Shown here piece by piece: positions 1-64,000 of a DNA stretch of 64,000 nucleotides; the stretch's first letter is position 1; every line of letters starts with the position of its first letter. This DNA is from an uncultured Acidobacteriota bacterium (GTDB lineage Bacteria; Acidobacteriota; Vicinamibacteria; Fen-336). The position numbers and the translations under genes were made by a program. The DNA lies in NCBI GenBank assembly GCA_963818355.1, contig CAWFSB010000039.1:45052-109051 (forward strand), read 5' to 3'. The notes beneath the pieces are model-generated. The model worked only from the letters and a program-made list of their open reading frames with translations. It was not told where the DNA came from and did not search any database.

Positions 1-576
1 TGCGGCGGGTGCTTCGGAACCTGCCGCGCTACCGCGGCCACGACTGGGAGAGCGGCAGCCACGACGGCTACGCGGACGCGATCGAGAGCGCCCTCTACCT
101 CGTCAACCGCGAGCCGGTGCCGGAGGCGCTCGACTGGATCGAGACCGAGACCGCGCGGCTCATCGCCTTCCAGCAGGAGGACGGGACGATCGAGCGCTGG
201 TACGGCGACGGCAACTGGGCCCGGACGCTCCTGCTCTACGCGATGATGAAGACGCAGGGCGTGCTTCCTCGACGGCTGGCAGGAGGGCGTGCGGCTCGGC
301 GCCGCTCGCGAGGGCGAGCGCCTCTTCGTCTCGCTGGAAGCGCCCGCGGGCTGGAAGGGCCGGCTGCGCTTCGACCACGCCCGCCACCGCCGCGACCTGA
401 ACTTCGCCCGCAACTACGTCCGCCTCAACGAGTGGCCGGAGTGGTACACGGTGGACGAGAACACGCTCTACCGTCTGACCGACGCGGCGGGGAAGGAGAT
501 CGTCCGCCTCGGCTCGGACCTCGAGGACGGGATCGAGGTCGTCGGCTCCGGGCGCTGGATCGTCGAGCCGGCCTAG
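1..576 (+). CDS. hypothetical protein, C-terminal part (5' end outside window); frame disrupted near 255-290
   Basis: ORF 9..752 is protein-like only up to ...LLLYAMMKTQG. It then continues in the frame of ORF 289..576 (GVRLGAAREGERLFVSLEAPAGWKGRLRFDH...WIVEPA*). No family recognised. Confidence 0.5.
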
Positions 577-596
577 CCGAAGGCCCACTGAGCCCA

Positions 597-739
597 GTCA
601 TTCCGACGAGCTTCGTGTCGCGCCCGCCCTGTCATTCCGAGGAGCCTAGTCTCGCCGGGCGACGAGGAATCCGCCGGCGCCGGTGCGGAGATTGCGGATT
701 CCTCGGGACCCGTCCAACCGGGTCCCTCGGAATGACAAG
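597..739 (+). repeat. nested-palindrome intergenic repeat, copy 1 (partial left arm 597-611 plus full unit 630-737)
   Basis: TGTCATTCCGAGGAGC..GGGCGACGAGGAATCCGCC..TGCGGATTCCTCGGGACC..GGTCCCTCGGAATGACA, with outer and inner inverted repeats. Begins 21 nt after the stop at 576. Confidence 0.85.
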
Positions 740-809
740 TGTCGGGCGCTGAACAAGGAAACGGCCCGGCGGGGGACGCCCGCCGGGCCGGGAGAAGCGG
801 CTCAGCCGA

Positions 810-3800
810 TCAGAAGGTCAGCTTGGCCGCGAACTGGATGTTGCGCTCCGTCGTGCCGCAGGTGGAGCACGCCGGGTTCGTGAGCATCGCGGTGATCGTC
901 GCCACCGCCGCGTTGCCGATCGTCCGGTTGGGCTGGCCGAACTGCGGGTGGTTGAGGACGTTGAAGGCCTCGCAGCGCAGCTCGAGGTTGAACCGTCCGA
1001 ACCGGGTGTTCTTGATCAGCGACATGTCGATGTTGAACTGCTCGGGGCCGCGCATGATGTTGCGGTCGGCGTCGCCCCAGGTGCCCGTGTTGTCGGCGGG
1101 CGGCTGGAACGCGGTCGGCTCGAACCACTTGTCGACCGACGGGTTGTCGATCTCCCAGTTGCCGATCACGTTCGGGCGCTGGCCGGTCCCGCCCGGAGTC
1201 GTGGAGAGGATCCCGGCTGTCTGCCCCGGGGTGAACGGGTAGCCCGTGCGCCAGTAGCCGATGCCGCTCACCTGCCAGCCGCCGTACCACTTTGTGCGCC
1301 CGAGAGGCAGCTCGTACGCTCCGGCCACGCTCACCGTGTGCCGGATGTCGTAGTCGGCCGGCCCGTAGTTGTAGCCGGCGATGTCGTAGACGTTGGCGAC
1401 GGTTACCGTGCCGTCGTTGTCCGAGTTGTAGTCCTGGGCCTTGGCGAGCGAGTAGGAGGCCAGGAGCGAGATGCCGTTCGCGTAGCGCCGCTGGACCTTG
1501 GCGAGGAACGCCTGGTAGTCGAGGATCCCGGTGCTCTGCACCTGCCCGATCGTGCGCAGGGCGGGCGCCAGCGTGGCGTAGGGACGGAGGACGTTCGAGT
1601 TCGTGACGCCGACGGTGGCGGGGGCCTCGTTCGGGTCCCCCTTGAGGAGGTACTGGCGGCCGCGCGAGCCCGCGTAGGTGAGCTCGATCATGTAGTTCGT
1701 GAAGAGTTGGTGCTGGACGTTGACGTTCCAGTTGACCGTGTACGCGTCGCGGAAGTCGCGGTCGAAGATCGAGCGGGTCGAGCCGGCGCCGGGCCGCGGC
1801 GTCGTGTCGACGCCCGGCGGGGGCGGCAGCCCGGCCGAGACGAGCATCTTGGGGTCGTTCGAGAAGTTCGTGTTCGGCGCCGCGGTCAGTGCCGTCGACT
1901 GGAGGAACGGCGGGTTCTGGGCCTTGGACGACGACGTGCCGCCCGGCGTGAAGTTCCAGAACACGCCGACGCCGCCGCGGACGATCGTGCGTCCCGTGCC
2001 GAAGACGTCGTAGGCGAAGCCGAACCGGGGGCCGAGGTCGCCCTTCGAGTAGGTCTGCAGGTAGCGGCCGACCTGGACGCCGCCCAGGGTCGCGTTGTCG
2101 GAGGCCACCACGAACTGACCGGTGGTCTCGTCGAAGTTGGACTGCCGGTCCTCGATCTCGACCCAGGGCACGTAGACGTCCCAGCGCAGGCCCAGGTTGA
2201 GGGTCAGCTTGGAGTTGACGCGGAAGTCGTCCTGCACGTAGAGCGACCACTCCGGCCGCTTCTCGGTGTAGGTGCCCGCGTCGAACAGGTTGCGGTTCTT
2301 GGTGGTGGCGTAGCCGAGCAGGAAGCTGGCCACGTCGAAGCCGGTCGAGGCGTTGAGGGTGCAGCCGGTGGCGACACCCGCGCAGTTCGAGGTCATGTTG
2401 TTGTTGAAGCCGAACTGTCCGACGATCGAGTCGGCGTTGAGGATCTCGCGCGAGCGGAAGGTGACGCTGCCGCCGACCTTGAGCGTGTGCTTGCCCTTGA
2501 TCCAGGTCACGCTGTCGAAGATCTGGAAGTCGTTCTGGTTCGTGATCAGCGGCTGGTTGCCGTTCGCCCCCAGGTTCCGGATGTTCTGGAACTGCATCTG
2601 GGTCATCGCCGAGGTGACCTCGTTGACGTTGATGCCGGGGATGCCCATCGCCTGGGCGAGGTTCTGCCCGTAGTCGATCGGACGTCATCAGGAACTTGAT
2701 CGAGTTCCAGCCGAAGCGGAACTCGTTCAGCAGGGTCGGGCTGAAGGTGTGCGTGTCGTTGAACGTCACGCTCTGCGCCTTGATGTTCCCGTCACCGGCG
2801 CCGAAGGTGGCGCCCGCGTCGCCGTGCTCGAGTGTCGCGGGCAGGAACCGCGCCGTCTTCTGGTAGCTGTAGCGGACGAAGAAGCGGTTGTTCTGGGTCA
2901 GCCGGTGGTCGACCTTGACGTCGAACTGGTTGTCGTCGCGCTCGAGGTTCGGGGTGATCAGGTAGTTGTTGATCGGCTGCCCGGTGGCCCCGACGCTGCC
3001 CGCGGTGTTCGGCTCGGGGTAGAGCTGCTGCATGATGTTCTTCGAGGCGGGGTCCCAGCGGCTCTCGGGGATGATGTTGCCGGGGAAGGGCTGCCCGGTG
3101 AGCGGGTCGTAGATGACCCGGTTGAGCTCCGAGAAGTTCCCCTGCCGCATCGCCAGCGAGGGGACGGTGGAGAGGTAGGTCTGGCCGGACGTGATGCGCA
3201 GGCCCTGGTAGTCGGCGAAGAAGAAGGTCTTGTCCTTGATGATCGGGCCGCCGAAGGTGGCGCCGAACTGGTTCTGGGAGAGGTCGGCCTTCTTGCGGCC
3301 GGCCCGGTTGTTGAACCAGTTGTTGGCGTCGAAGGCGTCGTTGCGGTTGAACGCGAAGACGCTGCCGTGGTAGTCGTTCGTCCCGCTCTTGAGCTGGAGG
3401 TTGACGACGCCGCCGAGCGAGCGGCCGAACTCGGCGGAGTACGTGCTCGTCTGGAGCTTGAACTCCTGCAGCGCGTCGACGCTCGGGAAGATGACCACGG
3501 TCTGCAGCCAGGTCTCGTTGTTGTCGACGCCGTCGAGCATGTAGTTGTTGTCGCGGGTCCGCTGCCCGTTCGCCGAGAAGGACGCCGAGGCGCGCCAGGC
3601 GAGGCTGCCGGCGCCGTCGATGTTGCCCCCGGGCTGGCCGCGCAGGATGCCGGGCACGGTTCGGGTGAGGCTCACGAAGTTCCGGCCGTTGAGCGGCAGC
3701 GTCCTGATCTGCTCCTCGACGATCGTGGCGCCGAGCTCGGACGATGCGGTCTGGAGGAGCGGCGTCTCCGCCTGGATCTCGACCACCTCGGTCATGGCGC

Positions 3801-4155
3801 CGATCTCGAGGGCCAGGTCCATGCGGACCTTCTGGTCGACGCCCAGCTGCACGTTGGTCTTCGAGACCTTCTTGAAGCCCGTGAGCTCGGCGGTGACGGT
3901 GTAGGTCCCGGTCGGGATGAGGGGGGCGGTGTACTCTCCGCTCGCGTCGGTCACGACGCTGCGGCTGAAGCCCGTGCCCGTGTTCACCAGGGTGACCGTC
4001 GCGCCCGGCACGACCGCCCCGGTCGAGTCCTGGACGAACCCCAGGATCGTGCCGCTGACGGCCTGGGCTCCGGCCGGCGGCGGGGCGAGGCAGCTCAGGA
4101 CGGCGAGGCCCACGAGGGCTGCGAGAACCCTCGGGCGAAGCGACAATCGGCTCAT
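810..4155 (-). CDS. TonB-dependent receptor with N-terminal carboxypeptidase-regulatory-like domain (frame disrupted near 2650-2690)
   Basis: ATG 4155 is preceded by GGAGGA with a 7-nt spacer. Signal peptide MSRLSLRPRVLAALVGLAVLSCLAPPPAGAQA. GTILGFVQDSTGAVVPGATVTL...YTVTAELTGFKK domain. Plug-like LPLNGRNF and SANGQRTRDNNYMLDG. Barrel ends ...IQFAAKLTF*. N part is in ORF 802..4197, C part in ORF 810..2648. Confidence 0.9.
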
Positions 4156-4290
4156 ATCGTATCCTCCCGCGTCACAGGTCGAGTCCCGTCGTGCCAAGCA
4201 CTCCGGACTCAGTTGGTCTGACCACAGTTCTCGAGGCCCTCGTGGCGCGGTTCACATGATGCGGATCGATGGGGCTGATCAAGTTGGCGG

Positions 4291-4320
4291 AAATTAACCT
4301 GGCGCCACATATGTTGTCAA
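4291..4320 (-). promoter_or_regulatory. candidate sigma70-type promoter TTGACA-N18-TAATTT for TBDR 810..4155
   Basis: Minus strand reads TTGACA (4320-4315), an 18-nt spacer, then TAATTT (4296-4291). This implies a leader of about 130 nt. Confidence 0.5.
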
Positions 4321-4422
4321 GACGTCCAGGGCTGCGCTTTGCAGCCGCCGACACCTGCTGCCGGGCTGCGGTCAGACCTGAAGCTGGCCTCTGGACGGGT
4401 CGCCGAACCCCGGCGGAACGCC

Positions 4423-4993
4423 TCAAGACGAGCGCTGGTGCCCTTTGCCGATCTCGTAGTGGCGGAGGATCTCGTCCCACCGGCCCTGGGCCTTCAGCAG
4501 GAGCTCCACCACGTCGCGCAGGGCGCCGTGGCCGCCCGGGCTCGGGGTCACCCAGTGGGCCTCGGCCTTCACCTCGGGCTTGGCGTTCGCGGTCGCGACG
4601 CCGAAGCCCGACCCGGTGCATGACCACGACGTCCGTGAAGTCGTCGCCCACGTAGCCGACCTGCTCGGCCTGCAGGCCGGCCTTCTCCAGGATCTCCTCG
4701 AGGATGGGGATCTTCTCGGTGTGGCCCTGGTAGACGTGGGTGAAGCCCGCCGAGCGGGCCCGCTCCTCGGTGGCGACGGAGACCCGCCCGCTGATGACCC
4801 CCGCCTGGATGCCGAAGCGGCGCAGCCACTGGAAGGCGATGCCGTCCTGCGAGTCGAAGGCCTTGATCTCGGCGAGGCCGCCCTGCCCGTCCGGGACGTT
4901 CCAGTAGGTGCCGTCGGTCATCACCCCGTCCACGTCCATCAGCAGCAGACGGACGCGCGCGGCCCGGGCCAGGACGTCCTCGTCGAAGCTCAT
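4423..4993 (-). CDS. kdsC: KdsC-like HAD-IIIA phosphatase (3-deoxy-D-manno-octulosonate 8-phosphate phosphatase family); frame disrupted near 4600-4625
   Basis: ATG 4993 is preceded by GGAGGG. HAD motifs LLLMDVDGVMTDG and GYVGDDFTDV. The C-terminal about 55 aa (FGVATANAKPEVKAEAHWVTPSPGGHGALRDVVELLLKAQGRWDEIL..*) read in another frame, ending at TGA 4425-4423. Confidence 0.7.
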
Positions 4994-5080
4994 CGTGCCC
5001 TCCGTGGCGATCGCGATCCTCTCACATCTGGACGACCCGGGGCGCTCGGGATTAGGATCCCTCCCACCCGAGGAGGGACC

Positions 5081-5938
5081 ATGGTTCTCACGCGGCGCGA
5101 CGTGGTGCGGATGGGGCTGGTTTCGGCGGGGGCGCTCGCCCTCGGCGGGCGCGCCCGCGCGGCCGGGGGCTTCCACCTCGGGCTCGTGACCTACAACGTC
5201 GCGAAGGACTGGGACCTCGACACCCTCCTGCGCCTCGTCCACGAGGCCGGGCTCGAGGGCGTCGAGTTCCGGACGACCCACGCCCACGGAGTCGAGCGGA
5301 CGCTCACCCCGGCCGAGCGGCAGGTCGTGAAGAAGAAGTGCGCGGATGCCGGCCTCCTGCAGACGAGCCTCGGCACGGTCTGCGAGTTCCACTCGCCCGA
5401 CCCGGTGGTCGTGAGGAAGAACGTCGAGGACTGCCGCGAGTGGGTCCTCCTGGCGAAGGACATCGGGGCGCGGGGCGTCAAGGTGCGGCCCAACGGGCTG
5501 CCGAAGGACGTCCCCGAGGAGCAGACGCTCGAGCAGATCGGGCGGGCGCTCGCGCAGTGCGGCGCCTTCGCGAAGGACAACGGCGTCGAGATCTGGGTCG
5601 AGGTCCACGGCGACCAGACGAAGGTCCCGGCCCGGATGCGCCGGATCATGGACGTCTGCTCCCACCCGAGCGTCGGCCTCACCTGGAACTCGAACGACAC
5701 GGACGTCACCGACGGCTCGGTCGCCTCTTCCTTCGCGCTCCTGCGTCCCTTCGTCCGCTGCTGCCACATCACCGACCTGCGGAGTGCGTATCCCTGGAGG
5801 GAGCTCTTCACGCTCCTCGGCCAGTCGGGCTTCGACGGCTTCACGCTGTGCGAGTTCCCGGAGACGGTCCCCGCGTCAAACGGGGCCACCTGGCTCGGGG
5901 ACTACCGGGCCCGCTGGGAGTCGCTCAAGCGCGGCTGA
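5081..5938 (+). CDS. Tat-exported sugar phosphate isomerase/epimerase-like protein (xylose isomerase-like TIM barrel)
   Basis: AGGAGGG is 3 nt upstream of ATG 5081. Twin-arginine signal MVLTRRDVVRMGLVSAGALALGGRARA. TIM-barrel-type pattern (GLEGVEFR, GVEIWVEVHG, VGLTWNSND, HITDL). Intact 285 aa within ORF 4580..5938. Confidence 0.7.
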   Translation: MVLTRRDVVRMGLVSAGALALGGRARAAGGFHLGLVTYNVAKDWDLDTLLRLVHEAGLEGVEFRTTHAHGVERTLTPAERQVVKKKCADAGLLQTSLGTVCEFHSPDPVVVRKNVEDCREWVLLAKDIGARGVKVRPNGLPKDVPEEQTLEQIGRALAQCGAFAKDNGVEIWVEVHGDQTKVPARMRRIMDVCSHPSVGLTWNSNDTDVTDGSVASSFALLRPFVRCCHITDLRSAYPWRELFTLLGQSGFDGFTLCEFPETVPASNGATWLGDYRARWESLKRG

Positions 5939-6160
5939 GTCGACGACCCGGGCTTGAGACTGGTCTGTCCACTCTCCCGGATGGCCGCCGGGACGCTCGA
6001 AACGGGCACTCTGTGCGCGCACGTCTCTCGGCTCCGGGATCTTGAATCGACCAACCTATTCCTTATCAATTGGATACATATTTTCGACTTGACGAGATCC
6101 AATCCTCCGTACGGCCTGTTCGGCGCCAGAAAAGAAAGTAAAATGGTCAGACCAAGTCTA

Positions 6161-6190
6161 TTGACATGAACTGACATCATTTTGTATCTT
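6161..6190 (+). promoter_or_regulatory. candidate sigma70-type promoter TTGACA-N18-TATCTT for TBDR 6249..9558
   Basis: TTGACA at 6161-6166, an 18-nt spacer, TATCTT at 6185-6190. It sits at the end of a locally AT-rich tract, with an A-rich stretch at 6130-6146 upstream. Confidence 0.55.
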
Positions 6191-6248
6191 GATGGCGCGT
6201 AACGGTCGGTTTCACGCTTTGGCTCGAGCCCAAACCCTGGAGGCACTC

Positions 6249-9200
6249 ATGACGCAACTCGCGCGCGCAGGCACTCGCGGACCTGTGCGGATCGCTCTTC
6301 TGACCGCGGCCGTCGCCCTCGCTCTCTCGGGGCTGGCCTCGGCCCAGGCCATCCGAGGCACGCTCCTCGGCACCGTCACGGACACGCAGGGGGCGACGGT
6401 GCCCGGCGTGACCGTGACCGCCACCGAGACCCGGACGAACGCGACTCGTACCGCCGTCACCAACCAGAGCGGCAACTTCGTCTTCGCGAACCTGCAGGAC
6501 GGGCTCTACCGGGTGGAGACGGAGCTCAGCGGCTTCAAGAAGTTCTCCCGCGACGGCATCGAGGTGAAGGTCAACTCCACGATGCGCGTGGACGTCGATC
6601 CTCGAGGTCGGCGCGATGACCGAGACCGTCGAGGTCGTCCAGGAGACCCCGCTCCTCCAGACCGACCGCGCCGACACCGGGCGCAACATCGAGGGCCGGC
6701 TGGTCCAGGAGATGCCCCTCGGCTCAGGGCCGCAACTTCCAGGGGATGTGGGCCACCGTGCCCGGGATCCGTCACCCTGAGCCGCCCGCACTCGCAGTTC
6801 TTCAACCCCCAGGACTCCCAGGAGACCAAGTTCAACGGCCAGTCGCGCCTGTCCAACAACGTCCAGATCGACGGGCTCGACAACAACCACCGGACCGGCC
6901 TCCTGACCGTCCTCATCCCCTCCGCCGAGGCGATCGACTCCGTCAACGTGACCACGTCGAACTTCGACGCCGAGTTCGGGCGCGCCGGCGGGTCGGTGAC
7001 CACGGTCGTCATGAAGTCGGGCACCAACCAGTTCAAGGGCAGCGTCTTCGCCTTCGCGAACAACGAGTCGACCCAGGCCAAGAACTCCTTCGCCTCCGCC
7101 ACCTCGATCAAGCCCGAGACGAAGTACCAGCAGTTCGGGGCCACCCTCGGCGGCCCGATCATCAAGGACAAGCTCTTCTTCTTCACCGACTACCAGCGGA
7201 CGGTGGACAACCTCGGCCAGCTGCGGCGCGTGGTCATCCCCCCCGCCGAGTGGAGGAACGGCGACTTCTCGAGCGCCTCGACGAAGATCTACGACCCGGC
7301 CACCGGCAACGCCGACGGCACGGGCCGGACGCCGTTCCCCGGCAACATCATCCCCACGAACCGCCTCAGCCCCGTGGCCCTGAACATCCTCGCCAAGATC
7401 CCGCAGCCGAACATCCCCGGGGCCGCCTTCGGCCAGGTGAACTACGAGCTGCCCAGCAGCGAGCGCGAGAAGACGACGAACGCCTTCAACGCCAAGCTGA
7501 ACTACAACCCCACCTCGAGCGACCAGATGTCGCTGCGCTTCAGCTACCAGCGGCCGGAGATCTTCGTCCCCGGCACGTTCGGCGAGCTCGGCGGCGCCGG
7601 CGCCGACTTCGCCGGCACCGGCTACCAGAACACCTACAGCGCCGCCCTCACCTGGACCCGGACCCTCAGCCAGAGCCTGATCATGGAGTGGCGGGCCGGC
7701 TACATGAAGTACCACAACGAGGCGCTCTCCACGGGCACGGGCCTCGACAGCTCGACCGAGGTGGGCATCCCGGGCGCCAACTTCGACGAGTTCTCGAGCG
7801 GCATCAGCCGGATCAGCATCGGGAACGGCTTCACGGATCCGATGGTCGGATTCTCGCCGAGCCTGCCCTGGGACCGCGGCGAGGAGACGTTCAGCGTCAC
7901 CGGGATGCTGACCAAGATCACCGGCAACCACACGCTCAAGGTGGGCACCGAGGTGCGCCACAACGAGGACTTCCTCCTCCAGATCCAGGACGCGGGCGGC
8001 GTGCGGGGCCAGTTCCAGTTCAACGGCGCCCGGACGTCGATCCCGACCGACACCGCGGCCACCAGCGGCATCGCCAACTCCTTCGCGTCGTTCCTCCTCG
8101 ACGCCCCGTCGCTCGTCCAGCGCGACATCAAGGTCATCGACCGGCCGGGCACCAAGCACTGGGCCGTGTTCGCCTTCGTCCAGGACAAGTGGCAGGTGAC
8201 CCCGAAGCTCACCGTCGACCTCGGCCTGCGCTGGGAGTACTACACGCCGCTCGTCGGGATCGCGGACCAGGGCGGCCTCTCGACCTACAACCCGTCGAAC
8301 AACACGGTCGAGGTGGCCGGGTACGGCAGCATCCCGCAGAACATCGGCGTCCAGACCACGTGGACGAACTTCGCCCCGCGGCTCGGGGCGTCCTACCGTT
8401 TCGACGAGAAGACCGTCCTGCGGGCCGGGTTCGGCACCACGATCATCCCCTTCCCGGACAACGAGTACGCGTTCAACTTCCCGGTCAAGCAGAACGAGCA
8501 GTTCAACCCGCCCAACGGCTTCGCGCCGGCCGGGAGCATGGCTGCCGGGTTCGGGGCGCCGACCTTCTTCCCCATCCCGTCGAGCGGCGTCGTGGACGCC
8601 AGCATCCCGCAGCTGCAAGAACGCCCAGCTCGTCAACGTGCCCTCCGACCTGAAGGAGGCCAAGCTCCACTCCTGGAACGTGGCCTTCCAGCGGCAGCTG
8701 CCGTGGAACCTCGTCGGCGAGGTCGCCTACGTGGGCAACGTCGGCAAGGGCATCGTGGTCCGGGGCTGGAACATCAACGCCGGCATGGTCCTCGGGGCCG
8801 AGAACGCGGGCCGGCCGCTCTTCGCGCCGTACGGCCGCACCGCGAACGTCCGCTCCTTCTTCGCCGGCGACACGTCCTACAACTCGTTGCAGGCCAAGCT
8901 CGACCGGCGCTTCAAGAACGGCTTCCTGGTCACGACCTCGTACACCCTCAGCCGCGGCGAGAACTACGCGGACGAGGCCGACATCGCGACACCGGCCGAC
9001 ATCGAGCGGACCTACGGCCCGACGGGCTTCAACCGCACGCACGCGTTCGCGTCCGCCTTCATCTGGGACCTGCCGTTCTTCAAGGAGGACAACGGCGCCC
9101 TGCACTGGATCCTCGGCGGCTGGCAGTTCAGCGGCATCTTCACCGCGTACTCCGGGACCCCGATCAACTTCACGGCGTCCGCGGCCACGCTCGGCGCCCC

Positions 9201-9558
9201 GGGCAACACCCAGTACCCGAACGCCAGCGGCGAGCCCGAGGTGCTGGGGAACATCGGGCCCGGGCAGAAGTACTTCGACACGTCGGTCTTCTCGGCGCCG
9301 GCGCAGGGCACCTGGGGCACCCTGACGCGCAACAGCTCGATCAGCGGCCCCGGCTTCTGGAACCTCGACGCCTCGCTCGTGAAGCGGCTGCGGTTCGGTC
9401 AGAAGGTCAACGTGGAGCTGCGGGCGGACGCCTTCAACCTGACGAACACGCCGCACTTCAACAACCCGAACGGCTCCTTCGGCTCGTCGACGTTCGGCGA
9501 GATCAACAGCTCGTTCGGCCAGCGGCTCGTCCGCTTCGGCCTGCGGGTGATCTTCTAG
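6249..9558 (+). CDS. TonB-dependent receptor with carboxypeptidase-regulatory-like domain (about 4 frame disruptions: ~6597, ~6725, ~6768, ~8615)
   Basis: GGAGG is 5 nt upstream of ATG 6249. Signal peptide ...ALALSGLASAQA. GTLLGTVTDTQGATVPGVTVTA...YRVETELSGFKKF domain. The main body is in the ORF 6189..9794 frame. The C-terminal barrel is in ORF 8638..9558, ending ...RLVRFGLRVIF*. Confidence 0.9.
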
Positions 9559-9573
9559 AAGGACCTGGCTCTC

Positions 9574-9641
9574 GGCCCGGGGCGCGCGCCCCGGGCCGAC
9601 GGCTCACCCGAGGGGGGCGGCCACGCGGCCGCCCCCTTTTC
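9574..9641 (+). terminator. two hairpins after the TBDR; the second is a rho-independent terminator
   Basis: Perfect palindrome GGCCCGGGGCGC/GCGCCCCGGGCC at 9574-9597. Then GGGGGCGGCC-acgc-GGCCGCCCCC followed by TTTT at 9613-9640. Confidence 0.8.
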
Positions 9642-9642
9642 T

Positions 9643-9798
9643 TGTCATTCCGAGGAGCTTCGGTTGAGTCGGGCGACGAGGGATCCGCCGGCTCCGGCCG
9701 GCGCCGGCGGATCCCTCTCGCTCGGCGGCCTCGGTCGTCGTGCTCGGGGCTGGCGCCTCCGGTCCCGGATGACAGCCGGAGTCCCTCGGAATGACAAG
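9643..9798 (+). repeat. nested-palindrome intergenic repeat, copy 2 (long central insert)
   Basis: TGTCATTCCGAGGAGC..GGGCGACGAGGGATCCGCCGG...GGAGTCCCTCGGAATGACAAG. Starts 2 nt after the terminator T-run. Confidence 0.85.
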
Positions 9799-9866
9799 CT
9801 CGAGGCAGAGCACGGCCCCGCTACGTGGAAGGGAGAGCGGGGCGAGCCCGAGGCGCGAATCCAGCG

Positions 9867-10076
9867 TTAGCTGGGTAGCTCGTCGTCGCCCCAGGGGAGG
9901 GGCTGCGGGCCCGGGACGATGCCGGCGAGATCGGGATCCTCCGCCGCCGACGTGTCGCCCTTCTGCTTTCTGCCTTCCGCGCGCTGAGCGCGGCGCTCCG
10001 CCTTGGCCACCTGCTTTTCCTTCTTGCCGGCCTCGCGGAGACGCTTGTTGACCGAGGGTCTAGTGTGTCCTGCCAC
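9867..10076 (-). CDS. small basic protein (69 aa), unknown function
   Basis: ORF 9867..10076 (MAGHTRPSVNKRLREAGKKEKQVAKAERRAQRAEGRKQKGD...DPDLAGIVPGPQPLPWGDDELPS*). Its ATG lies 3 nt after the MFS stop at 10080, which suggests co-transcription. Confidence 0.55.
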   Translation of the reverse strand: MAGHTRPSVNKRLREAGKKEKQVAKAERRAQRAEGRKQKGDTSAAEDPDLAGIVPGPQPLPWGDDELPS

Positions 10077-10079
10077 GGG

Positions 10080-11333
10080 CTAATTCTGTCCGTTCTGGGC
10101 CGACTTGTAAACGGGGAGGAATGACACCGCCACCGCGCCCAGGAGGGCGAGGGTGACGAGCAGGGCGAAGCCGGGGCCGTAGCTGCCGGTGCGGTCGCGC
10201 AGAGTGGCCACCGCCATCGGCACCACCGCCTCGGCGACACCGTCGGCGGTCAGGACGATGCCCATGACGCGACCCATGCGCTTCAGGCCGAAGAGGTCGG
10301 CGGCCATGAGCGGGATGATCATGTAGTCGCCGCCGAGGCCGACGCCGAACGCGACGGCGGCGGCCCGGAGGGTGAGCGGCGAGGGCGCGGCCCACAAGAG
10401 CGGGATGGTGCCCGCCACGATCAGGTAGATGAGGAGCATCACCCGCTTCCGGGGCCAGCGGTCCGCGAGCCACCCCATCAGGAGGCGGCCCGCGATGCTG
10501 CCCACGAGGACGAGGGAGATGAGCTCGGCGACCCGGGCCTGGGCCATGCCCCGGTCCATCGCGAAGAAGAGCTTCAGGTTCTGGGTGGTGCCGCCCACCG
10601 CCCCGATCGAGGCCATGCTGCCGAGGGCGAGGAGGTAGAAGGCCGGCTGGCGCAGGACGTCCAGGATCGAGTCACTCACCGCCGCGCCGGTTTCCGGCGC
10701 GGCGGAACGCGGCGTCCTCGCTTCCCCTTTCGCCCCGTGCGCCTCCGGCTCGCGGACGAACCAGGCGAGCGGGAAGGCGATCGCGATCATGAGGACGCCG
10801 AGCACCTTCAGGGCGGTGCGCCAGCCGAGGGCCTCGGTCAGCGCGTGGGCGAGGAGCGGCACGAGCGCGCCGCCCACCCCGATGCCGAGGTAGGCGATGC
10901 CCATGGCCCGGCCGCGCCCGGCGTCGAACCAGCGGGAGAGCATCACCTGGTTGGGCAGCGGGCCGCCGGTGACGTAGCCGAGCGCGTTCATCAGGTAGAA
11001 CGTGTAGAAGGCGAGGAGCGTCGTCGTGCCGCCGAGGCCGATCGGGGCGAGCCCGGCGAGGAGGACGCCGACGAGCATCAGCCGGCGCGGCCCGAACCGG
11101 TCCACGACGACGCCGGCGAAGAAGCCGAAGAGCGGGCCGATCACCAGCTTCGCGAAGGCGTTGCCGGACGTGACCTGGGCCCGGGTCCAGCCCAGCTCCT
11201 TGACGAAGAAGTCGTAGAAGAAGGGCAGGCCGTAGAAGGCGAAGCCCACGATCGAGAAGAGGGCGAAGAAGGCGGTGGCGACGGCCAGCCCCTGGTCCCG
11301 CTTGCGGGAGGCTTCGGGTGTTTCGCTCGTCAT
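10080..11333 (-). CDS. MFS transporter
   Basis: Internal ATG 11333 of ORF 10080..12779 overlaps the upstream stop as ATGA. Multi-TM hydrophobic sequence with an MFS-type loop [13 protein letters not shown]. Intact (417 aa). Confidence 0.8.
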
Positions 11334-12779
11334 GCCCTCAGGGCTTCCTTGACCGCCTTCAGCCGCTCGGCCTCGGGCCGCGCGGCGTAGAACGGGTCGA
11401 GAGGATAGCACCCCGAGGGCAGCCCCTTGCGCGGGGCGGTCGTGCAGTCGCTGAACGTCCGGCAGATCTTCTTGCGGACGAGCGGGCGGCCGGACAGGAC
11501 GTCCGCCGGCATCTCGGGGTAGGAGAGGACCATGCGGCCGAGGCCCACGAAGTCGGCCTGCGCCCTCGCGCACCACGCGCTGGCCCACGTTCGGCAGCCA
11601 CTCCTGCAGGTAGCTGTAGGCCGAGCCCACCAGCACCATGTCCGGGAAGTCCTTCTTGAGGAGCGCCGTGGCGCGGACCTGGCGGGCGACACCCGACCAG
11701 CGGGTCCTCGGGCGGCAGGTAGCCGTCGCTCGGGGGGAAGAGCGCGGGCCGCTGCAGGTGGGGGTTGTAGTAGGGGCTCCCGGCGCTGACGCAGGCCCAG
11801 CGGATGCCGAGGCCGTGCAGGACGCGGAGAAGCGCGCGGCTCTCGTCGAGGGCGTCCTCCAGGCGCTCGCCGCGCAGGAGGCCGAAGGCCGACGTGTAGC
11901 CCTCGTCGGCCCGCTCGGGCTCGCCCCGTCCTTCCGCGCCCTTCCGCCAGGGCACCGTGTCGAAGGCGGAGAAGCGCACGCCGATGCGCAGGCCCGGGGC
12001 CTCGGCGCGGATGCCCTCGACGACGGTGCGCAGGAAGCGGGTCCGGTTCTCGAGGCTGCCGCCGTAGCGGCCGGGCCGGTCGTGGCCGGCCGAGGAGCTC
12101 GTGGCCGAGGTAGCCGTGGCAGTGCTTCACGTCCACGAACTGGAACCCGGCCCGCTGCGCGAGCACGGCGGCCCGCACGTAGTCGTCGACCAGGCGGTCG
12201 AGGTCCTCGTCGGTCAGGATCCGCACGCCGCCGGGGAAGCGCCGGTCGAGGACCGGGTGGGCGAAGGCGACGAGCGGCTCCGGCCGGTCCCAGGCGTTCG
12301 GGCGGGCGTAGCGGCCCGAGTGGGTGATCTGCAGGCCCACGACGAGGTCGTTCGCGGCGCCCTTGCCGAAGCTCGACTCGTGCGCCGCCACGAGGTCGTC
12401 GCGCAGGCGCGCCAGCGATTCCCAGGTCGCGGCGCCGATCACGAGCTGGCAGGGGTTCGCGCGGCCGTCGTGGCGCACGGCGGCCGCCTCGCCGCCCCAG
12501 ATCGAGCTTGGCGCCGGAGAGGCCGAAGTTCTGCCAGCGGCGGCGGGTCAGCTCGGTCGGGTGGCCGTCGGCCGTGCCGTCCCAGCCCTCCATCGGCAGG
12601 ATGCAGAAGCGGTTGCCCGCGCGCAGGCCGTCGGCCTCGAGCGGGCGGGCGAAGGGGGAGTCGGACGGCGTCGCGAGCGCGTCGTCGAAGGAGAGCGGGA
12701 TGCCGCCCGCCTCGAGGTGCCGGCGGAAGGCCTCGGGGGAGCGGAGGGTCGCGACGCGCACCCAGCCTGGATCAGCCAT
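11330..12779 (-). CDS. Old Yellow Enzyme-type NADH:flavin oxidoreductase (at least 4 frame disruptions: ~12480, ~12090, ~11690, ~11560)
   Basis: Pieces in three frames join to [68 protein letters not shown]...KEALRA*. Start ATG is at 12779. Confidence 0.75.
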
Positions 12780-12797
12780 GTCTTCGACCTTCCGTGT

Positions 12798-12928
12798 TTG
12801 TCATCCCGAGGGACTCCGACCTGCCGCCCCTTGTCATCCCGAGGGACTCCGTCTGGCCGGGTCCCGAGGGATCTGCCGGTTGCGGACCCCTCGTCGCCCG
12901 GCACGACCGGGCTCCTCGGGGTGACAAG
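12798..12928 (-). repeat. nested-palindrome intergenic repeat, copy 3 (inverted orientation, right arm duplicated)
   Basis: The reverse complement reads CTTGTCACCCCGAGGAGC..GGGCGACGAGGGGTCCGC..GATCCCTCGGGACC..GGAGTCCCTCGGGATGACAA, plus a second GGAGTCCCTCGGGATGACAA. Confidence 0.85.
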
Positions 12929-12970
12929 AAAGAAAACGGCCGGGGCGGGGGAGGGATCCCGCCCCGGCCG
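12927..12970 (-). terminator. rho-independent terminator of TBDR 12982..16311
   Basis: Minus strand reads CGGCCGGGGCGGG-atccctcc-CCCGCCCCGGCCG followed by TTTTCTTTCTT, 11 nt after the stop. The U-tract overlaps the end of repeat copy 3. Confidence 0.85.
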
Positions 12971-12981
12971 TGAACGAAGCG

Positions 12982-15900
12982 CTAGAAGATCACGCGGGCG
13001 CCGAGCTGGATGTTGCGCGGCTGTCCCGTCACGCCGGTGATCAGCCCGAAGCTGGCCGAATTGAGGTCGGTGTTCGGGTTGGCCCAGTTGACATGGTTCC
13101 AGACGTTGAAGAAGTCGGCCAGGATCTGGACCTTGACGTCGTCGCTGATGACGAACTGCTTGCGCAGCGAGATGTCCCAGACGCTGTACGACGGGCCGTT
13201 GAACTGGCCGCGCTCGCTGTTGCCGCGCCGGCCCTCGGGGGCCGGGGCGAACGCGGCGCGATTGAGCCACTGGACCGCGCCGGTCGTGGGGTTGATCAGG
13301 TCGGCAGCGTACGGGTCGCCGCCGACGTAGTCGGCCCGGCGGCCGCCGATCGAGGTCGGCCCGGTGACCGTGAGCGGCGCGCCCGTCTGGTAGCGGGTGA
13401 TGCCCGAGATCTCCCAGCCGCCCAGGACCTGGCCGAGGAAGCCGCGGTTGTCCTTGAAGAACGGCAGGCGGTAGCTCCACGTGCCCACGAAGATGTGCGT
13501 CGCGGTAGAAGTCGCTCGGGCCCCAGTAGTAGTCGATGTCCTCGGGACCGTCCGCCGGGTTGTCGAAGTTGCCGCTGCCGTTGTCCTTGGACGAGCCGTA
13601 CGTGTAGTTGAGCGTGAAGTTGAGGTCCCCGCGCCGCTTGCTGAGGAAGACCTGCAGGGCGTTGTAGCTGGAGTTCGCGTCGGAGAGGCCCATCTGGATG
13701 TCCGCGTAGCCCTTGTACGGCCGCAGGTAGTTCGTGTTGTACTTCGGCCCCGCCGCGTTCGCCTCGCGGTCCGCGAAGGACGGCAGGTTGATGTCCGGCC
13801 GCCGCATCAGGTTGGAGCCGTCGGCGCCGACGTAGGCGATCTCGCCGAAGAGGCCCCACCACGGCAGCTCGCGCTGCAGGCTCAGGCTCCAGTTCCACTG
13901 GCGCGGGATCTTGAAGCCCGTCGAGACCGACTGCATGCTGCCCCACGGCGCGAGCGCGGGCACCGCGGCGCCGCCGGGGTTGGCGAGGTTGCCGTTCTCG
14001 TAGGACGCGCTGAGGGCGAACGGCGGGTTGTTCGGCAGGCCGAAGTACAGGTTGCCCTCGGGGCGGTCGTAGTAGAGGCCGATCCCGCCGCGGACGGACG
14101 TCTTGCCGTCGCCGCCGGGCGACCACGCGAAGCTGGTGCGCGGCATGAAGAGGTGCTGCGGGTCGTAGATGCCGCGGCTGTCGGCGATCGGGATCGACTG
14201 CACGGCGGGGCTGCCCGCGTTCGGCACGTCGGCCACCTGGTCGTCAGGCACCTCGCCGGGGCGGACCAGGCCGTTGTAGCGGTTGCCGCGTGCCGGGCAC
14301 GAGCGTGCCGTTCGTGTTGACCGTGACCGCCTGCGCCGGATCGTAGCTATTGGGGTCGAAGGCCGTGAGGTTGTTGCCGGCCGTGATGGTCGGGTAGTGG
14401 TACGTGTAGCGGACGCCCAGCTCGACGCTGAAGTTCGGCGTGACGCGCCAGCTGTCGGTCACGAACGCCTCGAACTGATAGAAGCGGAAGAGCCCGATCG
14501 GGTCGAGCTGCGCCTCGGTGTAGCTGCGGAAGTTGCCGAGGAGCGCGTCGGCGAAGGCGTTGCCGGTGCTGTTCGGGTTGCCGGACGGGTTGAAGTTCAC
14601 GTTGCCGGCGTACTGCGAGCGGCCGTTCTGCTTCTTCGTGTTGAAGATGCCGAGGACGCCGGTCTTCAGCGTGTGCGCGCCCTTCAGGATCGTCAGGGTG
14701 TCGGCGAGGGCGAAGTCCTTGGTCGGGGAGATGAGCGCGTTGCTGGCGCTCTGCCAGCCCGCGAAGCCCGAGACCGCGCCCACCGGGATCGAGTCCTCGT
14801 AGGTGCCGCCGTTGGGGTAGACCTGCGGGAACTGGAAGCCGTACGTGGAGCGAGCCCACCTCTCTCCGACGGGGTCGATGGACTGGTTGTTGCCCGAGTA
14901 GTTGAACTTGATCTCGTTCAGCAGCGTGTTCGAGACCGTCCAGTTGTGGTTCAGCTGGAGGTTCCAGCCGGGGCGGTTGCGGTCCGTCGGGACCGTCGGC
15001 AGGTTGCCGCCGATGAAGGTCCCGTAGGGGTCGGTCAGCGTGTAGTGGTCGAGCATCACGCGCGCGGTCAGCCGGTGCGCGGCGTTGATGTTGTAGTCGA
15101 GGCGCATCATCTCCTGGCGCCAGCGGAAGGGGTTCGCCTCCTGGAAGAGGGCGTTGTTCGCGGTCGGGGTGTCCGTGTAGGAGCTCGCGATCTGCGACAT
15201 CTGGTTGTAGAAGCTCCCGAACGCCTGGCCGTCAGCGGTGATCCGGCTCGCCGGGATGATGTTGCCGGGGAAGGGCTGGCCGGTGAGCGGGTCGCGCAGC
15301 GCCGTCGTGAGGTGGCTGAAGTTCCCGCCTCGCATCGCGGTCGTGGGCAGGGTCTGCAGCGACGGGCTGGAGAAGCGGTCGATCTGCTTCCACTCGACGC
15401 CCGCGAAGAAGAAGAGCTTGTCCTTGATCACCGGGCCGCCGAGCGCGCCGCCGAAGTCGTTGTACTTCAGGTCGGACCGGGGCACGTTGCGCGCGTTGTT
15501 GAAGTAGTTGTTCGCGTCGAGCCCTTCGTTGCGGTGGTAGGCGAACACGCTGCCGTGGAACTCGTTCGAGCCCGAGCGCGTCACGACGTTGACCGCGGCG
15601 CCGGAGTTGCGGCCGTACTCGGACGGAGAAGTTCGCGGTCTTGATCGCGACCTCCTCGATGAAGTCGACGCCGACGTTGCTGATCTGGCTGTTGTTCGAG
15701 CCCCCGTCCATGTTGAAGCCGCCGTCGACGGTCAGCAGGGTCGCGTTGGTGCGGCTGCCGTTGACCGACGTGTTGATCCCGAGGCCGGTCATGATGTCGA
15801 GCGCGTTCGGGTTGAGGTCGGGCGCGCCGGGGATGAGGGTGGTGAGCTGGAGGTAGTTGCGGCCGTTCAGGGCCAGGTCCTGGACCTGCTGGCGGTCGAC

Positions 15901-16311
15901 CGTGCGCGCGATCTCGCCCGAGACCGTGTTCACGGTCTCGCTCTCGACCGTGACCTCGACCGTTTCGTTGAGGCCGCCGACCTCGAGCGTGAAGCTCGCG
16001 GTGACGCGGCCGTCCGCCACCAGCACGAAGCCGGAGCGCACGGCCTTCTTGAAGCCGGTGAGCTCGGCGCTCACGGTGTAGCTCCCGAGGGGCAGGTTGG
16101 CGAAGACGTAGGCGCCCTGCGCGTCGGTCGAGGCGGTGCGCGTGTAGTTCGTGTTGACCTCGGTGACCGTCACCGTGGCGCCCGGCAGCAGCCCACCCTG
16201 GGCGTCGACGACCGCGCCCGAGATGCGGCCCGACGTGGCCTGGGCGAAGACCGTGGTGCCCAGCATGGCGAACACCGCCAGCGTGAGCAGGGTGCGGATG
16301 GCTCGACTCAT
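12982..16311 (-). CDS. TonB-dependent receptor with carboxypeptidase-regulatory-like domain (3 frame disruptions: ~15630, ~14290, ~13500)
   Basis: ATG 16311. Signal peptide MSRAIRTLLTLAVFAMLGTTVFAQA. GRISGAVVDAQGGLLPGATVTV...YTVSAELTGFKKA domain. Successive pieces are in ORFs 15232..16311, 14244..15584, 12548..14251 and 12982..13488, ending ...NIQLGARVIF*. Confidence 0.9.
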
Positions 16312-16431
16312 GAATCCTCCCTTTAGTCCGATCCCCGCCGCCTCGCCCTCCGCGGGTGCCCGTTGGCGGCTCGAACGCCGAGCTCATCGGCCCGTCGTTC
16401 GCGCACATGAGCGGGTTCGATCGACGGCACG

Positions 16432-16461
16432 AGCTTAGAGGGACGAAGTTTGTGACGTCAA
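16432..16461 (-). promoter_or_regulatory. candidate promoter TTGACG-N18-TAAGCT for TBDR 12982..16311
   Basis: Minus strand reads TTGACG (16461-16456), an 18-nt spacer, then TAAGCT (16437-16432). This implies a leader of about 115 nt. Confidence 0.5.
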
Positions 16462-16467
16462 GGCTCA

Positions 16468-16479
16468 TATAGGATATAG
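16468..16479. promoter_or_regulatory. conserved 12-mer TATAGGATATAG, site 1 (candidate operator or UP-like element)
   Basis: Identical 12-mer to 19122-19133. It lies 6 nt upstream of the -35 of the TBDR promoter and just downstream of the GntR gene. Confidence 0.55.
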
Positions 16480-16487
16480 AGACTGAG

Positions 16488-17234
16488 TCAGGAAGTGACC
16501 AGGAAGGTCGGCTCGGCAAACGGGCGCAAAGTGCGCGCGGTGCAGGAGCCGCGGGCGGGGCATCCCGCTGGAGGTAGTCGGCGTAGGCGGCCTGCGCCGC
16601 CTGGTTGTGCGCCCGGACGATCTGCTCAGCCTCGTCCGGGTCCCGTCGGACCAGGGCCCCCAGGAGCGCGTGGTGCTCGCCCTGCGCCTGCACGACCCGG
16701 GGCACCACGACGCCCTCGAAGTAGTGGCGCCGCAGCCGCTCCCAGCGCGCCAGCACCCGCTCGGTCATCTCGCGCAGGAGGGGCATCCGGGCGATCTCGT
16801 TGATCGTCGCGGTGGAGGTCGCTGTTGAGGGCCGCCCAGCGCTCGAGCTCCTGCGCGGCGATCGCGGCGTCCATCTCGGCGACGACGCCCGAGAGCAGGG
16901 CGGTGCCCGCGTCGTCGAGCCAAAGCACCGCCTCGCGCACGCCCACGGTCTCGAGCCCCTCCATGATCGCGAAGACCTCGTGGACCTCGTTCTCGGAGAT
17001 GGGGGCGACCGTGGCACCCACGTGCGGTGCGCCCTGCACGAGCCCCTCGGACTGCAGGAGCTGGAGCGCCTCGCGAATGGGGATGGCGCTCACCTGGAGC
17101 TGGCGGCCGATCTCGTCGATGACGAGCCGCTGGCCGGGGGCGAGCTCGCCCCGCATGATGGCGCCGCGCAGGGACTGGTAGACGTACTCCTGCTTGGTCC
17201 GGAACTGCACGTCGGGGCGGCTTCCGAGGGCCAC
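16488..17234 (-). CDS. GntR-family (FadR/FCD-type) transcriptional regulator; frame disrupted near 16800; 3' end uncertain
   Basis: GTG 17234 lies 3 nt after GGAGGT. Winged HTH YVYQSLRGAIMRGELAPGQRLVIDEIGRQLQVSAIPIREALQLLQSEGLV. The FCD-like C-terminal half (NEIARMPLLREMTERVLARWERLRRHYF...QGEHHALLGAL) is in the frame of ORF 15581..17017. No in-frame stop occurs until one more shift is assumed, so 16488 is one candidate stop. Confidence 0.75.
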
Positions 17235-17244
17235 GGGACCTCCG

Positions 17245-18543
17245 CTAGGCCTTGATCTCGATCCTGGTCCGCGTCTCGATCGCGTCGAAACCGGCGATGC
17301 ACGCCCGGGCCGAGGCCAGGGCCCGGTCGGGCCCCACCCGCAGCGGCGCGCCGGTGCGGATGGCGCTGCAGAAGCCGCCGATCTGGTACCGGTAGGCGGC
17401 CAGGCGGTCGCCGCCGCCCGAGGCCGCGCCCGCGCCCTCTCCCGGCCCCGGCGGCGTCGGCGGCGCGGCTCTCGGAGGCGGAGCCCGACCGGGCCCGCCT
17501 TCGGAGCCACCGCGATCGCCGGTCGCCTTCGCCTCGCCGGCCGGCGCCCCCTCCTCGAAGAGGTAGGCCTCGACCTCGCCCTTGAGGATCAGCGTGCCCT
17601 TCGTCCCGTAGTACGCCTCGTAGTAGTTGTCGAAGGCGTTGGACTCGATCGAGGTGAAGACGGCGGTGCGGCCTCCCGGGTACTCGAGGGTCGCGTACGT
17701 GTGGTCCGGCACCTCGCGGCCGTCCTTGAAGCGGGAGATGCCGCCCGTGCCGATCGCGGCGCTGGCGTTCGCTCCGAAGAACCAGTCGGTGATCGCGACC
17801 ATGTGGCTGGCGAGCTCGGCCATGTGGCCGCGCGAGAACTGCTTGTAGAGGCGCCAGTTGACGAGGTGGTCGAAGGTCGGGTAGCCCCACGCCGCCGCGG
17901 AGTAGTCGGGCGAGGGCAGCTCGGCCTTGCGGCGCCAGTTGCCGTTGCGGTGCCAGACGAGGCGCGTGTGGTAGACCTCGCCGAGGAGGCCCGCCTTGAC
18001 GATCCCGTCGTAGGAGGCCTGGTAGACCGGGTTGTAGAAGCGCTGGTGGCCGATCTCGAGGACGCGGCGGGCCCGGGTCGCCGCGTCCGCCATGCGCCGG
18101 CCGGACGCGTCGTCCCAGGCCATCATCTTCTCGCACAGGACGTGCAGGCCCGCCTCCAGGCAGCCCACCGTGATGTCGGCGTGGGTGGAGAGCGGCGTCG
18201 CGATCACGACCCCCTCGAGCCGCTCCTTCTGGATCATGTCCTTCCAGTCGGCGTAGTGCTTCCGGGGCGGGCGGCCCGTCTTCACGAGCGACTCGTCGGC
18301 CTTCTCGAGCTGCAGCGGGTTGATGTCGCACAGGGCGACCACCTCGCCGTAGCGCGGGTCGGTCTGCTCGAGCAGCACGCGGCCCTCGCCGCCGGTCCCG
18401 ATGAAGCCGAGGCGCACCGGCCCGCCCCGCACCGGTCCCTTGACCGCCACGGCCACGCCGAGCGCGGCCAGGGCCGGCGTTCCCGCCAGCACGCGCATGA
18501 AGTTGCGGCGTCCCAGTTCCTGCTGCTCGGGCGTGAGGTTCAT
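17245..18543 (-). CDS. Tat-exported Gfo/Idh/MocA-family oxidoreductase
   Basis: ORF 17245..18543 is intact (432 aa). Twin-arginine signal GRRNFMRVLAGTPALAALGVA. Rossmann motif RLGFIGTGGEG. Typical LHVLCEKMMA segment. GGAGG is 8 nt upstream of the ATG. Confidence 0.85.
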   Translation of the reverse strand: MNLTPEQQELGRRNFMRVLAGTPALAALGVAVAVKGPVRGGPVRLGFIGTGGEGRVLLEQTDPRYGEVVALCDINPLQLEKADESLVKTGRPPRKHYADWKDMIQKERLEGVVIATPLSTHADITVGCLEAGLHVLCEKMMAWDDASGRRMADAATRARRVLEIGHQRFYNPVYQASYDGIVKAGLLGEVYHTRLVWHRNGNWRRKAELPSPDYSAAAWGYPTFDHLVNWRLYKQFSRGHMAELASHMVAITDWFFGANASAAIGTGGISRFKDGREVPDHTYATLEYPGGRTAVFTSIESNAFDNYYEAYYGTKGTLILKGEVEAYLFEEGAPAGEAKATGDRGGSEGGPGRAPPPRAAPPTPPGPGEGAGAASGGGDRLAAYRYQIGGFCSAIRTGAPLRVGPDRALASARACIAGFDAIETRTRIEIKA

Positions 18544-18546
18544 CTT

Positions 18547-19075
18547 CTAGGCCTCCACGACCGGCGCGACCGTCGCGCGCGGTCGCGCGAGGACGAGGTC
18601 GAGCCCGGCGATGCGACCGGTTCGGAACACGAGGACGACGAAGACCGCCGCCGCCTCGACGAGGTTCTTGTTGACGAGGAGGTAGTTGCCCTCCGTACCC
18701 GGCTCGTACACGCCGCGCGTCGGCAGCCACGACAGGTAGAAGAGCGGCGAGCAGCGCGAGCGCCCCCGCGCACGCCACCTGGGTGAACAGGCCGAGCATC
18801 AGGCCGAGGCCGACGAGCAGCAGGCCCCAGGCCACGAGCAGGTCGAGCCACGGCAGCCACGACGCGTCCGCGAGGGCGCGGAAGACGTCCGCGAAGGGCC
18901 CCGTGGACGACCGCAGGTAGCCGGCCGAGGAGAATCGCCCCATCGGCACGCCGGCCCGCGTCCAGGCCGGCCAGACGAGCTTCACCAGCCCCTCGTAGAG
19001 GAAGTGCCACCCGATCAGGGTGCGCAGCAGCACGAGGCCGATCTGCTGAGTGCGGTTGAGGGCCAGTGGGTCCAT
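18547..19075 (-). CDS. DoxX-family membrane protein (frame disrupted near 18760)
   Basis: ATG 19075. LLRTLIGWHFLYEGLVKL and several TM segments. The C-terminal part (LFYLSWLPTRGVYEPGTEGNYLLVNKNLVEAAAVFVVLVF...VVEA*) is in another frame and ends TAG 18549-18547, 3 nt before the oxidoreductase ATG. Confidence 0.7.
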
Positions 19076-19084
19076 CGGAGCGGG

Positions 19085-19114
19085 AGGCTACACTCCCGTG
19101 TCGGAGGCGGTCAA
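19085..19114 (-). promoter_or_regulatory. candidate promoter TTGACC-N18-TAGCCT for the DoxX/oxidoreductase/GntR operon (near-leaderless)
   Basis: Minus strand reads TTGACC (19114-19109), an 18-nt spacer, then TAGCCT (19090-19085). Only 9 nt separate the -10 from ATG 19075. Confidence 0.5.
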
Positions 19115-19121
19115 TGAGCCG

Positions 19122-19133
19122 TATAGGATATAG
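19122..19133. promoter_or_regulatory. conserved 12-mer TATAGGATATAG, site 2 (candidate operator or UP-like element)
   Basis: Identical to 16468-16479. It lies 7 nt upstream of the -35 of the DoxX operon promoter, in the divergent intergenic region shared with the heparinase-like gene. Confidence 0.55.
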
Positions 19134-19164
19134 GACCTAGCGCGCCTCGGCGCCGAGGGATGCT

Positions 19165-19205
19165 CGTTTCCGTTCCTGGTTTCGTTCCGTTCTGTCGTTC
19201 CGTTC
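19165..19205 (+). repeat. three direct copies of CG(T)TTCCGTTC in the leader of the heparinase II/III-like gene
   Basis: CGTTTCCGTTC at 19165-19175, CGTTCCGTTC at 19183-19192, CGTTCCGTTC at 19196-19205. The AGGAGA RBS follows at 19208-19213. A fourth CGTTCCGTTC is at 56289-56298. Confidence 0.6.
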
Positions 19206-19219
19206 TCAGGAGAGCCCCG

Positions 19220-21223
19220 ATGAAAGCCAATCCCCGCCTCGCGACTCTTCTTCTTGCCTCCTCGCCCTCCTCTCGCCTCCCTCGCGCCTCTCCCGCCACC
19301 CCCGCCCCCCGCCGCCTCCTCGAGCGCCAGGCCGAGGCGATCGACCTCGCGACAGGCCCTCGCCTCGGCCGACGCCTTCCGTCCGTACCCCACGGTCGCC
19401 GACCGCGCCGCCTGGGCCGAGGTCCCGGAGGCGCAGCGGCGGGTCTTCGTCGCCGAGGCCGAGCGGCAGCTCGGGACGGAGTGGGCGATCCTGCCCGCCA
19501 CCCGCTTCCTGGACTACGTGCGCGACGGCAACCGCGGCCGCTACGAGAAGCTCCTCTTCTCGCGCCGCGGCAAGCTCGCCGACCTCGTCCTGGGCGAGCT
19601 CCTCGAGGGCGAGGGGCGCTTCACGGACGCGATCGCCGACGGGCTCTGGCTCATCTGCGAGGAGAGCTACTGGGGCGTGCCCGCCCACGTCGGCGCCCAG
19701 AAGCGGGGGCCGGGCCTTCCCGACGTCACCGAGCCCACCGTCGACCTCTTCGCCGCGGAGACGGGGGCGCTCCTCGCCTGGACCGACTACCTGATGGGCG
19801 ACCGCCTCGACGCCGTGCACCCGCTCGTGCGCGAGCGCGTGCGCCTCGAGGTGGACCGGCGGATCCTCACCCCGAACCTCGAGCGCGACGACTTCTGGTG
19901 GATGGGCTTCACGCCGCGCGAGGTCAACAACTGGAACCCCTGGATCAACTCGAACTGGCTGGCGAGCGTCCTGCTGCTCGAGCGCGACCCCGAGCGCCGC
20001 GTGCGCGCGGTGCGCGAAGATCGCGCGGAGCCTCGACCGGTTCGTCGACGCGTACCCGGACGACGGCGGCTGCGACGAGGGGCCGAGCTACTGGGGCCGC
20101 GCCGGGGCGTCGCTCTTCGAGTCGCTGGAGCTGCTGCACGCCGCGACCGGCGGGCGCCTCGACGTCTACCGCGAGCCGGTCGTCCGCGCGATCGGCCAGT
20201 ACATCGCCCGGGCCTACATCGCGGGCGAGTTCTACGTGGACATGGGCGACGCGTCGGCGAAGGTGAAGCCCGAGCCGGAGCTCGTCTTCCGCTACGGCCG
20301 GGCGGTCGGGGACCCGTCCCTCGCCGGCTTCGGCTCCTTCCTCGCCGCCCGCCGCGGGCCGTTCGGCCCCGACGACGTCCCGCGCTACGGGAGCCTCGCG
20401 CGCGTCCTGCCGGCGCTCCTCCGTGCGAGCGATCTCGCCGCCACCCCGCCCGTGGAGCCGCTCGACGGCGAGGTCTGGCTCCCCGACCTGCAGATGATGG
20501 CGGCCCGCGAGCGGCCCGGCTCCACCGCCGGCCTCTACGTCGCGGCCTGGGGCGGGCACAACGCCCAGAGCCACAACCACAACGACGTCGGGAACGTCAT
20601 CGTCTACGCGGACGGGCAGCCGGTGCTCGTCGACGTGGGCGCCCCGGAGTACACGTCGAAGACGTTCAGCCCGCGCCGCTACGAGATCTGGACGATGCAG
20701 TCGGCGTGGCACAACCTGCCGGTCGTCAACGGCGTCGACCAGCAGGACGGGGCGGCGTTCCGCGCGCGGGACGTGGCCTTCACCCCCGGGCGCGACACCG
20801 TGCGCTTCTCCCTCGACATCGCGCCCGCCTACCCGCCCGAGGCGAAGGTCACGCGCTGGCGCCGCGAGGTCACGCTCGACCGGAAGCAAGCGCGAGGTCG
20901 TCCTCGCCGAGGACTGGGCGCTCGGCGAGTCGCGCGAGCCCGTCCGCCTCGACTTCGTGACGCCGCTCCGGGCCGACGTCTCGACCCCCGGCCGCGTCGC
21001 GGCTCGCGCGCCCCGCAGGCGCACTTCCTTCCGCCGGAGGCGAGCCGGGGCACGTTCTCCTCTACGACCCGAAGCTCTTCGTCGCGAGCGTCGAGGAGAA
21101 GGTGGTCGACGACGGCCGGCTCCAGCCGATCTGGGGCGACCGCCTCTACCGGATCGTCCTGACCGCGCGCGAGCGCTCGCTCCGCGGCTCGCACCGCATC
21201 GTCGTGCGCGCTCGGCCCGCTGA
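19220..21223 (+). CDS. heparinase II/III-like protein (at least 4 frame disruptions: ~19345, ~20010, ~20890, ~21000-21060; 3' end uncertain)
   Basis: AGGAGA is 6 nt upstream of ATG 19220. Pieces occur in ORFs 19160.., 19254..20960, 20236..21162 and 21102... Characteristic segment WGGHNAQSHNHNDVGNVIVYADGQPVLVDVGAPEYTSKTFSPRRYEIWTMQSAWHNLPVVNG. Confidence 0.7.
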
Positions 21224-21312
21224 CCGCGTGCTACGCTTCGCGCCGCCGCGTGCGGCTCGGCCGCATCCGGCCAGGCGTCCGCGCGCGCGCTGCCGAACTG
21301 CAGGAGGACAAC

Positions 21313-22119
21313 ATGGAACGACGCGCTTTCCTGGCCGCCACCACGGCGGCGGCCGTGACCTCGGCCGACGCTCTCGCCGGAGCCGCGGCTGCAGCCGCCG
21401 AGCCGGGCACCGCCGCCCGGCCGCAGATCCTCGAGCTGCGGCGCTACCGCCTGCGCAGCGGGGCCCTGGCCTCCCGCTTCGCCGCCTACGCGAAGGACGC
21501 GCTCGTCCCGGCCCTCGGCCGCGCCGGCCTCGCGCCCATCGGGGCGTGGAACGTGGCGATGGGCCCGGACAGCCCGACCCTCCACCTCCTCCTGCCGCAC
21601 CCCGACGCCGCCTCGGTGGTGACGCTCGACGCCCGGCTCGAGGCGGACGCCGAGTACCGCAAGGCGGCCGCCTCCTCGCTGGTGCTGCCGCCGGCCGACG
21701 CGCCGTTCCTCAGCTGCGACTCCTCGCTGCACGCGGCGGTCGCCACGATGCCCGGCATCGAGAAGCCGACCGGCGCCGCCGCGGGCAAGGACCGTCTCTT
21801 CGAGCTGCGGACCTACCGGAGCGCGACCGAGGCGGCCAGCCGCAGGAAGATCGAGATGTTCGAGGCGGGCGGGGAGCTCGCGCTCTTCCGCCGCGTGGGC
21901 CTCAACACGGTGTTCTTCGGCCGCGACCTCGTGGGCGCGGGCCTGCCCAGCCTGACCTACATGGTGGTGTTCGCCGACGCTGACGCCCGGGAGAAGGCGT
22001 GGGCGGCGTTCCGCGAGCACCCGGAGTGGGTGAAGATGCGCGACGACCCCCGCTTCGCCGACACCGTCTCGAACATCGACTCGTCGCTGCTCCGGCCGAC
22101 GGACTACTCGCAGATCTGA
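21313..22119 (+). CDS. Tat-signal NIPSNAP-family protein (two NIPSNAP-like halves)
   Basis: AGGAGG is 5 nt upstream of ATG 21313, internal to ORF 21250..22119. MERRAFLAATTAAAVTSADALAG signal. ILELRRYRL and LFELRTYRS repeats typical of NIPSNAP. Intact. Confidence 0.7.
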   Translation: MERRAFLAATTAAAVTSADALAGAAAAAAEPGTAARPQILELRRYRLRSGALASRFAAYAKDALVPALGRAGLAPIGAWNVAMGPDSPTLHLLLPHPDAASVVTLDARLEADAEYRKAAASSLVLPPADAPFLSCDSSLHAAVATMPGIEKPTGAAAGKDRLFELRTYRSATEAASRRKIEMFEAGGELALFRRVGLNTVFFGRDLVGAGLPSLTYMVVFADADAREKAWAAFREHPEWVKMRDDPRFADTVSNIDSSLLRPTDYSQI

Positions 22120-22122
22120 CCC

Positions 22123-22242
22123 TGTCATTCCGAGGAGCCGCGGGCGCTCTTCGCCCGTCGATCCCGAGGGATCCGCGGCTCGTCGGCGCCGGACTTGCGG
22201 ATTCCTCGGGACCCGTCGCGACCGAAGCTCCTCAGGATGACA
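22123..22242. repeat. nested-palindrome intergenic repeat, copy 4
   Basis: TGTCATTCCGAGGAGC...GATCCCGAGGGATCCGCGG...TGCGGATTCCTCGGGACC...GCTCCTCAGGATGACA. Lies between convergent genes, starting 4 nt after the stop at 22119. Confidence 0.85.
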
Positions 22243-22306
22243 ACCCGCTGGCCGAGGACGGCGAGCCAACGGCCGGCGTGCCTCGAGACGGCGGGCCGGC
22301 CAGCGG

Positions 22307-23656
22307 CTAGCGATCGGCGCCGGCGAGCTCCCGGATCTTGACGTTGCGGTAGGAGACTCCTCCGCCGTGGTGCTGGAGGAGGACGAGGCCCTCCGCCCAC
22401 TCGCCGTAGCCGGGCCACACCCGGTGCTTGCCCTCGGCGACGTGCTTCTTGAAGTCCTCGGAGCCCCGCTCGAACTCGAGGACCTTCACGCCGTTGAGCC
22501 AGTGCTCGACGTGGCGGCCGCGGGCCACCACGCGCGCCTGATTCCACTCGCCCATGGGCCGGACCGGCTTGTCGGCGGCCGCGCCGTACACGTCGTACAG
22601 CGCCGCGGTCGCCCGGACCCCGCCCTTGCCCTGCGCGACGTCGGGGTTGCCCACGTCGTCGATGACCTGGTACTCGAGCCCCACCGACGACTGGCCGCCG
22701 TCCGCCATGACGTCGGTGCGGACGAAGTACTTGATGCCGCTGTTGGCGCCGGGGGAGAGGCGGAAGTCGGCGACGAGCTCGAAGTCGCCGTACGGCCGGT
22801 CGGTGACGATGTCGCCATTCCCGGCGGGCGCGCCCGGCGCGGGCTTGACCGCGGACAGGACCCCGCCCTCGATCGCCCAGTGCTCCTTCGGGAACTCCTT
22901 TGCCTTCAGGTCCCGCCACCCCCAGGGCGTGTGCCCGTCCCACAGCAGCCGCCAGCCCTCGGCGCGCTCGGCGTCCGTCAGCGTGTTCGGGGCGAGCCCG
23001 GTCTTCACGGGCGCGAGCTCCTTCAGGCGGATGTTGCGCCACTTGACGACGAGGCCCGCTTCCTTCGCCTGGTGCACCTGGAAGCCGATGAACCCGGACC
23101 GCGTCATCCCGTCCGTGAGGTCCGAGACGGGGACGTCGTTGATCCACGTGCGCAGTCGATCGCCGGACGCCTCCACGCGGTAGCGGTTCCACTCCCCGAC
23201 CCGGAAGGCTTTCTGCGCGGCGGGGTCGTCCTTCGGGTTCGCGAGCCAGCCGCGGCGCTGCTCGTCGTAGATGCCGCCGCTCCACGCGCGCTCCGAGGGG
23301 TCGATCTCGATCTGGTAGCCGTGAACGACGCCGTCGCGGTAGCCCGGCTTCGACTCGCTCCGGATCTGCACGCCCGAGTTGACCTTCGGGTCCACCCAGA
23401 CCTCGAACTCGAGGACGAAGTCGGCGTACTCCTTCGGCGGGGAGAGGAAGCTGTTCTTTTCCCCGAGCACGGTGCGCCCGACGAGCGCCCCGTCTTCCAC
23501 CGTGTAGGCGGCCTTGCCGCCGCGCTGCACCCAGCCGGCCGTCGTCTTGCCGTCGAACAGCGTCACCCAGCCGTCGTCGGCCTGGGCCGCGAACGGCGCC
23601 GACAGCGCGACGAGGACGGCCAGACGAGCGCCGAACGCCTTCAGTCGATGGATCAT
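22307..23656 (-). CDS. exported protein with two tandem DUF1080 (3-keto-disaccharide hydrolase family) domains
   Basis: ATG 23656 overlaps the upstream stop as ATGA. Signal peptide [26 protein letters not shown]. Two units of the pattern GW..LFDG....GW......W.VEDG.L / DF.L..EF+....NSG...R / W....V...G....HWLNG. Intact (449 aa) inside ORF 22307..24949. Confidence 0.8.
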
Positions 23657-24949
23657 GAGGGGCTCTCCTTCCAGACGCTTCCGCCGGGGTACTCGTGCGC
23701 GTCGAGGGACGCGGCCTTCATCTCGATCGAGTAGCCGGGCTCGAGCGGCGCCTGGTAGCGGGCGTTCACCACCCGCACCGGGTGGACGAAGTGCTCGTGG
23801 AGGTGGTCGACGTACTCGCAGTAGCGGTCCTCGATCGAGGGGTTGAGGGCGACGTAGTCGTAGATCGCGAGGTGCTGGACGTACTCGCAGAGCCCGACCC
23901 CGCCCGCGTGCGGGCAGACCGGCACCCCGAACTTCGCGGCGAGGAGCAGGATCGCGAGCACCTCGTTGACGCCGCCGACGCGGCAGGAGTCGACCTGGCA
24001 GTAGCCGAGGGCGCCCGCCTGCAGGAGCTGCTTGAAGATCGACGCGGTTCTGGGCCATCTCGCCGGTCGCGACCTTGATCGGGGCGATCGCCCTCGCGAT
24101 CGCGGCGTGGCCGAGCACGTCGTCGGGGCTCGTGGGCTCCTCGATCCACCACGGGTCGAAGCGCGCGAGCGCCTTCACCTGCTCGATCGCCTCGCCGACG
24201 TCCCAGCACTGGTTGGCGTCCATGCTGAGGCGGCGCCCGTCGCCGATCTCCGCGCGCATGAGCGCGGCGCGGCGGAGGTTCCCCTCGAGGTCGCGGCTCA
24301 CCTTCATCTTGAAGTGCGTGAACCCCTGCGCCATCGCCTCGCGGCACAGGCGCCGCACCTTCTCGTCCGGGTAGCCGAGCCAGCCGGTCGAGGTGGTGTA
24401 GGCGGGGAAGCCGTCGCGGCGCATCTCCGCCTCGCGCGCGGCGCGGGTCGGGGCGTTCCGCTCGAGGATGGCGAGCGCCTCGTCGGGCGTGAGCGCGTCC
24501 GTGATCCACGTGAAGGGCACGCAGTCGACCGTCTGCTGCGGCGTGAGGTCGGCGAGCAGCTTCCAGACGGGCTTGCCCTCGCGCCGCGCCCACAGGTCCC
24601 AGATGGCGTTCACCACGGCGCCGAGCGCCATGTGGACGATGCCCTTCTCGGGGCCGATCCAGCGCAGCTGCGGGTCCTGGGTGAGCCGGTGGTAGAAGCC
24701 GCGGAAGTCGGCGGTGATCTCCTCGAGGTCGCGGCCGACGACCAGCCGCTCGAAGGCGCGGGCGGCGGCGACGCCGATCTCGGTGCCGCGGCCGTTCGTG
24801 AAGGTGAGGCCGTACCCCGCGTGCGGGCCGTCCGTCTCGAGGGTCACGTAGACGGCGGAGTAGTCGCCGACGTTGAGCGCGTCGGAGCCGTCCATCTCGC
24901 GGGAGGTGGGGAAGCGCACGTCGCGGGCGCGCAGGGCGGTGATCTTCAT
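23653..24949 (-). CDS. fucD: L-fuconate dehydratase-like enolase-superfamily (MR/MLE) enzyme; frame disrupted near 24040
   Basis: [41 protein letters not shown]...[30 protein letters not shown]. It continues in ORF 23653..23961 ([35 protein letters not shown]...). This closely follows the L-fuconate dehydratase sequence pattern as I remember it. Confidence 0.75.
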
Positions 24950-25036
24950 GACGGCTGTCGACTATACACCGCGCGCTCCCGATCCTTGACGCGGTGCGCG
25001 CGCCGTCGTAGCGTCAGCTCCTCGAAGGAGGGGCCC

Positions 25037-25525
25037 GTGAGGAAGGTGCTCGTCGTCCTGGTCGTTCTCTTGATCGCGGGGGCGTTCGTGGCCGGCTACT
25101 GGCCGCAGCGGGAGAAGCTGATCGAGGCGCAGGCCGAGACGGTGGAGGCCCGGCGGCAGCTCGCGGAGGCCCGGACCGAGCTCGACCGGGCCGAGGCCAG
25201 GGCCCGTCTGGGCCGCCTGTTCGGGCAGTTCCTCGCCCTCGAGGAGGCGGTGCTGGCCTCCGACTACGCCGGGGCCCAGGCCCTCTCCTCTTCGTTCTTC
25301 AACGCCGCGCGCGAGGAGGTGGGCAGGACCGACGACGCCGCGGTCCGCACCGCGCTCGACGCCACCCTGATGCGCCGCGACACCGTCACGGCCGGGATCG
25401 CCCGGGGCGAGAGCTCCGTGCGCGACGCGCTCGCGCCGATCGCGCGGGAGCTGCGCCGCGCCCTCGGCTACACGGTGCCGTCGCTCGTCCCGGTGAAGCC
25501 GGCCCACTTGGAGAGCGGGACCTAG
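25037..25525 (+). CDS. membrane-anchored hypothetical protein (N-terminal TM helix plus helical region)
   Basis: AAGGAGGGG is 3 nt upstream of GTG 25037. VRKVLVVLVVLLIAGAFVAGYW, then an Ala/Glu/Arg-rich helical segment. Ends at 25525 in the frame of ORF 24032..25525. Confidence 0.5.
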   Translation: MRKVLVVLVVLLIAGAFVAGYWPQREKLIEAQAETVEARRQLAEARTELDRAEARARLGRLFGQFLALEEAVLASDYAGAQALSSSFFNAAREEVGRTDDAAVRTALDATLMRRDTVTAGIARGESSVRDALAPIARELRRALGYTVPSLVPVKPAHLESGT

Positions 25526-26710
25526 GCGCGGCGCTCGCGCGGCTCCGGTATCGCGATCGCGCGCAGCGCCAGCAGGAACGCGACCGCCGGGGGGAAGGCC
25601 GCGAGACGGTAGATCGTCCCGAGGTCGAGGCCGGAGCGCAGGAGGCCCGCCGAGAAGGAGCCCACGCCGACCCCCGCGCAGAGGGCCGCGTACATCGCCG
25701 AGGAGACCCAGGACCGGTGCGCGGGGAAGCGCCGGCCGGCCAGGCCCATGGCGAGGGGAAGGACCGCCGAGCAGCCCAGGCCGCCCAGGGCGTAGAGGAG
25801 CACGGCGCGGCGCGGCGTCGTGGACAGCGGGACGAGCAGGCAGGCCCCGGCCATGAGCGCGGCGAGCACGGGCAGCACCCGCTCTGGCGGCACGCGGAGC
25901 ACGACCGCGGCCACGGCGAAGCGGCCGACGGTGAGCGCGGCCCAGAAGGCAGCCAGGGCGAGGCCGGCGGCGGCCACGTCGAGCCCGCGTTCCTCGGTGA
26001 GGTGCAGCACCGCCCAGTTGGCGTAGACGGACTCGCTGACGCCGTAGAGGAACGCGATCGCCAGGAAGAGCCTCAGCCCCGCGTCCCCGATCGGCCGCGA
26101 GCGGACTTCGCCCCGCACCTCGGGCTCAGGCAGCTCCTCGCGCTCGACCGTGACCAGGAGCGCCGCGTTCGCGAGGAAGAGGAGGAGGGGCACCGCCAGC
26201 CAGGCGCCGCGAGCCAGGGCGGCGCCGGCCAGCAGGGGAGTGATCGCCAGGCCCACCCCCACCGTCGCGTGCATGGCCACGACGGCACTCTCGCTGCGCG
26301 AGGGGAAGAGGACCTGGGGGTACGCGTTGATCGGGCCCGCCGAGACCCCGGCGCCCAGGCCGAGGAGCGCCGTGCCGAGGAGCGCGACGGGGTAACACGA
26401 GGCTGGCCGCCGCGAACGGGGTCGCGGCGAGCGCGGCCTGGGAGAGGGCCATGAACAGGAAGCCGAGGGCGAGGGCGCGTCTTGCGCCGATGCGCTCGAC
26501 GACGAAGCTGCCGCCGGCCGCCCCGAGGGCGGCGAGCACCACCAGCGGGACGAAGAGCGAGCCGTACTGCGCGTCGGAGAGCCCGCGCGCCCGCAGCACG
26601 GAAGCGCTCGCCGCGAACGCGGACCCCACCAGCCCCGTGACGAAGGACGCGAGAAGGACCGTCGTCGCCTGCGCCGTCCTCGTGGCCACAGCCGCCGAGC
26701 ATACAGGCAA
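25522..26710 (-). CDS. MFS-type transporter (frame disrupted near 26390-26410)
   Basis: The C part is ORF 25522..26280 and the N part is ORF 26126..26710. Both are multi-TM hydrophobic sequences. Start is TTG 26710 or GTG 26689 (MATRTAQATTVLLASF...). Confidence 0.65.
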
Positions 26711-26865
26711 CCCGGGGGGTCTAGGGGGGCGCAGCCCCTCTATCTCAGAGGAAGCACGAAACGGCCGTGGGCTTCATGCAGGCCAGTCCCCGGGCGGCTG
26801 GATTACGAAGCCAGCTTGATGAGCGGCTCTCAGGGCCTTCCAGGAGAGCGAGAGGACGCCCAGAT

Positions 26866-26888
26866 CGACCCGCGCTTCGCGCGGGTCG
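26866..26888 (-). terminator. hairpin terminator-like element (family CGACCCGCG..CGCGGGTCG-ATCTGG)
   Basis: Minus strand reads CGACCCGCGC-gaa-GCGCGGGTCG followed by ATCTGGG, 4 nt after the lipoprotein stop. No U-tract. Confidence 0.55.
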
Positions 26889-26892
26889 TGCG

Positions 26893-27519
26893 TCAAAACG
26901 CGACGTCGACCGCCTGGCCGCAGGCGGTGCCGTTGGCCGAGCCCTTCAGCGCGCGGTTGAAGGTGACGCGGATGTCCACGTCGCACCGGCCCGAGCCCTC
27001 GGTCGTCGAGGCGTAGCTCACCGCGCCCGCGATGCGCACGGTCTGCTCGTCCGTCAGCTGGCCCTTCACGAAGCGCGCGTTGCCGGTCGCCGTGGTGGCC
27101 GGCGCGCCGTCGATGGTGAGGCCGGCGTTCGGCTTGCAGGCCGAGTAGCCCTGCGTGGCGGCGAGCGCCGCCTCGCCGGAGAGCTCCCCGTCGAGCGTGC
27201 CCGCGATCTGCCCCTTGTCCGTGGCGCTGCCGCCGGCCGGGCAGGAGAAGCTCTCGTCGATCGGGCAGGTGACCGCGCACGACGCGCCCGAGCACGTCTT
27301 CTGGCAGCTCAGGTTGCCGAGCGGGACGCTCTCGGACTTCTTTGCCGCGGAGCCCGTCACGACGCCGCCCAGCGCGGTCGTCACGATCTGCTGGGCGATC
27401 GCCAGCCGGCCGATGGCCGAGAGCGACGTGGAGGGCGCCGCGGGGGAGCTCCCGCCGCCGCACGCCGCCAGGCCGCAGCCGAGGATCAGGACGAAGCCGG
27501 TTCCGGTGGTCGCTCGCAT
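26893..27519 (-). CDS. Cys-rich lipoprotein, unknown function
   Basis: GGAGGAG is 4 nt upstream of ATG 27519. Lipobox MRATTGTGFVLILGC. Ten Cys in 208 aa. Intact within ORF 26893..27552. Confidence 0.65.
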   Translation of the reverse strand: MRATTGTGFVLILGCGLAACGGGSSPAAPSTSLSAIGRLAIAQQIVTTALGGVVTGSAAKKSESVPLGNLSCQKTCSGASCAVTCPIDESFSCPAGGSATDKGQIAGTLDGELSGEAALAATQGYSACKPNAGLTIDGAPATTATGNARFVKGQLTDEQTVRIAGAVSYASTTEGSGRCDVDIRVTFNRALKGSANGTACGQAVDVAF

Positions 27520-27652
27520 GGGTCTCCTCCGCACAGGCATCGGCACTTGCACACGCCGCGCCAGCGTCCAGTGGAACCTCCGGCGAGCCGACTCGGCGCA
27601 GTGAGGAGCCTCACTGGGGCGCCGAAGTGGCTACTCTGGAGTCGGTAAAGGT

Positions 27653-30446
27653 CTACTTCTTGGTCGGTCGGCGCTTGGGGCCGGTCGGCGCGACCTTCCT
27701 GGCGGCCTTCTCCCGCGGAGGTCGCGCCGCCGCGGCCGGCCGGGTGGGCCGTTTTCCGGCCGGCCGTCGCTTCCCGGCCCCGCCCTCCGCCTTCGGCTCC
27801 GCGGCGGTGTCTCCCGTCGCGGGCGCCTCGGCCTTTCGTCGCGGCGCGCGCTTCTTCGGCACCGGGGCGAGCGCGGCCGCGAGCGCGGCCTGGCGCGCCT
27901 CCTCGGTGATCTCGGTCGTCACGGGATAGCTCTCGAGATCGCCCGCCGGCTCGTCGAAGCCGCACCCCTCCGCCTCGCACACGTAGAAGGCGCCCGCCTT
28001 GCGCTCGCGCACGAGCACGAAGGCCGTCCCGCACTTCGGGCAGGGCATGGGGATCGGCCGCGCGCGGAAGTTGCGGTTGCACTCCGGGTAGCGCGAGCAG
28101 CCGTAGAACGGGCCGAAGCGGCCCTTGCGCTCGAGGATCTGGCCCAGGTTGCACTCCGGGCAGGTGACGCCGGTGAGCGACACCGGCTTCGGCGGCTTGT
28201 AGCGGCAGTTGGGGTAGTTCGCGCAGGACACGTACTCGCCGAAGCGGCCGTGCCGCTTCACGAGGTCGTGCCCGCAGACGGGGCACTTCTCTCCCGTGGG
28301 CTCGGCCGGCCGAGCCTCCGCCTTGCCCCCCTGGATCGACACGGAGATCGCGTTGCGGCACTTCGGGTACGCGGTGCAGCCGAGGAAGGCCGAGCCGTTC
28401 TTCCCGGTGCGCAGGCGCATCGGGCTCCCGCACTCCTCGCAGATCTGCCCCTCGAGCTCGCTCGGGTCCAACGGGTCCTCCTCCGTCTCCGGGATGTCGA
28501 CGGTCCAGGTGCACTCCGGGTAGCCGGAGCAGGCCACGAAGAGGCCGGCCTTGCCCATCCGAAGCTTCAGCGGGTGGCCGCTCTCCGGGCACTTGTCGCC
28601 GGGGTCGTTCGTGAGCTTGAAGTCCGTGAACGCCGCGCGCACCAGCGGCATCTCGAGGCCTGCCTTCACCGAGTGCATCTTCTTCTTCGCGCGGTCGCGG
28701 TCCTTCGAGAACTTGCCGTCGAAGTCCCGCAGGGCCTGGCGCCAGTCGACCTTGCCCTCCTCGACCTCGTCGAGCTCCTCCTCCATCCGGGCGGTGTACT
28801 CGGTCTGGAAGAACTCCTCGAAGCCCTCCTTCATGAGGTCCACGACCAGGCGGCCGAGGGGCGTCGGGATGAAGCGGCGGTCCTTCTTGTGGACGTACTC
28901 GCGCTGCTCGATCTTCCGCAGGGTGTCGGCGTACGTGGAGGGCCGGCCGATGCCGTTCTCCTCCATGAACTTCACGAGCGAGGCCTCGTTGAAGCGCGGG
29001 GGCGGCTGCGTCTCGTGCCCCTCCGCCCTCGCCTCGCGCAGCTCCGGAGAGTCGCCCTCGACGAGGGCGGGGAGGCGCACCTTCGACTCGTCGCCTTCGC
29101 CCTCCTCCTCCGGCGCGTTCTGGGCCCCGGTCTCGGCGACCTGGCCGTAGAGGCGCAGGAAGCCGGGGTCCCGGAGCACGGAGCCGGTCGCGCGCAGGAC
29201 GGCCAGCTCGGGCGAGCCTTTCCGCCGCGCCTCGATCTCGACCGTCGTCACGTCGCTGATCGACGAGGTCATCTGCGAGGCCACGAAGCGGTTCCAGATC
29301 AGGCGATAGAGCTTCAGCTCGTCCGGCTCCACGTAGCGGGCGACGGCCTCGGGCGGAAGCTCCAGCGTGGTCGGCCGAATGGCCTCGTGCGCGTCCTGCA
29401 CGTCCTTCTTCTGCTTGTAGCGCCGCGGCTCCGGGGGCAGGCTCGCCTCCCCGTAGGTCGCGCGGATGTGCTCGCGCACCGCGACGAGCGCCTCGTCGGC
29501 GACGCGGACGGAGTCGGTCCTCATGTAGGTGATGAGGCCGACCGTGCCGAGCTCGCCGACCGGCTTGCCCTCGTAGAGCCGCTGGGCGAGGGTCATGGTC
29601 TTGCGGACGGAGAAGCCGATCGAGCGGGCCGCCGCCTGCTGCAGCTTGGACGTCGTGAAGGGCGGCGCCGGGTTCTGGCGGCGCTCGCGCGCCTCGACCG
29701 ACGCGACGCGAAGGGCGGAGGCCTCGACGTGCGCCTTCACCTCTTCGGCGGCCTCGCTCGTGGCGAGGCGCGGGTCGGTGCCGTCGAACTGGAGCTTCTC
29801 CCCGCGCCACGCGACCACACGGGCGGGGAAGGCGGTGGCGTCCTTGGCGAGCGTCACCGGGACCGAGAAGTACGGCACGGGAACGAAGCGCCTCGCGCTC
29901 GGTCTCGCGCTCCACGATGATCCGCAGCGCGACCGTCTGCACGCGCCCGGCGGAGAGGCCGCGCCAGACGTTGTTCCAGAGCAGCTCCGAGACCTCGTAG
30001 CCGACCAGCCGGTCGATGATGCGCCGGGCCTGCTGCGCGCCCACCCGGTCCTTCGAGATCTTCCCGGGCTTCTCGATCGCGCGGGTGACCGCCGACTTCG
30101 TGATCTCGTGGAACTCGGCGCGGTGGAACGTGGCCTTCGGCGCCTCCTTCTTCAGCAGCTCGTGCAGGTGCCAGCAGATGGCCTCGCCCTCGCGGTCGGG
30201 GTCGGCGGCGAGGTAGATGCGCTCGGCCTTGCGGGCGAGCTGGACGAGCTCCGCGACCGTCTTCTCCTTGCCGGGGACGATGCGGTACTGCGGCTCGTAG
30301 TTCTTCGCGCGGTCGACCGCGATGCCCTTCTTCTCGAGGTCGCGGACGTGTCCGTAGCAGGCCGCGACCTGGAAGTCCTTGCCGAGGAACTTCCCGAGGG
30401 TTGCGGCCTTGGCCGGTGATTCGACGATGACGAGGGAGCGTGCCAT
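27653..30446 (-). CDS. topA: DNA topoisomerase I with multiple C-terminal zinc-ribbon repeats and a basic tail; frame disrupted near 29880
   Basis: TOPRIM start MARSLVIVESPAKAATLGKFLGKDF, then DPDREGEAI. Active-site region GLITYMRTDSVRV. Several C..C..C..C zinc-finger units. Lys/Arg/Pro-rich tail. N part is in ORF 27486..30446, the rest in ORF 27653..29878. Confidence 0.95.
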
Positions 30447-30568
30447 GGGAACCGGGACACTCTGCCATGCCTGTCAAGCCCCCCCGGGGCCGATCGAGGC
30501 CGTCCGGGTGGCTCCCAGGGCCGTCGCCGACCCCGGACAGGCCAATCAAGGCGCTGATTCAAAGGCAC

Positions 30569-30598
30569 TTGCGGACACGGCCTCCGGGCCGATAGACT
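30569..30598 (+). promoter_or_regulatory. candidate promoter TTGCGG-N18-TAGACT for the GH42 gene (near-leaderless)
   Basis: TTGCGG at 30569-30574, an 18-nt spacer, TAGACT at 30593-30598. Only 9 nt separate it from GTG 30608, and no SD is present. Confidence 0.4.
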
Positions 30599-30607
30599 TT
30601 TCACACC

Positions 30608-32877
30608 GTGTTACGAGCCCTCGCCGTTCTCGTGCTCTGCGCCGCCTCCGCGGTCTCCGCCGCGGCCGCCGACCCCGACGTCTTCCCGATGGCCGTCTGG
30701 TACGGCGGCGGGAAGGCCCGCGCCCCGATGCTCGAGGCCGATCCGCGGGCGAAGAAGGAGGCGTGGCGCCGCGACCTCAGGCAGATCAAGGCCCTCGGCT
30801 TCAACACCATCCGGTGCTGGATCGACTGGGCGAGCGGCGAGCCCTCGCCCGGCGCAGTACCGCCTCGACACCCTCGACGTGCTGCTCTCACTCGCCGAGG
30901 AGGAGGGGCTGAAGGTCGTCGTCCAGGTCTACATGGACTCGGCGCCCGAGTGGGTGGGGCGGCAGCACCCGGACTCGCTCTTCGTCAGCTCGAACGGCCA
31001 GGCGATCCGGCCCGAGTCCTCGCCGGGCTACTGCCTGGACCACCCCGGCGTGCGCCAGGCCGACCTCGCCTTCTACGAGGCGGTGGCGCGCCGCGCCGGC
31101 GCGAGCCCCGCCTTCCTCGGCTTCGACCTGTGGAGCGAGCCCCACGTCATCAACTGGGCGAACCCGACCTACATCCAGAACCCCGAGTTCTGCTTCTGCC
31201 GCAACACGGTCGCGCGCTTCCGCGAGTGGCTGAAGAAGAAGTACGGCACGCTCGACGCGCTGAACGCCGCGTGGTACCGCCGCTACGCGTCCTGGGACGA
31301 GGTCGAGCCGAACCGGCTCAGCACCATCCTCTCGTACACCGACTACATCGACTGGAAGCGGTTCATCGCCGACAAGCTCGGGGAGGACCTGCGCGCGCGG
31401 TACGAGGCGGCGAAGCGCGGCGCCCCCGATCGCGTGGCGACGAGCCACGCCGCGGGCGTCGGGCTCTTCTCCTCGCCGCACTACTGGGAGGGGCAGTCGG
31501 ACGACTGGACGATGGCGGCGCAGGTCGACTACTACGGGACGTCCTTCTACCCGAAGCACTCGGCCTTCGTGGACCGCGACGTCGAGTGGCGGGGCGCTCT
31601 GCTCGACTTCGCGCGCTCGTTCGGCTTCGCGAACGGCGGGGCGCGGCTTCTGGATCGGCGAGCTGCAGGGCGGCTTCGGCACGATCGCGCTCAACGTCAG
31701 CCCGACCGTGACCCCGGAGGACCTGCGGGTCTGGACGTGGAGCGCGCTCGCGCGCGGGGCGAAGGCGATCTGCACCTACGCGTACTACCCGATGAGCACC
31801 GGCTACGAGTCGGGCGGCTTCGGGCTGATCCGGCTCGACGGGACGCTCACCGAGCGCGCGCGCGTGGCCGGGCGGGATCGCGCGGCTCGTGGGACGAGCA
31901 CTCGGCGCTCTTCCAGGCGGCCCGCCCGCTGCGCTCCGAGGTGGCGGTCGTCTACAACCCGCTCGCCCACTTCGTCGGCGGCCGGCAGCGCGCGACCGCC
32001 TACGCCGGGCCGCAGGGCGAGGTGGCCGGCATCGAGCGCGACTCGCTGCTCGGCGTCTACCGCGCGCTCTTCCCGACGAACGTGCCGCTCGACTTCGTGC
32101 ACGCCGACCACCTGAAGGCGGGCGATCTCGCGGCCTACAAGCTCGTGGTGCTGCCGTACCCGTTGATGATGCCGGCGGCGGCCGCCGCCGAGCTGCGCGA
32201 GTACGTGCGCGCGGGCGGCGCGCTCGTGGTCGAGGCGCGCGCGGGCTGGAACGACGAGCGCGGGTCGCGCCGCGGAGACGATCCCCGGCCTCGGCCTGGC
32301 CGAGGTGGTCGGCGCGCGCGAGACGGACGTGCAGACGGTGGAGAAGGGCAAGGCGGCGCTGCGGGCCGAGGAGGGGCTGCCGGGGCTGAAGCCCGGCGAG
32401 GTGCTGCCGGGCCGCTGGTACGAGGAGACGCTCGAGCCCATCGCCCCGGGCGCGCGTGTCGTGGCCCGCTTCGCGAGCGGCGCCCCGGCCGCCGTCGCCT
32501 CGCCGTTCGGCAAGGGCAAGGCGCTGATGCTCGGCTCGTACGTGAGCGCGGGCTACGTCAGCCAGCCGGAGGAGGCGGGGCGCCGGTTCTTCGACGGGCT
32601 TCTCGACTGGGCCGGCGTGCGCCGGCCGGTGGCCGTCGACCGGCGATCCCGTCGAGGTGCGGCTGCTGCAGTCCGGCCGCGAGCACCTGGCCTTCGTCTT
32701 CAACCACGCCGCGACGCCGGCCACGACCACGGTCACGCTGCGCGTGCCCCTCGACGGGCGTACCGTCGTCGACCTCGGCAGCGGCGAAGCCGCGGCGGTC
32801 GCTCCGGCCACGGGCGGCTTCGAGTGGCGCGGCACGATCCCCCCGCGCGACGTCCGCGTGCTGCGCATCGCCGCTGA
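30608..32877 (+). CDS. GH42-family beta-galactosidase-like glycoside hydrolase (about 5 frame disruptions: ~30855, ~31645, ~31870, ~32270, ~32640; 3' end uncertain)
   Basis: Signal peptide MLRALAVLVLCAASAVSAAAA. FNTIRCWIDWASGEP, GLKVVVQVYMDSAPEW, GFDLWSEPH, ARFREWLKKKYGTLDALNAAW, WIGELQGG. The trimerisation and C-terminal parts are spread over ORFs 30608.., 30879.., 31708.., 32305.. and 32657... Confidence 0.75.
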
Positions 32878-32894
32878 GGGCGTCCGCGGGCCCG

Positions 32895-33663
32895 TCAGAC
32901 CGCGCCCCCGGCGTCTCGCTCGGCAGCTTCATCTTCAGGTTCCGGAACTCGATCCGCCAGCCCTCGGCCTCCAGGCCGAAGTGGCCGCGCGACACGCCGA
33001 TCGGGATCTCGCTCGTGAACGCGCCGTTGACCCAGAGCGAGAGCGTGCGGCCGCGGGCCGACGACCTCGTAGGTGTTCCACTCGCCGGCGGGGAGCACCC
33101 TCTGGGCCGCGGGCTCCTGCGTGACTCGCTTCACGACGCCGTCCACCGGCGTCGGGCCGAAGAGGAACCCGCCCTTGAGGCCCACCTGGGCCTGGTGCCA
33201 CACGCTGAGGTCGACCGCGGTACGCACGATGACGCCGCTGTTGTACTTGTCGGCGCCTTCCACTGGCGCGAAGCGCCACTCGACGTGGAACACCGCGTCG
33301 CCCGTCTCCTGGTCGTAGCGGAGCCACTCGTGCCCGCCCTGGCCGTCGCAGACGAGGTGGCCGGTGGCGGGGTCGACCGACCACTGTTGCGGGCCCAGGG
33401 TGGCGGAGGGGGGCCAGGGCCCGCGCGTCCAGCCCGCGAGGTCCGGCCCCGGCTGGACGCTGGTCCAGCCCGCGGGAGAGGACTCGAGAAGGCTCCGCGC
33501 CTCGCGAAGAGGAGCCGGGGGGAGCGTGATCCGCTCCATCGGCATCGGAGCCGGTCGGTGCCTGTGCGAGTGCGGCCGCGGCGCCGGTGGCGACGGCGGC
33601 CAGGCCGACCGCCGCCAGCATCGCGCGCCGCCGGCGCGTGGAAACGAGCGCTCGTCCGATCAT
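32895..33663 (-). CDS. Tat-exported DUF1080 (3-keto-disaccharide hydrolase family) protein (2-3 frame disruptions: ~33545, ~33050, near the stop)
   Basis: AAGGAG is 7 nt upstream of ATG 33663. MIGRALVSTRRRRAMLAAVGLAAVATGAAAALA signal. GWTSVQPG...WSVDPATGHLVCDG...DAVFHVEWRF...NSGVIVR...EWNTYEVV, then GHFGLEAEGWRIEFRNLKMK in the ORF 32558..32995 frame. Confidence 0.7.
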
Positions 33664-33677
33664 GGGGCGACTCCTTG

Positions 33678-34298
33678 CTATGGGCGCGGCCGCAGCCGCT
33701 GGACCGGCATGGGGCGACCGGCGAAGCCCACCTGGCCATAGGGGACGAGGCGCCGGCGCAGGGGAGCGGGGAGCGTCTCGGCCGCGGACGGCGTGAGCAG
33801 CACCTCCCCCGGCCGCGCCAGGTCCTCCCCGAGCTTGGACGCGAGGTTCACCTCGAGGCCGAACACGTCTTCCTCCAGCTCGAGGACCTGGCCGAAGCCG
33901 ATGCCGTAGCTGAAGGCCAGCTGCTCGTTCGTCGGTCGGCCCCGGTTGACCCGGCGCAGGGCCTTCTCCATCGAGTCGACGCCGCGGCAAGCCGACGGCG
34001 GGTCCGGGAAGGCGAGCATCAGGCTGTCGGCCTCGACCTTGACCACGCGCCCCCCGTGTCGCGTGATCCCGGGGCGCAGCTGGCGCAGCGCGCGGTCGAA
34101 GCACATGAGGAAGTGCAGGATCCCGTCGCGCGCGGCGCGGTGGGTGAAGTCGTCGGTGTCGGTGTAGACGATGGCGAGCGGGCGGGCGAGGACGCCGAGG
34201 CCGCGCGCGTCGAGGGCGGGCCGGCGCTCGGGCGTCGTGAGCTCGCGGCGCCTCAGGATCGACCGCAGCCGCCGTGTCCGGGGACCGCTCCCGCTCAC
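33678..34298 (-). CDS. minimal class III adenylate/guanylate cyclase (catalytic domain only, 206 aa)
   Basis: ORF 33678..34298 is intact. Cyclase homology domain pattern AIVYTDTDDFT, GRVVKVEADSLMLAF, YGIGFGQVLELEEDVFGLEVNLASKLGEDLARPGEVLLT. Confidence 0.75.
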   Translation of the reverse strand: MSGSGPRTRRLRSILRRRELTTPERRPALDARGLGVLARPLAIVYTDTDDFTHRAARDGILHFLMCFDRALRQLRPGITRHGGRVVKVEADSLMLAFPDPPSACRGVDSMEKALRRVNRGRPTNEQLAFSYGIGFGQVLELEEDVFGLEVNLASKLGEDLARPGEVLLTPSAAETLPAPLRRRLVPYGQVGFAGRPMPVQRLRPRP

Positions 34299-34308
34299 CC
34301 TGGTGTCC

Positions 34309-35211
34309 TCAGTCGAAGAACGGGAAGAGCCGGCGCAGGTCGGCCTCGCTCGGCTGCCGGCCGTACTCGCAGACCTCGAAGGCCTCGGCGTTCTTCACCG
34401 CATCGGCCCGCGGCCCGTACCGCTTCCGCAGCGCCGCCCGCACGTCCTCGGCGATCGGCCGGCCGCTCCGCTGTTGCTTCAGCCAGGCGAGCCGCGCCGC
34501 GGGGTCCTTCGGCACGGTGTCGAGGACGCCCTCCACCCAGGGGAGCCACTCGTAGACCTGCGACACGTGGGCGTCGAGCGCGCGGATCTTCTGGTCGATG
34601 ACGGGGTCGATGGCGACGGCCACGTCGGGCCGGAACGGGTTCGGCCGCTGGAAGCTGTCCTGGCTGTAGAGGAAGACCGGGTTCTTCCGCAGGGGCGGCG
34701 TGTCGGGGCAGACGTTGGGCACCACCACCATGTACGCGGTGTCCTGCACGAGGACGCCGGTGTAGCGGTGGTCCGGGTGGTAGTCGTTCGGCCGCGGGGC
34801 GATCACCACGTCCGCGTTCCACCGGCGGATGCGACGGATGACCTCCTGCCGCACCGCGAGCGTGGGCTCGAGCTCGCCGTCGTGGTTGTCGAGCACTTCG
34901 TACTCGGCGATGCCGAACCGGCGCCCCGCCTCCTGGGCCTCGGCGCGCCGCCGGCGCGCGAGCGCCCCTCCGCCCTCCGACTGGTGGCCGGCGTCGCCGT
35001 TCGTCACCGAGACGAACTTGACCTGGTGCCCCTTCGCCGCCCAGAGGGCGGCGGTGCCCCCGGCGTCGAGGTCGCAGTCGTCCGGGTGGGCGCCGAAGAC
35101 GATGACGCGCAGGGGCGCCTCGGCGGCGGGCGCCGCCACCGCCGCGAGGAGGAGGGCGATGGCCGCGAGCGCGAGGGCGGCCGGGCGTGTCCGGTTTCCG
35201 GTGTCGAGCAT
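34309..35211 (-). CDS. PIG-L/LmbE-family deacetylase (exported)
   Basis: GGAGGA is 5 nt upstream of ATG 35211. Signal-like N-terminus, then VIVFGAHPDDCDLDAGG and PNDYHPDHR motifs. Intact inside ORF 34309..35448. Confidence 0.8.
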   Translation of the reverse strand: MLDTGNRTRPAALALAAIALLLAAVAAPAAEAPLRVIVFGAHPDDCDLDAGGTAALWAAKGHQVKFVSVTNGDAGHQSEGGGALARRRRAEAQEAGRRFGIAEYEVLDNHDGELEPTLAVRQEVIRRIRRWNADVVIAPRPNDYHPDHRYTGVLVQDTAYMVVVPNVCPDTPPLRKNPVFLYSQDSFQRPNPFRPDVAVAIDPVIDQKIRALDAHVSQVYEWLPWVEGVLDTVPKDPAARLAWLKQQRSGRPIAEDVRAALRKRYGPRADAVKNAEAFEVCEYGRQPSEADLRRLFPFFD

Positions 35212-35228
35212 CGATTCCTCCGTGAGCC

Positions 35229-36022
35229 TCAGGGCAGCGTGTCGAGAACGCGTTTCTTCGCGAACGGGTCCACCTCGAGGGCGACGGCGAAGCGCTTGCC
35301 GGCCACCGCGCCGCGCACGCGAGCGAGGGCCTCGTAGTACTCGAGGTAGGGGAAGGACGAGATCCCGCCGCGGATGAACTCGTAGCGAGGTGACCGCCGC
35401 CTTCCAGGCGGCGAGGTCCTCGCTCACGTCCACGTACAGGTAGGGCACGAAGCCCTCGGCGTCCTCCCAGTTGTCGGCGTAGTAGACGCCGCGGAGGCCG
35501 CGGTGGCGCGGGTGAGCCGACTCGAACCCCTCGAGGGAGGCGAGCGAGCACCGCCGCGTTCACGATGCGGTGCGCCGCCTCGTGGTCGGGGTGCAGGCTC
35601 GCCTTCCAGTGGGTGACGACGTGGGTCGGCTTCACCTGCCGGATGACGTCGGCCACGAAGCGCGCGGCCTCCTCGGTGTCCCGCAGCTCGCCGTCCTTCC
35701 AGGGGCCGAAGAGCACCTCGGCCCCGAGCGCCTTCGCCGCCGCGAGGGCCTCGCGCTTCTTCTGCTCGCCGTAGGCGGCCGGGCTCAGCTTCGGGTTGCC
35801 GCCCTCGCCGAGCGTGAGGTGCAGCATCACGACGCGGTCGCCGAGCCGCTGGTGACGGGCGAGGAGGGCGCCGGTCGTGATCTCGGCGTCCCCGGCGTGG
35901 GCGCCGATCGACAGCACGGTCCGATCGGCCGCCGGCGCGAGAGCGGCGCACGCGGCGAGAGCGGCGGCCACGGCCAGGGCGCGGAGCGGGGGCGGGGGCG
36001 GGGAAGGGGCACCGGCCGGCAT
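35229..36022 (-). CDS. PIG-L/LmbE-family deacetylase, second copy (2 frame disruptions: ~35540, ~35380)
   Basis: MPAGAPSPPPPPLRALAVAAALAACAALAPA signal. LSIGAHAGDAEITTG, HWKASLHPDH. The C-terminal parts lie in other frames and end ...KRVLDTLP* at TGA 35231-35229. The start could also be 36043. Confidence 0.65.
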
Positions 36023-36134
36023 TCTAGCGCCCGCGGGCGGCACTCGATAGCGGGATACGCAGGTCCCAGGTCGTGGGGAGGATGCTCCATTGATCGGCGC
36101 CGTCTTCGTGGGCTAGCCTCGCCGGGATTGTGAT

Positions 36135-38804
36135 GTGGCTCTCGCTCCCGGCGCCGTCCTCTCCTCGCTCCTGGCCGTGGCGCCGCTGGCCTCGACCGTG
36201 CTCGGCCCCGGGGCGGCACGCGCCCAGGAAGCGCCGGCCCCGGCTGCCGGCGCGAACCCGTTCGGCCGCAAGTACCCGGCCCGCGTGTACGAGACCCGCC
36301 GCCTCCTGGGAAGGCCGCCCGAGATCGACGGCCGCCTCGACGACGACGCCTGGAAGCTGGGTGACTGGGCGGGCGGCTTCACCCAGCAGATCCCGACCGA
36401 GGGCGCGCCGCCCTCGCAGACGACCGAGCTCAAGATCCTCTACGACGACCGGAACGTCTACTTCGCGATCCGCGCCCACGACGACCCGGCGAAGGTGCAC
36501 CGCTATCCCGGGCGCCGCGACGCCTTCACGGGCGACATCGTCGGCGTGTGCTTCGACAGCTACAACAGCAAGCAGACCGGATTCGAGTTCGACCTCACCG
36601 CCGGGGGCAGCAAGATCGACCTCATCCTCGGAAACGGCGAGACCGAGTGGGACACCACGTGGGACCCCGTGTGGGACGGCAAGGTCGCCCACGACGAGAA
36701 GGGCTGGACGGCCGAGTTCCGCGTGCCCCTCAACCAGCTGCGCTTCGGTCCGCAGGACGCCCAGGTCTGGGGCCTCCACGCCTGGCGCTGGATCGACCGC
36801 AACCAGGAGGAGGACCAGTGGCAGCTCATCCCGCGGAAGAACACCGGGCGGATGTACCAGCTCGGTGAGCTGCACGGCATTCGCGACCTGCCCCGCCCGC
36901 GTCACCTCGAGCTGATGCCCTTCGCGCTGGCGAAGGCCAGCTCGGGCCCGTCCGTCCCCGGCGAAGGGACAGACGGCACGGGCGCCGTCGGCCTCGACGC
37001 GAAGGTGGGCCTCAGCTCGAACTTCACCCTCGACGCCACCGTGAACCCGGACTTCGGCCAGGTGGAGGCGGACCCGTCCGTCGTCAACCTCACCGCGTAC
37101 GAGACCTTCTACGAGGAGAAGCGGCCCTTCTTCCTCGAGGGGCGGAAGATCCTCGCGTTCGAGGTCGAGGACGAGGACCAGCTCTTCTACTCGCGGCGCA
37201 TCGGCGCGCCGCCCTCCGGGGCGCCCCTCCTCGGGCCCGAGGAGGAGATGACGAGCCTCCCGGACAGCACCACGATTCTCGGCGCGTTCAAGGTGACGGG
37301 CCGGACCGACGGTGGCTTGTCGGTCGCCGGGCTGCAGGCGTTCACCCAGAAGGAGACGGTGTCCGTGACGTCGCCCCTCGGCCAGCGCGACGCCGTGGTC
37401 GAGCCGTTCGGCAGCTTCACGGCCGGCCGCCTCCACAAGGACTGGGACAAGGGCAACACCAGCCTGGGCGGCATGCTGACCTCCACCCACCGGTGGGTCG
37501 GCGATTCCGCGGTCGCCTTCCTGCCGACCCAGGCCACCACGGGCGGGATCGACTTCACCCGCCACTTCGCCAACCGCGAGTGGGTGCTCGAGGCGAACGG
37601 CGTCGCGAGCCGCGTGACGGGCGACCCCGCGGCGATCCTCGCCCTGCAGACGAACGCGGTCCACTTCTACCAGCGGCCCGACGCGGGCCACCTCGGTGTC
37701 GACCCGAACGCCACCTCGCTCTCCGGCCACGGCGGCATGGTGCGCTTCGGCCGCTCCGACACCAGCCGGCTGCGTCTCACCGACCACTTCCACTGGTACT
37801 CGCCGGGGCTCGACCTGAACGACGTCGGCTTCCTCCGCCAGGCCGACCTGATCGCCAACCAGGTGTTCCTCGGCTGGTCGGAGACGGCGCCGAAAGGCGC
37901 CTTCCGCAGCTACTCGGTCCAGCTCGCCCGCGAGGACCAGTGGGACTTCGGCGGCCTCAAGACGCTCACGCAAACGGAGCTCGAGACCTCCGGCCAGTTC
38001 AAGAACAAGTGGCGCGCGGAGGCGAGCGTCTCGTACCAGGACGTGGTGGACACGCGCATGCTCCGGGGCGGGCCCGCGCTGCGCTACCACGACTACTACG
38101 AGCCGCAGCTCTCCATCGGCAGCGACGACTCGCGGCGTGCCTCCGCGCACGCGCACGGCAGCCACTCCTGGGCGCGCGACGACGACTCGCGGGCCTGGAG
38201 CTCGGGCGTGGGCCTGAACGTCCGGCCGTCGAACCGCCTCTCGTTCTCCGGGTCCGTCTCGTACGAGAAGCTGCTCGACAACCTGCAGTACGTGGCGACC
38301 GCCGATGCGGACGGGGCCCCGCGCTGGGTGCTCGGCCGCATCGACCAGGACACCTGGAACTTCACCTTCCGGGTCAACCTCTCGATCACGCCGGACCTGA
38401 CCGTCCAGTACTACGGGAGCCCGTTCATCGGGACCGGCCGCTACACGGCGTTCAAGAAGGCGACGGACACGCTGGCCCAGGCCAACGCGGACCGCTTCCA
38501 CCTGTTCTCTCCGGACGAGATCGCCTTCCGGGCGGAGGACAACTCCTACGAGGTCACGGAAGCGGGCGGCGGGCCCTCGTACTCCTTCGCCAGCCCCGAC
38601 TTCAGCTTCCGCCAGTTCCGCTCCAACCTCGTCGCGCGGTGGGAGTGGAAGCCGGGGTCCTCGCTCTACGTCGTCTGGTCACAGGGCCGCACCGCCTACG
38701 CTCCGGAGTGGGACGGCTCGTTCAGCTCGAACTGGGACTCGCTCCGGGGGGCGCAGCCCGACAACGTCTTCCTCGTCAAGTTCAGCTACTGGCTTTCGCC
38801 TTAG
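36135..38804 (+). CDS. large exported CBM9-like / DUF5916-like beta-barrel protein
   Basis: ORF 36135..38804 is intact (889 aa, GTG start). Signal peptide. IDGRLDDDAWKLGDWAGGFTQ and ILYDDRNVYFAIRAHD are typical of CBM9-like N-terminal domains. A long beta-rich C-terminal region ends ...LVKFSYWLSP*. Confidence 0.65.
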   Translation: MALAPGAVLSSLLAVAPLASTVLGPGAARAQEAPAPAAGANPFGRKYPARVYETRRLLGRPPEIDGRLDDDAWKLGDWAGGFTQQIPTEGAPPSQTTELKILYDDRNVYFAIRAHDDPAKVHRYPGRRDAFTGDIVGVCFDSYNSKQTGFEFDLTAGGSKIDLILGNGETEWDTTWDPVWDGKVAHDEKGWTAEFRVPLNQLRFGPQDAQVWGLHAWRWIDRNQEEDQWQLIPRKNTGRMYQLGELHGIRDLPRPRHLELMPFALAKASSGPSVPGEGTDGTGAVGLDAKVGLSSNFTLDATVNPDFGQVEADPSVVNLTAYETFYEEKRPFFLEGRKILAFEVEDEDQLFYSRRIGAPPSGAPLLGPEEEMTSLPDSTTILGAFKVTGRTDGGLSVAGLQAFTQKETVSVTSPLGQRDAVVEPFGSFTAGRLHKDWDKGNTSLGGMLTSTHRWVGDSAVAFLPTQATTGGIDFTRHFANREWVLEANGVASRVTGDPAAILALQTNAVHFYQRPDAGHLGVDPNATSLSGHGGMVRFGRSDTSRLRLTDHFHWYSPGLDLNDVGFLRQADLIANQVFLGWSETAPKGAFRSYSVQLAREDQWDFGGLKTLTQTELETSGQFKNKWRAEASVSYQDVVDTRMLRGGPALRYHDYYEPQLSIGSDDSRRASAHAHGSHSWARDDDSRAWSSGVGLNVRPSNRLSFSGSVSYEKLLDNLQYVATADADGAPRWVLGRIDQDTWNFTFRVNLSITPDLTVQYYGSPFIGTGRYTAFKKATDTLAQANADRFHLFSPDEIAFRAEDNSYEVTEAGGGPSYSFASPDFSFRQFRSNLVARWEWKPGSSLYVVWSQGRTAYAPEWDGSFSSNWDSLRGAQPDNVFLVKFSYWLSP

Positions 38805-39095
38805 GGCTGACGCAGCGCAGGGCGTTCTTGCCGCCCGCCGCGAAGGACACCGAGCCGATGCTCACCGTCACCCTCGAGCCGTGCCGGCTCGCGGCCTCCT
38901 CGACGTGGGAGCGCACCTCGACGAGAGCCGCCCGAAGCGCAGCGCAATGCCGAGCACGGGGAGGAAGTAGAGGGGGAAGACGCGCAGCTCGGTGCCGGTG
39001 GCGTAGTCGATGCCGGCGACGGCGACCACGAGGACGGCCGAGACGGCGAGCACGACGGCGGCCGGCGGCTCCCCGGGCCTTCTCACGCCCGCCAT
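38782..39095 (-). pseudogene. possible remnant of a membrane-bound GGDEF-type protein (N-terminal TM segment joined to a GGDEF-like C-terminal tail)
   Basis: MAGVRRPGEPPAAVVLAVSAVLVVAVAGIDYATGTELRVFPLYFLPVLGIALRFG (ORF 38868..39194 frame). After a shift near 38940 it reads AALVEVRSHVEEAASRHGSRVTVSIGSVSFAAGG...AKASS*. The GGDEF core is absent, and the 3' end overlaps the convergent gene by about 20 nt. Confidence 0.3.
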
Positions 39096-39291
39096 TGTGG
39101 CGCGTGGCGTCCGTCGACCCCGTTGGCCCGAAGAAGCCCTCCGGTTTGGCTCATAAGCCCAAGAAATGAGATTTTTACCCTTAATCGCTTGCAACTAAGA
39201 CTAAAACGTGCGAATTTTGCCGTTCATTGGGCCCGCTCCGGTCGGCACGGGAGCTTCCCGTGGGCCGTCGGGACGCTAGCAGAGGAGAGGA

Positions 39292-40726
39292 ATGGACACG
39301 CCGCTTCGCCACTTTCTGGAGATCCCGTACGAGCAGCTGGAGGAGATGAACCTCCAGGCCAAGGCCGACCGCGTGGCCCGCAAGGACCCGGGCAAGATCC
39401 GCGACGCGCGGATGAAGTACCTGACCGACGAGAAGCGCATCAAGGCGGTGACCGTCTGCTTCACCGACCTCGAGGGCCGCTTCCACATGCTCGACTACGA
39501 CAAGAAGTTCCTCCTGAAGTCGGCCGACAACCTCACCTTCGACGGCTCGTCGATCCGCGGCTTCTCCCGCCAGGCCGAGTCGGACCTGCGGCTCGGGCAT
39601 CGACTGGCCGGCCTTCTACTGGCTGCCCGCCGACGTGTTCGGGCCCGGCAAGGTGCTCGTCTTCGGCGACGTCTGCGACCAGGACGGCACGCCGTACGAG
39701 GGCGACCTGCGCGCCCGGCTCAAGGCCTTCGCCGCCGAGCTGGCGAAGAAGGACATGGTGGCCCACGTCGCGAACGAGATCGAAGGGTTCATCTTCAAGG
39801 GACGAGACGCCGAGCGGCGCTACTTCGAGACCGGCCAGTTCGAGTACCCCTCGACCGGCGGCTACTACCACTCGCTGCCCGGGGACACCCTGCGCAAGTT
39901 CATCGACACCTCGGCCGAGGTGCAGCGGGCGCTCGGGTTCGGGAACGAGAAGGACCACCCCGAGGTGGCCCCCTCGCAGTTCGAGATGAACTACGGTTAC
40001 AGCGAGGCCACGGTCGGCGCCGACCAGGTGCAGCTGTACAAGCTGATCGCCCGCCAGGTGGCGGCGCAGATGGACCTGACCGCGTCCTTCCTGCCCAAGC
40101 CGGTGGCCAACGTGAACGGCAACGGCTGCCACACGAACATGTCGATCGCGAAGAAGGGCAAGAACCTCTTCTACGACAAGAAGGGCCAGGACGGGCTCTC
40201 CACCTTCGCCTGGAGCTTCATCAACCGGATCCTGGCGAACGGGAACGACATCTGCCTGATCCTCAACTCCAGCGTGAACTCGTACCGCCGGCTCGACCCG
40301 CACTTCGAGGCCCCGAACCAGATCAAGGTCTCGCCCTCGGACCGCGGCTCGATGATCCGCATCCCGATCGGCAACGAGCGCACCGCCCGCATCGAGGTCC
40401 GCTCGATCGCCCCCGACGCGAACCCGTACCTCGCGATCTACTCGCTCTTCAAGACCGGCCTCGAGGGCCCGGGCAACGGCGACGACAACGACGGCAAGCG
40501 CCAGCGCACGCGCTTCCTGCCCGACAACATCTACGACGCCATCCGCCTCTTCAAGGGCAGCAAGTTCGCGCAGGAGCTGCTGGGCGAGACGGTGCACGAG
40601 AAGTACGCCGAGCTGAAGCTGGCCTCGGCCGAGCGGTGCGCCAAGGCCCTCGGCGCGCGCGTGAAGCGCAGCGAGATCCAGTTCCACCACGAGGTCACGA
40701 ACCAGTACCTCTGGGGGCAGTTCTAG
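39292..40726 (+). CDS. glnA: glutamine synthetase-family protein (frame disrupted near 39600)
   Basis: GAGGAGAGG lies upstream of ATG 39292. The N part is ORF 39292.., the main body ORF 39635..40726. Catalytic patterns FEMNYGYS, FLPKPVANVNGNGCHTNMS, NSYRRL, SMIRIP, RIEVRS. Confidence 0.85.
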
Positions 40727-40846
40727 CGAAGCGACCCGGGCCGGGCTCCCCGGTCCGGGCGGGCAAGGGGGTGGCGGGCGAACGGCCCGCCGCCCCGTCT
40801 CCCAGAGGCGCGCTCGGCGGACGCCGATCTGCGGTAATCTCCACCG

Positions 40847-41730
40847 ATGGCCGAGCGCATCGTCGTCTCCCTCACCAGCGCGGACCAGGAGTACCAGGCG
40901 TTGCAGGGTGAGGACGCCCGCGAGGCGGGCCGGCGGGTGGGCGTCGACGTCGAGGTCCTCTTCGCCGAGGACAACGGGGTGCTGCAGATCCAGCAGCTGT
41001 TCCGCTGCGATGCATGCGCGCGAAGGAGAGCGGCCGGCGGCGCTCCTCGATCCACACGCGCGTCGCCGACGGGCTCGAGCGGGTCGCGAAGAACGCGGCC
41101 CGGGCCGGCGTCGGTTGGTTCCTCCTCAACCGCACCGCGCCCTACGTGGACGCCTTGACAGGCGAGCGCCCGCGACTCGCGATCGCGGCGGTGACCACCG
41201 ATCACGTCGAGGTCGGGCGGATTCACGCCCGCCAGCTCGAGCGGCCTCTGCCCGGACGGATCGTCACGTGCTGTACGTGCAGGGGCCGGCGGACGACGTC
41301 CGCGGGCCAGCCTGCGGCTCAGAGGCCTTCGAGGAGGCGTCGCGCGGGCGGTCCGTACGACCTCAAGGTGGTGAACGGCGAGTGGACGGCGGCGAGCGCG
41401 GAGAAGGCGGTCAACGCCGTGGCTGCGACTGCGAGACCTCGGAGCACTTCCGCCCCGCGCGCGGTGGTGTGCCAGAACGACAACATGGCGCGGGGGGCCG
41501 AGAACGGCCCTCGGCGGCCTGCGGTCGGAGTGGGGTCGCGTGCCGTTCCTAGGCTGCGACGGGCTGCCGAAGGGAGGGAAGCTCGACGTGGACGAGGGCC
41601 GCCTCGCGGCGACGGTCACGATGCCTTCTGCGCCAGCCCCGCGGTCGACCTCGCGGTGAAGTGGATCCGGGCCGGCGCGGTCCCGCCGGCCCAGACCGTC
41701 CTCGCGCCCTCCGCCTACCCCGCGCGGTAG
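40847..41730 (+). CDS. periplasmic-binding-protein type I (sugar-binding/LacI-core-like) protein, heavily frame-disrupted (at least 4)
   Basis: MAERIVVSLTSADQEYQALQGEDAREAGRRVGVDVEVLFAEDNGVLQIQQL... then GVGWFLLNRTAPYVDAL, AAVTTDHVEVGRIHARQ, VVCQNDNMARGA, ...VDLAVKWIRAG. These pieces lie in ORFs 40847.., 40908.. and 41014..41730. I see no signal peptide or HTH. Confidence 0.5.
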
Positions 41731-41757
41731 GCCCGCGGGCTATGATGCCCGCAGCCC

Positions 41758-43496
41758 GTGAGCCCACAGCCCCCGCCGACCCCGCCTTTCGCCCTCGTCC
41801 AGGACGGCGGCCGCTTCCTGCTGTTCGAGGCGCCGCTCGCGACGATCGAGGCGCGTGACGCGGCGGGCGTGCGCGCGGCGCTCGAGGAGGCGGACGCGGC
41901 GCTCGCCTCGGGCCGCTTCGTGGCGGGCTTCCTGGCCTACGAGGCGGCGGCGGCCTTCGGCTTCGCGACCCGGCCGCCCGATCCCGACGGGCCCCCGCTC
42001 GTCTGGCTCGGGGTCTTCGAAGCGCCGCGCGAGGCCGAGCCGCCGCGGGCCGACCCGGGCGCCCCGGCCCCGGTCGCGCGCTGGGAGCCCGCCCTCGACG
42101 AGGCCGGCCACGCCGGGGCCCTCGCCCGCATCCACGAGAGCATCGCCCGGGGCGACACCTACCAGGTCAACTTCACGTTCCCGCTCCGCGCCCCGCTCGC
42201 CGAGGAGCCGCTCGCGCTCTTCGCCCGGCTGCTGGCGACGCAGCGCCCCCGCCACGCGGCGCTCGTGGACCTCGGCCGCTTCGCGGTGGTGTGCGCCTCG
42301 CCGGAGCTGTTCTTCCGCCTCGAGGGGGGGCGGATCACCACGCGGCCGATGAAGGGGACGGCCCCGCGGGGGCTCACCGTGGAGGAGGACGAGGCCCAGG
42401 CCGCCGGCCTGCGCGAATCGGAGAAGGAGCGGGCCGAGAACCTCATGATCGTGGACATGCTGAGCAACGACCTCGGGCAGGTGGCCGAGGTCGGCAGCGT
42501 GGAGGTGCCCGCGCTCTTCGAGGTCGAGCGCTACCCGACGCTCCTGCAGATGACCTCGACCGTGACCGCCCGCAGCCGTGCCCCGCTCTCGGAGCGTCCT
42601 GGCGGCGCTGTTCCCCTGCGCGTCGGTCACCGGCGCGCCGAAGAAGCGCACGATGGAGATCGTCGCCGCCGCCGAGGCCGCTCCCCGCGGCGTCTACACC
42701 GGAGCGGTGGGCTGGGCGGGCCCCGACGGGACCGCCTCGTTCGGCGTCGCCATCCGCACCGTCCTCGCCGACCGCGAGCGGGGCCTCGCCAGCTTCGGCG
42801 TCGGCAGCGGGGTGGTGGCCGACTCGACGGCCGCGCGCGAGTACGAGGAGTGCCTGCTCAAGGCCCGCATCCTCGACGCGCCGGCCTTCGCGCTCGTCGA
42901 GACGATGGCCTTCCACCCCGGCGAGGGCTACCGCCGGCTCGAGGGCCACCTCGCCCGGCTCGCCCAGTCCGCGAGGCACTTCGCCTTCCCCCTCGACATG
43001 CGGCGGGTCGAGGAGGCGCTGCGGCAAGCCGGGGCGGCGGGGACGCCCCTGCGGGCGCGGCTCCTCCTGCACGCCGACGGCCGGGTCGAGGTGCAGGGCA
43101 GCGCCCTGCCCCCGGCGCCCACCCGCCCGCTGCGCGTCGGGATCGCCGCGCGCCCCGTGGACCCCGCGCAGCGTCTGGCTCCACCACAAGACCACCCGCC
43201 GCGAGATCTACGACGCGGCCGTCGCCTCGCGCCCCGACTGCGACGACGTGCTGCTGTGGAACGACCGCGGCGAGCTCACCGAGTCGAGCGTCGCCAACGT
43301 GATCGCCGAGGTGGGCGGCCAGAGGCTCACCCCGCCCCTCGCCTGCGGGGTCCTCCCCGGCGTCGAGAGGGCGCGCGCGATCGCGGAGGGGCGCGCGCGC
43401 GAGGCCGTCGTCCGCCTCACCGACCTGCGGCCCGGCCAGCGGCTCTGGCTCGTGAGCTCGCTGCGCGGCGTGCGGGAGGCCCGGCTGGTCGGCTGA
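41758..43496 (+). CDS. fused aminodeoxychorismate synthase component I / aminodeoxychorismate lyase-like (PabB-PabC) protein (2 frame disruptions: ~42595, ~43170)
   Basis: Chorismate-binding motifs GDTYQVNFT, SPELFFR, TTRPMKGTAPRG, EKERAENLMIVD, PCASVTGAPK, GVYTGAVGW. A class-IV aminotransferase-like C-terminal domain follows (HHKTTRREIYD, LLWNDRGELTESSVANVI, GVLPGVERA). Confidence 0.8.
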
Positions 43497-43547
43497 CGGG
43501 GCGCCTCCGGCGCGCGGCTATACTCGACGGAACGGGTAGCCATTCCA

Positions 43548-44760
43548 GTGCCAAGGGTTCGCCGCGCCGTCGCCTTCGCCATCACCGCCCTCGGCGTGTG
43601 CCTCGCCGCGGCTGGCGCCCGCGCGGCGGAGCCCGTCTCCTTCCTCGGTGGTCGCGTGCGCCTCGGCGGCGAGGTGAGCGGGACGATCGCGCCCGACGAC
43701 CACGGCTGCTTCAACTACAGCGACTACGAGGTGAGCACCCTGCGCCTCTTCCGGGTGGACCTCGCGGCCGAGGCGCGCGCTCGCGTCCTTCGCCTCGGTG
43801 CTCTTCGACGTCCGCAGCGACAACCTCGAGGCGCCGCGCGTCTACGCGCTCTACCTCCGCCTGCGGCCGTGGGCGGCCCGCGAGCTCGACCTCCAGGCCG
43901 GCCTCGTGCCGCCGGTGTTCGGCGCCTTTCCGCGGCGGCGCTACGCCTCGGACAACCCGCTGCCCAGCGTGCCCCTCGCCTACCAGTACCTGACGAACCT
44001 GCGCGAGGACGCGGTGCCGTCGCGGTCGGAGGAGCTCGTCGCCCAGCGCGGCCGCGGCTGGCTGGTGCGCTACCCGGTCGGCTCGCCCGAGCCCGGGCCG
44101 GGCCTGCCGCTCGTGAACGGCGAGCGGTGGGACACCGGCGTGCGAGCTGCGGCTCGGCCGCGAGCCCACTGTCCCTCGCGCTGGCCGTCACCCAGGGGAC
44201 GCTCTGCTACCCGCGGGTGAGCGACGACAACGACGGCAAGCAGGTCTCGGGCCGCCTCGCCTGGACGCCGTCGCCGGCGCTCGTGGCCGGGGTCTCGGGC
44301 GCCGCGGGCGAGTTCCTCGCGCGCGAGGTGCAGGACGTCCTTCCGGCGTCCGCGCAGGGCACCTACCGGCAGAAGGCGGCGGGCCTCGACCTCCAGTGGT
44401 CGTCCGGTTACTGGATCGTGCGCGCGGAAGCCGTGTGGAGCCGCTGGAACCTGCCCGCGCTCGAGGCCACGAGGATCGAGGAGCCGCTCGACGCCCTGGG
44501 CGTCTACGCCGAGGCGCGCTACAAGATCCGGCCCGGGCTCTACGCCGCGGCTCGCGTCGAGCGGCTGGGGTTCTCCGAGCTCCCGAGCGCGGCCGGCCGG
44601 CGAACGTGGGACGCGCCGGTGACGCGGGTCGAGGCCGGCGCCGGCTTCTCGCCGTGGCGGTACGTCCTCGCTCAAGGCCTCGTGGCAGCACAACTGGCGC
44701 GACGGGGGCGCGGTCCGGCAGAACGACCTCGTGGCCGGGCAGGTGGTCCTGTGGTTCTGA
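43548..44760 (+). CDS. putative outer-membrane beta-barrel protein, family not recognised (3 frame disruptions: ~43780, ~44140, ~44680)
   Basis: GTG 43548. Signal peptide MPRVRRAVAFAITALGVCLAAAGARA. Alternating beta-strand-like segments. C-terminus ...NDLVAGQVVLWF* (TGA 44758-44760). Confidence 0.55.
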
Positions 44761-45431
44761 GAGGCGCGCTCGCCGTGACGCTCGGCCTCCTCGCCTCGGC
44801 CGCCGCCCCCGCGCAGGTGACCAGAGCGGCGGGCGGCGTCATTCGCGGCCGGGTGGAGGTCCGCCGCGAGCCGGGCGCGGCCGAGGGGCGCCCGGCCGTG
44901 GCCGAGCTCGGCCGCCACGGCCCGCGCGACGCGCCGGACCGCCGGCGCAGCGTCGTCTACCTGGAGGACGGCGCCCCAGGCCGCGTTCGAGGCTCCCGCC
45001 CCCGGCCGCGCCGTCCTCGACCAGCGCGAACGAGGCGTTCGTCCCCTACGTGCTCGCGCGTGACCGTGGGGAGCACGGTGGACTTCCCGAACAGCGACCG
45101 CTTCTACCACAACGTGTTCTCGCTCTCGAAGCCGAGACGGTTCGACCTCGGCCGCTACCCGAGCGGCCAGTCGCGCTCGGTGCGCTTCGACCAGCCCGGG
45201 CGTCGTGCGCGTCTTCTGCGAGATCCACTCCCACATGAGCGCCTTCATCCTCGTCTTCGCGCACCGCTACTTCGCGACCACCGACGCCGAGGGCCGCTAC
45301 CGCATCGAGGGCGTCCCGCCCGGGCACGTACACGCTCGCCGTCTGGAACGACGGCGCAGGTGCGCGCGCGCCGGGAGGTCCGGGTGGTCGCGCCCGGGCG
45401 ACGTGGTCGAGCAGGACTTCCGGTCGAGTGA
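44751..45431 (+). CDS. exported cupredoxin-like protein with amicyanin-type ligand pattern plus a carboxypeptidase-regulatory-like C-terminal part (at least 3 frame disruptions)
   Basis: GTG 44751 overlaps the barrel gene by 10 nt. Signal MVLRGALAVTLGLLASAAAPAQ. VTVGSTVDFPNSDRFYHNVFS...VRVFCEIHSHMSAFILV (His...Cys-x2-His-x2-Met). Then TTDAEGRYRIEGVPPG.Y.LAVWNDG. Stop TGA 45429-45431. Confidence 0.6.
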   Translation: MVLRGALAVTLGLLASAAAPAQVTRAAGGVIRGRVEVRREPGAAEGRPAVAELGRHGPRDAPDRRRSVVYLEDGAPGRVRGSRPRPRRPRPARTRRSSPTCSRVTVGSTVDFPNSDRFYHNVFSLSKPRRFDLGRYPSGQSRSVRFDQPGRRARLLRDPLPHERLHPRLRAPLLRDHRRRGPLPHRGRPARARTRSPSGTTAQVRARREVRVVAPGRRGRAGLPVE

Positions 45432-47150
45432 TGGCGCGACCCCTCGGCTCGCTCCGCTCGCGCGTCTTCGCGGCCACCGCGCTCGTGGCCGTGCTGCCCA
45501 CCGCCCTGGCCCTCGGCCTCGCCACGCGCCGGGTGACCCAGGAGGCCGAGGCGGAGCTCGCGCGCGGCCTCGGGGAGGCGGTGCGGCTCGTCGAGCAGTA
45601 CCACCGGGCGCGGCTCGAGACCGGCGATGGAGCGCGCCTCGCTCGTCGCCGACCTGCCCAAGCTCAAGGCCGCGGTCGCCGAGGCCGACCCCCGCACCGC
45701 CGAGCCCGTCGCGCGGGACTACCGCGACCGCGTGCGCTCGGACGTGCTCGTGCTGACCGACCGCGACGGGCGGACCCTCGTGTCGCTCGGGGCGGACGCC
45801 GCCGGCTGGACGGACCTCGCCCGGCCGTTCCGGGTGGAGCGCGGGCGGCTCCTCGAGACGGTCGACGCCCCGATCCTCCTCGGGGCCGAGGCCCCGGAGG
45901 TGCTCGGCCATCTCACGCTCGGCTTCGCTCTCGACGACGCGTTCGCGGCGCGCCTGCGCGCGCTCACCGGCAGCCACGTGGCGGTCGCGATGGAGCGGAC
46001 GCGTGTTCGCCTCGACGCTGCCGCGCCGCGACGACGCGGCCCTCCTGGCGGCCGCCGGGGGCACGGGGGTGCGCGAGGGTCGACCTGGAGGGCGAGGAGC
46101 ACGCGGGCCTGAGCGCGGCGCTCGGCGCGGGCGCGACGGCACCTCTCGTCCTCGTCCTGCGGTCCCGCGCGGAGGCGCTGCGCCCGCTGCGCACGCTGCG
46201 CACGGCGCTCGCGGTCGCCGCGCTCGTCGCCGTGGGCCTGGGACTGCTCCTGAGCTGGGCCCTCGCGCGCACGGTCACGCGGCCGCTCGCCGCCCTCACC
46301 GACGCGATGAAGGAGATCGCGGCGACCGGCGACCTCGGCCGCCGCCTCGGGCCCGGCCGGCCCTGGGACGACGAGGACGCCCGGCTCGTGGCGCGGACCT
46401 TCGGCGCCCTCACGGACTCGATCGCGCGCTTCCAGCGCGAGGCCGCGCTGCGCGAGCGGCTCTCCGCGCTCGGCCGCCTGTCCACCGTGATCGCCCACGA
46501 GGTGCGCAACCCGCTCATGATCATCAAGGGGTCGCTGCGGACGCTGCAAGCGGGAGGGGCCACGGCCAGCGAGGTCCGGGAGGCGGCGGCCGGACATCGA
46601 CCACGAGGTGGCGCGCCTCGACCGCATCGTGGGCGACGTGCTCGACTTCGCGCGGCCGCTGCGCGTCGAGCGGGCGCCGGTCGACGTCGCCGCGCTCGCG
46701 CGGGACGCGGCGCGGGCCGCCCTCGAGGGCGCGGACGGCCTCGGCGGCGCGCTTCGCGCTCGAGCCCTCCGCGGGCACGATCGTCACCGACGGCGAGCGG
46801 CTGCGCGGCGTCCTCGTCAACCTGGTCGAGAACGCCCGCGAGAGCCTGGCCGCGCGCCGGCCGGTCGGGCGGGGAGGCGATCGAGATCGGCGCCCGCGGG
46901 CTCGAGCGCGGGGGCGTCCTCCTCTGGGTCGAGGACCGCGGCCCCGGGATGCCCCCGGCGGACCTCCCGCACGTCTTCGAGCCGTACTTCACGACGAAGC
47001 GCACGGGCACGGGCCTCGGCCTCGCGATCGCCCGCAAGGTCGTCGAGGCTCTCGGGGGGACGATCCGGATCGAGAGCCGCGAGGGCGAGGGCACGCGGGT
47101 CGAGATCGAGCTGCCGGCGGAGGCGCCGCGCGCCCACGGAGGTGCGATGA
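45431..47150 (+). CDS. sensor histidine kinase (at least 6 frame disruptions)
   Basis: The ATG at 45431 is embedded in GTGATG, overlapping the upstream stop. N-terminal TM helix, a periplasmic-size region, a second TM helix ([20 protein letters not shown]) and a HAMP-like segment. H-box [21 protein letters not shown]-box [12 protein letters not shown]-boxes VEDRGPGMP and [18 protein letters not shown]. The probable stop TGA 47148-47150 overlaps the next ATG. Confidence 0.8.
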
Positions 47151-48520
47151 GCTCACCCGCGCGGCAGCATCCTCCTCGCCGACGACGAGGAGGGCATCCT
47201 CAAGACGCTCGGCCGGGCGCTGCGCGAGGACGGCCACGACGTCACGGCCACCGCGAGCGCCGCCGAGGCGGCAGCGGCTGCTCGCCGAGCGCCCGTTCGA
47301 CGTCTTCGTCGTGGACCACCGGATGCCGGGGCGCACCGGCCTCGAGCTCATCCGCGACCTCGCGGCGGCGGTGCCGGAGGCGGAGCGGCCGCAGGTCCTC
47401 ATGATGACCGCCCACGCCACGGTGGAGAACGCCATCGAGGCGATGAAGCTCGGCGCCTACGACTACCTGCAGAAGCCGTTCGAGGTGGACGAGCTGCTCG
47501 TGGCCGTGCGCCGGGCGCTCGAGCACCAGAGCCTCAGCCGCCAGCACCGGTACCTGCTGGCCGAGCGCGAGGAGGACTTCGACCACTACGGCATCGTCGG
47601 CAAGAGCCGCGCGGTCGAGGAGCTGCTGCGCAAGATCGAGCTCGTGGCGCGGTCCAAGAGCACGGTGCTCGTCACCGGGGAGACCGGCACCGGCAAGGAG
47701 CTGGCGGCGCGGGCCATCCACGCCCGCAGCGCCCAGCGCGACATGCCGCTCATCAAGGTGAACTGCGCGGCCATCCCGGAGGCGCTCCTCGAGTCGGAGC
47801 TCTTCGGCCACGTGAAGGGCGCCTTCACCGGCGCCACCGCCAACCGCCGGGGCCGCTTCGCCCTCGCCGACGGCGGGACGATCTTCCTCGACGAGATCGG
47901 GACCCTCGCCCTGCCCGTGCAGGCGAAGCTGCTGCGCGTCCTGCAGGAGCGGGAGTTCGAGCCGGTGGGCTCCGAGCGCACGGAGTCGGTGGACGTGCGC
48001 GTGATCGCGGCCACGAACCGCGACCTGCGGGCGATGGTCGCGGACGGGCGCTTCCAGGAGGACCTCTTCTACCGCCTGAGCGTCATCCCGATCGAGCTGC
48101 CGCCGCTGCGCGAGCGGCCGGAGGACGTGCCGCTGCTCGTCGAGCACTTCGTGCGCAAGCACGCGCAGCGGATGGGGCGGCGGATCGACGGCATCGAGCC
48201 GACGGCCCTCGAGCGGCTCGCGGCCTACCGCTGGCCGGGCAACGTGCGGGAGCTCGAGAACGCGATCGAGCGGGCGGTCGTGCTCGCCACGGGGACCGTG
48301 ATCGACGCCGCCGCCATCTCGATGGTGGAGCCGCCCGCCGCGCCGGCCGCCGGGCGCCCTGCCCTCGGTGCGCCTGCACGAGAACGTCGAGTGGGCGGAG
48401 CAGGAGTCGGTGCGGCGCGCCCTGCGGCAGGCGGGCGGCGTCAAGAAGGACGCGGCCGAGCTCCTCGGCATCAGCCAGCGCGCCCTCAGCTACTACCTGG
48501 GGAAGTACAAGATCGAGTAG
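47147..48520 (+). CDS. sigma54-dependent (NtrC-family) response regulator (3 frame disruptions: ~47160, ~47270, ~48360)
   Basis: REC domain ([33 protein letters not shown]). AAA+ sigma54-interaction domain ([49 protein letters not shown]). Fis-type [25 protein letters not shown]. Confidence 0.9.
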
Positions 48521-48524
48521 GTCC

Positions 48525-48547
48525 CGACCCGCGTGAAACGCGGGTCG
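48525..48547 (+). terminator. hairpin terminator-like element (family CGACCCGCG..CGCGGGTCG-ATCTGG)
   Basis: CGACCCGCG-tgaaa-CGCGGGTCG followed by ATCTGGC, 4 nt after the response-regulator stop. Nearly identical to the element at 26866-26888. Confidence 0.55.
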
Positions 48548-48617
48548 ATCTGGCCGCGTCGTGCGCTCCTCATGAGAAGGCCCGATCGAAGGCCCCGATG
48601 AAGGCTTGGCGCAGTTG

Positions 48618-48676
48618 CCGTACGCCATGGCGACGGGCTTACCGCCTCCGTAACCCGTTACGAGCGGCGTAAGCCC
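48618..48676. promoter_or_regulatory. palindromic elements upstream of the sigma54 promoter (candidate enhancer/UAS)
   Basis: Perfect 10-bp palindrome CGCCATGGCG at 48623-48632. A 42-nt imperfect palindrome at 48635-48676 (GGGCTTAC..CGTAAC-cc-GTTACG..GTAAGCCC). Both lie 50-110 nt upstream of the -24/-12 element. Confidence 0.45.
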
Positions 48677-48725
48677 GCGACGCGGTCTGCGCCCGCATCT
48701 CGCTGATTCGCAACGACCGGCCCTC

Positions 48726-48741
48726 GGGCACGCGACTTGCC
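48726..48741 (+). promoter_or_regulatory. sigma54 (-24/-12) promoter
   Basis: GGGCACG-cgac-TTGCC with GG at 48727-48728 and GC at 48739-48740, which is the consensus spacing of TGGCACG-N4-TTGC. It lies 30 nt upstream of the TTG start at 48771 and just downstream of a sigma54-dependent activator gene. Confidence 0.7.
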
Positions 48742-48770
48742 TCTCGTGACTGGCACATGGAGGCAACGGC

Positions 48771-49146
48771 TTGAGGAAGCGACTTCTCGGGGTTCTGCCG
48801 TGGACTGCCGTCCTGGGCCTGCTGCCCACCGGCGCGGCCTCGTCCGCCGCCGAGGCGGCGCAGCGGTTCGAGGTGACGGCGTCGCGCTACGCGTTCGACC
48901 CCGCGCGGATCGAGGTGCGGCAGGGAGACGTCGTCGAGCTCGTGCTGCGCTCCGCGGACACCGACCACGGCCTCGCGATCAAGGCCTACGCGGTGAAGGT
49001 CGCGATCCCGAAGGGCGGCGAGACCGTGGGGGTCTCCTTCGTGGCCAGCCGCGCCGGGACCTTCCCGATCGAGTGCTCGGAGTACTGCGGCTCGGGCCAC
49101 AAGCGGATGAAGGGCGAGCTCGTGGTGACGGAGAGGGCCGCAGTGA
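48771..49146 (+). CDS. exported CuA-type (cytochrome oxidase subunit II-like) cupredoxin-domain protein; 3' end uncertain
   Basis: GGAGG is 7 nt upstream of TTG 48771. Signal MRKRLLGVLPWTAVLGLLPTGAASSAA. FEVTASRYAFDPARIEVRQGDVVELVLRSADTDHGLAI...FPIECSEYCGSGHKRMKGELVV (His...Cys-x3-Cys-x3-His-x2-Met). No clean in-frame stop, so an indel is assumed near 49125-49146. Confidence 0.65.
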
Positions 49147-50078
49147 GGGCCGCGGGTCTCGTCGCCGGCTCTGGCTCTCCTGGCGTGGCTCGGGCTCCGG
49201 CGCGCTGCCGCGCCTCGGCCGACGACCCGCGCCGTCCCGTGCCGCGCGAGCGCGCAGGCCGCCACCGCGCCCGCGCCTGCCCGCCTACGACGAGGACCTC
49301 GACGCCGATCCCGGCCGAGCCCGACTTCAACGTCATCACCCTGCCGACGAACCTGCGGCTGCCGAAGCACAAGCTCGCCTTCCGCCTGACCCACCGCTTC
49401 GCGCGGGCGCTCGGCGAGGGGAGCTTCGGCGACCTCGCTCGCGACTTCTTCGGCTTCGACGGCGGCGCCCAGATCGGCTTCGGCCTGCGCTTCGGCCTCT
49501 TCCGCGGCACGCAGCTCGGGATCTACCGCACGAGCGACCGCACGATCCAGCTCTCACGCCCAGCAGGAGCTGCTGCGCGAGGGCAAGCGCCCGGTCGGCC
49601 TCTCGGTCGTGGCCTCCGTCGAGGGGCTCAACAACTTCGGCCTCTCCTCGGCGCCGGAGGGCGCGACGCTCCACGAGTTCTCGCCGTCGGTGGCGCTCGT
49701 CGTCTCGCGCCGCCTGGGCACGAGGGCGCCGTCTACGTGGTGCCCTCCTGGGTCGGGAACACGCGCATCACCCCGTCGGCCCCCGGCGACCGAGGACGGG
49801 ACGCTCGTCCTCGGCCTCGGCGCGCGGCTGCGCCTGACGAAGACGATGTCGCTCGTCGGCGAGGTCCACCCGCGCCTCGCCGGCTACGCGGGCGACCTCG
49901 GCTCGGGCGACCCGGCCTCGCTCGCGACGTTCGGCGTCGAGTGGCGCGTGGGCGGGCACGCGTTCCAGATCAACTTCTCGAACGCCCTCGGCACGACGCC
50001 GGCGCAGGTGGCGCGCGGGGCAGCAGGGGCGTCGAGGGCTGGTTCATCGGCTTCAACCTGACGCGCAAGTTCTATTGA
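49143..50078 (+). CDS. beta-barrel protein, DUF5777-like (at least 4 frame disruptions; 5' end uncertain)
   Basis: Pieces join to ...DFNVITLPTNLRLPKHKLAFRLTHRFARALGEGSFGDLARDFFGFDGGAQIGFGLRFGL.., ..VYVVPSWVGNTRI.., ..TFGVEWRVGGHAFQINFSNALGTTPAQ.., GWFIGFNLTRKFY*. A signal-like segment ALALLAWLGL occurs near 49170-49200. Confidence 0.5.
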   Translation: MRAAGLVAGSGSPGVARAPARCRASADDPRRPVPRERAGRHRARACPPTTRTSTPIPAEPDFNVITLPTNLRLPKHKLAFRLTHRFARALGEGSFGDLARDFFGFDGGAQIGFGLRFGLFRGTQLGIYRTSDRTIQLSRPAGAAARGQAPGRPLGRGLRRGAQQLRPLLGAGGRDAPRVLAVGGARRLAPPGHEGAVYVVPSWVGNTRITPSAPGDRGRDARPRPRRAAAPDEDDVARRRGPPAPRRLRGRPRLGRPGLARDVRRRVARGRARVPDQLLERPRHDAGAGGARGSRGVEGWFIGFNLTRKFY

Positions 50079-50090
50079 TGGAGGACGCGA

Positions 50091-50497
50091 ATGAAAGGAA
50101 GACGAAGACGCCTCGACCGCCGCGAGTTCACGCTGGCCTCGGCCCTGGCCATCCTGAGCGGCGTCGCGATCACGATCACGTCGGCCTGCGGCGGCGGGGG
50201 CAGCTCGCCGTCCACGCCGAGCACGCCCACGCCGACCCCGACGCCGAGGCCGACGCCGGCCGCCGCCGGCGACAAGATCGGGGTCGTGGCTCAGCAACCA
50301 CGGGCACGCGCCGTGATCACCGCCGCCCAGCTGACGGCCGGCGGGCGCGCTCAACCTCGACATCCGGGGCACGCCGACCACACCCACACCGTCGAGCCTC
50401 GCGCGCGGCCGAGGTCACCTCGATCGCGGCGAACCAGCACGTGTCGAAGGAGTCGAGCACCGACAGCGCGCACAGCCACACCGTCACGTTCAACTGA
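50091..50497 (+). CDS. Tat-signal lipoprotein with three H-x-H motifs, unknown function (at least 3 frame disruptions)
   Basis: MKGRRRRLDRREFTLASALAILSGVAITITSAC (twin-Arg plus lipobox), then a Pro/Thr/Ser linker. Reconstructed core ..LSNHGHAPVITAAQLTAGGALNLDIRGTADHTHTVELSRAEVTSIAANQHVSKESSTDSAHSHTVTFN*. Confidence 0.55.
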
Positions 50498-50519
50498 CCG
50501 GTCGCCTTCCGTGATCGCC

Positions 50520-51315
50520 ATGTCGAGGCGCCGCGCCGCCCTCGTCGTTGCGGGGCTCGCCGCGCTCAGCGGGGCGGCGGGCGTCGCCTGGTGGCGGTCG
50601 CACGCCGTCGGCGCCGGTGCAGCGGGGCGCGCGTCTCGCCGCCGAGCGTGGCTGCCTCGGTTGCCACGGGCCGGCGGGGCGCCTCGCCGACCCCGACGGC
50701 ACGCGCGGGATCGGCAGCGTGCCCTCGTTCGAGCACGACGACGTGACGGGCTACGCGAAGAGCGAGGACGAGATCCGCGAGTGGATCCTCGACGGGAAGC
50801 CGCGGCGCCTGCGCGAGGCGCGCGAGCGACGAGCCGGAGCCGCTCCTCGCGCATGCCCGCGTGGCGCGGCCGCCTGTCGCCCGCGAGGTCGATCACGCTC
50901 GTCGCCTACGTGAAGGCCGTCTCCGACTTCGACCCCGCTGCCGGACGCCGCGCCGGCGGGCCGGGACGCCGCCGCTCGCCTCGGCTGCTTCGCCTGCCAC
51001 GGGCCGCAGGGCCGCTTCGACACGCCGAACCCCGGCTCGCTCAAGGGCTACGTCCCGTCGTGGAGCGGGCCGGACTTCCCGGAGCTCGCGCGCGACGACG
51101 GCGAGATCCGCGAGTGGATCCGCGACGGCAGCCCGAGGCGTCTCCGCGAGAACCCGGTGGCGGCCTTCTTCCTCCGCCGCCAGGCGATCCGCATGCCCGC
51201 CTACGGCGACCGGGTGAGCGAGGACGAGATCCGGCGGATCATCGCCTACATCGGCTGGCTGCGAGGAGGCGGGCCCTCCCCGGCGCCGCTGAGCCGCGTG
51301 CGCCCCGTCCTTTGA
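50520..51315 (+). CDS. membrane-anchored dihaem c-type cytochrome (at least 4 frame disruptions)
   Basis: ATG 50520. N-terminal anchor MSRRRAALVVAGLAALSGAAGVAWW. Two CxxCH motifs (CLGCHGP in ORF 50548..50913, CFACHGP downstream). Each is followed by a similar ...DEIREWI.DG.PRRLRE... segment. Stop TGA 51313-51315. Confidence 0.7.
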
Positions 51316-51347
51316 GGCCGGGCGGCAAGTGTGCTACACCGGGCAGG

Positions 51348-51662
51348 ATGAGCGAAGACAAGCGAACGTCGCCCCGCGTCTACAACGTGGTCGAGGTCGA
51401 CTGCCACACGATCGACGAGTCGCCGACCCTGGTCGCCGCCCGCATGAGCGACGTCTCCGCGACCGGCGCGTTCCTCGACTCGATGAGCGGCCTCCAGGCG
51501 GGCACGAAGCTGGCCCTGCGCTTCAAGGCGGGGGAGCAGGAGATCCGCGTCGCCGCGGAGGTCATGCACATGATGCCGAGCTTCGGCATGGGCGTGCGCT
51601 TCCTGAACCTCTCGGGAGAGGGCCGCGCCGCGATCGAGGCCCTGATCAGGGAGCAGGGCTGA
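51348..51662 (+). CDS. PilZ-domain protein (104 aa)
   Basis: ATG 51348, intact to 51662. RTSPR (RxxxR) and DVSATG (DxSxxG) motifs with the usual spacing. Confidence 0.75.
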   Translation: MSEDKRTSPRVYNVVEVDCHTIDESPTLVAARMSDVSATGAFLDSMSGLQAGTKLALRFKAGEQEIRVAAEVMHMMPSFGMGVRFLNLSGEGRAAIEALIREQG

Positions 51663-54008
51663 CCGGCCGGACGATCCGCACCTCGAACACCGCCCCGGTC
51701 GAGCTGCCCGGCCCGGTCCGGAAGCCGACGCGGAGCGCGCTCCGGCCGCGGGTGAGCCGCTCGGGGAGCGGGTACTCCACCTGCAGGACCTCGCCCGGCC
51801 GGTCGTCGAAGAGCGACTGCGTGGCGATCGCCTCGCCCTCGACGAGCGACCTCGAAGCGGTGGCGGCGCGACTCGCCGCCCCAGTAGGCGACGCGCAGCG
51901 CCGCCGGGCCCTCCGCGGGGAGGCGGAGGGAGTAGGCGAACGTCCCGCCGGAGCGGGCGCCGCGGCAGCTGCGGCCCTCGAGCGACCAGGCGTCCGAGCC
52001 CGTCTCCTCGAGGTCGTGCGCGCCTTCTCGGCCTCGGGCCGGCCCGCCTCGACGCCGTCCACGGTGCGCGCGTCGATCGCCGCCCGCGCCCGCGCCGCGG
52101 CTCCGGCGCGCGCCTCCCGCTCGGCCCAGCGCCGCCGGGGTCAGCACGTCGAAGTAGACCGAGTAGCGCCGGTCCGCCAGGCGGAAGAACGGCCGCAGGT
52201 CGACGTCGCGCGGCCGGCCGAGGCCGTCCGTGCGGAAGCGAGAGGACCGGGGGCCGGCTTCACGCGGGCCAGGGCCTCGGCCGGGCTCGCGGCGACGAGC
52301 ACCGGCGCCGGCGGCAGCTCCTCGAGGCGCACCTCGGGGGCCGACGGCCCGTACCGCGCCCTGGCGTCGAGGCCCTCCGCGCCGAGGTCGGCGGCCAGCA
52401 CGATCGGGCCGAAGAGGAAGGCGCCCCGGGCCGGGTCGTCGGGCGTCGGCTCGAACCGCAGGCTCATGGGCAGGCGCACCTCGACCACGTCGCCGTCGCG
52501 CCACTCGCGCTCGACCGTCGCGTACGAAGCCGGGCCGGCTCTCGACGGGCTGCGCCTGCGCCGTTGACGCTCACCTCGAGGCCGTCCGTCGCCCAGGCCG
52601 GGTGGCGCAGGCGCAGGGCGAAGCGCGCCGGCTTCTCGAGGCGCAGGACGAGCCGCGTCCCGTCCTCGTCGGGGAAGCGCGTCTCCTGGCGCAGCGACGA
52701 GGCCCTTCTCCTGCCACGTGAGCTCGGAGGCGAGGAAGAGGTTCACGAGGAGCGCGTCGCCCTGGCGCGCGTAGATCGCCTCGCCGTAGCGGGCCGGGTT
52801 CTCCATCCCGGTCCCCACGCAGCACCAGAACGAGTCCTCGGGCGTCGAGTAGGTGCGCCAGGCCCCCGGCTTCGAGCGCGACGTAGTAGGTGACCATCCC
52901 CGTGGCCGGGTCCTGCGAGGCGAGGATGTGGTTGAAGAGGCCGCGCTCGTAGAAGTCGATCCGCGCCGGGTCGGCGTCCCGCAGGAAGAGGCGGCGCGTG
53001 AGCTTCAGCATGTTGTAGGTGTTGCAGGTCTCGGCGGTGGACTCGCCGAGGTGGCGCGAGAGGTGCGCGCACCGGGGAGAAGTGCTCGTCCTCGCTGTGG
53101 CCGCCGATCGCGTAGGAGCGGTGGAGCGCGACGCGCTGCCAGAACGTCTCGGCGACCGCGCAGTAGCGCGGCTCGCCGGTCAGCTCGCAGTCGCGGGCGG
53201 CGCCGATCGCCTTCGGGATCTGGGTGTTCGCGTGCAGGCCGTCGAGCGGGTCCTCGCCGCGGGCGAGCGGGTCGAAGACCGCGCGGTGGTCGAAGAGGCG
53301 GGCGAGGCGCAGGTGCTCCGGGGTCGCCGGTCGTGACGTAGAGCTCGGTGAGGACGTCCTCCATCCCGCCGAACTCGGTCTCGAGCATCGCCTGCCACTG
53401 CGCGTCGGTCGAGGCGCTTCGCGCGGAGGCCCACCCACGCGGCCATGCCCTTCACGACCTCGAGCGCCGCCGGGTCGCCGGTCGCCCGGTGCACGTCGAG
53501 GAGGCCGGCCATGATCTTGTGGAGCGTGTAGTAGGGCGCCCAGACGCCCTTGCGGGCCTCCACGCGGTCGAAGAGCTCCTCGGGGAAGGCGGAGAGGTAG
53601 CCCGGGTGCATGCCGCGCGCGGGGAGCGCCTGCTGCACCTTCCGCAGCTCCGCGACGATCGCCGAGGGCGCGGGCCTTCAGCCGCTCGTCGCCGGTCGCC
53701 TCGTACAGGAGCGCGCAGGCGGTCAGGTAGTGGCCGAGGCTGTGGCCGCGCAGCTCGACGCTCGGCGCCTCCCAGCCGCCGTACGGCTTCGCCGTGGTCG
53801 GCAGCCCGGCGTTGAGGCGGAACGTGTGGAGCAGCCGGTCGGGGTCGAGGCTCAGGAGGTAGGCGAGGTCCCGCTGCTGCGCGTCGCGGAACGGCCCGTC
53901 GAGGATCCGCACGTCGCGCAGGGGGAACGTCTGGGCCGCCGGCGGCACCGGCGCCGCCGCGACCGAGGGAGCCCGAGCGAGGCCATCGCATGGACGCAAC
54001 GACCACAC
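51646..54008 (-). CDS. GH127-family (DUF1680, beta-L-arabinofuranosidase-like) glycoside hydrolase with an extra C-terminal domain (at least 7 frame disruptions; 5' end uncertain)
   Basis: Joined pieces are FPLRDVRILDGPF, GHSLGHYLTACALLYEATGD, YYTLHKIMAGLLD, HANTQIPKAIGAA, YAIGGHSEDEHF, STAETCNTYNMLKL, DSFWCCVGTGMENPARYGE, LPMSLRF...FGPIVLA, then a C-terminal part ending ...AVFEVRIVRPV... It converges on and slightly overlaps the PilZ gene. Confidence 0.75.
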
Positions 54009-54055
54009 GCGAATCGCATGCCGCGATTATCATGTCTCCGGCAACAGGAGTGACC

Positions 54056-55681
54056 ATGCGAAAGCTCGTCGAGTGCGTGCCGAACTTCTCGGAGGGCCGC
54101 GACCGGGCCGTGATCGACGCGATCGCCGACGCGATCCGGGCGACCGCCGGGTGCACCCTGCTCGACGTGGACCCCGGCGCGTCCACGAACCGCACCGTCT
54201 ACACCCTCGTCGGCGCGCCCGACGGCCGTGGTCGAGGGCGCTCTCGCCGCGGCGCGCGTCGCCCGCCTGCGGATCGACATGCGGACGCAGAAGGGCGAGC
54301 ACCCCCGGGTGGGCGCGATGGACGTCTGCCCGTTCGTCCCGGTCTCGGGCGTGACGATGGACGACTGCGTGGCGCTCGCGAACGAGTTCGGCCGGCGCGC
54401 GGCCGCCGAGCTGGGCGTCCCCGTCTACCTCTACGGCCACGCGGCGAGGGCCGACCACCGCCGCACGCTCCAGCAGATCCGGGCGGGGGAGTACGAGGCG
54501 ATCCCCGACCGGATCGGGAAGCCGGAGTGGACGCCCGACTACGGCCCGGCCGAGTTCGTGCCGCAGTGGGGCGCCACGTGCGCGGGTGCGCGCGACTTCC
54601 TGATCGCCTACAACGTGAACGTGCTCGGGACGAAGGAGCAGGCCCACCGCATCGCGCTGAACGTGCGCGAGCAGGGCCGAGGCCCCGGCGAGCCGGGGCG
54701 GCTGAAGGCGGTGCGCGCGATCGGGTGGTGGGTCGAGGAGTACGGCCTCGCCCAGGTCTCGATCAACCTCGAGGACTACAAGACGACGCCGCCGCACGTC
54801 GGCCTTCGAGGCCTGCGCGGAGGAGGCGAGGGCCCTCAACCTCGCCGTGGCCGGCTCGGAGCTCGTGGGCCTCATCCCGCTCGCAGGCGATGCTGATGGC
54901 GGCCGAGCACTACGTCGCGAAGGAGAACCTCTTCGTCCTCGACGAGCGGCAGAAGATCCGCCTCGTGGTCGAGCGGCTCGGCCTCTCGTCGGTGCAACCG
55001 TTCGTCCCGGAGAAGCGCATCATCGAGTACATGATCCCGAAGGACGACGACGAGCCGCTCGCCTCGATGAGCGTGCGCGGCTTCGTGGAGCTCCTGGGCT
55101 CGCGCACTCCGGCCCCCGGCGGGGGCTCCGCCGCCGCGCTCATCGCCGCGATGGGCGCGGCACTCGGGGCCATGGTGGGCTGGATGACGTACGGGAAGCG
55201 GAAGTTCGAGGCGCAGGACCCCGCGATGCGCCGCCTCATCCCCCCGCTCCACGAGGGGATGAAGGCCCTCCTGCCGCTCATCGACCGCGACACGCGGGCC
55301 TTCGACGCCTACCTCGCCGCGGTCGGGATGCCGAAGGAGACGACCGAGGAGAAGGCCGCCCGCCACGTGGCGATGCAGGACGGCCTCAAGGCCGCGGTGC
55401 AGGTGCCGCTCGAGGTGATGCGCACCGCCGACCGGTGCTGGGAGGCGATGGCCGAGATGGGCGCGCACGGCAACCCGGCCTCGCGCTCGGACCTCGAGGT
55501 GGGAGCCAAAGCCCTCGAGGCCGGGATCTGGGGCGCGTTCCGCAACGTGGCCATCAACCTGCCCGGGATCGAGGACGAGCCGTTCCGCAAGGCCACCGCC
55601 GAGGAGGCGGAGGCGCTCGCCGCGCGCGCGGCCCTGATGCGGGACCGGGTCCTGAAGGCGCTCGCCGCACGCCCGGCCTGA
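54056..55681 (+). CDS. bifunctional glutamate formimidoyltransferase / formiminotetrahydrofolate cyclodeaminase-like protein (3 frame disruptions: ~54225, ~54800, ~54880)
   Basis: AGGAG is 6 nt upstream of ATG 54056. [40 protein letters not shown]-type segments, then a cyclodeaminase-like C-terminal half ([24 protein letters not shown]...NLPGI). Confidence 0.8.
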
Positions 55682-55688
55682 GCCGCAC

Positions 55689-56252
55689 ATGTGCGACGAC
55701 GACGCGCCCGGCGTCGAGGCGGGCACCCTCCGCGTCTTGCTCGCGCTCAACGCCGCGATGTTCGCGGTCGAGGTCGTGGCGGGGTGGCTGGCCCAGTCCA
55801 CCGGCCTCCTCGCCGACTCGCTCGACATGCTCGCAGACGCAGCCGTCTACGGGCTCGCCCTCCACGCCGTAGGTCGCCCGCCGGGGCTGAAGCTCCGTGC
55901 CGCGCACGCGAGCGGATGGCTGCAGCTCGCGCTCGCGTGCGGGGCCTTCGCCGAGGTCGCCCGTCGTGCCCTCCGGGGCAGCGCGCCCGAGCCGCCCACG
56001 ATGATCGGCGTGTCGCTCGTCGCCCTTGCCGCCAACGTGACCTGCCTGGTGCTGATCCACCGCCACCGGCACCGGGGCGCGCACATGGAGGCGAGCTACA
56101 TCTTCTCGACCAACGACGTGCTCGCCAACCTCGGCGTGATCGCGGCCGGCGCCCTGGTCGCGTGGACCGGATCCCCGGTGCCCGACCTCGTCATCGGTGC
56201 CGCGATCGCCGGGCTCGTCCTGCGGGGCGCGGTCCGGATCCTGAAGCTCTAG
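55689..56252 (+). CDS. short cation-efflux (CDF)-like membrane protein, transmembrane domain only (187 aa)
   Basis: ORF 55689..56252 is intact. LADSLDMLADAAVYGLAL and FSTNDVLANLGVIAAG resemble CDF TM2/TM5 metal-site helices. No C-terminal cytoplasmic domain. Confidence 0.6.
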   Translation: MCDDDAPGVEAGTLRVLLALNAAMFAVEVVAGWLAQSTGLLADSLDMLADAAVYGLALHAVGRPPGLKLRAAHASGWLQLALACGAFAEVARRALRGSAPEPPTMIGVSLVALAANVTCLVLIHRHRHRGAHMEASYIFSTNDVLANLGVIAAGALVAWTGSPVPDLVIGAAIAGLVLRGAVRILKL

Positions 56253-56282
56253 CGCGACCCGCAGTCGAGCGCGGGTCGCGCT
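56251..56282. terminator. bidirectional hairpin between convergent genes
   Basis: AGCGCGACCCGC-agtcgagc-GCGGGTCGCGCT, a perfect 12-bp stem that overlaps the TAG of the CDF gene. The stem is related to the CGACCCGCG hairpin family. Confidence 0.6.
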
Positions 56283-56331
56283 AGTCTTCGTTCCGTTCGC
56301 CTCTCGGGAAGGCCCCCAGGAAGGCCGTCGC

Positions 56332-57975
56332 TCAGGCCGAGAGCGCGGCGGTGACGATCGCGCGGGCCTCGTCCTGGATGAGCTTGAGGTGGGTCGGACC
56401 CTTGAAGCTCTCGGCGTAGAGCTTGTAGACGTCCTCGGTCCCTGACGGCCGGGCCGCGAACCAGCCGTTCTCGGTCACGACCTTGAGCCCGCCGATCGGC
56501 GCGTCGTTGGCCGGGGCCTTCGTGAGCCGCGCCACGATCTTCTCGCCGGCCAGCGTGTCGGCCGCGACCGCCTCCGGCGCGAGCTTCCCGAGCGCGGCCT
56601 TCTGCTCGCGGGTCGCCGGCGCGTCGATCCGCTCGTAGACGGGCGACCCGAACCGCCCTTCGAGCCCGCGGTAGAGCTCGCCCGGGTCCCGGCCCGTGAC
56701 CGCGCGGATCTCGCAGGCGAGGAGGTCCAGCAGGATGCCGTCCTTGTCGGTCGTCCAGACCGTGCCGTCCTTTCGCAGGAACGACGCGCCCGCGCTCTCT
56801 TCTCCTCCGAATCCGAAGGAGCCGTCCACGAGGCCGTCCACGAACCACTTGAAGCCCACCGGCACCTCGGCGAGCCGCCGGCCGAGGTCCTTCGCGACGC
56901 GGTCGATCATCGAGCTCGAGACGAGCGTCTTGCCGACGGCGGCGTCCTTGCGCCAGCCGGTGCGGTGGGCGAAGAGGTAGCCGATCGCCACCGCGAGGTA
57001 GTGGTTGGGGTTCAGGAGGCCAGCGGTGGGAGTGACGATGCCGTGGCGATCGGCGTCGGCGTCGTTGCCGAAGGCCACGTCGAAGCGGTCCTTGAGGCCG
57101 ATCAGGCCCGCCATCGCGCAGGGCGACGAGCAGTCCATCCGGATCTTGCCGTCCTTGTCGAGCGTCATGAAGGAGAACGTCGGGTCCACCATCGGGTTCA
57201 CGACGTCGAGCGCGATGCGGTAGCGCTCGGCGATCGGCCCCCAGTAGTCGACAGAAGCTCCGCCGAGGGGATCGACGCCGATCCGGAGCTTCGCGCCGGC
57301 AATGGCGTCCATGTCGAGCACGTTCGCCAGGTCGGCGACGTAGGGACCCACGAAGTCGTGCTCCCGCGTGGTCGCGGCGCGCAGCGCCTTCTCGAAGCTC
57401 ACGCGCTTCACGTCGCGCAGGCCACCTTCGAGGATGGCGTTGGCCCGCGACTCCACCGCCTTCGTGATGTCGCCTCCTGCCGGACCGCCGTCGGGCGGGT
57501 TGTACTTGAAGCCGCCGTCGTCCGGCGGGTTGTGGGAGGGCGTGACGACGACACCGTCCGCGAAGTCGGCCTTCCGGCCGCGATTCCAGGCCAGGATCGC
57601 GTGCGAGATCGCCGGCGTGGGCGTGTAGCGCCGCCCCGCCTGGATCCGCACCTCGACCCCGTGCGCCGCGAACACCTCGAGCGCGGTGGCGAGCGCGGGC
57701 TCGGAGAGCGCGTGGGTGTCCATGCCGAGGAAGAGCGGGCCCGTGATGCCCTTGGCGCGGCGGTGCTCGACGAGGGCCTGGCTCGTGGCGAGGATGTGGT
57801 CCTCGTTGAAGCTGCCGCGCAGCGACGATCCGCGGTGGCCGGAGGTCCCGAAGGCCACGCGCTGTCCCGGGTCGGAAGGATCGGGCTTCGTCACGTAGTA
57901 CGCCGAGACGAGGCGCGGGACGTTGACGAGGAAGGATCGGGGGGCGGGCTTGCCGGCAAGCTCGTGCAGCGACAT
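56332..57975 (-). CDS. pgm: phosphoglucomutase (alpha-D-glucose phosphate-specific type)
   Basis: GGAGG is 7 nt upstream of ATG 57975, internal to ORF 56332..58014. Active-site [15 protein letters not shown], metal loop [11 protein letters not shown], sugar loop GGEESAG, and [13 protein letters not shown]. Intact. Confidence 0.9.
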
Positions 57976-58008
57976 CGGCGGACCTCCGGGTGTCGGTCCA
58001 TTATGCCC

Positions 58009-58112
58009 TGTCATCCCGAGGAGCTACGTCCTCGCCGGGCGACGAGGGATCCGCCGTCGCTGAGGCTGCGGATCCCTCGGGACCGGGCGAGCCGGAGTCC
58101 CTCGGGATGACA
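58009..58112 (+). repeat. nested-palindrome intergenic repeat, copy 5 (compact form)
   Basis: TGTCATCCCGAGGAGC..GGGCGACGAGGGATCCGCC..TGCGGATCCCTCGGGACC..GGAGTCCCTCGGGATGACA. Lies in the divergent region between pgm and the kinase gene. Confidence 0.85.
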
Positions 58113-58276
58113 CGGCGCTCTATGCGAGGCCGGCCCCGGATCGGGCGAGTCGGTCGGTTTGGCCGGTTTGTAGGCCCCCTGCGAAAGCCTGTCGCCAATA
58201 TCCACACAAGAAGTGGAGCGTCTTGACGCGTCCGGGTCTATAGTCGGAGCCGATCGGGTCAGGCAACGGAGCGGCC

Positions 58277-61200
58277 ATGCCTCTGGCTGCGGGTGTTCGT
58301 CTCGGTCCCTACGAGATCGCAGAGCTGCTGGGCGCCGGTGGAATGGCGGAGGTGTACCGCGCCCACGACCCCCGTCTCGGCCGCGACGTCGCGATCAAGG
58401 TCGTCCTCACCGACGGGGCGCCCGCGCCCGACCGTCTCCGCGCCTTCGAGGACGAGGCACGGGCCGTCGCCGCCCTCTCCCACCCGAATGTCCTGACCGT
58501 CTTCGACGTCGGCTCCTCCGGCGGGCGTCCCTACCTCGTGCTCGAGCTCCTGGAGGGCGAGAGCCTCCGGCAGCGCCTCCAGCGCGGGTCGATGCCCCTG
58601 CGATCCGCGGTCGAGCTCGCGATCGAGGTGTGCCACGGGCTCGAGGCCGCGCACGCGCGCTCCGTCGTCCACTGCGACCTCAAGCCCGACAACCTCTTCC
58701 TCACCGCGGACGGCAGGGTCAAGATCCTCGACTTCGGGATCGCCCGCCTGACGCGGCCGAACGGCGGGGACCCCGCCGACACGGACACGAAGCCGGGCCT
58801 CCTGATGGGCACCGTGGGCTACCTCTCGCCCGAGCAGGCGCGCGGGCTCGCTCCGGACGGGCGCGCGGACCTCTTCGCCCTCGGAGCGATCCTGTACGAG
58901 GCCCTCAGCGGCCGTCGCGCGTTCGCCGGCGCTTCGGTCGCGGACACCATCGCGGCGGTGCTGCACGACGACCCGCCTCCGCTGCGCACCGTTCTCGGAC
59001 CGCTGCCCTCGATGCTCGACCGGGTGGTCCGCCGCTGCCTGCACAAGGACCGGGACGAGCGCTTCCACTCGGCGCACGACCTCGCCCTCGCGCTCGAGGC
59101 GGTGCTCGACCGGCCGCTGCCGGGAGGCGGGCCCGTGGCCGGCGATGAGGAGCGCAGCCCCTACCCCGGCCTGCGCGCGTTCACCGAGGCGGACACGGGC
59201 CGCTTCTTCGGCCGAGAGGCCGAGGTGGGACGGGTCTGGGAGCGGCTGCGGCACGAGCGGCTGCTGGGTGTCATCGGGCCGTCCGGCGCGGGCAAGACGT
59301 CCTTCGTCCGGGCCGGCGTCGCCGCCGCGCAGCCGACCGGCTGGGCCGTGATCGTGTGCACTCCGGGCACGGCGCCCCTCCAGCAGCTGGGCCAGTGCCT
59401 CGCTCCCCACCTCGCGGGCGACCCCGAGGCGCTCCGGCTCCTGGTGCGGTTCGACGACCCGGAGTGCGCCCTCGCCCTCCTCGCCCGCTGGCGGCGCGGG
59501 TACGTCGCGGCCGTCGTGATCGTGGACCAGTTCGAGGAGCTCTTCACCCTCAACCCGCCGGAGGGCCAGGCCCGATTCGCGGCCCTCCTCGGCCGCCTCG
59601 CGGCCGAGGCCGACGTGCGCGTCCTTCTCTCGATGCGCGACGACTTCCTGATGCGCTGCCACGACCACGAGGGGCTCCGGACGGTCTTCGACGGCCTCGT
59701 GCCGCTCGGCGCCCCGTCCGGCGACGCGCTCCGGCGCGCGCTCGTCGAACCCGCGCGGGCGGAAGGCTTCCGTTTCGAGGAGGGTCTGGCCGACGAGATG
59801 CTGGCCGCGGTCGAGGGCGAGCGGGGAGCGCTGCCGCTCCTCGCTTTCTCCGTGGCGCGCCTCTGGGGCGAGCGGGAACGGGGAGGCCGTCTGCTCACCC
59901 GCGCCGCCTACGAGCAGACCGGGGGCGTCGCCGGTGCGCTGGCGCAGCACGCCGAGGAGACGCTGGAGCGGATCGGGGACGCGCGCCAGGCCCTGGTGCG
60001 CGAGGTCTTCCGCAACCTGGTGACCGCCGAGGGCACGCGGGCCTCGGTCGATCGCGAGGAGCTGCTCTCGGCCTTCGCCGATCGCCGTGCCGTCGAGGAG
60101 GTGCTGGACGAGCTGGTGGACGCACGGCTGCTCACCACGTACGAGGTGCGCGCGCGGGACGGCGACCGGCGCTACCGGGTCGAGATCATCCACGAGTCGC
60201 TCCTGCGGGCCTGGCCCCGGCTCGTCCGCTGGCAGGCGCAGGACGCGGAGGGGTCGCTGCTGCGCGACCAGCTGCGGCAGGCCGCGCACCTGTGGGACGA
60301 GAAGAAGCGTCCCGCGGACCTCCTCTGGTCGGGGACCTCCTTCCGCGAGTTCGCGCTCTGGCGCGAGCGCTACCCCGGGGCGCTCACCGCCCTGGAGGAG
60401 CAGTTCGCGCGTGCCATGGTGAGCCGGGTGGAGAGCCGGCGCCGCCTGCGGCACGCGGCCGTCGCCGGCGTCTTCGGCGCGCTCCTGCTGGTGCTGGCCG
60501 TGATCGGCGCCCTGCTCCGGCGCACGAACCTCGCGCTCGAGCGTTCCGTGGTCGACCAGGCCCGGGCGCGGGCAAGCAAGCTCGTGGCGCTCGGGCGGCT
60601 GGAGCTCGGCAACTACCCGACGGCGGCCCTCGCCTACGCCCGCAAGAGCCTCGAGAAGGCCGACACGATCGAGGCGAGGCTGCTGGCCCTCGAGGCCCTG
60701 TGGCGGGGGCCCACGGCGCGGATCCTGCCCCTGCCCCGCGAGTTGGACTGCACGAGGCTCGCCTTCAGCCCCGACGGCCAGCGGCTGGCCTGCTCGGGCT
60801 TCCAGCCGCGCGTCGCCGTCTTCACCGACGACGGCGTCCGGTCGAAGGTCCTGGGCGGTCACGAGTCGCTCGCGGACGCGCGAGCCGTGGCCTTCACGCC
60901 CGACGGCCGCAACCTGCTGACCTGGGCCCCCGGCGATCCCCTGGTGCGCGACTGGTCGGTGGACGGCTGGATGCCCCGGGACATCCCCGGTGAGGCCCTG
61001 TGGCTGAGGGTCGCCGACGAGGGAACGGCCGTCTCGATCGGCTCCGTCGGCGGGGGCAGAACGCACGTCGTGCGGTCCTTCTCTCCCGACGGGGGGACCG
61101 TCAATCGCTCGTGGCGGTGGACCCCTCCCGCGGAGCTCCGCTTCGACCAGCCCGGCCTGCGGCCCTTGGCGGTCGATCGGAACGTGCGGTGGCTCCTGTA

Positions 61201-62722
61201 CGGGCGCGAGCGTGGCATCTTCCGGCACCCCTTCGAGGGACGGGGAGAGGACGAGCGGATCGGCTCGCACGATGCCCGCGTGCGCGACCTGCTGCTGGAC
61301 GCCGAGGAGCGGCGGTTGCTTTCCGTCGACGAGGCCGGCGAGTTTCGCCTCTGGCTGCTACCCGAGGGGACATGCCTCCGCACCCTGCGCGGCTCTCCTC
61401 CCCAGCGCTTCACCCTCCCCTCCTTCGACCGTGCGGGGAGGCGTGTTGCCTGGGCGTCGCCGGACGGGGCGCACGTCTGGGACCTCGAAGACCCGCCCGA
61501 CGCGCGCCCCCTTCGCCTCCCCCGAGGGGATGTGGCCGACTTCGGCGAGACCACTTTCACGCGCGACGGGCGGTGGCTCGCGACGGGGAGCTTCGGGAGC
61601 GCCGCGCTGTTCCCGATGTGGCTTCCGCACGCCCGGACGCTGCAGGGACACCTGGAGGGGCCGCTCGCCTTCGCCTTCACGCCCGACTCCCGGCTCCTCG
61701 TCTCGTGCGCCAAGGACGGCGCCCGCATCTGGCCATTGGTGCCCGGGGCGGGTGCGGCACGTCGTATCGAACTGGAGGGCGACTACTACTGCTACGGTGT
61801 CGCGGCGGATCCCAAGGGGGAGGCGCTCGTCGTCGTCTCGCCGTTCCTCGGGGTCTACTCGGTTCCGCTCGGCGGCGGCGCGCCGCGCAAGCTCCTCGAC
61901 TTCGCCCACCGGCGGCTCGCGATCAGCGCCACGGCGTTCGACGAACGCAGCCGACGCCTCGCCGTGGCCTCTCATTACGGCGACCCTCGGGAGGAGATGC
62001 TCCTCTACGTCCTCGACCTCGAGCGCGGGACCGTCGACACGACCCGTCTCCGTGACCCGGGGGGCCAGGACCCCTGGGCTGCCGGGGTTCGCGTTGTCCG
62101 GTTCGATCCCGAGGGGCGTGTGATCGTGGCCGGTGAAGGGGGCGTCCGACGCTGGCGGCCCGGTGGCGCCATCGAGACGATCATGGGCGGGCCCGGGTCC
62201 TACGCGGTGTTCGACGCGAGCCTCGATTTCCGGACGCTGGTGGTCCTGGAAGGCGCGTTCCACCTCGGGTCGTCCACGTTGAGCGACGCCCGGATCACGG
62301 TTCTCGACACGGAGACCGGAAGTCGCCGGACGATCACGACGCACGGGAAGAACCTCGTGCGCGTCATCGCCACCGACCCCCTGGGCCAGCTCGTCGTCAC
62401 CGGGGACGCCCAGGGCGTCGTCCGAGTGGGACGCGCCACAGGCGGAGAGCCCCACCTGCTCCTGGGCCACGACAGTCCGGTGCGCGCGCTCGCGGTCTCG
62501 CCGGACGGACGGTGGGTCGTCTCGGCCGCGGGCAACGACATACGCCTCTGGCCCATGCCCGACCTCTCGAAGCCGCCCTTTCACACCCTCCCGTACGACG
62601 AGCTCATGGCGAGGCTCCGGGCGCTGACCAACCTCCAGGTGCTGGAAGACCCCGCGTGGCCAACCGGCTACAAGACCGAAATCGGCCCGTTCCCCGGCTG
62701 GAAGGACGTCCCGACGTGGTGA
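58277..62722 (+). CDS. Ser/Thr protein kinase / STAND-type P-loop NTPase / TM helix / beta-propeller (WD40- or TolB-like) protein, 1481 aa
   Basis: ORF 58277..62722 is intact. Kinase motifs GAGGMAEVY, VAIKVV, HCDLKPDN (non-RD), DFGIA, YLSPEQ. Then PYPGLRAFTEADTGRFFGREAEV, Walker A GPSGAGKTS, and VVIVDQFEELF. Hydrophobic helix AAVAGVFGALLLVLAVIGALL at about nt 60454-60513. Repeated ..SPDG..L..... propeller-like units run to the end. Confidence 0.85.
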   Translation: MPLAAGVRLGPYEIAELLGAGGMAEVYRAHDPRLGRDVAIKVVLTDGAPAPDRLRAFEDEARAVAALSHPNVLTVFDVGSSGGRPYLVLELLEGESLRQRLQRGSMPLRSAVELAIEVCHGLEAAHARSVVHCDLKPDNLFLTADGRVKILDFGIARLTRPNGGDPADTDTKPGLLMGTVGYLSPEQARGLAPDGRADLFALGAILYEALSGRRAFAGASVADTIAAVLHDDPPPLRTVLGPLPSMLDRVVRRCLHKDRDERFHSAHDLALALEAVLDRPLPGGGPVAGDEERSPYPGLRAFTEADTGRFFGREAEVGRVWERLRHERLLGVIGPSGAGKTSFVRAGVAAAQPTGWAVIVCTPGTAPLQQLGQCLAPHLAGDPEALRLLVRFDDPECALALLARWRRGYVAAVVIVDQFEELFTLNPPEGQARFAALLGRLAAEADVRVLLSMRDDFLMRCHDHEGLRTVFDGLVPLGAPSGDALRRALVEPARAEGFRFEEGLADEMLAAVEGERGALPLLAFSVARLWGERERGGRLLTRAAYEQTGGVAGALAQHAEETLERIGDARQALVREVFRNLVTAEGTRASVDREELLSAFADRRAVEEVLDELVDARLLTTYEVRARDGDRRYRVEIIHESLLRAWPRLVRWQAQDAEGSLLRDQLRQAAHLWDEKKRPADLLWSGTSFREFALWRERYPGALTALEEQFARAMVSRVESRRRLRHAAVAGVFGALLLVLAVIGALLRRTNLALERSVVDQARARASKLVALGRLELGNYPTAALAYARKSLEKADTIEARLLALEALWRGPTARILPLPRELDCTRLAFSPDGQRLACSGFQPRVAVFTDDGVRSKVLGGHESLADARAVAFTPDGRNLLTWAPGDPLVRDWSVDGWMPRDIPGEALWLRVADEGTAVSIGSVGGGRTHVVRSFSPDGGTVNRSWRWTPPAELRFDQPGLRPLAVDRNVRWLLYGRERGIFRHPFEGRGEDERIGSHDARVRDLLLDAEERRLLSVDEAGEFRLWLLPEGTCLRTLRGSPPQRFTLPSFDRAGRRVAWASPDGAHVWDLEDPPDARPLRLPRGDVADFGETTFTRDGRWLATGSFGSAALFPMWLPHARTLQGHLEGPLAFAFTPDSRLLVSCAKDGARIWPLVPGAGAARRIELEGDYYCYGVAADPKGEALVVVSPFLGVYSVPLGGGAPRKLLDFAHRRLAISATAFDERSRRLAVASHYGDPREEMLLYVLDLERGTVDTTRLRDPGGQDPWAAGVRVVRFDPEGRVIVAGEGGVRRWRPGGAIETIMGGPGSYAVFDASLDFRTLVVLEGAFHLGSSTLSDARITVLDTETGSRRTITTHGKNLVRVIATDPLGQLVVTGDAQGVVRVGRATGGEPHLLLGHDSPVRALAVSPDGRWVVSAAGNDIRLWPMPDLSKPPFHTLPYDELMARLRALTNLQVLEDPAWPTGYKTEIGPFPGWKDVPTW

Positions 62723-62725
62723 GGC

Positions 62726-62975
62726 TGTCATGCCGAGAAGCTCCGGCTCGTCACGCTGTCATTCCGAGCGGGCACCGGCGGCTGCCGGTCGCCGAGGGCA
62801 ATGAACTTGTCACCCCGAGGAGCTCCATCCGGGCCGGGCGACGAGGGGTCCGCCGGTGCCGGCGCGGAGACTGCGGATTCCTCGGGACCCGTTCTCCCGA
62901 AGTCCCTCGGAATGACGAAGTCATCAGCAGGAGCTTCGGTTCGCTGGGCGACGAGGAATCCGCCGGCCGTCGGAG
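62726..62975 (+). repeat. nested-palindrome intergenic repeat, copy 6 (compound: two partial units, one full unit at 62808-62917, one partial unit)
   Basis: TGTCATGCCGAGAAGC.., TGTCATTCCGAGCGGG.., TGTCACCCCGAGGAGC..GGGCGACGAGGGGTCCGCC..TGCGGATTCCTCGGGACC..AAGTCCCTCGGAATGAC, then ..AGGAGCTTCGG..GGGCGACGAGGAATCCGCC. It fills almost the whole gap between the two kinase genes. Confidence 0.85.
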
Positions 62976-62981
62976 TCCGCC

Positions 62982-64000
62982 ATGAGTCTGACGGCCGGCG
63001 CCTGTCTCGGTCCCTACGAGATCCGCGAGCTCCTGGGTGCCGGGGGCATGGGCGAGGTGTACCGCGCGCACGATTCCCGGCTGGGCCGTGACGTCGCGCT
63101 GAAGGTCATTCTGACCGACGGTGCACCGAGTGCGGAGCGCCTGAAGCGGTTCGAGGACGAGGCGCGGGCGGTGGCGCGCCTGACGCACCCGAACGTCCTG
63201 GCGGTGTTCGACGTGGGGGCGCACGACGGAAGGCCCTACGTGGTCTTCGAGCTGCTGGAGGGGGAGACGCTGCGGCAGCGCCTGCGGACGCGGGCCGCTT
63301 CCGCTGCGCTCCGCGGTGGAGTCGGCGGTGCAGGTGTGCCGTGGGCTGCAGGCGGCGCACGCGCGGGGGATCCTGCACCGGGACCTCAAGCCGGAGAACC
63401 TGTTCCTGACGTCGGACGGGTTCGTGAAGATCCTGGACTTCGGCCTGGCGAAGCTCACGCGGGGGGACGGGGCGGAGGCGGGGCCGGGGCGGACGCAGAC
63501 GGTGGCGGGCGTCGTGATGGGGACGCCGGGCTACCTCTCGCCGGAGCAGGCGCGAGGGGAGGGAGGCGGACGCGCGGTCGGACCTCTTCGCTCTGGGGGC
63601 GATTCTCTACGAGGCGCTGTCGGGCCGGCGGGCCTTCTCGGGGGCGACGGCGGCGGAGACGATCTCGGCGATCCTGCACGAGGACCCGCCGCCGGTGCGG
63701 ACGGCCTCGGGGCCGCTGCCGGGGCCGGTGGAGCGGGTCGTGCGGCGCTGCCTGGCGAAGGAGCCCGAGGATCGCTTCCACTCCGCGCACGACCTGGCCT
63801 TCGCGCTCGAGGCGGTTCTGGACCGGCCCGTCGCGGCGGCGCTCGTCGGAGACGACGGCGGGACGACGAGCCCGTACCCCGGCCTCGGCTCCTTCACCGA
63901 GGCGGACGCGGACCGCTTCTTCGGGAGGGAAGGCGAGGTCGAGGCGCTCTGGCAGCGCATCCGGTCGCGGCGGCTCCTCGCGGTGATCGGGCCCTCGGGG
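62982..64000 (+). CDS. second Ser/Thr kinase / STAND NTPase paralogue, 3' end outside window (2 frame disruptions: ~63290, ~63565)
   Basis: [44 protein letters not shown].. parallels the N-terminus of the upstream gene. After the shifts it reads [10 protein letters not shown] (RD type), ILDFGLA, YLSPEQ, then [23 protein letters not shown] and ..LLAVIGPSG at the window edge. Confidence 0.8.

Follow-up and report, generated by a model that had tools for sequence, protein, structure and literature searches.

A conserved, uncharacterised gene cluster of soil Acidobacteria pairing a CuA-type cupredoxin with a predicted DUF5777 outer-membrane barrel

Copper sites of the CuA and type-1 kinds are dedicated to electron transfer. 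In the Cyc2 chain, electrons pass from Cyc2 through a cupredoxin and the dihaem cytochrome Cyc1 to an oxidase, and copper sensors of the CusS type carry His/Met ligands. The M. xanthus curA operon, which is induced by copper, combines a His-rich Cupredoxin_1 protein and a PF13442 cytochrome c with a kinase/regulator pair that is sigma54-dependent (PMC3707914). DUF5777, in turn, is not mentioned in any publication in the literature.

Here, we report the analysis of a nine-gene cluster in a window of 64 kb (the whole stretch of DNA analysed), which comes from a contig of a long-read metagenome-assembled genome (MAG) of soil Acidobacteria (Vicinamibacteria). Comparison with about 160 related loci from Vicinamibacteria/Acidobacteriota MAGs and metagenomes, every one of them a MAG or metagenome contig and part of them error-prone, indicates that the cluster is real, widely conserved and uncharacterised. 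Central to it are a conserved enhancer and the pairing of a CuA-type cupredoxin with a DUF5777 barrel, which a sister lineage encodes as one fused protein. We read the cluster from its sequence as an inducible envelope electron-transfer module of two transcription units that would act at the outer membrane, and assign this reading a probability of about 0.55. The first-pass annotation had proposed, in hedged terms, an inducible periplasmic electron-transfer or copper-handling module matching no characterised system, and the comparison supports that proposal.

Gene content and frame disruption

All nine genes lie on the plus strand, and both Pfam matches and junction sequences place them, with their overlaps, where the first-pass annotation had put them. 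The features are as follows.

43548..44760, + strand: barrel1, predicted porin-like barrel; signal peptide, C-terminal ...LWF, no Pfam family
44751..45431, + strand: cup1, predicted type-1 cupredoxin; Copper-bind at 20.8 bits, just under the Pfam cut-off of 21.2, and CarboxypepD_reg
45428..47150, + strand: sensor histidine kinase (HK); HAMP, HisKA and HATPase_c (Pfam)
47147..48520, + strand: NtrC-family activator; Response_reg, Sigma54_activat at 240 bits (E=1e-71), HTH_8, GAFTGA
48525..48547, + strand: hairpin; perfect 10-bp inverted repeat I2
48639..48672, + strand: two TTAC-N7-GTAA palindromes, putative UAS; motif match and conservation
48726..48741, + strand: predicted sigma54 -24/-12 promoter gGGCACgcgacTTGCc; GGCAY-N5-TTGC match
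48771..~49146, + strand: cupA, predicted CuA-type cupredoxin; Cupredoxin_1 at 31 bits and COX2 at 24.5 bits, both over the Pfam cut-offs
~49143..50078, + strand: DUF5777 barrel; PF19089 at 107 bits
50091..50497, + strand: HxH Tat lipoprotein; DRREFT, lipobox ITSAC and three HxH motifs after frame repair
50520..51315, + strand: dihaem cytochrome c; CLGCH and CFACH, N-terminal anchor; Cytochrome_CBB3 and Cytochrom_C
51348..51662, + strand: PilZ protein; PilZ at 48.5 bits, RTSPR and DVSATG motifs

The junctions are GTG..TGA at 44751/44760 (barrel1/cup1), GTGATG at 45428-45433 (cup1/HK) and ATGA at 47147-50 (HK/NtrC). Across the ~160 loci two units separate: a sensing operon, consisting of the porin-like barrel, the type-1 cupredoxin in a CarboxypepD_reg domain, the histidine kinase and the NtrC-type activator, and a sigma54 operon, consisting of the CuA-type cupredoxin and the DUF5777 barrel. 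The order barrel1-cup1-HK-NtrC-[cupA]-DUF5777 is kept in L002, an intact syntenic copy used as the reference for frame repair, and in 80 genome loci, down to a DUF5777 identity of 42%. The core genes are found together in dozens of species-level MAGs.

About 40 frame breaks lie inside the nine genes within 8 kb, almost all of them one extra base. Protein-guided alignment gives, in gene order, 4, 7, 7, at most 7, 0, 6, 5, 4 and 0 frame errors per gene, the figure for cup1 being at least 7 and part of the NtrC events being compensating errors in the L002 reference that are not in the window. cupA has no internal frame error; its TGA stop at 49144-49146 is reached only given one inferred base error near the 3' end.

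The first-pass annotation had left the choice between poor sequence and decay. A cluster decaying into pseudogenes, or a chance neighbourhood without a functional system in this organism, would fit so dense a disruption: 46 of the 87 candidate frame errors in a six-frame trace of the window fall at 40-56 kb, its densest zone. By the same count, however, the error-dense zone is wider than the cluster, and flanking genes are equally affected (glnA with 1 frame error, a neighbouring binding-protein gene with 12 and pabB with 2). Repair by single bases yields full-length proteins, 69-92% identical to the L002 copy, with no premature stops except one flagged in the NtrC alignment, which is attributed to the NtrC start overlapping the HK stop codon. 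Errors in housekeeping genes such as glnA, together with this lack of premature stops, point to assembly error and not decay; the fragmentation of L001, a second contig from the sample of L002, likewise points to assembly quality. GC3 in the true frame is still 0.9-1.0 throughout, and gene order, promoter and enhancer are kept in dozens of species-level genomes. We therefore consider decay or chance highly improbable, and it is the sequence-quality half of the earlier caveat that stands.

The sensing operon and the sigma54 promoter

The first gene of the sensing operon, barrel1, encodes a predicted porin-like outer-membrane beta-barrel that matched no Pfam or NCBIfam family, with sporadic weak matches to Porin_O_P, BBP2 and SlpA_C among 10 orthologues. 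By hhalign it is unrelated to DUF5777. The gene is colinear with cup1-HK-NtrC in 31 of 51 genome loci. Judged by its motifs, cup1 is a secreted type-1 (blue) cupredoxin set inside a CarboxypepD_reg beta-sandwich: yHNVFS...FCxIHSHM is at least 90% conserved across 38 loci, and the protein aligns with the C-terminal T1Cu domain of the Cu nitrite reductases 9cck and 6hbe, as well as with the type-1 sites of plastocyanin and amicyanin. Its family has more than 7000 relatives and bears the JGI name 'plastocyanin'.

In the kinase, two TM segments surround a periplasmic domain of ~230 aa, and HAMP, HisKA and HATPase_c come after them. AtoS and ZraS are the closest models to the kinase core, which scores far under their cut-offs, and among 23 orthologues no His, Cys or Met of the periplasmic domain is conserved. 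In L063, L064 and L067, this sensor domain forms part of a fusion with a HAMP-adenylate cyclase, encoded next to DUF5777 and cup1. The nearest NCBIfam models of the activator are AtoC, NtrC and ZraR, each under its cut-off, and the activator gene lies at most 3.5 kb upstream of DUF5777 in 46 of 61 genome loci. A lipoprotein cupredoxin is the sole target of the sensing operon at one locus (L163).

The hairpin, palindromes and sigma54 promoter of the first-pass annotation are all present, at 48525-48547, 48639-48672 and 48727-48740, respectively. The hairpin, directly 3' of the activator stop codon, is terminator-like without a T-run. The promoter is the single match to GGCAY-N5-TTGC in the whole window, and downstream of it are a GGAGG ribosome-binding site and then the TTG start at 48771. 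An enhancer-dependent promoter, as had been proposed, agrees with its conservation: the element lies 3' of the activator gene in ~50 of 52 genome loci (motif score of at least 8 of 11) and is present in 110 loci overall, whereas of the control regions upstream of barrel1 only 1 of 34 scores at least 9, so that the sensing operon itself has no conserved sigma54 promoter. TTAC-N7-GTAA has exactly two matches in the window against 0.01 expected by chance; they lie side by side, ~55-90 nt upstream of the -24 element. Of 97 related loci, 80 have at least one such palindrome in the 130 nt preceding the promoter, versus 0 of 291 control windows, and we infer that the palindromes are an enhancer (UAS) for the NtrC-type activator.

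This regulation could also serve copper homeostasis, with the two-component system sensing periplasmic copper, cup1 as its copper-loaded co-sensor, and effectors that sequester, export or import copper: cupA, the HxH lipoprotein and lipoprotein cupredoxins as induced copper binders, and DUF5777 as a copper-conducting outer-membrane channel. The arrangement would resemble CopRS/CopI/PcoB or M. xanthus CorSR-curA, but the kinase sensor is without the His/Met ligands of CusS-type copper sensors. The curA operon does provide a characterised precedent (PMC3707914).

The CuA-type cupredoxin, the DUF5777 barrel and their partners

With a Sec signal peptide but without a lipobox Cys, cupA is predicted to be a CuA-type cupredoxin that is soluble in the periplasm. 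Its ligand pattern is H-x35-CSEYCGSGHKRM, and its best NCBIfam match is the NosZ CuA domain, far under the cut-off. All ligands align with the CuA site of the T. thermophilus ba3 oxidase (CNQYCGLGHQNM versus CSEYCGSGHKRM in cupA) and are at least 90% conserved in 41 loci; together with cup1, this upholds the two copper-centre signatures annotated earlier. So complete and strictly conserved a CuA ligand set argues against copper homeostasis; to our knowledge, such sets occur only at electron-transfer sites and not in copper-trafficking proteins.

The DUF5777 protein is modelled as an outer-membrane beta-barrel of ~12 predicted strands ending in ...RKFY, and has more than 1600 close relatives (1420 relatives at the 50%-cluster level). 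The AF2 model with its ~12 strands has low confidence (pLDDT 50), which leaves the number of strands, the size of the pore and any metal site uncertain. It gave weak fold matches (TM 0.4-0.5), to the 12-14-stranded barrels FapF, NanC and OmpG. The protein itself contains no motif for a redox cofactor (no CxxCH), and a 12-stranded barrel is too narrow to contain a folded cupredoxin.

The cupA stop and DUF5777 start overlap by 4 nt in L002, and the two genes appear to be translationally coupled here. cupA lies at most 1.5 kb upstream of DUF5777 in 64 of the 65 metagenome loci with enough upstream sequence, all of which were retrieved by their own CuA motif. CuA-DUF5777 fusion proteins (P0248, P0251, P0253, P0261 and P0288; loci L083, L087-L089, L091, L092, L095 and L110) are single ORFs of 390-490 aa, found on several independent contigs and in clusters sharing <50% identity. 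Since cupA and DUF5777 are one polypeptide in this sister lineage, they are likely to work in physical association on the periplasmic side of the outer membrane. The fused forms adjoin lpxB and queG without a two-component system; thus, the regulation is not universal.

The order within the fused proteins, passenger, linker and a C-terminal ~12-strand barrel of ~250 aa as in type Va autotransporters, could instead mean that the DUF5777 barrel is a translocator or anchor displaying the cupredoxin or linker-bearing lipoproteins on the cell surface, with redox chemistry outside the cell on minerals or humic substances, in the manner of an autotransporter or of RcsF threading through OmpA/C/F. The top weak fold match, FapF, is a polypeptide transporter, the barrel of the autotransporter Hbp is also listed, and Pro/Thr-rich linkers of 30-40 aa are present in the lipoprotein partners. 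We nevertheless find surface display improbable, because the fold matches of TM 0.4-0.5 have a low-confidence model beneath them, no autotransporter Pfam domain was detected, and most lineages have cupA as a protein of its own, exported by Sec and beyond the reach of an autotransporter-type mechanism.

Beyond the CuA-DUF5777 pair of the preferred electron-transfer reading, the partners vary with lineage. The nine genes had been annotated as one cluster, which holds for the core but not for the HxH gene, located 3' of DUF5777 in no more than 10 of 78 genome loci, for the dihaem cytochrome c (11 of 74) or for the PilZ gene (4 of 69). On this distribution, the HxH lipoprotein and the dihaem cytochrome c appear as accessories of one subclade, and the PilZ protein, TIGR02266-like with intact RxxxR and DxSxxG motifs, is probably a rare neighbour outside the system. 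The HxH protein consists of a Pro/Thr-rich linker and a 70-aa beta domain with three invariant H-x-H motifs; its 725 homologues have neither a Pfam family nor a name, and 30 sequences share the RR, the lipobox Cys and six His without exception. AF2 predicts five strands and one helix for the domain (pLDDT ~80), which has no PDB fold match at E <0.1. The dihaem cytochrome c is membrane-anchored and CcoP/c4-like, with two CxxCH motifs and two stretches each matching Cytochrome_CBB3 and Cytochrom_C; by NCBIfam it is ccoP-like, under the cut-off. In other lineages their place is taken by a third cupredoxin, a plastocyanin-like lipoprotein, by a monohaem cytochrome c that is likewise a lipoprotein, or by both. 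A lipoprotein cytochrome c is encoded upstream of the barrel in 19 of 76 loci, and a small lipoprotein lies 3' of it in 59 of 78.

That nearly all effectors are predicted copper or metal proteins favours copper homeostasis, as do a faint CopI match and the resemblance of the six invariant His of the HxH protein to a metal-binding surface. However, the barrel is accompanied by c-type cytochromes; Tat export of the HxH protein would suggest cytoplasmic metal loading, which is unusual for a copper scavenger; and no CopA-type ATPase, multicopper oxidase, CusCBA, CopC/D or PcoB/CopB (PF05275) was seen in the examined flanks. Copper homeostasis is thus unlikely, yet a serious rival reading.

A proposed electron-transfer chain

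In the electron-transfer module that we favour, a signal would enter via the porin-like barrel1, and the redox or metallation state of cup1 would be read out and modulate the kinase, a co-sensor role suggested by gene order alone. The phosphorylated activator would bind the TTAC-N7-GTAA palindromes and open the GGCAC-N5-TTGC sigma54 promoter. The CuA protein would then dock on the DUF5777 barrel, and electrons would move between the respiratory chain, through a dihaem or monohaem cytochrome c, and the barrel-docked CuA protein; here, the dihaem cytochrome c would be the inner-membrane-anchored partner. The barrel may admit or position a redox substrate from outside the cytoplasm, for which a metal ion (for example Fe(II), Mn(II) or Cu(I)) is the most plausible candidate, and the role of the module is possibly metal oxidation; a terminal oxidase, a multicopper oxidase or a known metal oxidase was not seen in the examined flanks. 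The proposed chain would be analogous to that of Cyc2, in which cytochrome and porin are fused, but based on copper, with the fused CuA-DUF5777 protein as the copper counterpart of the Cyc2 cytochrome-porin.

Gene content and frame errors

The coding frames of the cluster (window 43548–51662) were traced from third-codon-position G+C, which reaches 0.9–1.0 in the true frame of this region (G+C about 75%), and the frame-stitched translations were scanned against Pfam and NCBIfam. Nine plus-strand genes lie at the coordinates claimed for them in the first-pass annotation, and their identities are borne out by the scans. The junctions that had been read between them (GTG..TGA, GTGATG and ATGA), the ribosome-binding sites and the stop codons all match the sequence. 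The genes are as follows.

First gene, plus strand: barrel (barrel1) without a family in Pfam or NCBIfam
Second gene, plus strand: type-1 cupredoxin (cup1), Copper-bind/CarboxypepD_reg
Third gene, plus strand: sensor kinase, HAMP-HisKA-HATPase
Fourth gene, plus strand: NtrC-type activator, receiver-Sigma54_activat-HTH_8 with GAFTGA
Fifth gene, plus strand: CuA-type cupredoxin (cupA), Cupredoxin_1/COX2
Sixth gene, plus strand: DUF5777 barrel, PF19089 profile
Seventh gene, plus strand: Tat lipoprotein with three H-x-H motifs (HxH), no family
Eighth gene, plus strand: dihaem cytochrome c, recognized in the Pfam/NCBIfam scans
Ninth gene, plus strand: PilZ protein, PilZ profile

Frameshift-tolerant protein-to-DNA alignment gave about 40 frame errors across the nine genes, mostly a single extra base. 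This had been called the most frame-disrupted part of the window, with poor sequence or a decaying cluster as the two options. The region is indeed the densest zone, since a six-frame trace of the whole window places 46 of 87 candidate frame errors in 40–56 kb, and the zone reaches past the cluster into housekeeping genes; the option of decay is unsupported. The same type of error occurs outside the cluster, once in glnA, 12 times in the adjacent binding-protein gene and twice in a pabB-like gene, and the glnA error serves as an internal control, which argues that the indels are errors. Once repaired, the nine genes have no premature stops and are 69–92% identical to those of L002, an intact syntenic copy on a public metagenome contig; the single stop flagged in the NtrC alignment is probably the NtrC start overlapping the kinase stop codon. 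Gene decay is rejected in view of the intact repaired frames, the identity to L002 and the same errors in housekeeping genes, and local assembly error is the sensible explanation of the frame breaks. A fragmented copy (L001) is present on another contig of the same sample, and both copies are 85–91% identical to the window in DNA. The NtrC gene of L002 (8119–9495) itself has two compensating frame errors (reading GRVHRRQREPPG...); part of the NtrC frame events therefore belong to L002, and the public contig is also imperfect. By their record titles, the relatives come from long-read soil MAG projects.

Several features of the surroundings were recorded alongside. Window 40000–56000 carries about 3 candidate frame errors per kb against about 1 per kb elsewhere, mostly single inserted bases at codon boundaries with no obvious homopolymer location, and the binding-protein gene at 40847–41730 accounts for its 12 alone. 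The glutamine synthetase gene (39292–40726, Gln-synt_N/C) has its one extra base near 39595 and is 97% identical in protein to the L002 copy. Directly 5' of barrel1 is a fused Chorismate_bind and Aminotran_4 gene (PabB-PabC-like, 41746–43496), whose synteny is kept in L001–L003 and L008. On the 3' side, 52000–55700 contains a minus-strand GH127/DUF6805 beta-L-arabinofuranosidase-like gene and a plus-strand formiminotransferase-cyclodeaminase gene; each is frame-disrupted and syntenic with L001 and L002.

The CuA cupredoxin, its barrel and their neighbours

The binuclear CuA pattern proposed for cupA stands up to alignment. The protein scores 31.4 bits against Cupredoxin_1 (cut-off 27) and 24.5 bits against COX2 (cut-off 22), and its alignment to the soluble CuA fragment from the T. 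thermophilus ba3 oxidase spans the full protein (E = 1e-9). The ligand test comprised His, Cys, the backbone carbonyl (Glu/Gln position), Cys, His and Met in the pattern H-x34/35-C-x-E-x-C-x3-H-x2-M. In the window this reads H-x35-CSEYCGSGHKRM, each ligand being aligned to ba3 CuA, and the ligands are at least 90% conserved in 41 loci. The CuA domains of haem-copper oxidase subunit II and NosZ share the fold and the H-x35-C-x-E-x-C-x3-H-x2-M ligands, but cupA, a secreted protein of 124 aa, stands alone, without transmembrane helices, a subunit I partner or the NosZ propeller. Among the NCBIfam candidates, CoxB (37 bits, cut-off 147.7), NosZ (50 bits, cut-off 625), nitrosocyanin and CopI (both far under cut-off) were rejected. 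A subunit II proper was rejected as well: there is a signal peptide only, and the locus has no subunit I gene.

The DUF5777-like barrel named in the first-pass annotation gives a full-length PF19089 match (107.3 bits against a gathering score of 23.1; profile positions 5–247 of 247). Its AF2 model, built on a shallow alignment (pLDDT 50, about 12 strands), matched only generic 12–14-stranded barrels in a fold search and is used here only for the description 'outer-membrane barrel, about 12 strands'.

The two proteins are closely tied in their genes. The cupA stop and the DUF5777 start overlap by 4 nt in L002, and in a metagenome scan seeded on CuA motifs (80 loci) cupA lies at most 1.5 kb 5' of DUF5777 in 64 of the 65 loci with enough upstream sequence, either directly or separated by a lipoprotein cytochrome c. 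A profile search of 1.84 billion cluster representatives returned 1420 DUF5777 relatives, several of which are fusions of 390–400 aa that carry a CuA cupredoxin, its ligands intact, N-terminal to the barrel; single-ORF cupredoxin–DUF5777 fusions of 400–490 aa were found on eight contigs. That the two are fused in one lineage and translationally coupled in another is strong evidence that the CuA cupredoxin and the DUF5777 barrel work as a physical pair. On several independent contigs (L087, L089, L091 and L110) lpxB and queG-like genes flank the fusion genes, whose neighbourhoods contain no two-component system and no redox genes; this conserved housekeeping context therefore offers no functional clue.

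A DUF5777-based scan with one genome per species gave 80 loci, nearly all labelled Acidobacteriota or Vicinamibacteria; the few with other taxon labels are taken to be mislabelled. By tblastn with the L002 proteins, the colinear order barrel1-cup1-kinase-NtrC-[cupA]-DUF5777 persists down to 42% DUF5777 identity.

Presence of cluster genes, counted in genome loci with enough flank
NtrC-type activator 5' of DUF5777: 46/61 loci
All four sensing genes: 31/51 loci
cupA: 41/76 loci
Small lipoprotein 3' of the barrel: 59/78 loci
HxH lipoprotein: 10/78 loci
Dihaem cytochrome c: 11/74 loci
PilZ protein: 4/69 loci

The gene-neighbourhood search that had been proposed upholds the core of the cluster, and HxH, the dihaem cytochrome c and PilZ are rarely present. 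More distant lineages have beside the barrel a PSCyt1-like lipoprotein monohaem cytochrome c (about 150 aa), or a lipoprotein of about 142 aa weakly aligned with plastocyanin, including its His and Cys-x2-His positions. From these counts and the lineage-variable neighbours, the conserved core comprises six genes, joined by a redox lipoprotein that varies. The dihaem cytochrome c and HxH are accessories of a subclade, and the PilZ gene is probably a bystander. The c-di-GMP receptor domain ascribed to the latter is well founded, with 48.5 bits against a Pfam cut-off of 22.5 and the motifs RTSPR (RxxxR) and DVSATG (D/NxSxxG). As a further observation, the slot 3' of DUF5777 is occupied by a CHRD-domain lipoprotein in 8/78 loci (e.g. 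L079 1847–2368 and L081 864–1379).

HxH has 725 homologues, none of them named or with a known domain. Its reading as a Tat lipoprotein agrees with the window sequence (DRREFT...ITSAC), which has the twin arginines and the lipobox Cys; in 30 homologues R9, R10 and F12 are invariant, as are all six His of the three H-x-H motifs, and most of the 30 also align at the lipobox Cys. For the C-terminal domain of 70 residues, the predicted structure (pLDDT about 80) has five strands and one helix, and every H-x-H opens a strand. A Foldseek search of this fold against the PDB gave nothing under E = 0.28, and the PDB sequence search gave a low-complexity match only. The domain likely carries a metal site, and export by the Tat route hints at metal loading in the cytoplasm.

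The sensing operon and the predicted sigma54 promoter

The type-1 copper pattern reported for cup1, HNVFS...C-x2-H-x2-M, is conserved in 38 loci (window: yHNVFS...FCEIHSHM) and aligns with the type-1 sites of nitrite reductase-fused cupredoxins, plastocyanin and amicyanin (PDB 9cck, 6hbe, 1bxu and 1id2); the Pfam Copper-bind score of the frame-stitched sequence is 20.8 bits against a cut-off of 21.2. The His...Cys-x2-His-x2-Met ligand set is shared with these proteins, but cup1 differs from them in sitting inside a CarboxypepD_reg sandwich and in its genetic setting, a regulatory operon with a porin on one side and a histidine kinase on the other. The family has more than 7000 relatives.

The kinase always follows the porin-like barrel and cup1, and no His, Cys or Met is conserved in its periplasmic domain. 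In L163 (7766–13408) the order barrel1-cup1-kinase-NtrC is directly followed by a plastocyanin-like lipoprotein (HEMDSDPHPEHTDCP...CGMHDH) without cupA or DUF5777, and the sensing module thus has other outputs. In L063, L064 (8774–10420) and L067, the gene after DUF5777 encodes a membrane HAMP-adenylate/guanylate cyclase with a periplasmic domain similar to the kinase sensor (26–29% identity), and a cup1-like gene is beside them on the opposite strand; here the same sensor is wired to cyclic-nucleotide signalling. From a sensor without metal ligands, the constant barrel and cup1 context, L163 and the cyclase fusions, we infer that cup1 would be a ligand- or redox-sensing partner of the kinase. 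The porin likeness of barrel1 is at noise level only, and it is not a paralogue of DUF5777 (hhalign probability 2%). For the kinase and regulator no equivalog identity could be assigned, the nearest (AtoSC, ZraSR and NtrC) each being under cut-off.

The proposed sigma54 promoter, GGGCACGCGACTTGCC at 48726–48741, has the GG-N10-GC spacing, fits TGGCAC-N5-TTGC and is the single match to GGCAY-N5-TTGC on both strands of the window. The motif GGCA(C/T)-N5-TTGC, counted at a score of at least 8 of 11, recurs in about 50 of 52 genome loci, about 90–120 nt past the activator stop; overall, 110 loci have the element. Upstream of barrel1 a motif scoring at least 9 of 11 was found in only 1 of 34 loci, and sigma54 autoregulation of the sensing operon was rejected on this ground. 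Alignment of close relatives resolves the nested inverted repeat 5' of the promoter into two adjacent TTAC-N7-GTAA palindromes. These are the only two matches in the 64-kb window (0.01 expected), and 80/97 loci have one or more such sites no further than 130 nt from the promoter, against 0/291 control windows. Such an arrangement is the expected signature of an enhancer-binding-protein site, and the activator has a receiver, an AAA+ domain with GAFTGA (read in the sequence) and HTH_8 (Pfam). A link from activator to enhancer, sigma54 promoter and cupA–DUF5777 operon is a prediction that the comparison of loci supports well. Separately, the stretch between the palindromes and the –24 element (48676–48725, CGCATCTCGCTGATTCGCAACGA) is nearly invariant in close relatives and could be an IHF-type bending site or the site of a further regulator.

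Proposed envelope electron transfer and comparison with known systems

CuA and type-1 copper sites are electron-transfer centres, and c-type cytochromes consistently accompany the operon; these two points together lead to a reading in terms of envelope electron transfer. Most economically, the cluster would be an inducible module for envelope electron transfer, ending in a CuA protein that is either bound to an outer-membrane barrel or fused with it. What the module acts on, which way electrons would flow and what the barrel does are matters that we infer. In its boldest form, to which we would give about one chance in four, the CuA cupredoxin/DUF5777 pair would be a new outer-membrane redox class, a 'cupredoxin-porin' and copper counterpart of Cyc2, with which abundant soil Vicinamibacteria would oxidize or reduce extracellular metals such as Fe(II), Mn(II) or Cu(I), controlled by a sigma54 sensor circuit of its own that includes a blue-copper co-sensor.

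The two-component system, sigma54 promoter, cupredoxins and outer-membrane barrels are of known kinds, and the cluster is akin to porin-linked redox modules and metal-responsive sigma54 regulons. Three features have no description in the literature that could be searched: the coupling or fusion of a stand-alone CuA protein with an outer-membrane barrel, a blue-copper protein within a sensing operon, and the HxH domain. No mention of DUF5777 or PF19089 was found there, nor a relevant paper on Vicinamibacter with cupredoxin. Vicinamibacteria are among the commonest soil Acidobacteria, and to our knowledge almost nothing is known of their envelope redox biology. The module would add a copper-based route beside the known haem-based electron transfer to and from the cell surface, and it provides a first functional handle on DUF5777, on more than 700 HxH lipoproteins and on more than 7000 'plastocyanin/CarboxypepD_reg' proteins, which may be redox or copper co-sensors for histidine kinases. 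The TTAC-N7-GTAA tandem with its GGCAC-N5-TTGC promoter and the predicted protein pair are concrete testable elements.

The first-pass annotation could match the gene set to no characterized system, and this holds: the closest known systems each differ in key parts. Cyc2 is a fused cytochrome-porin iron oxidase, and the Acidithiobacillus rus chain consists of Cyc2, rusticyanin, dihaem Cyc1 and an aa3 oxidase. As in the architecture of Cyc2, a small one-electron redox domain is joined to a barrel, in one polypeptide in the sister lineage and as two translationally coupled genes with overlapping stop and start in the window; as in the rus chain, genes for a cupredoxin and for a dihaem c4/CcoP-like cytochrome c with a membrane anchor accompany the pair. 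Nevertheless, the redox domain here is a CuA cupredoxin rather than a monohaem cytochrome. An N-terminal CxxCH domain of the Cyc2 type was rejected, as CxxCH is absent from cupA, DUF5777 and the fused proteins. The barrel, DUF5777, has about 12 predicted strands against 16 in Cyc2, and the cluster has no adjacent oxidase genes and is controlled by a sigma54 two-component system. We know of no iron-oxidation phenotype in Vicinamibacteria.

MtrABC and the Geobacter Pcc conduits follow the same gene grammar, with a periplasmic redox protein, an outer-membrane barrel and a redox lipoprotein side by side. However, with about 12 strands against 20–26 the DUF5777 barrel is much too small to enclose a redox protein, the carriers here are copper proteins or mono-/dihaem cytochromes rather than multihaem ones, and no sequence relationship to porin-cytochrome conduits was found. 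The Sideroxydans cupredoxins up-regulated on magnetite were rejected as relatives, being of the multicopper-oxidase type with an unrelated architecture (PMC11429942).

In M. xanthus, CorSR governs a copper-induced curA operon with putative sigma54 promoters (PMC3707914). Its HAMP kinase with a periplasmic sensor and its sigma54-dependent NtrC-type regulator stand among envelope genes, as here, the likeness being architectural, and curA shares with the cluster a Cupredoxin_1 protein, a His-rich protein and a PF13442 c-type cytochrome (PMC3707914). This analogy keeps copper handling a serious rival to electron transfer, although we consider it the less likely of the two: curA also has the multicopper oxidase CuoA, the P1B ATPase CopA and PQQ_2 and DUF305 lipoproteins, which the cluster lacks, and CuoA-type multicopper oxidase and CopA domains are likewise absent from the L001, L002 and L163 annotations. 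Conversely, the DUF5777 barrel, the porin-like barrel and the CuA ligand set of the cluster are missing from curA. Even a copper-handling function would leave the sensor architecture and the barrel as new components. For the envelope electron-transfer module, the closest functional analogy would be Cyc2 with the Acidithiobacillus chain to a dihaem cytochrome c, and the closest regulatory analogy would be the copper-induced, sigma54-dependent CorSR/curA system of M. xanthus.
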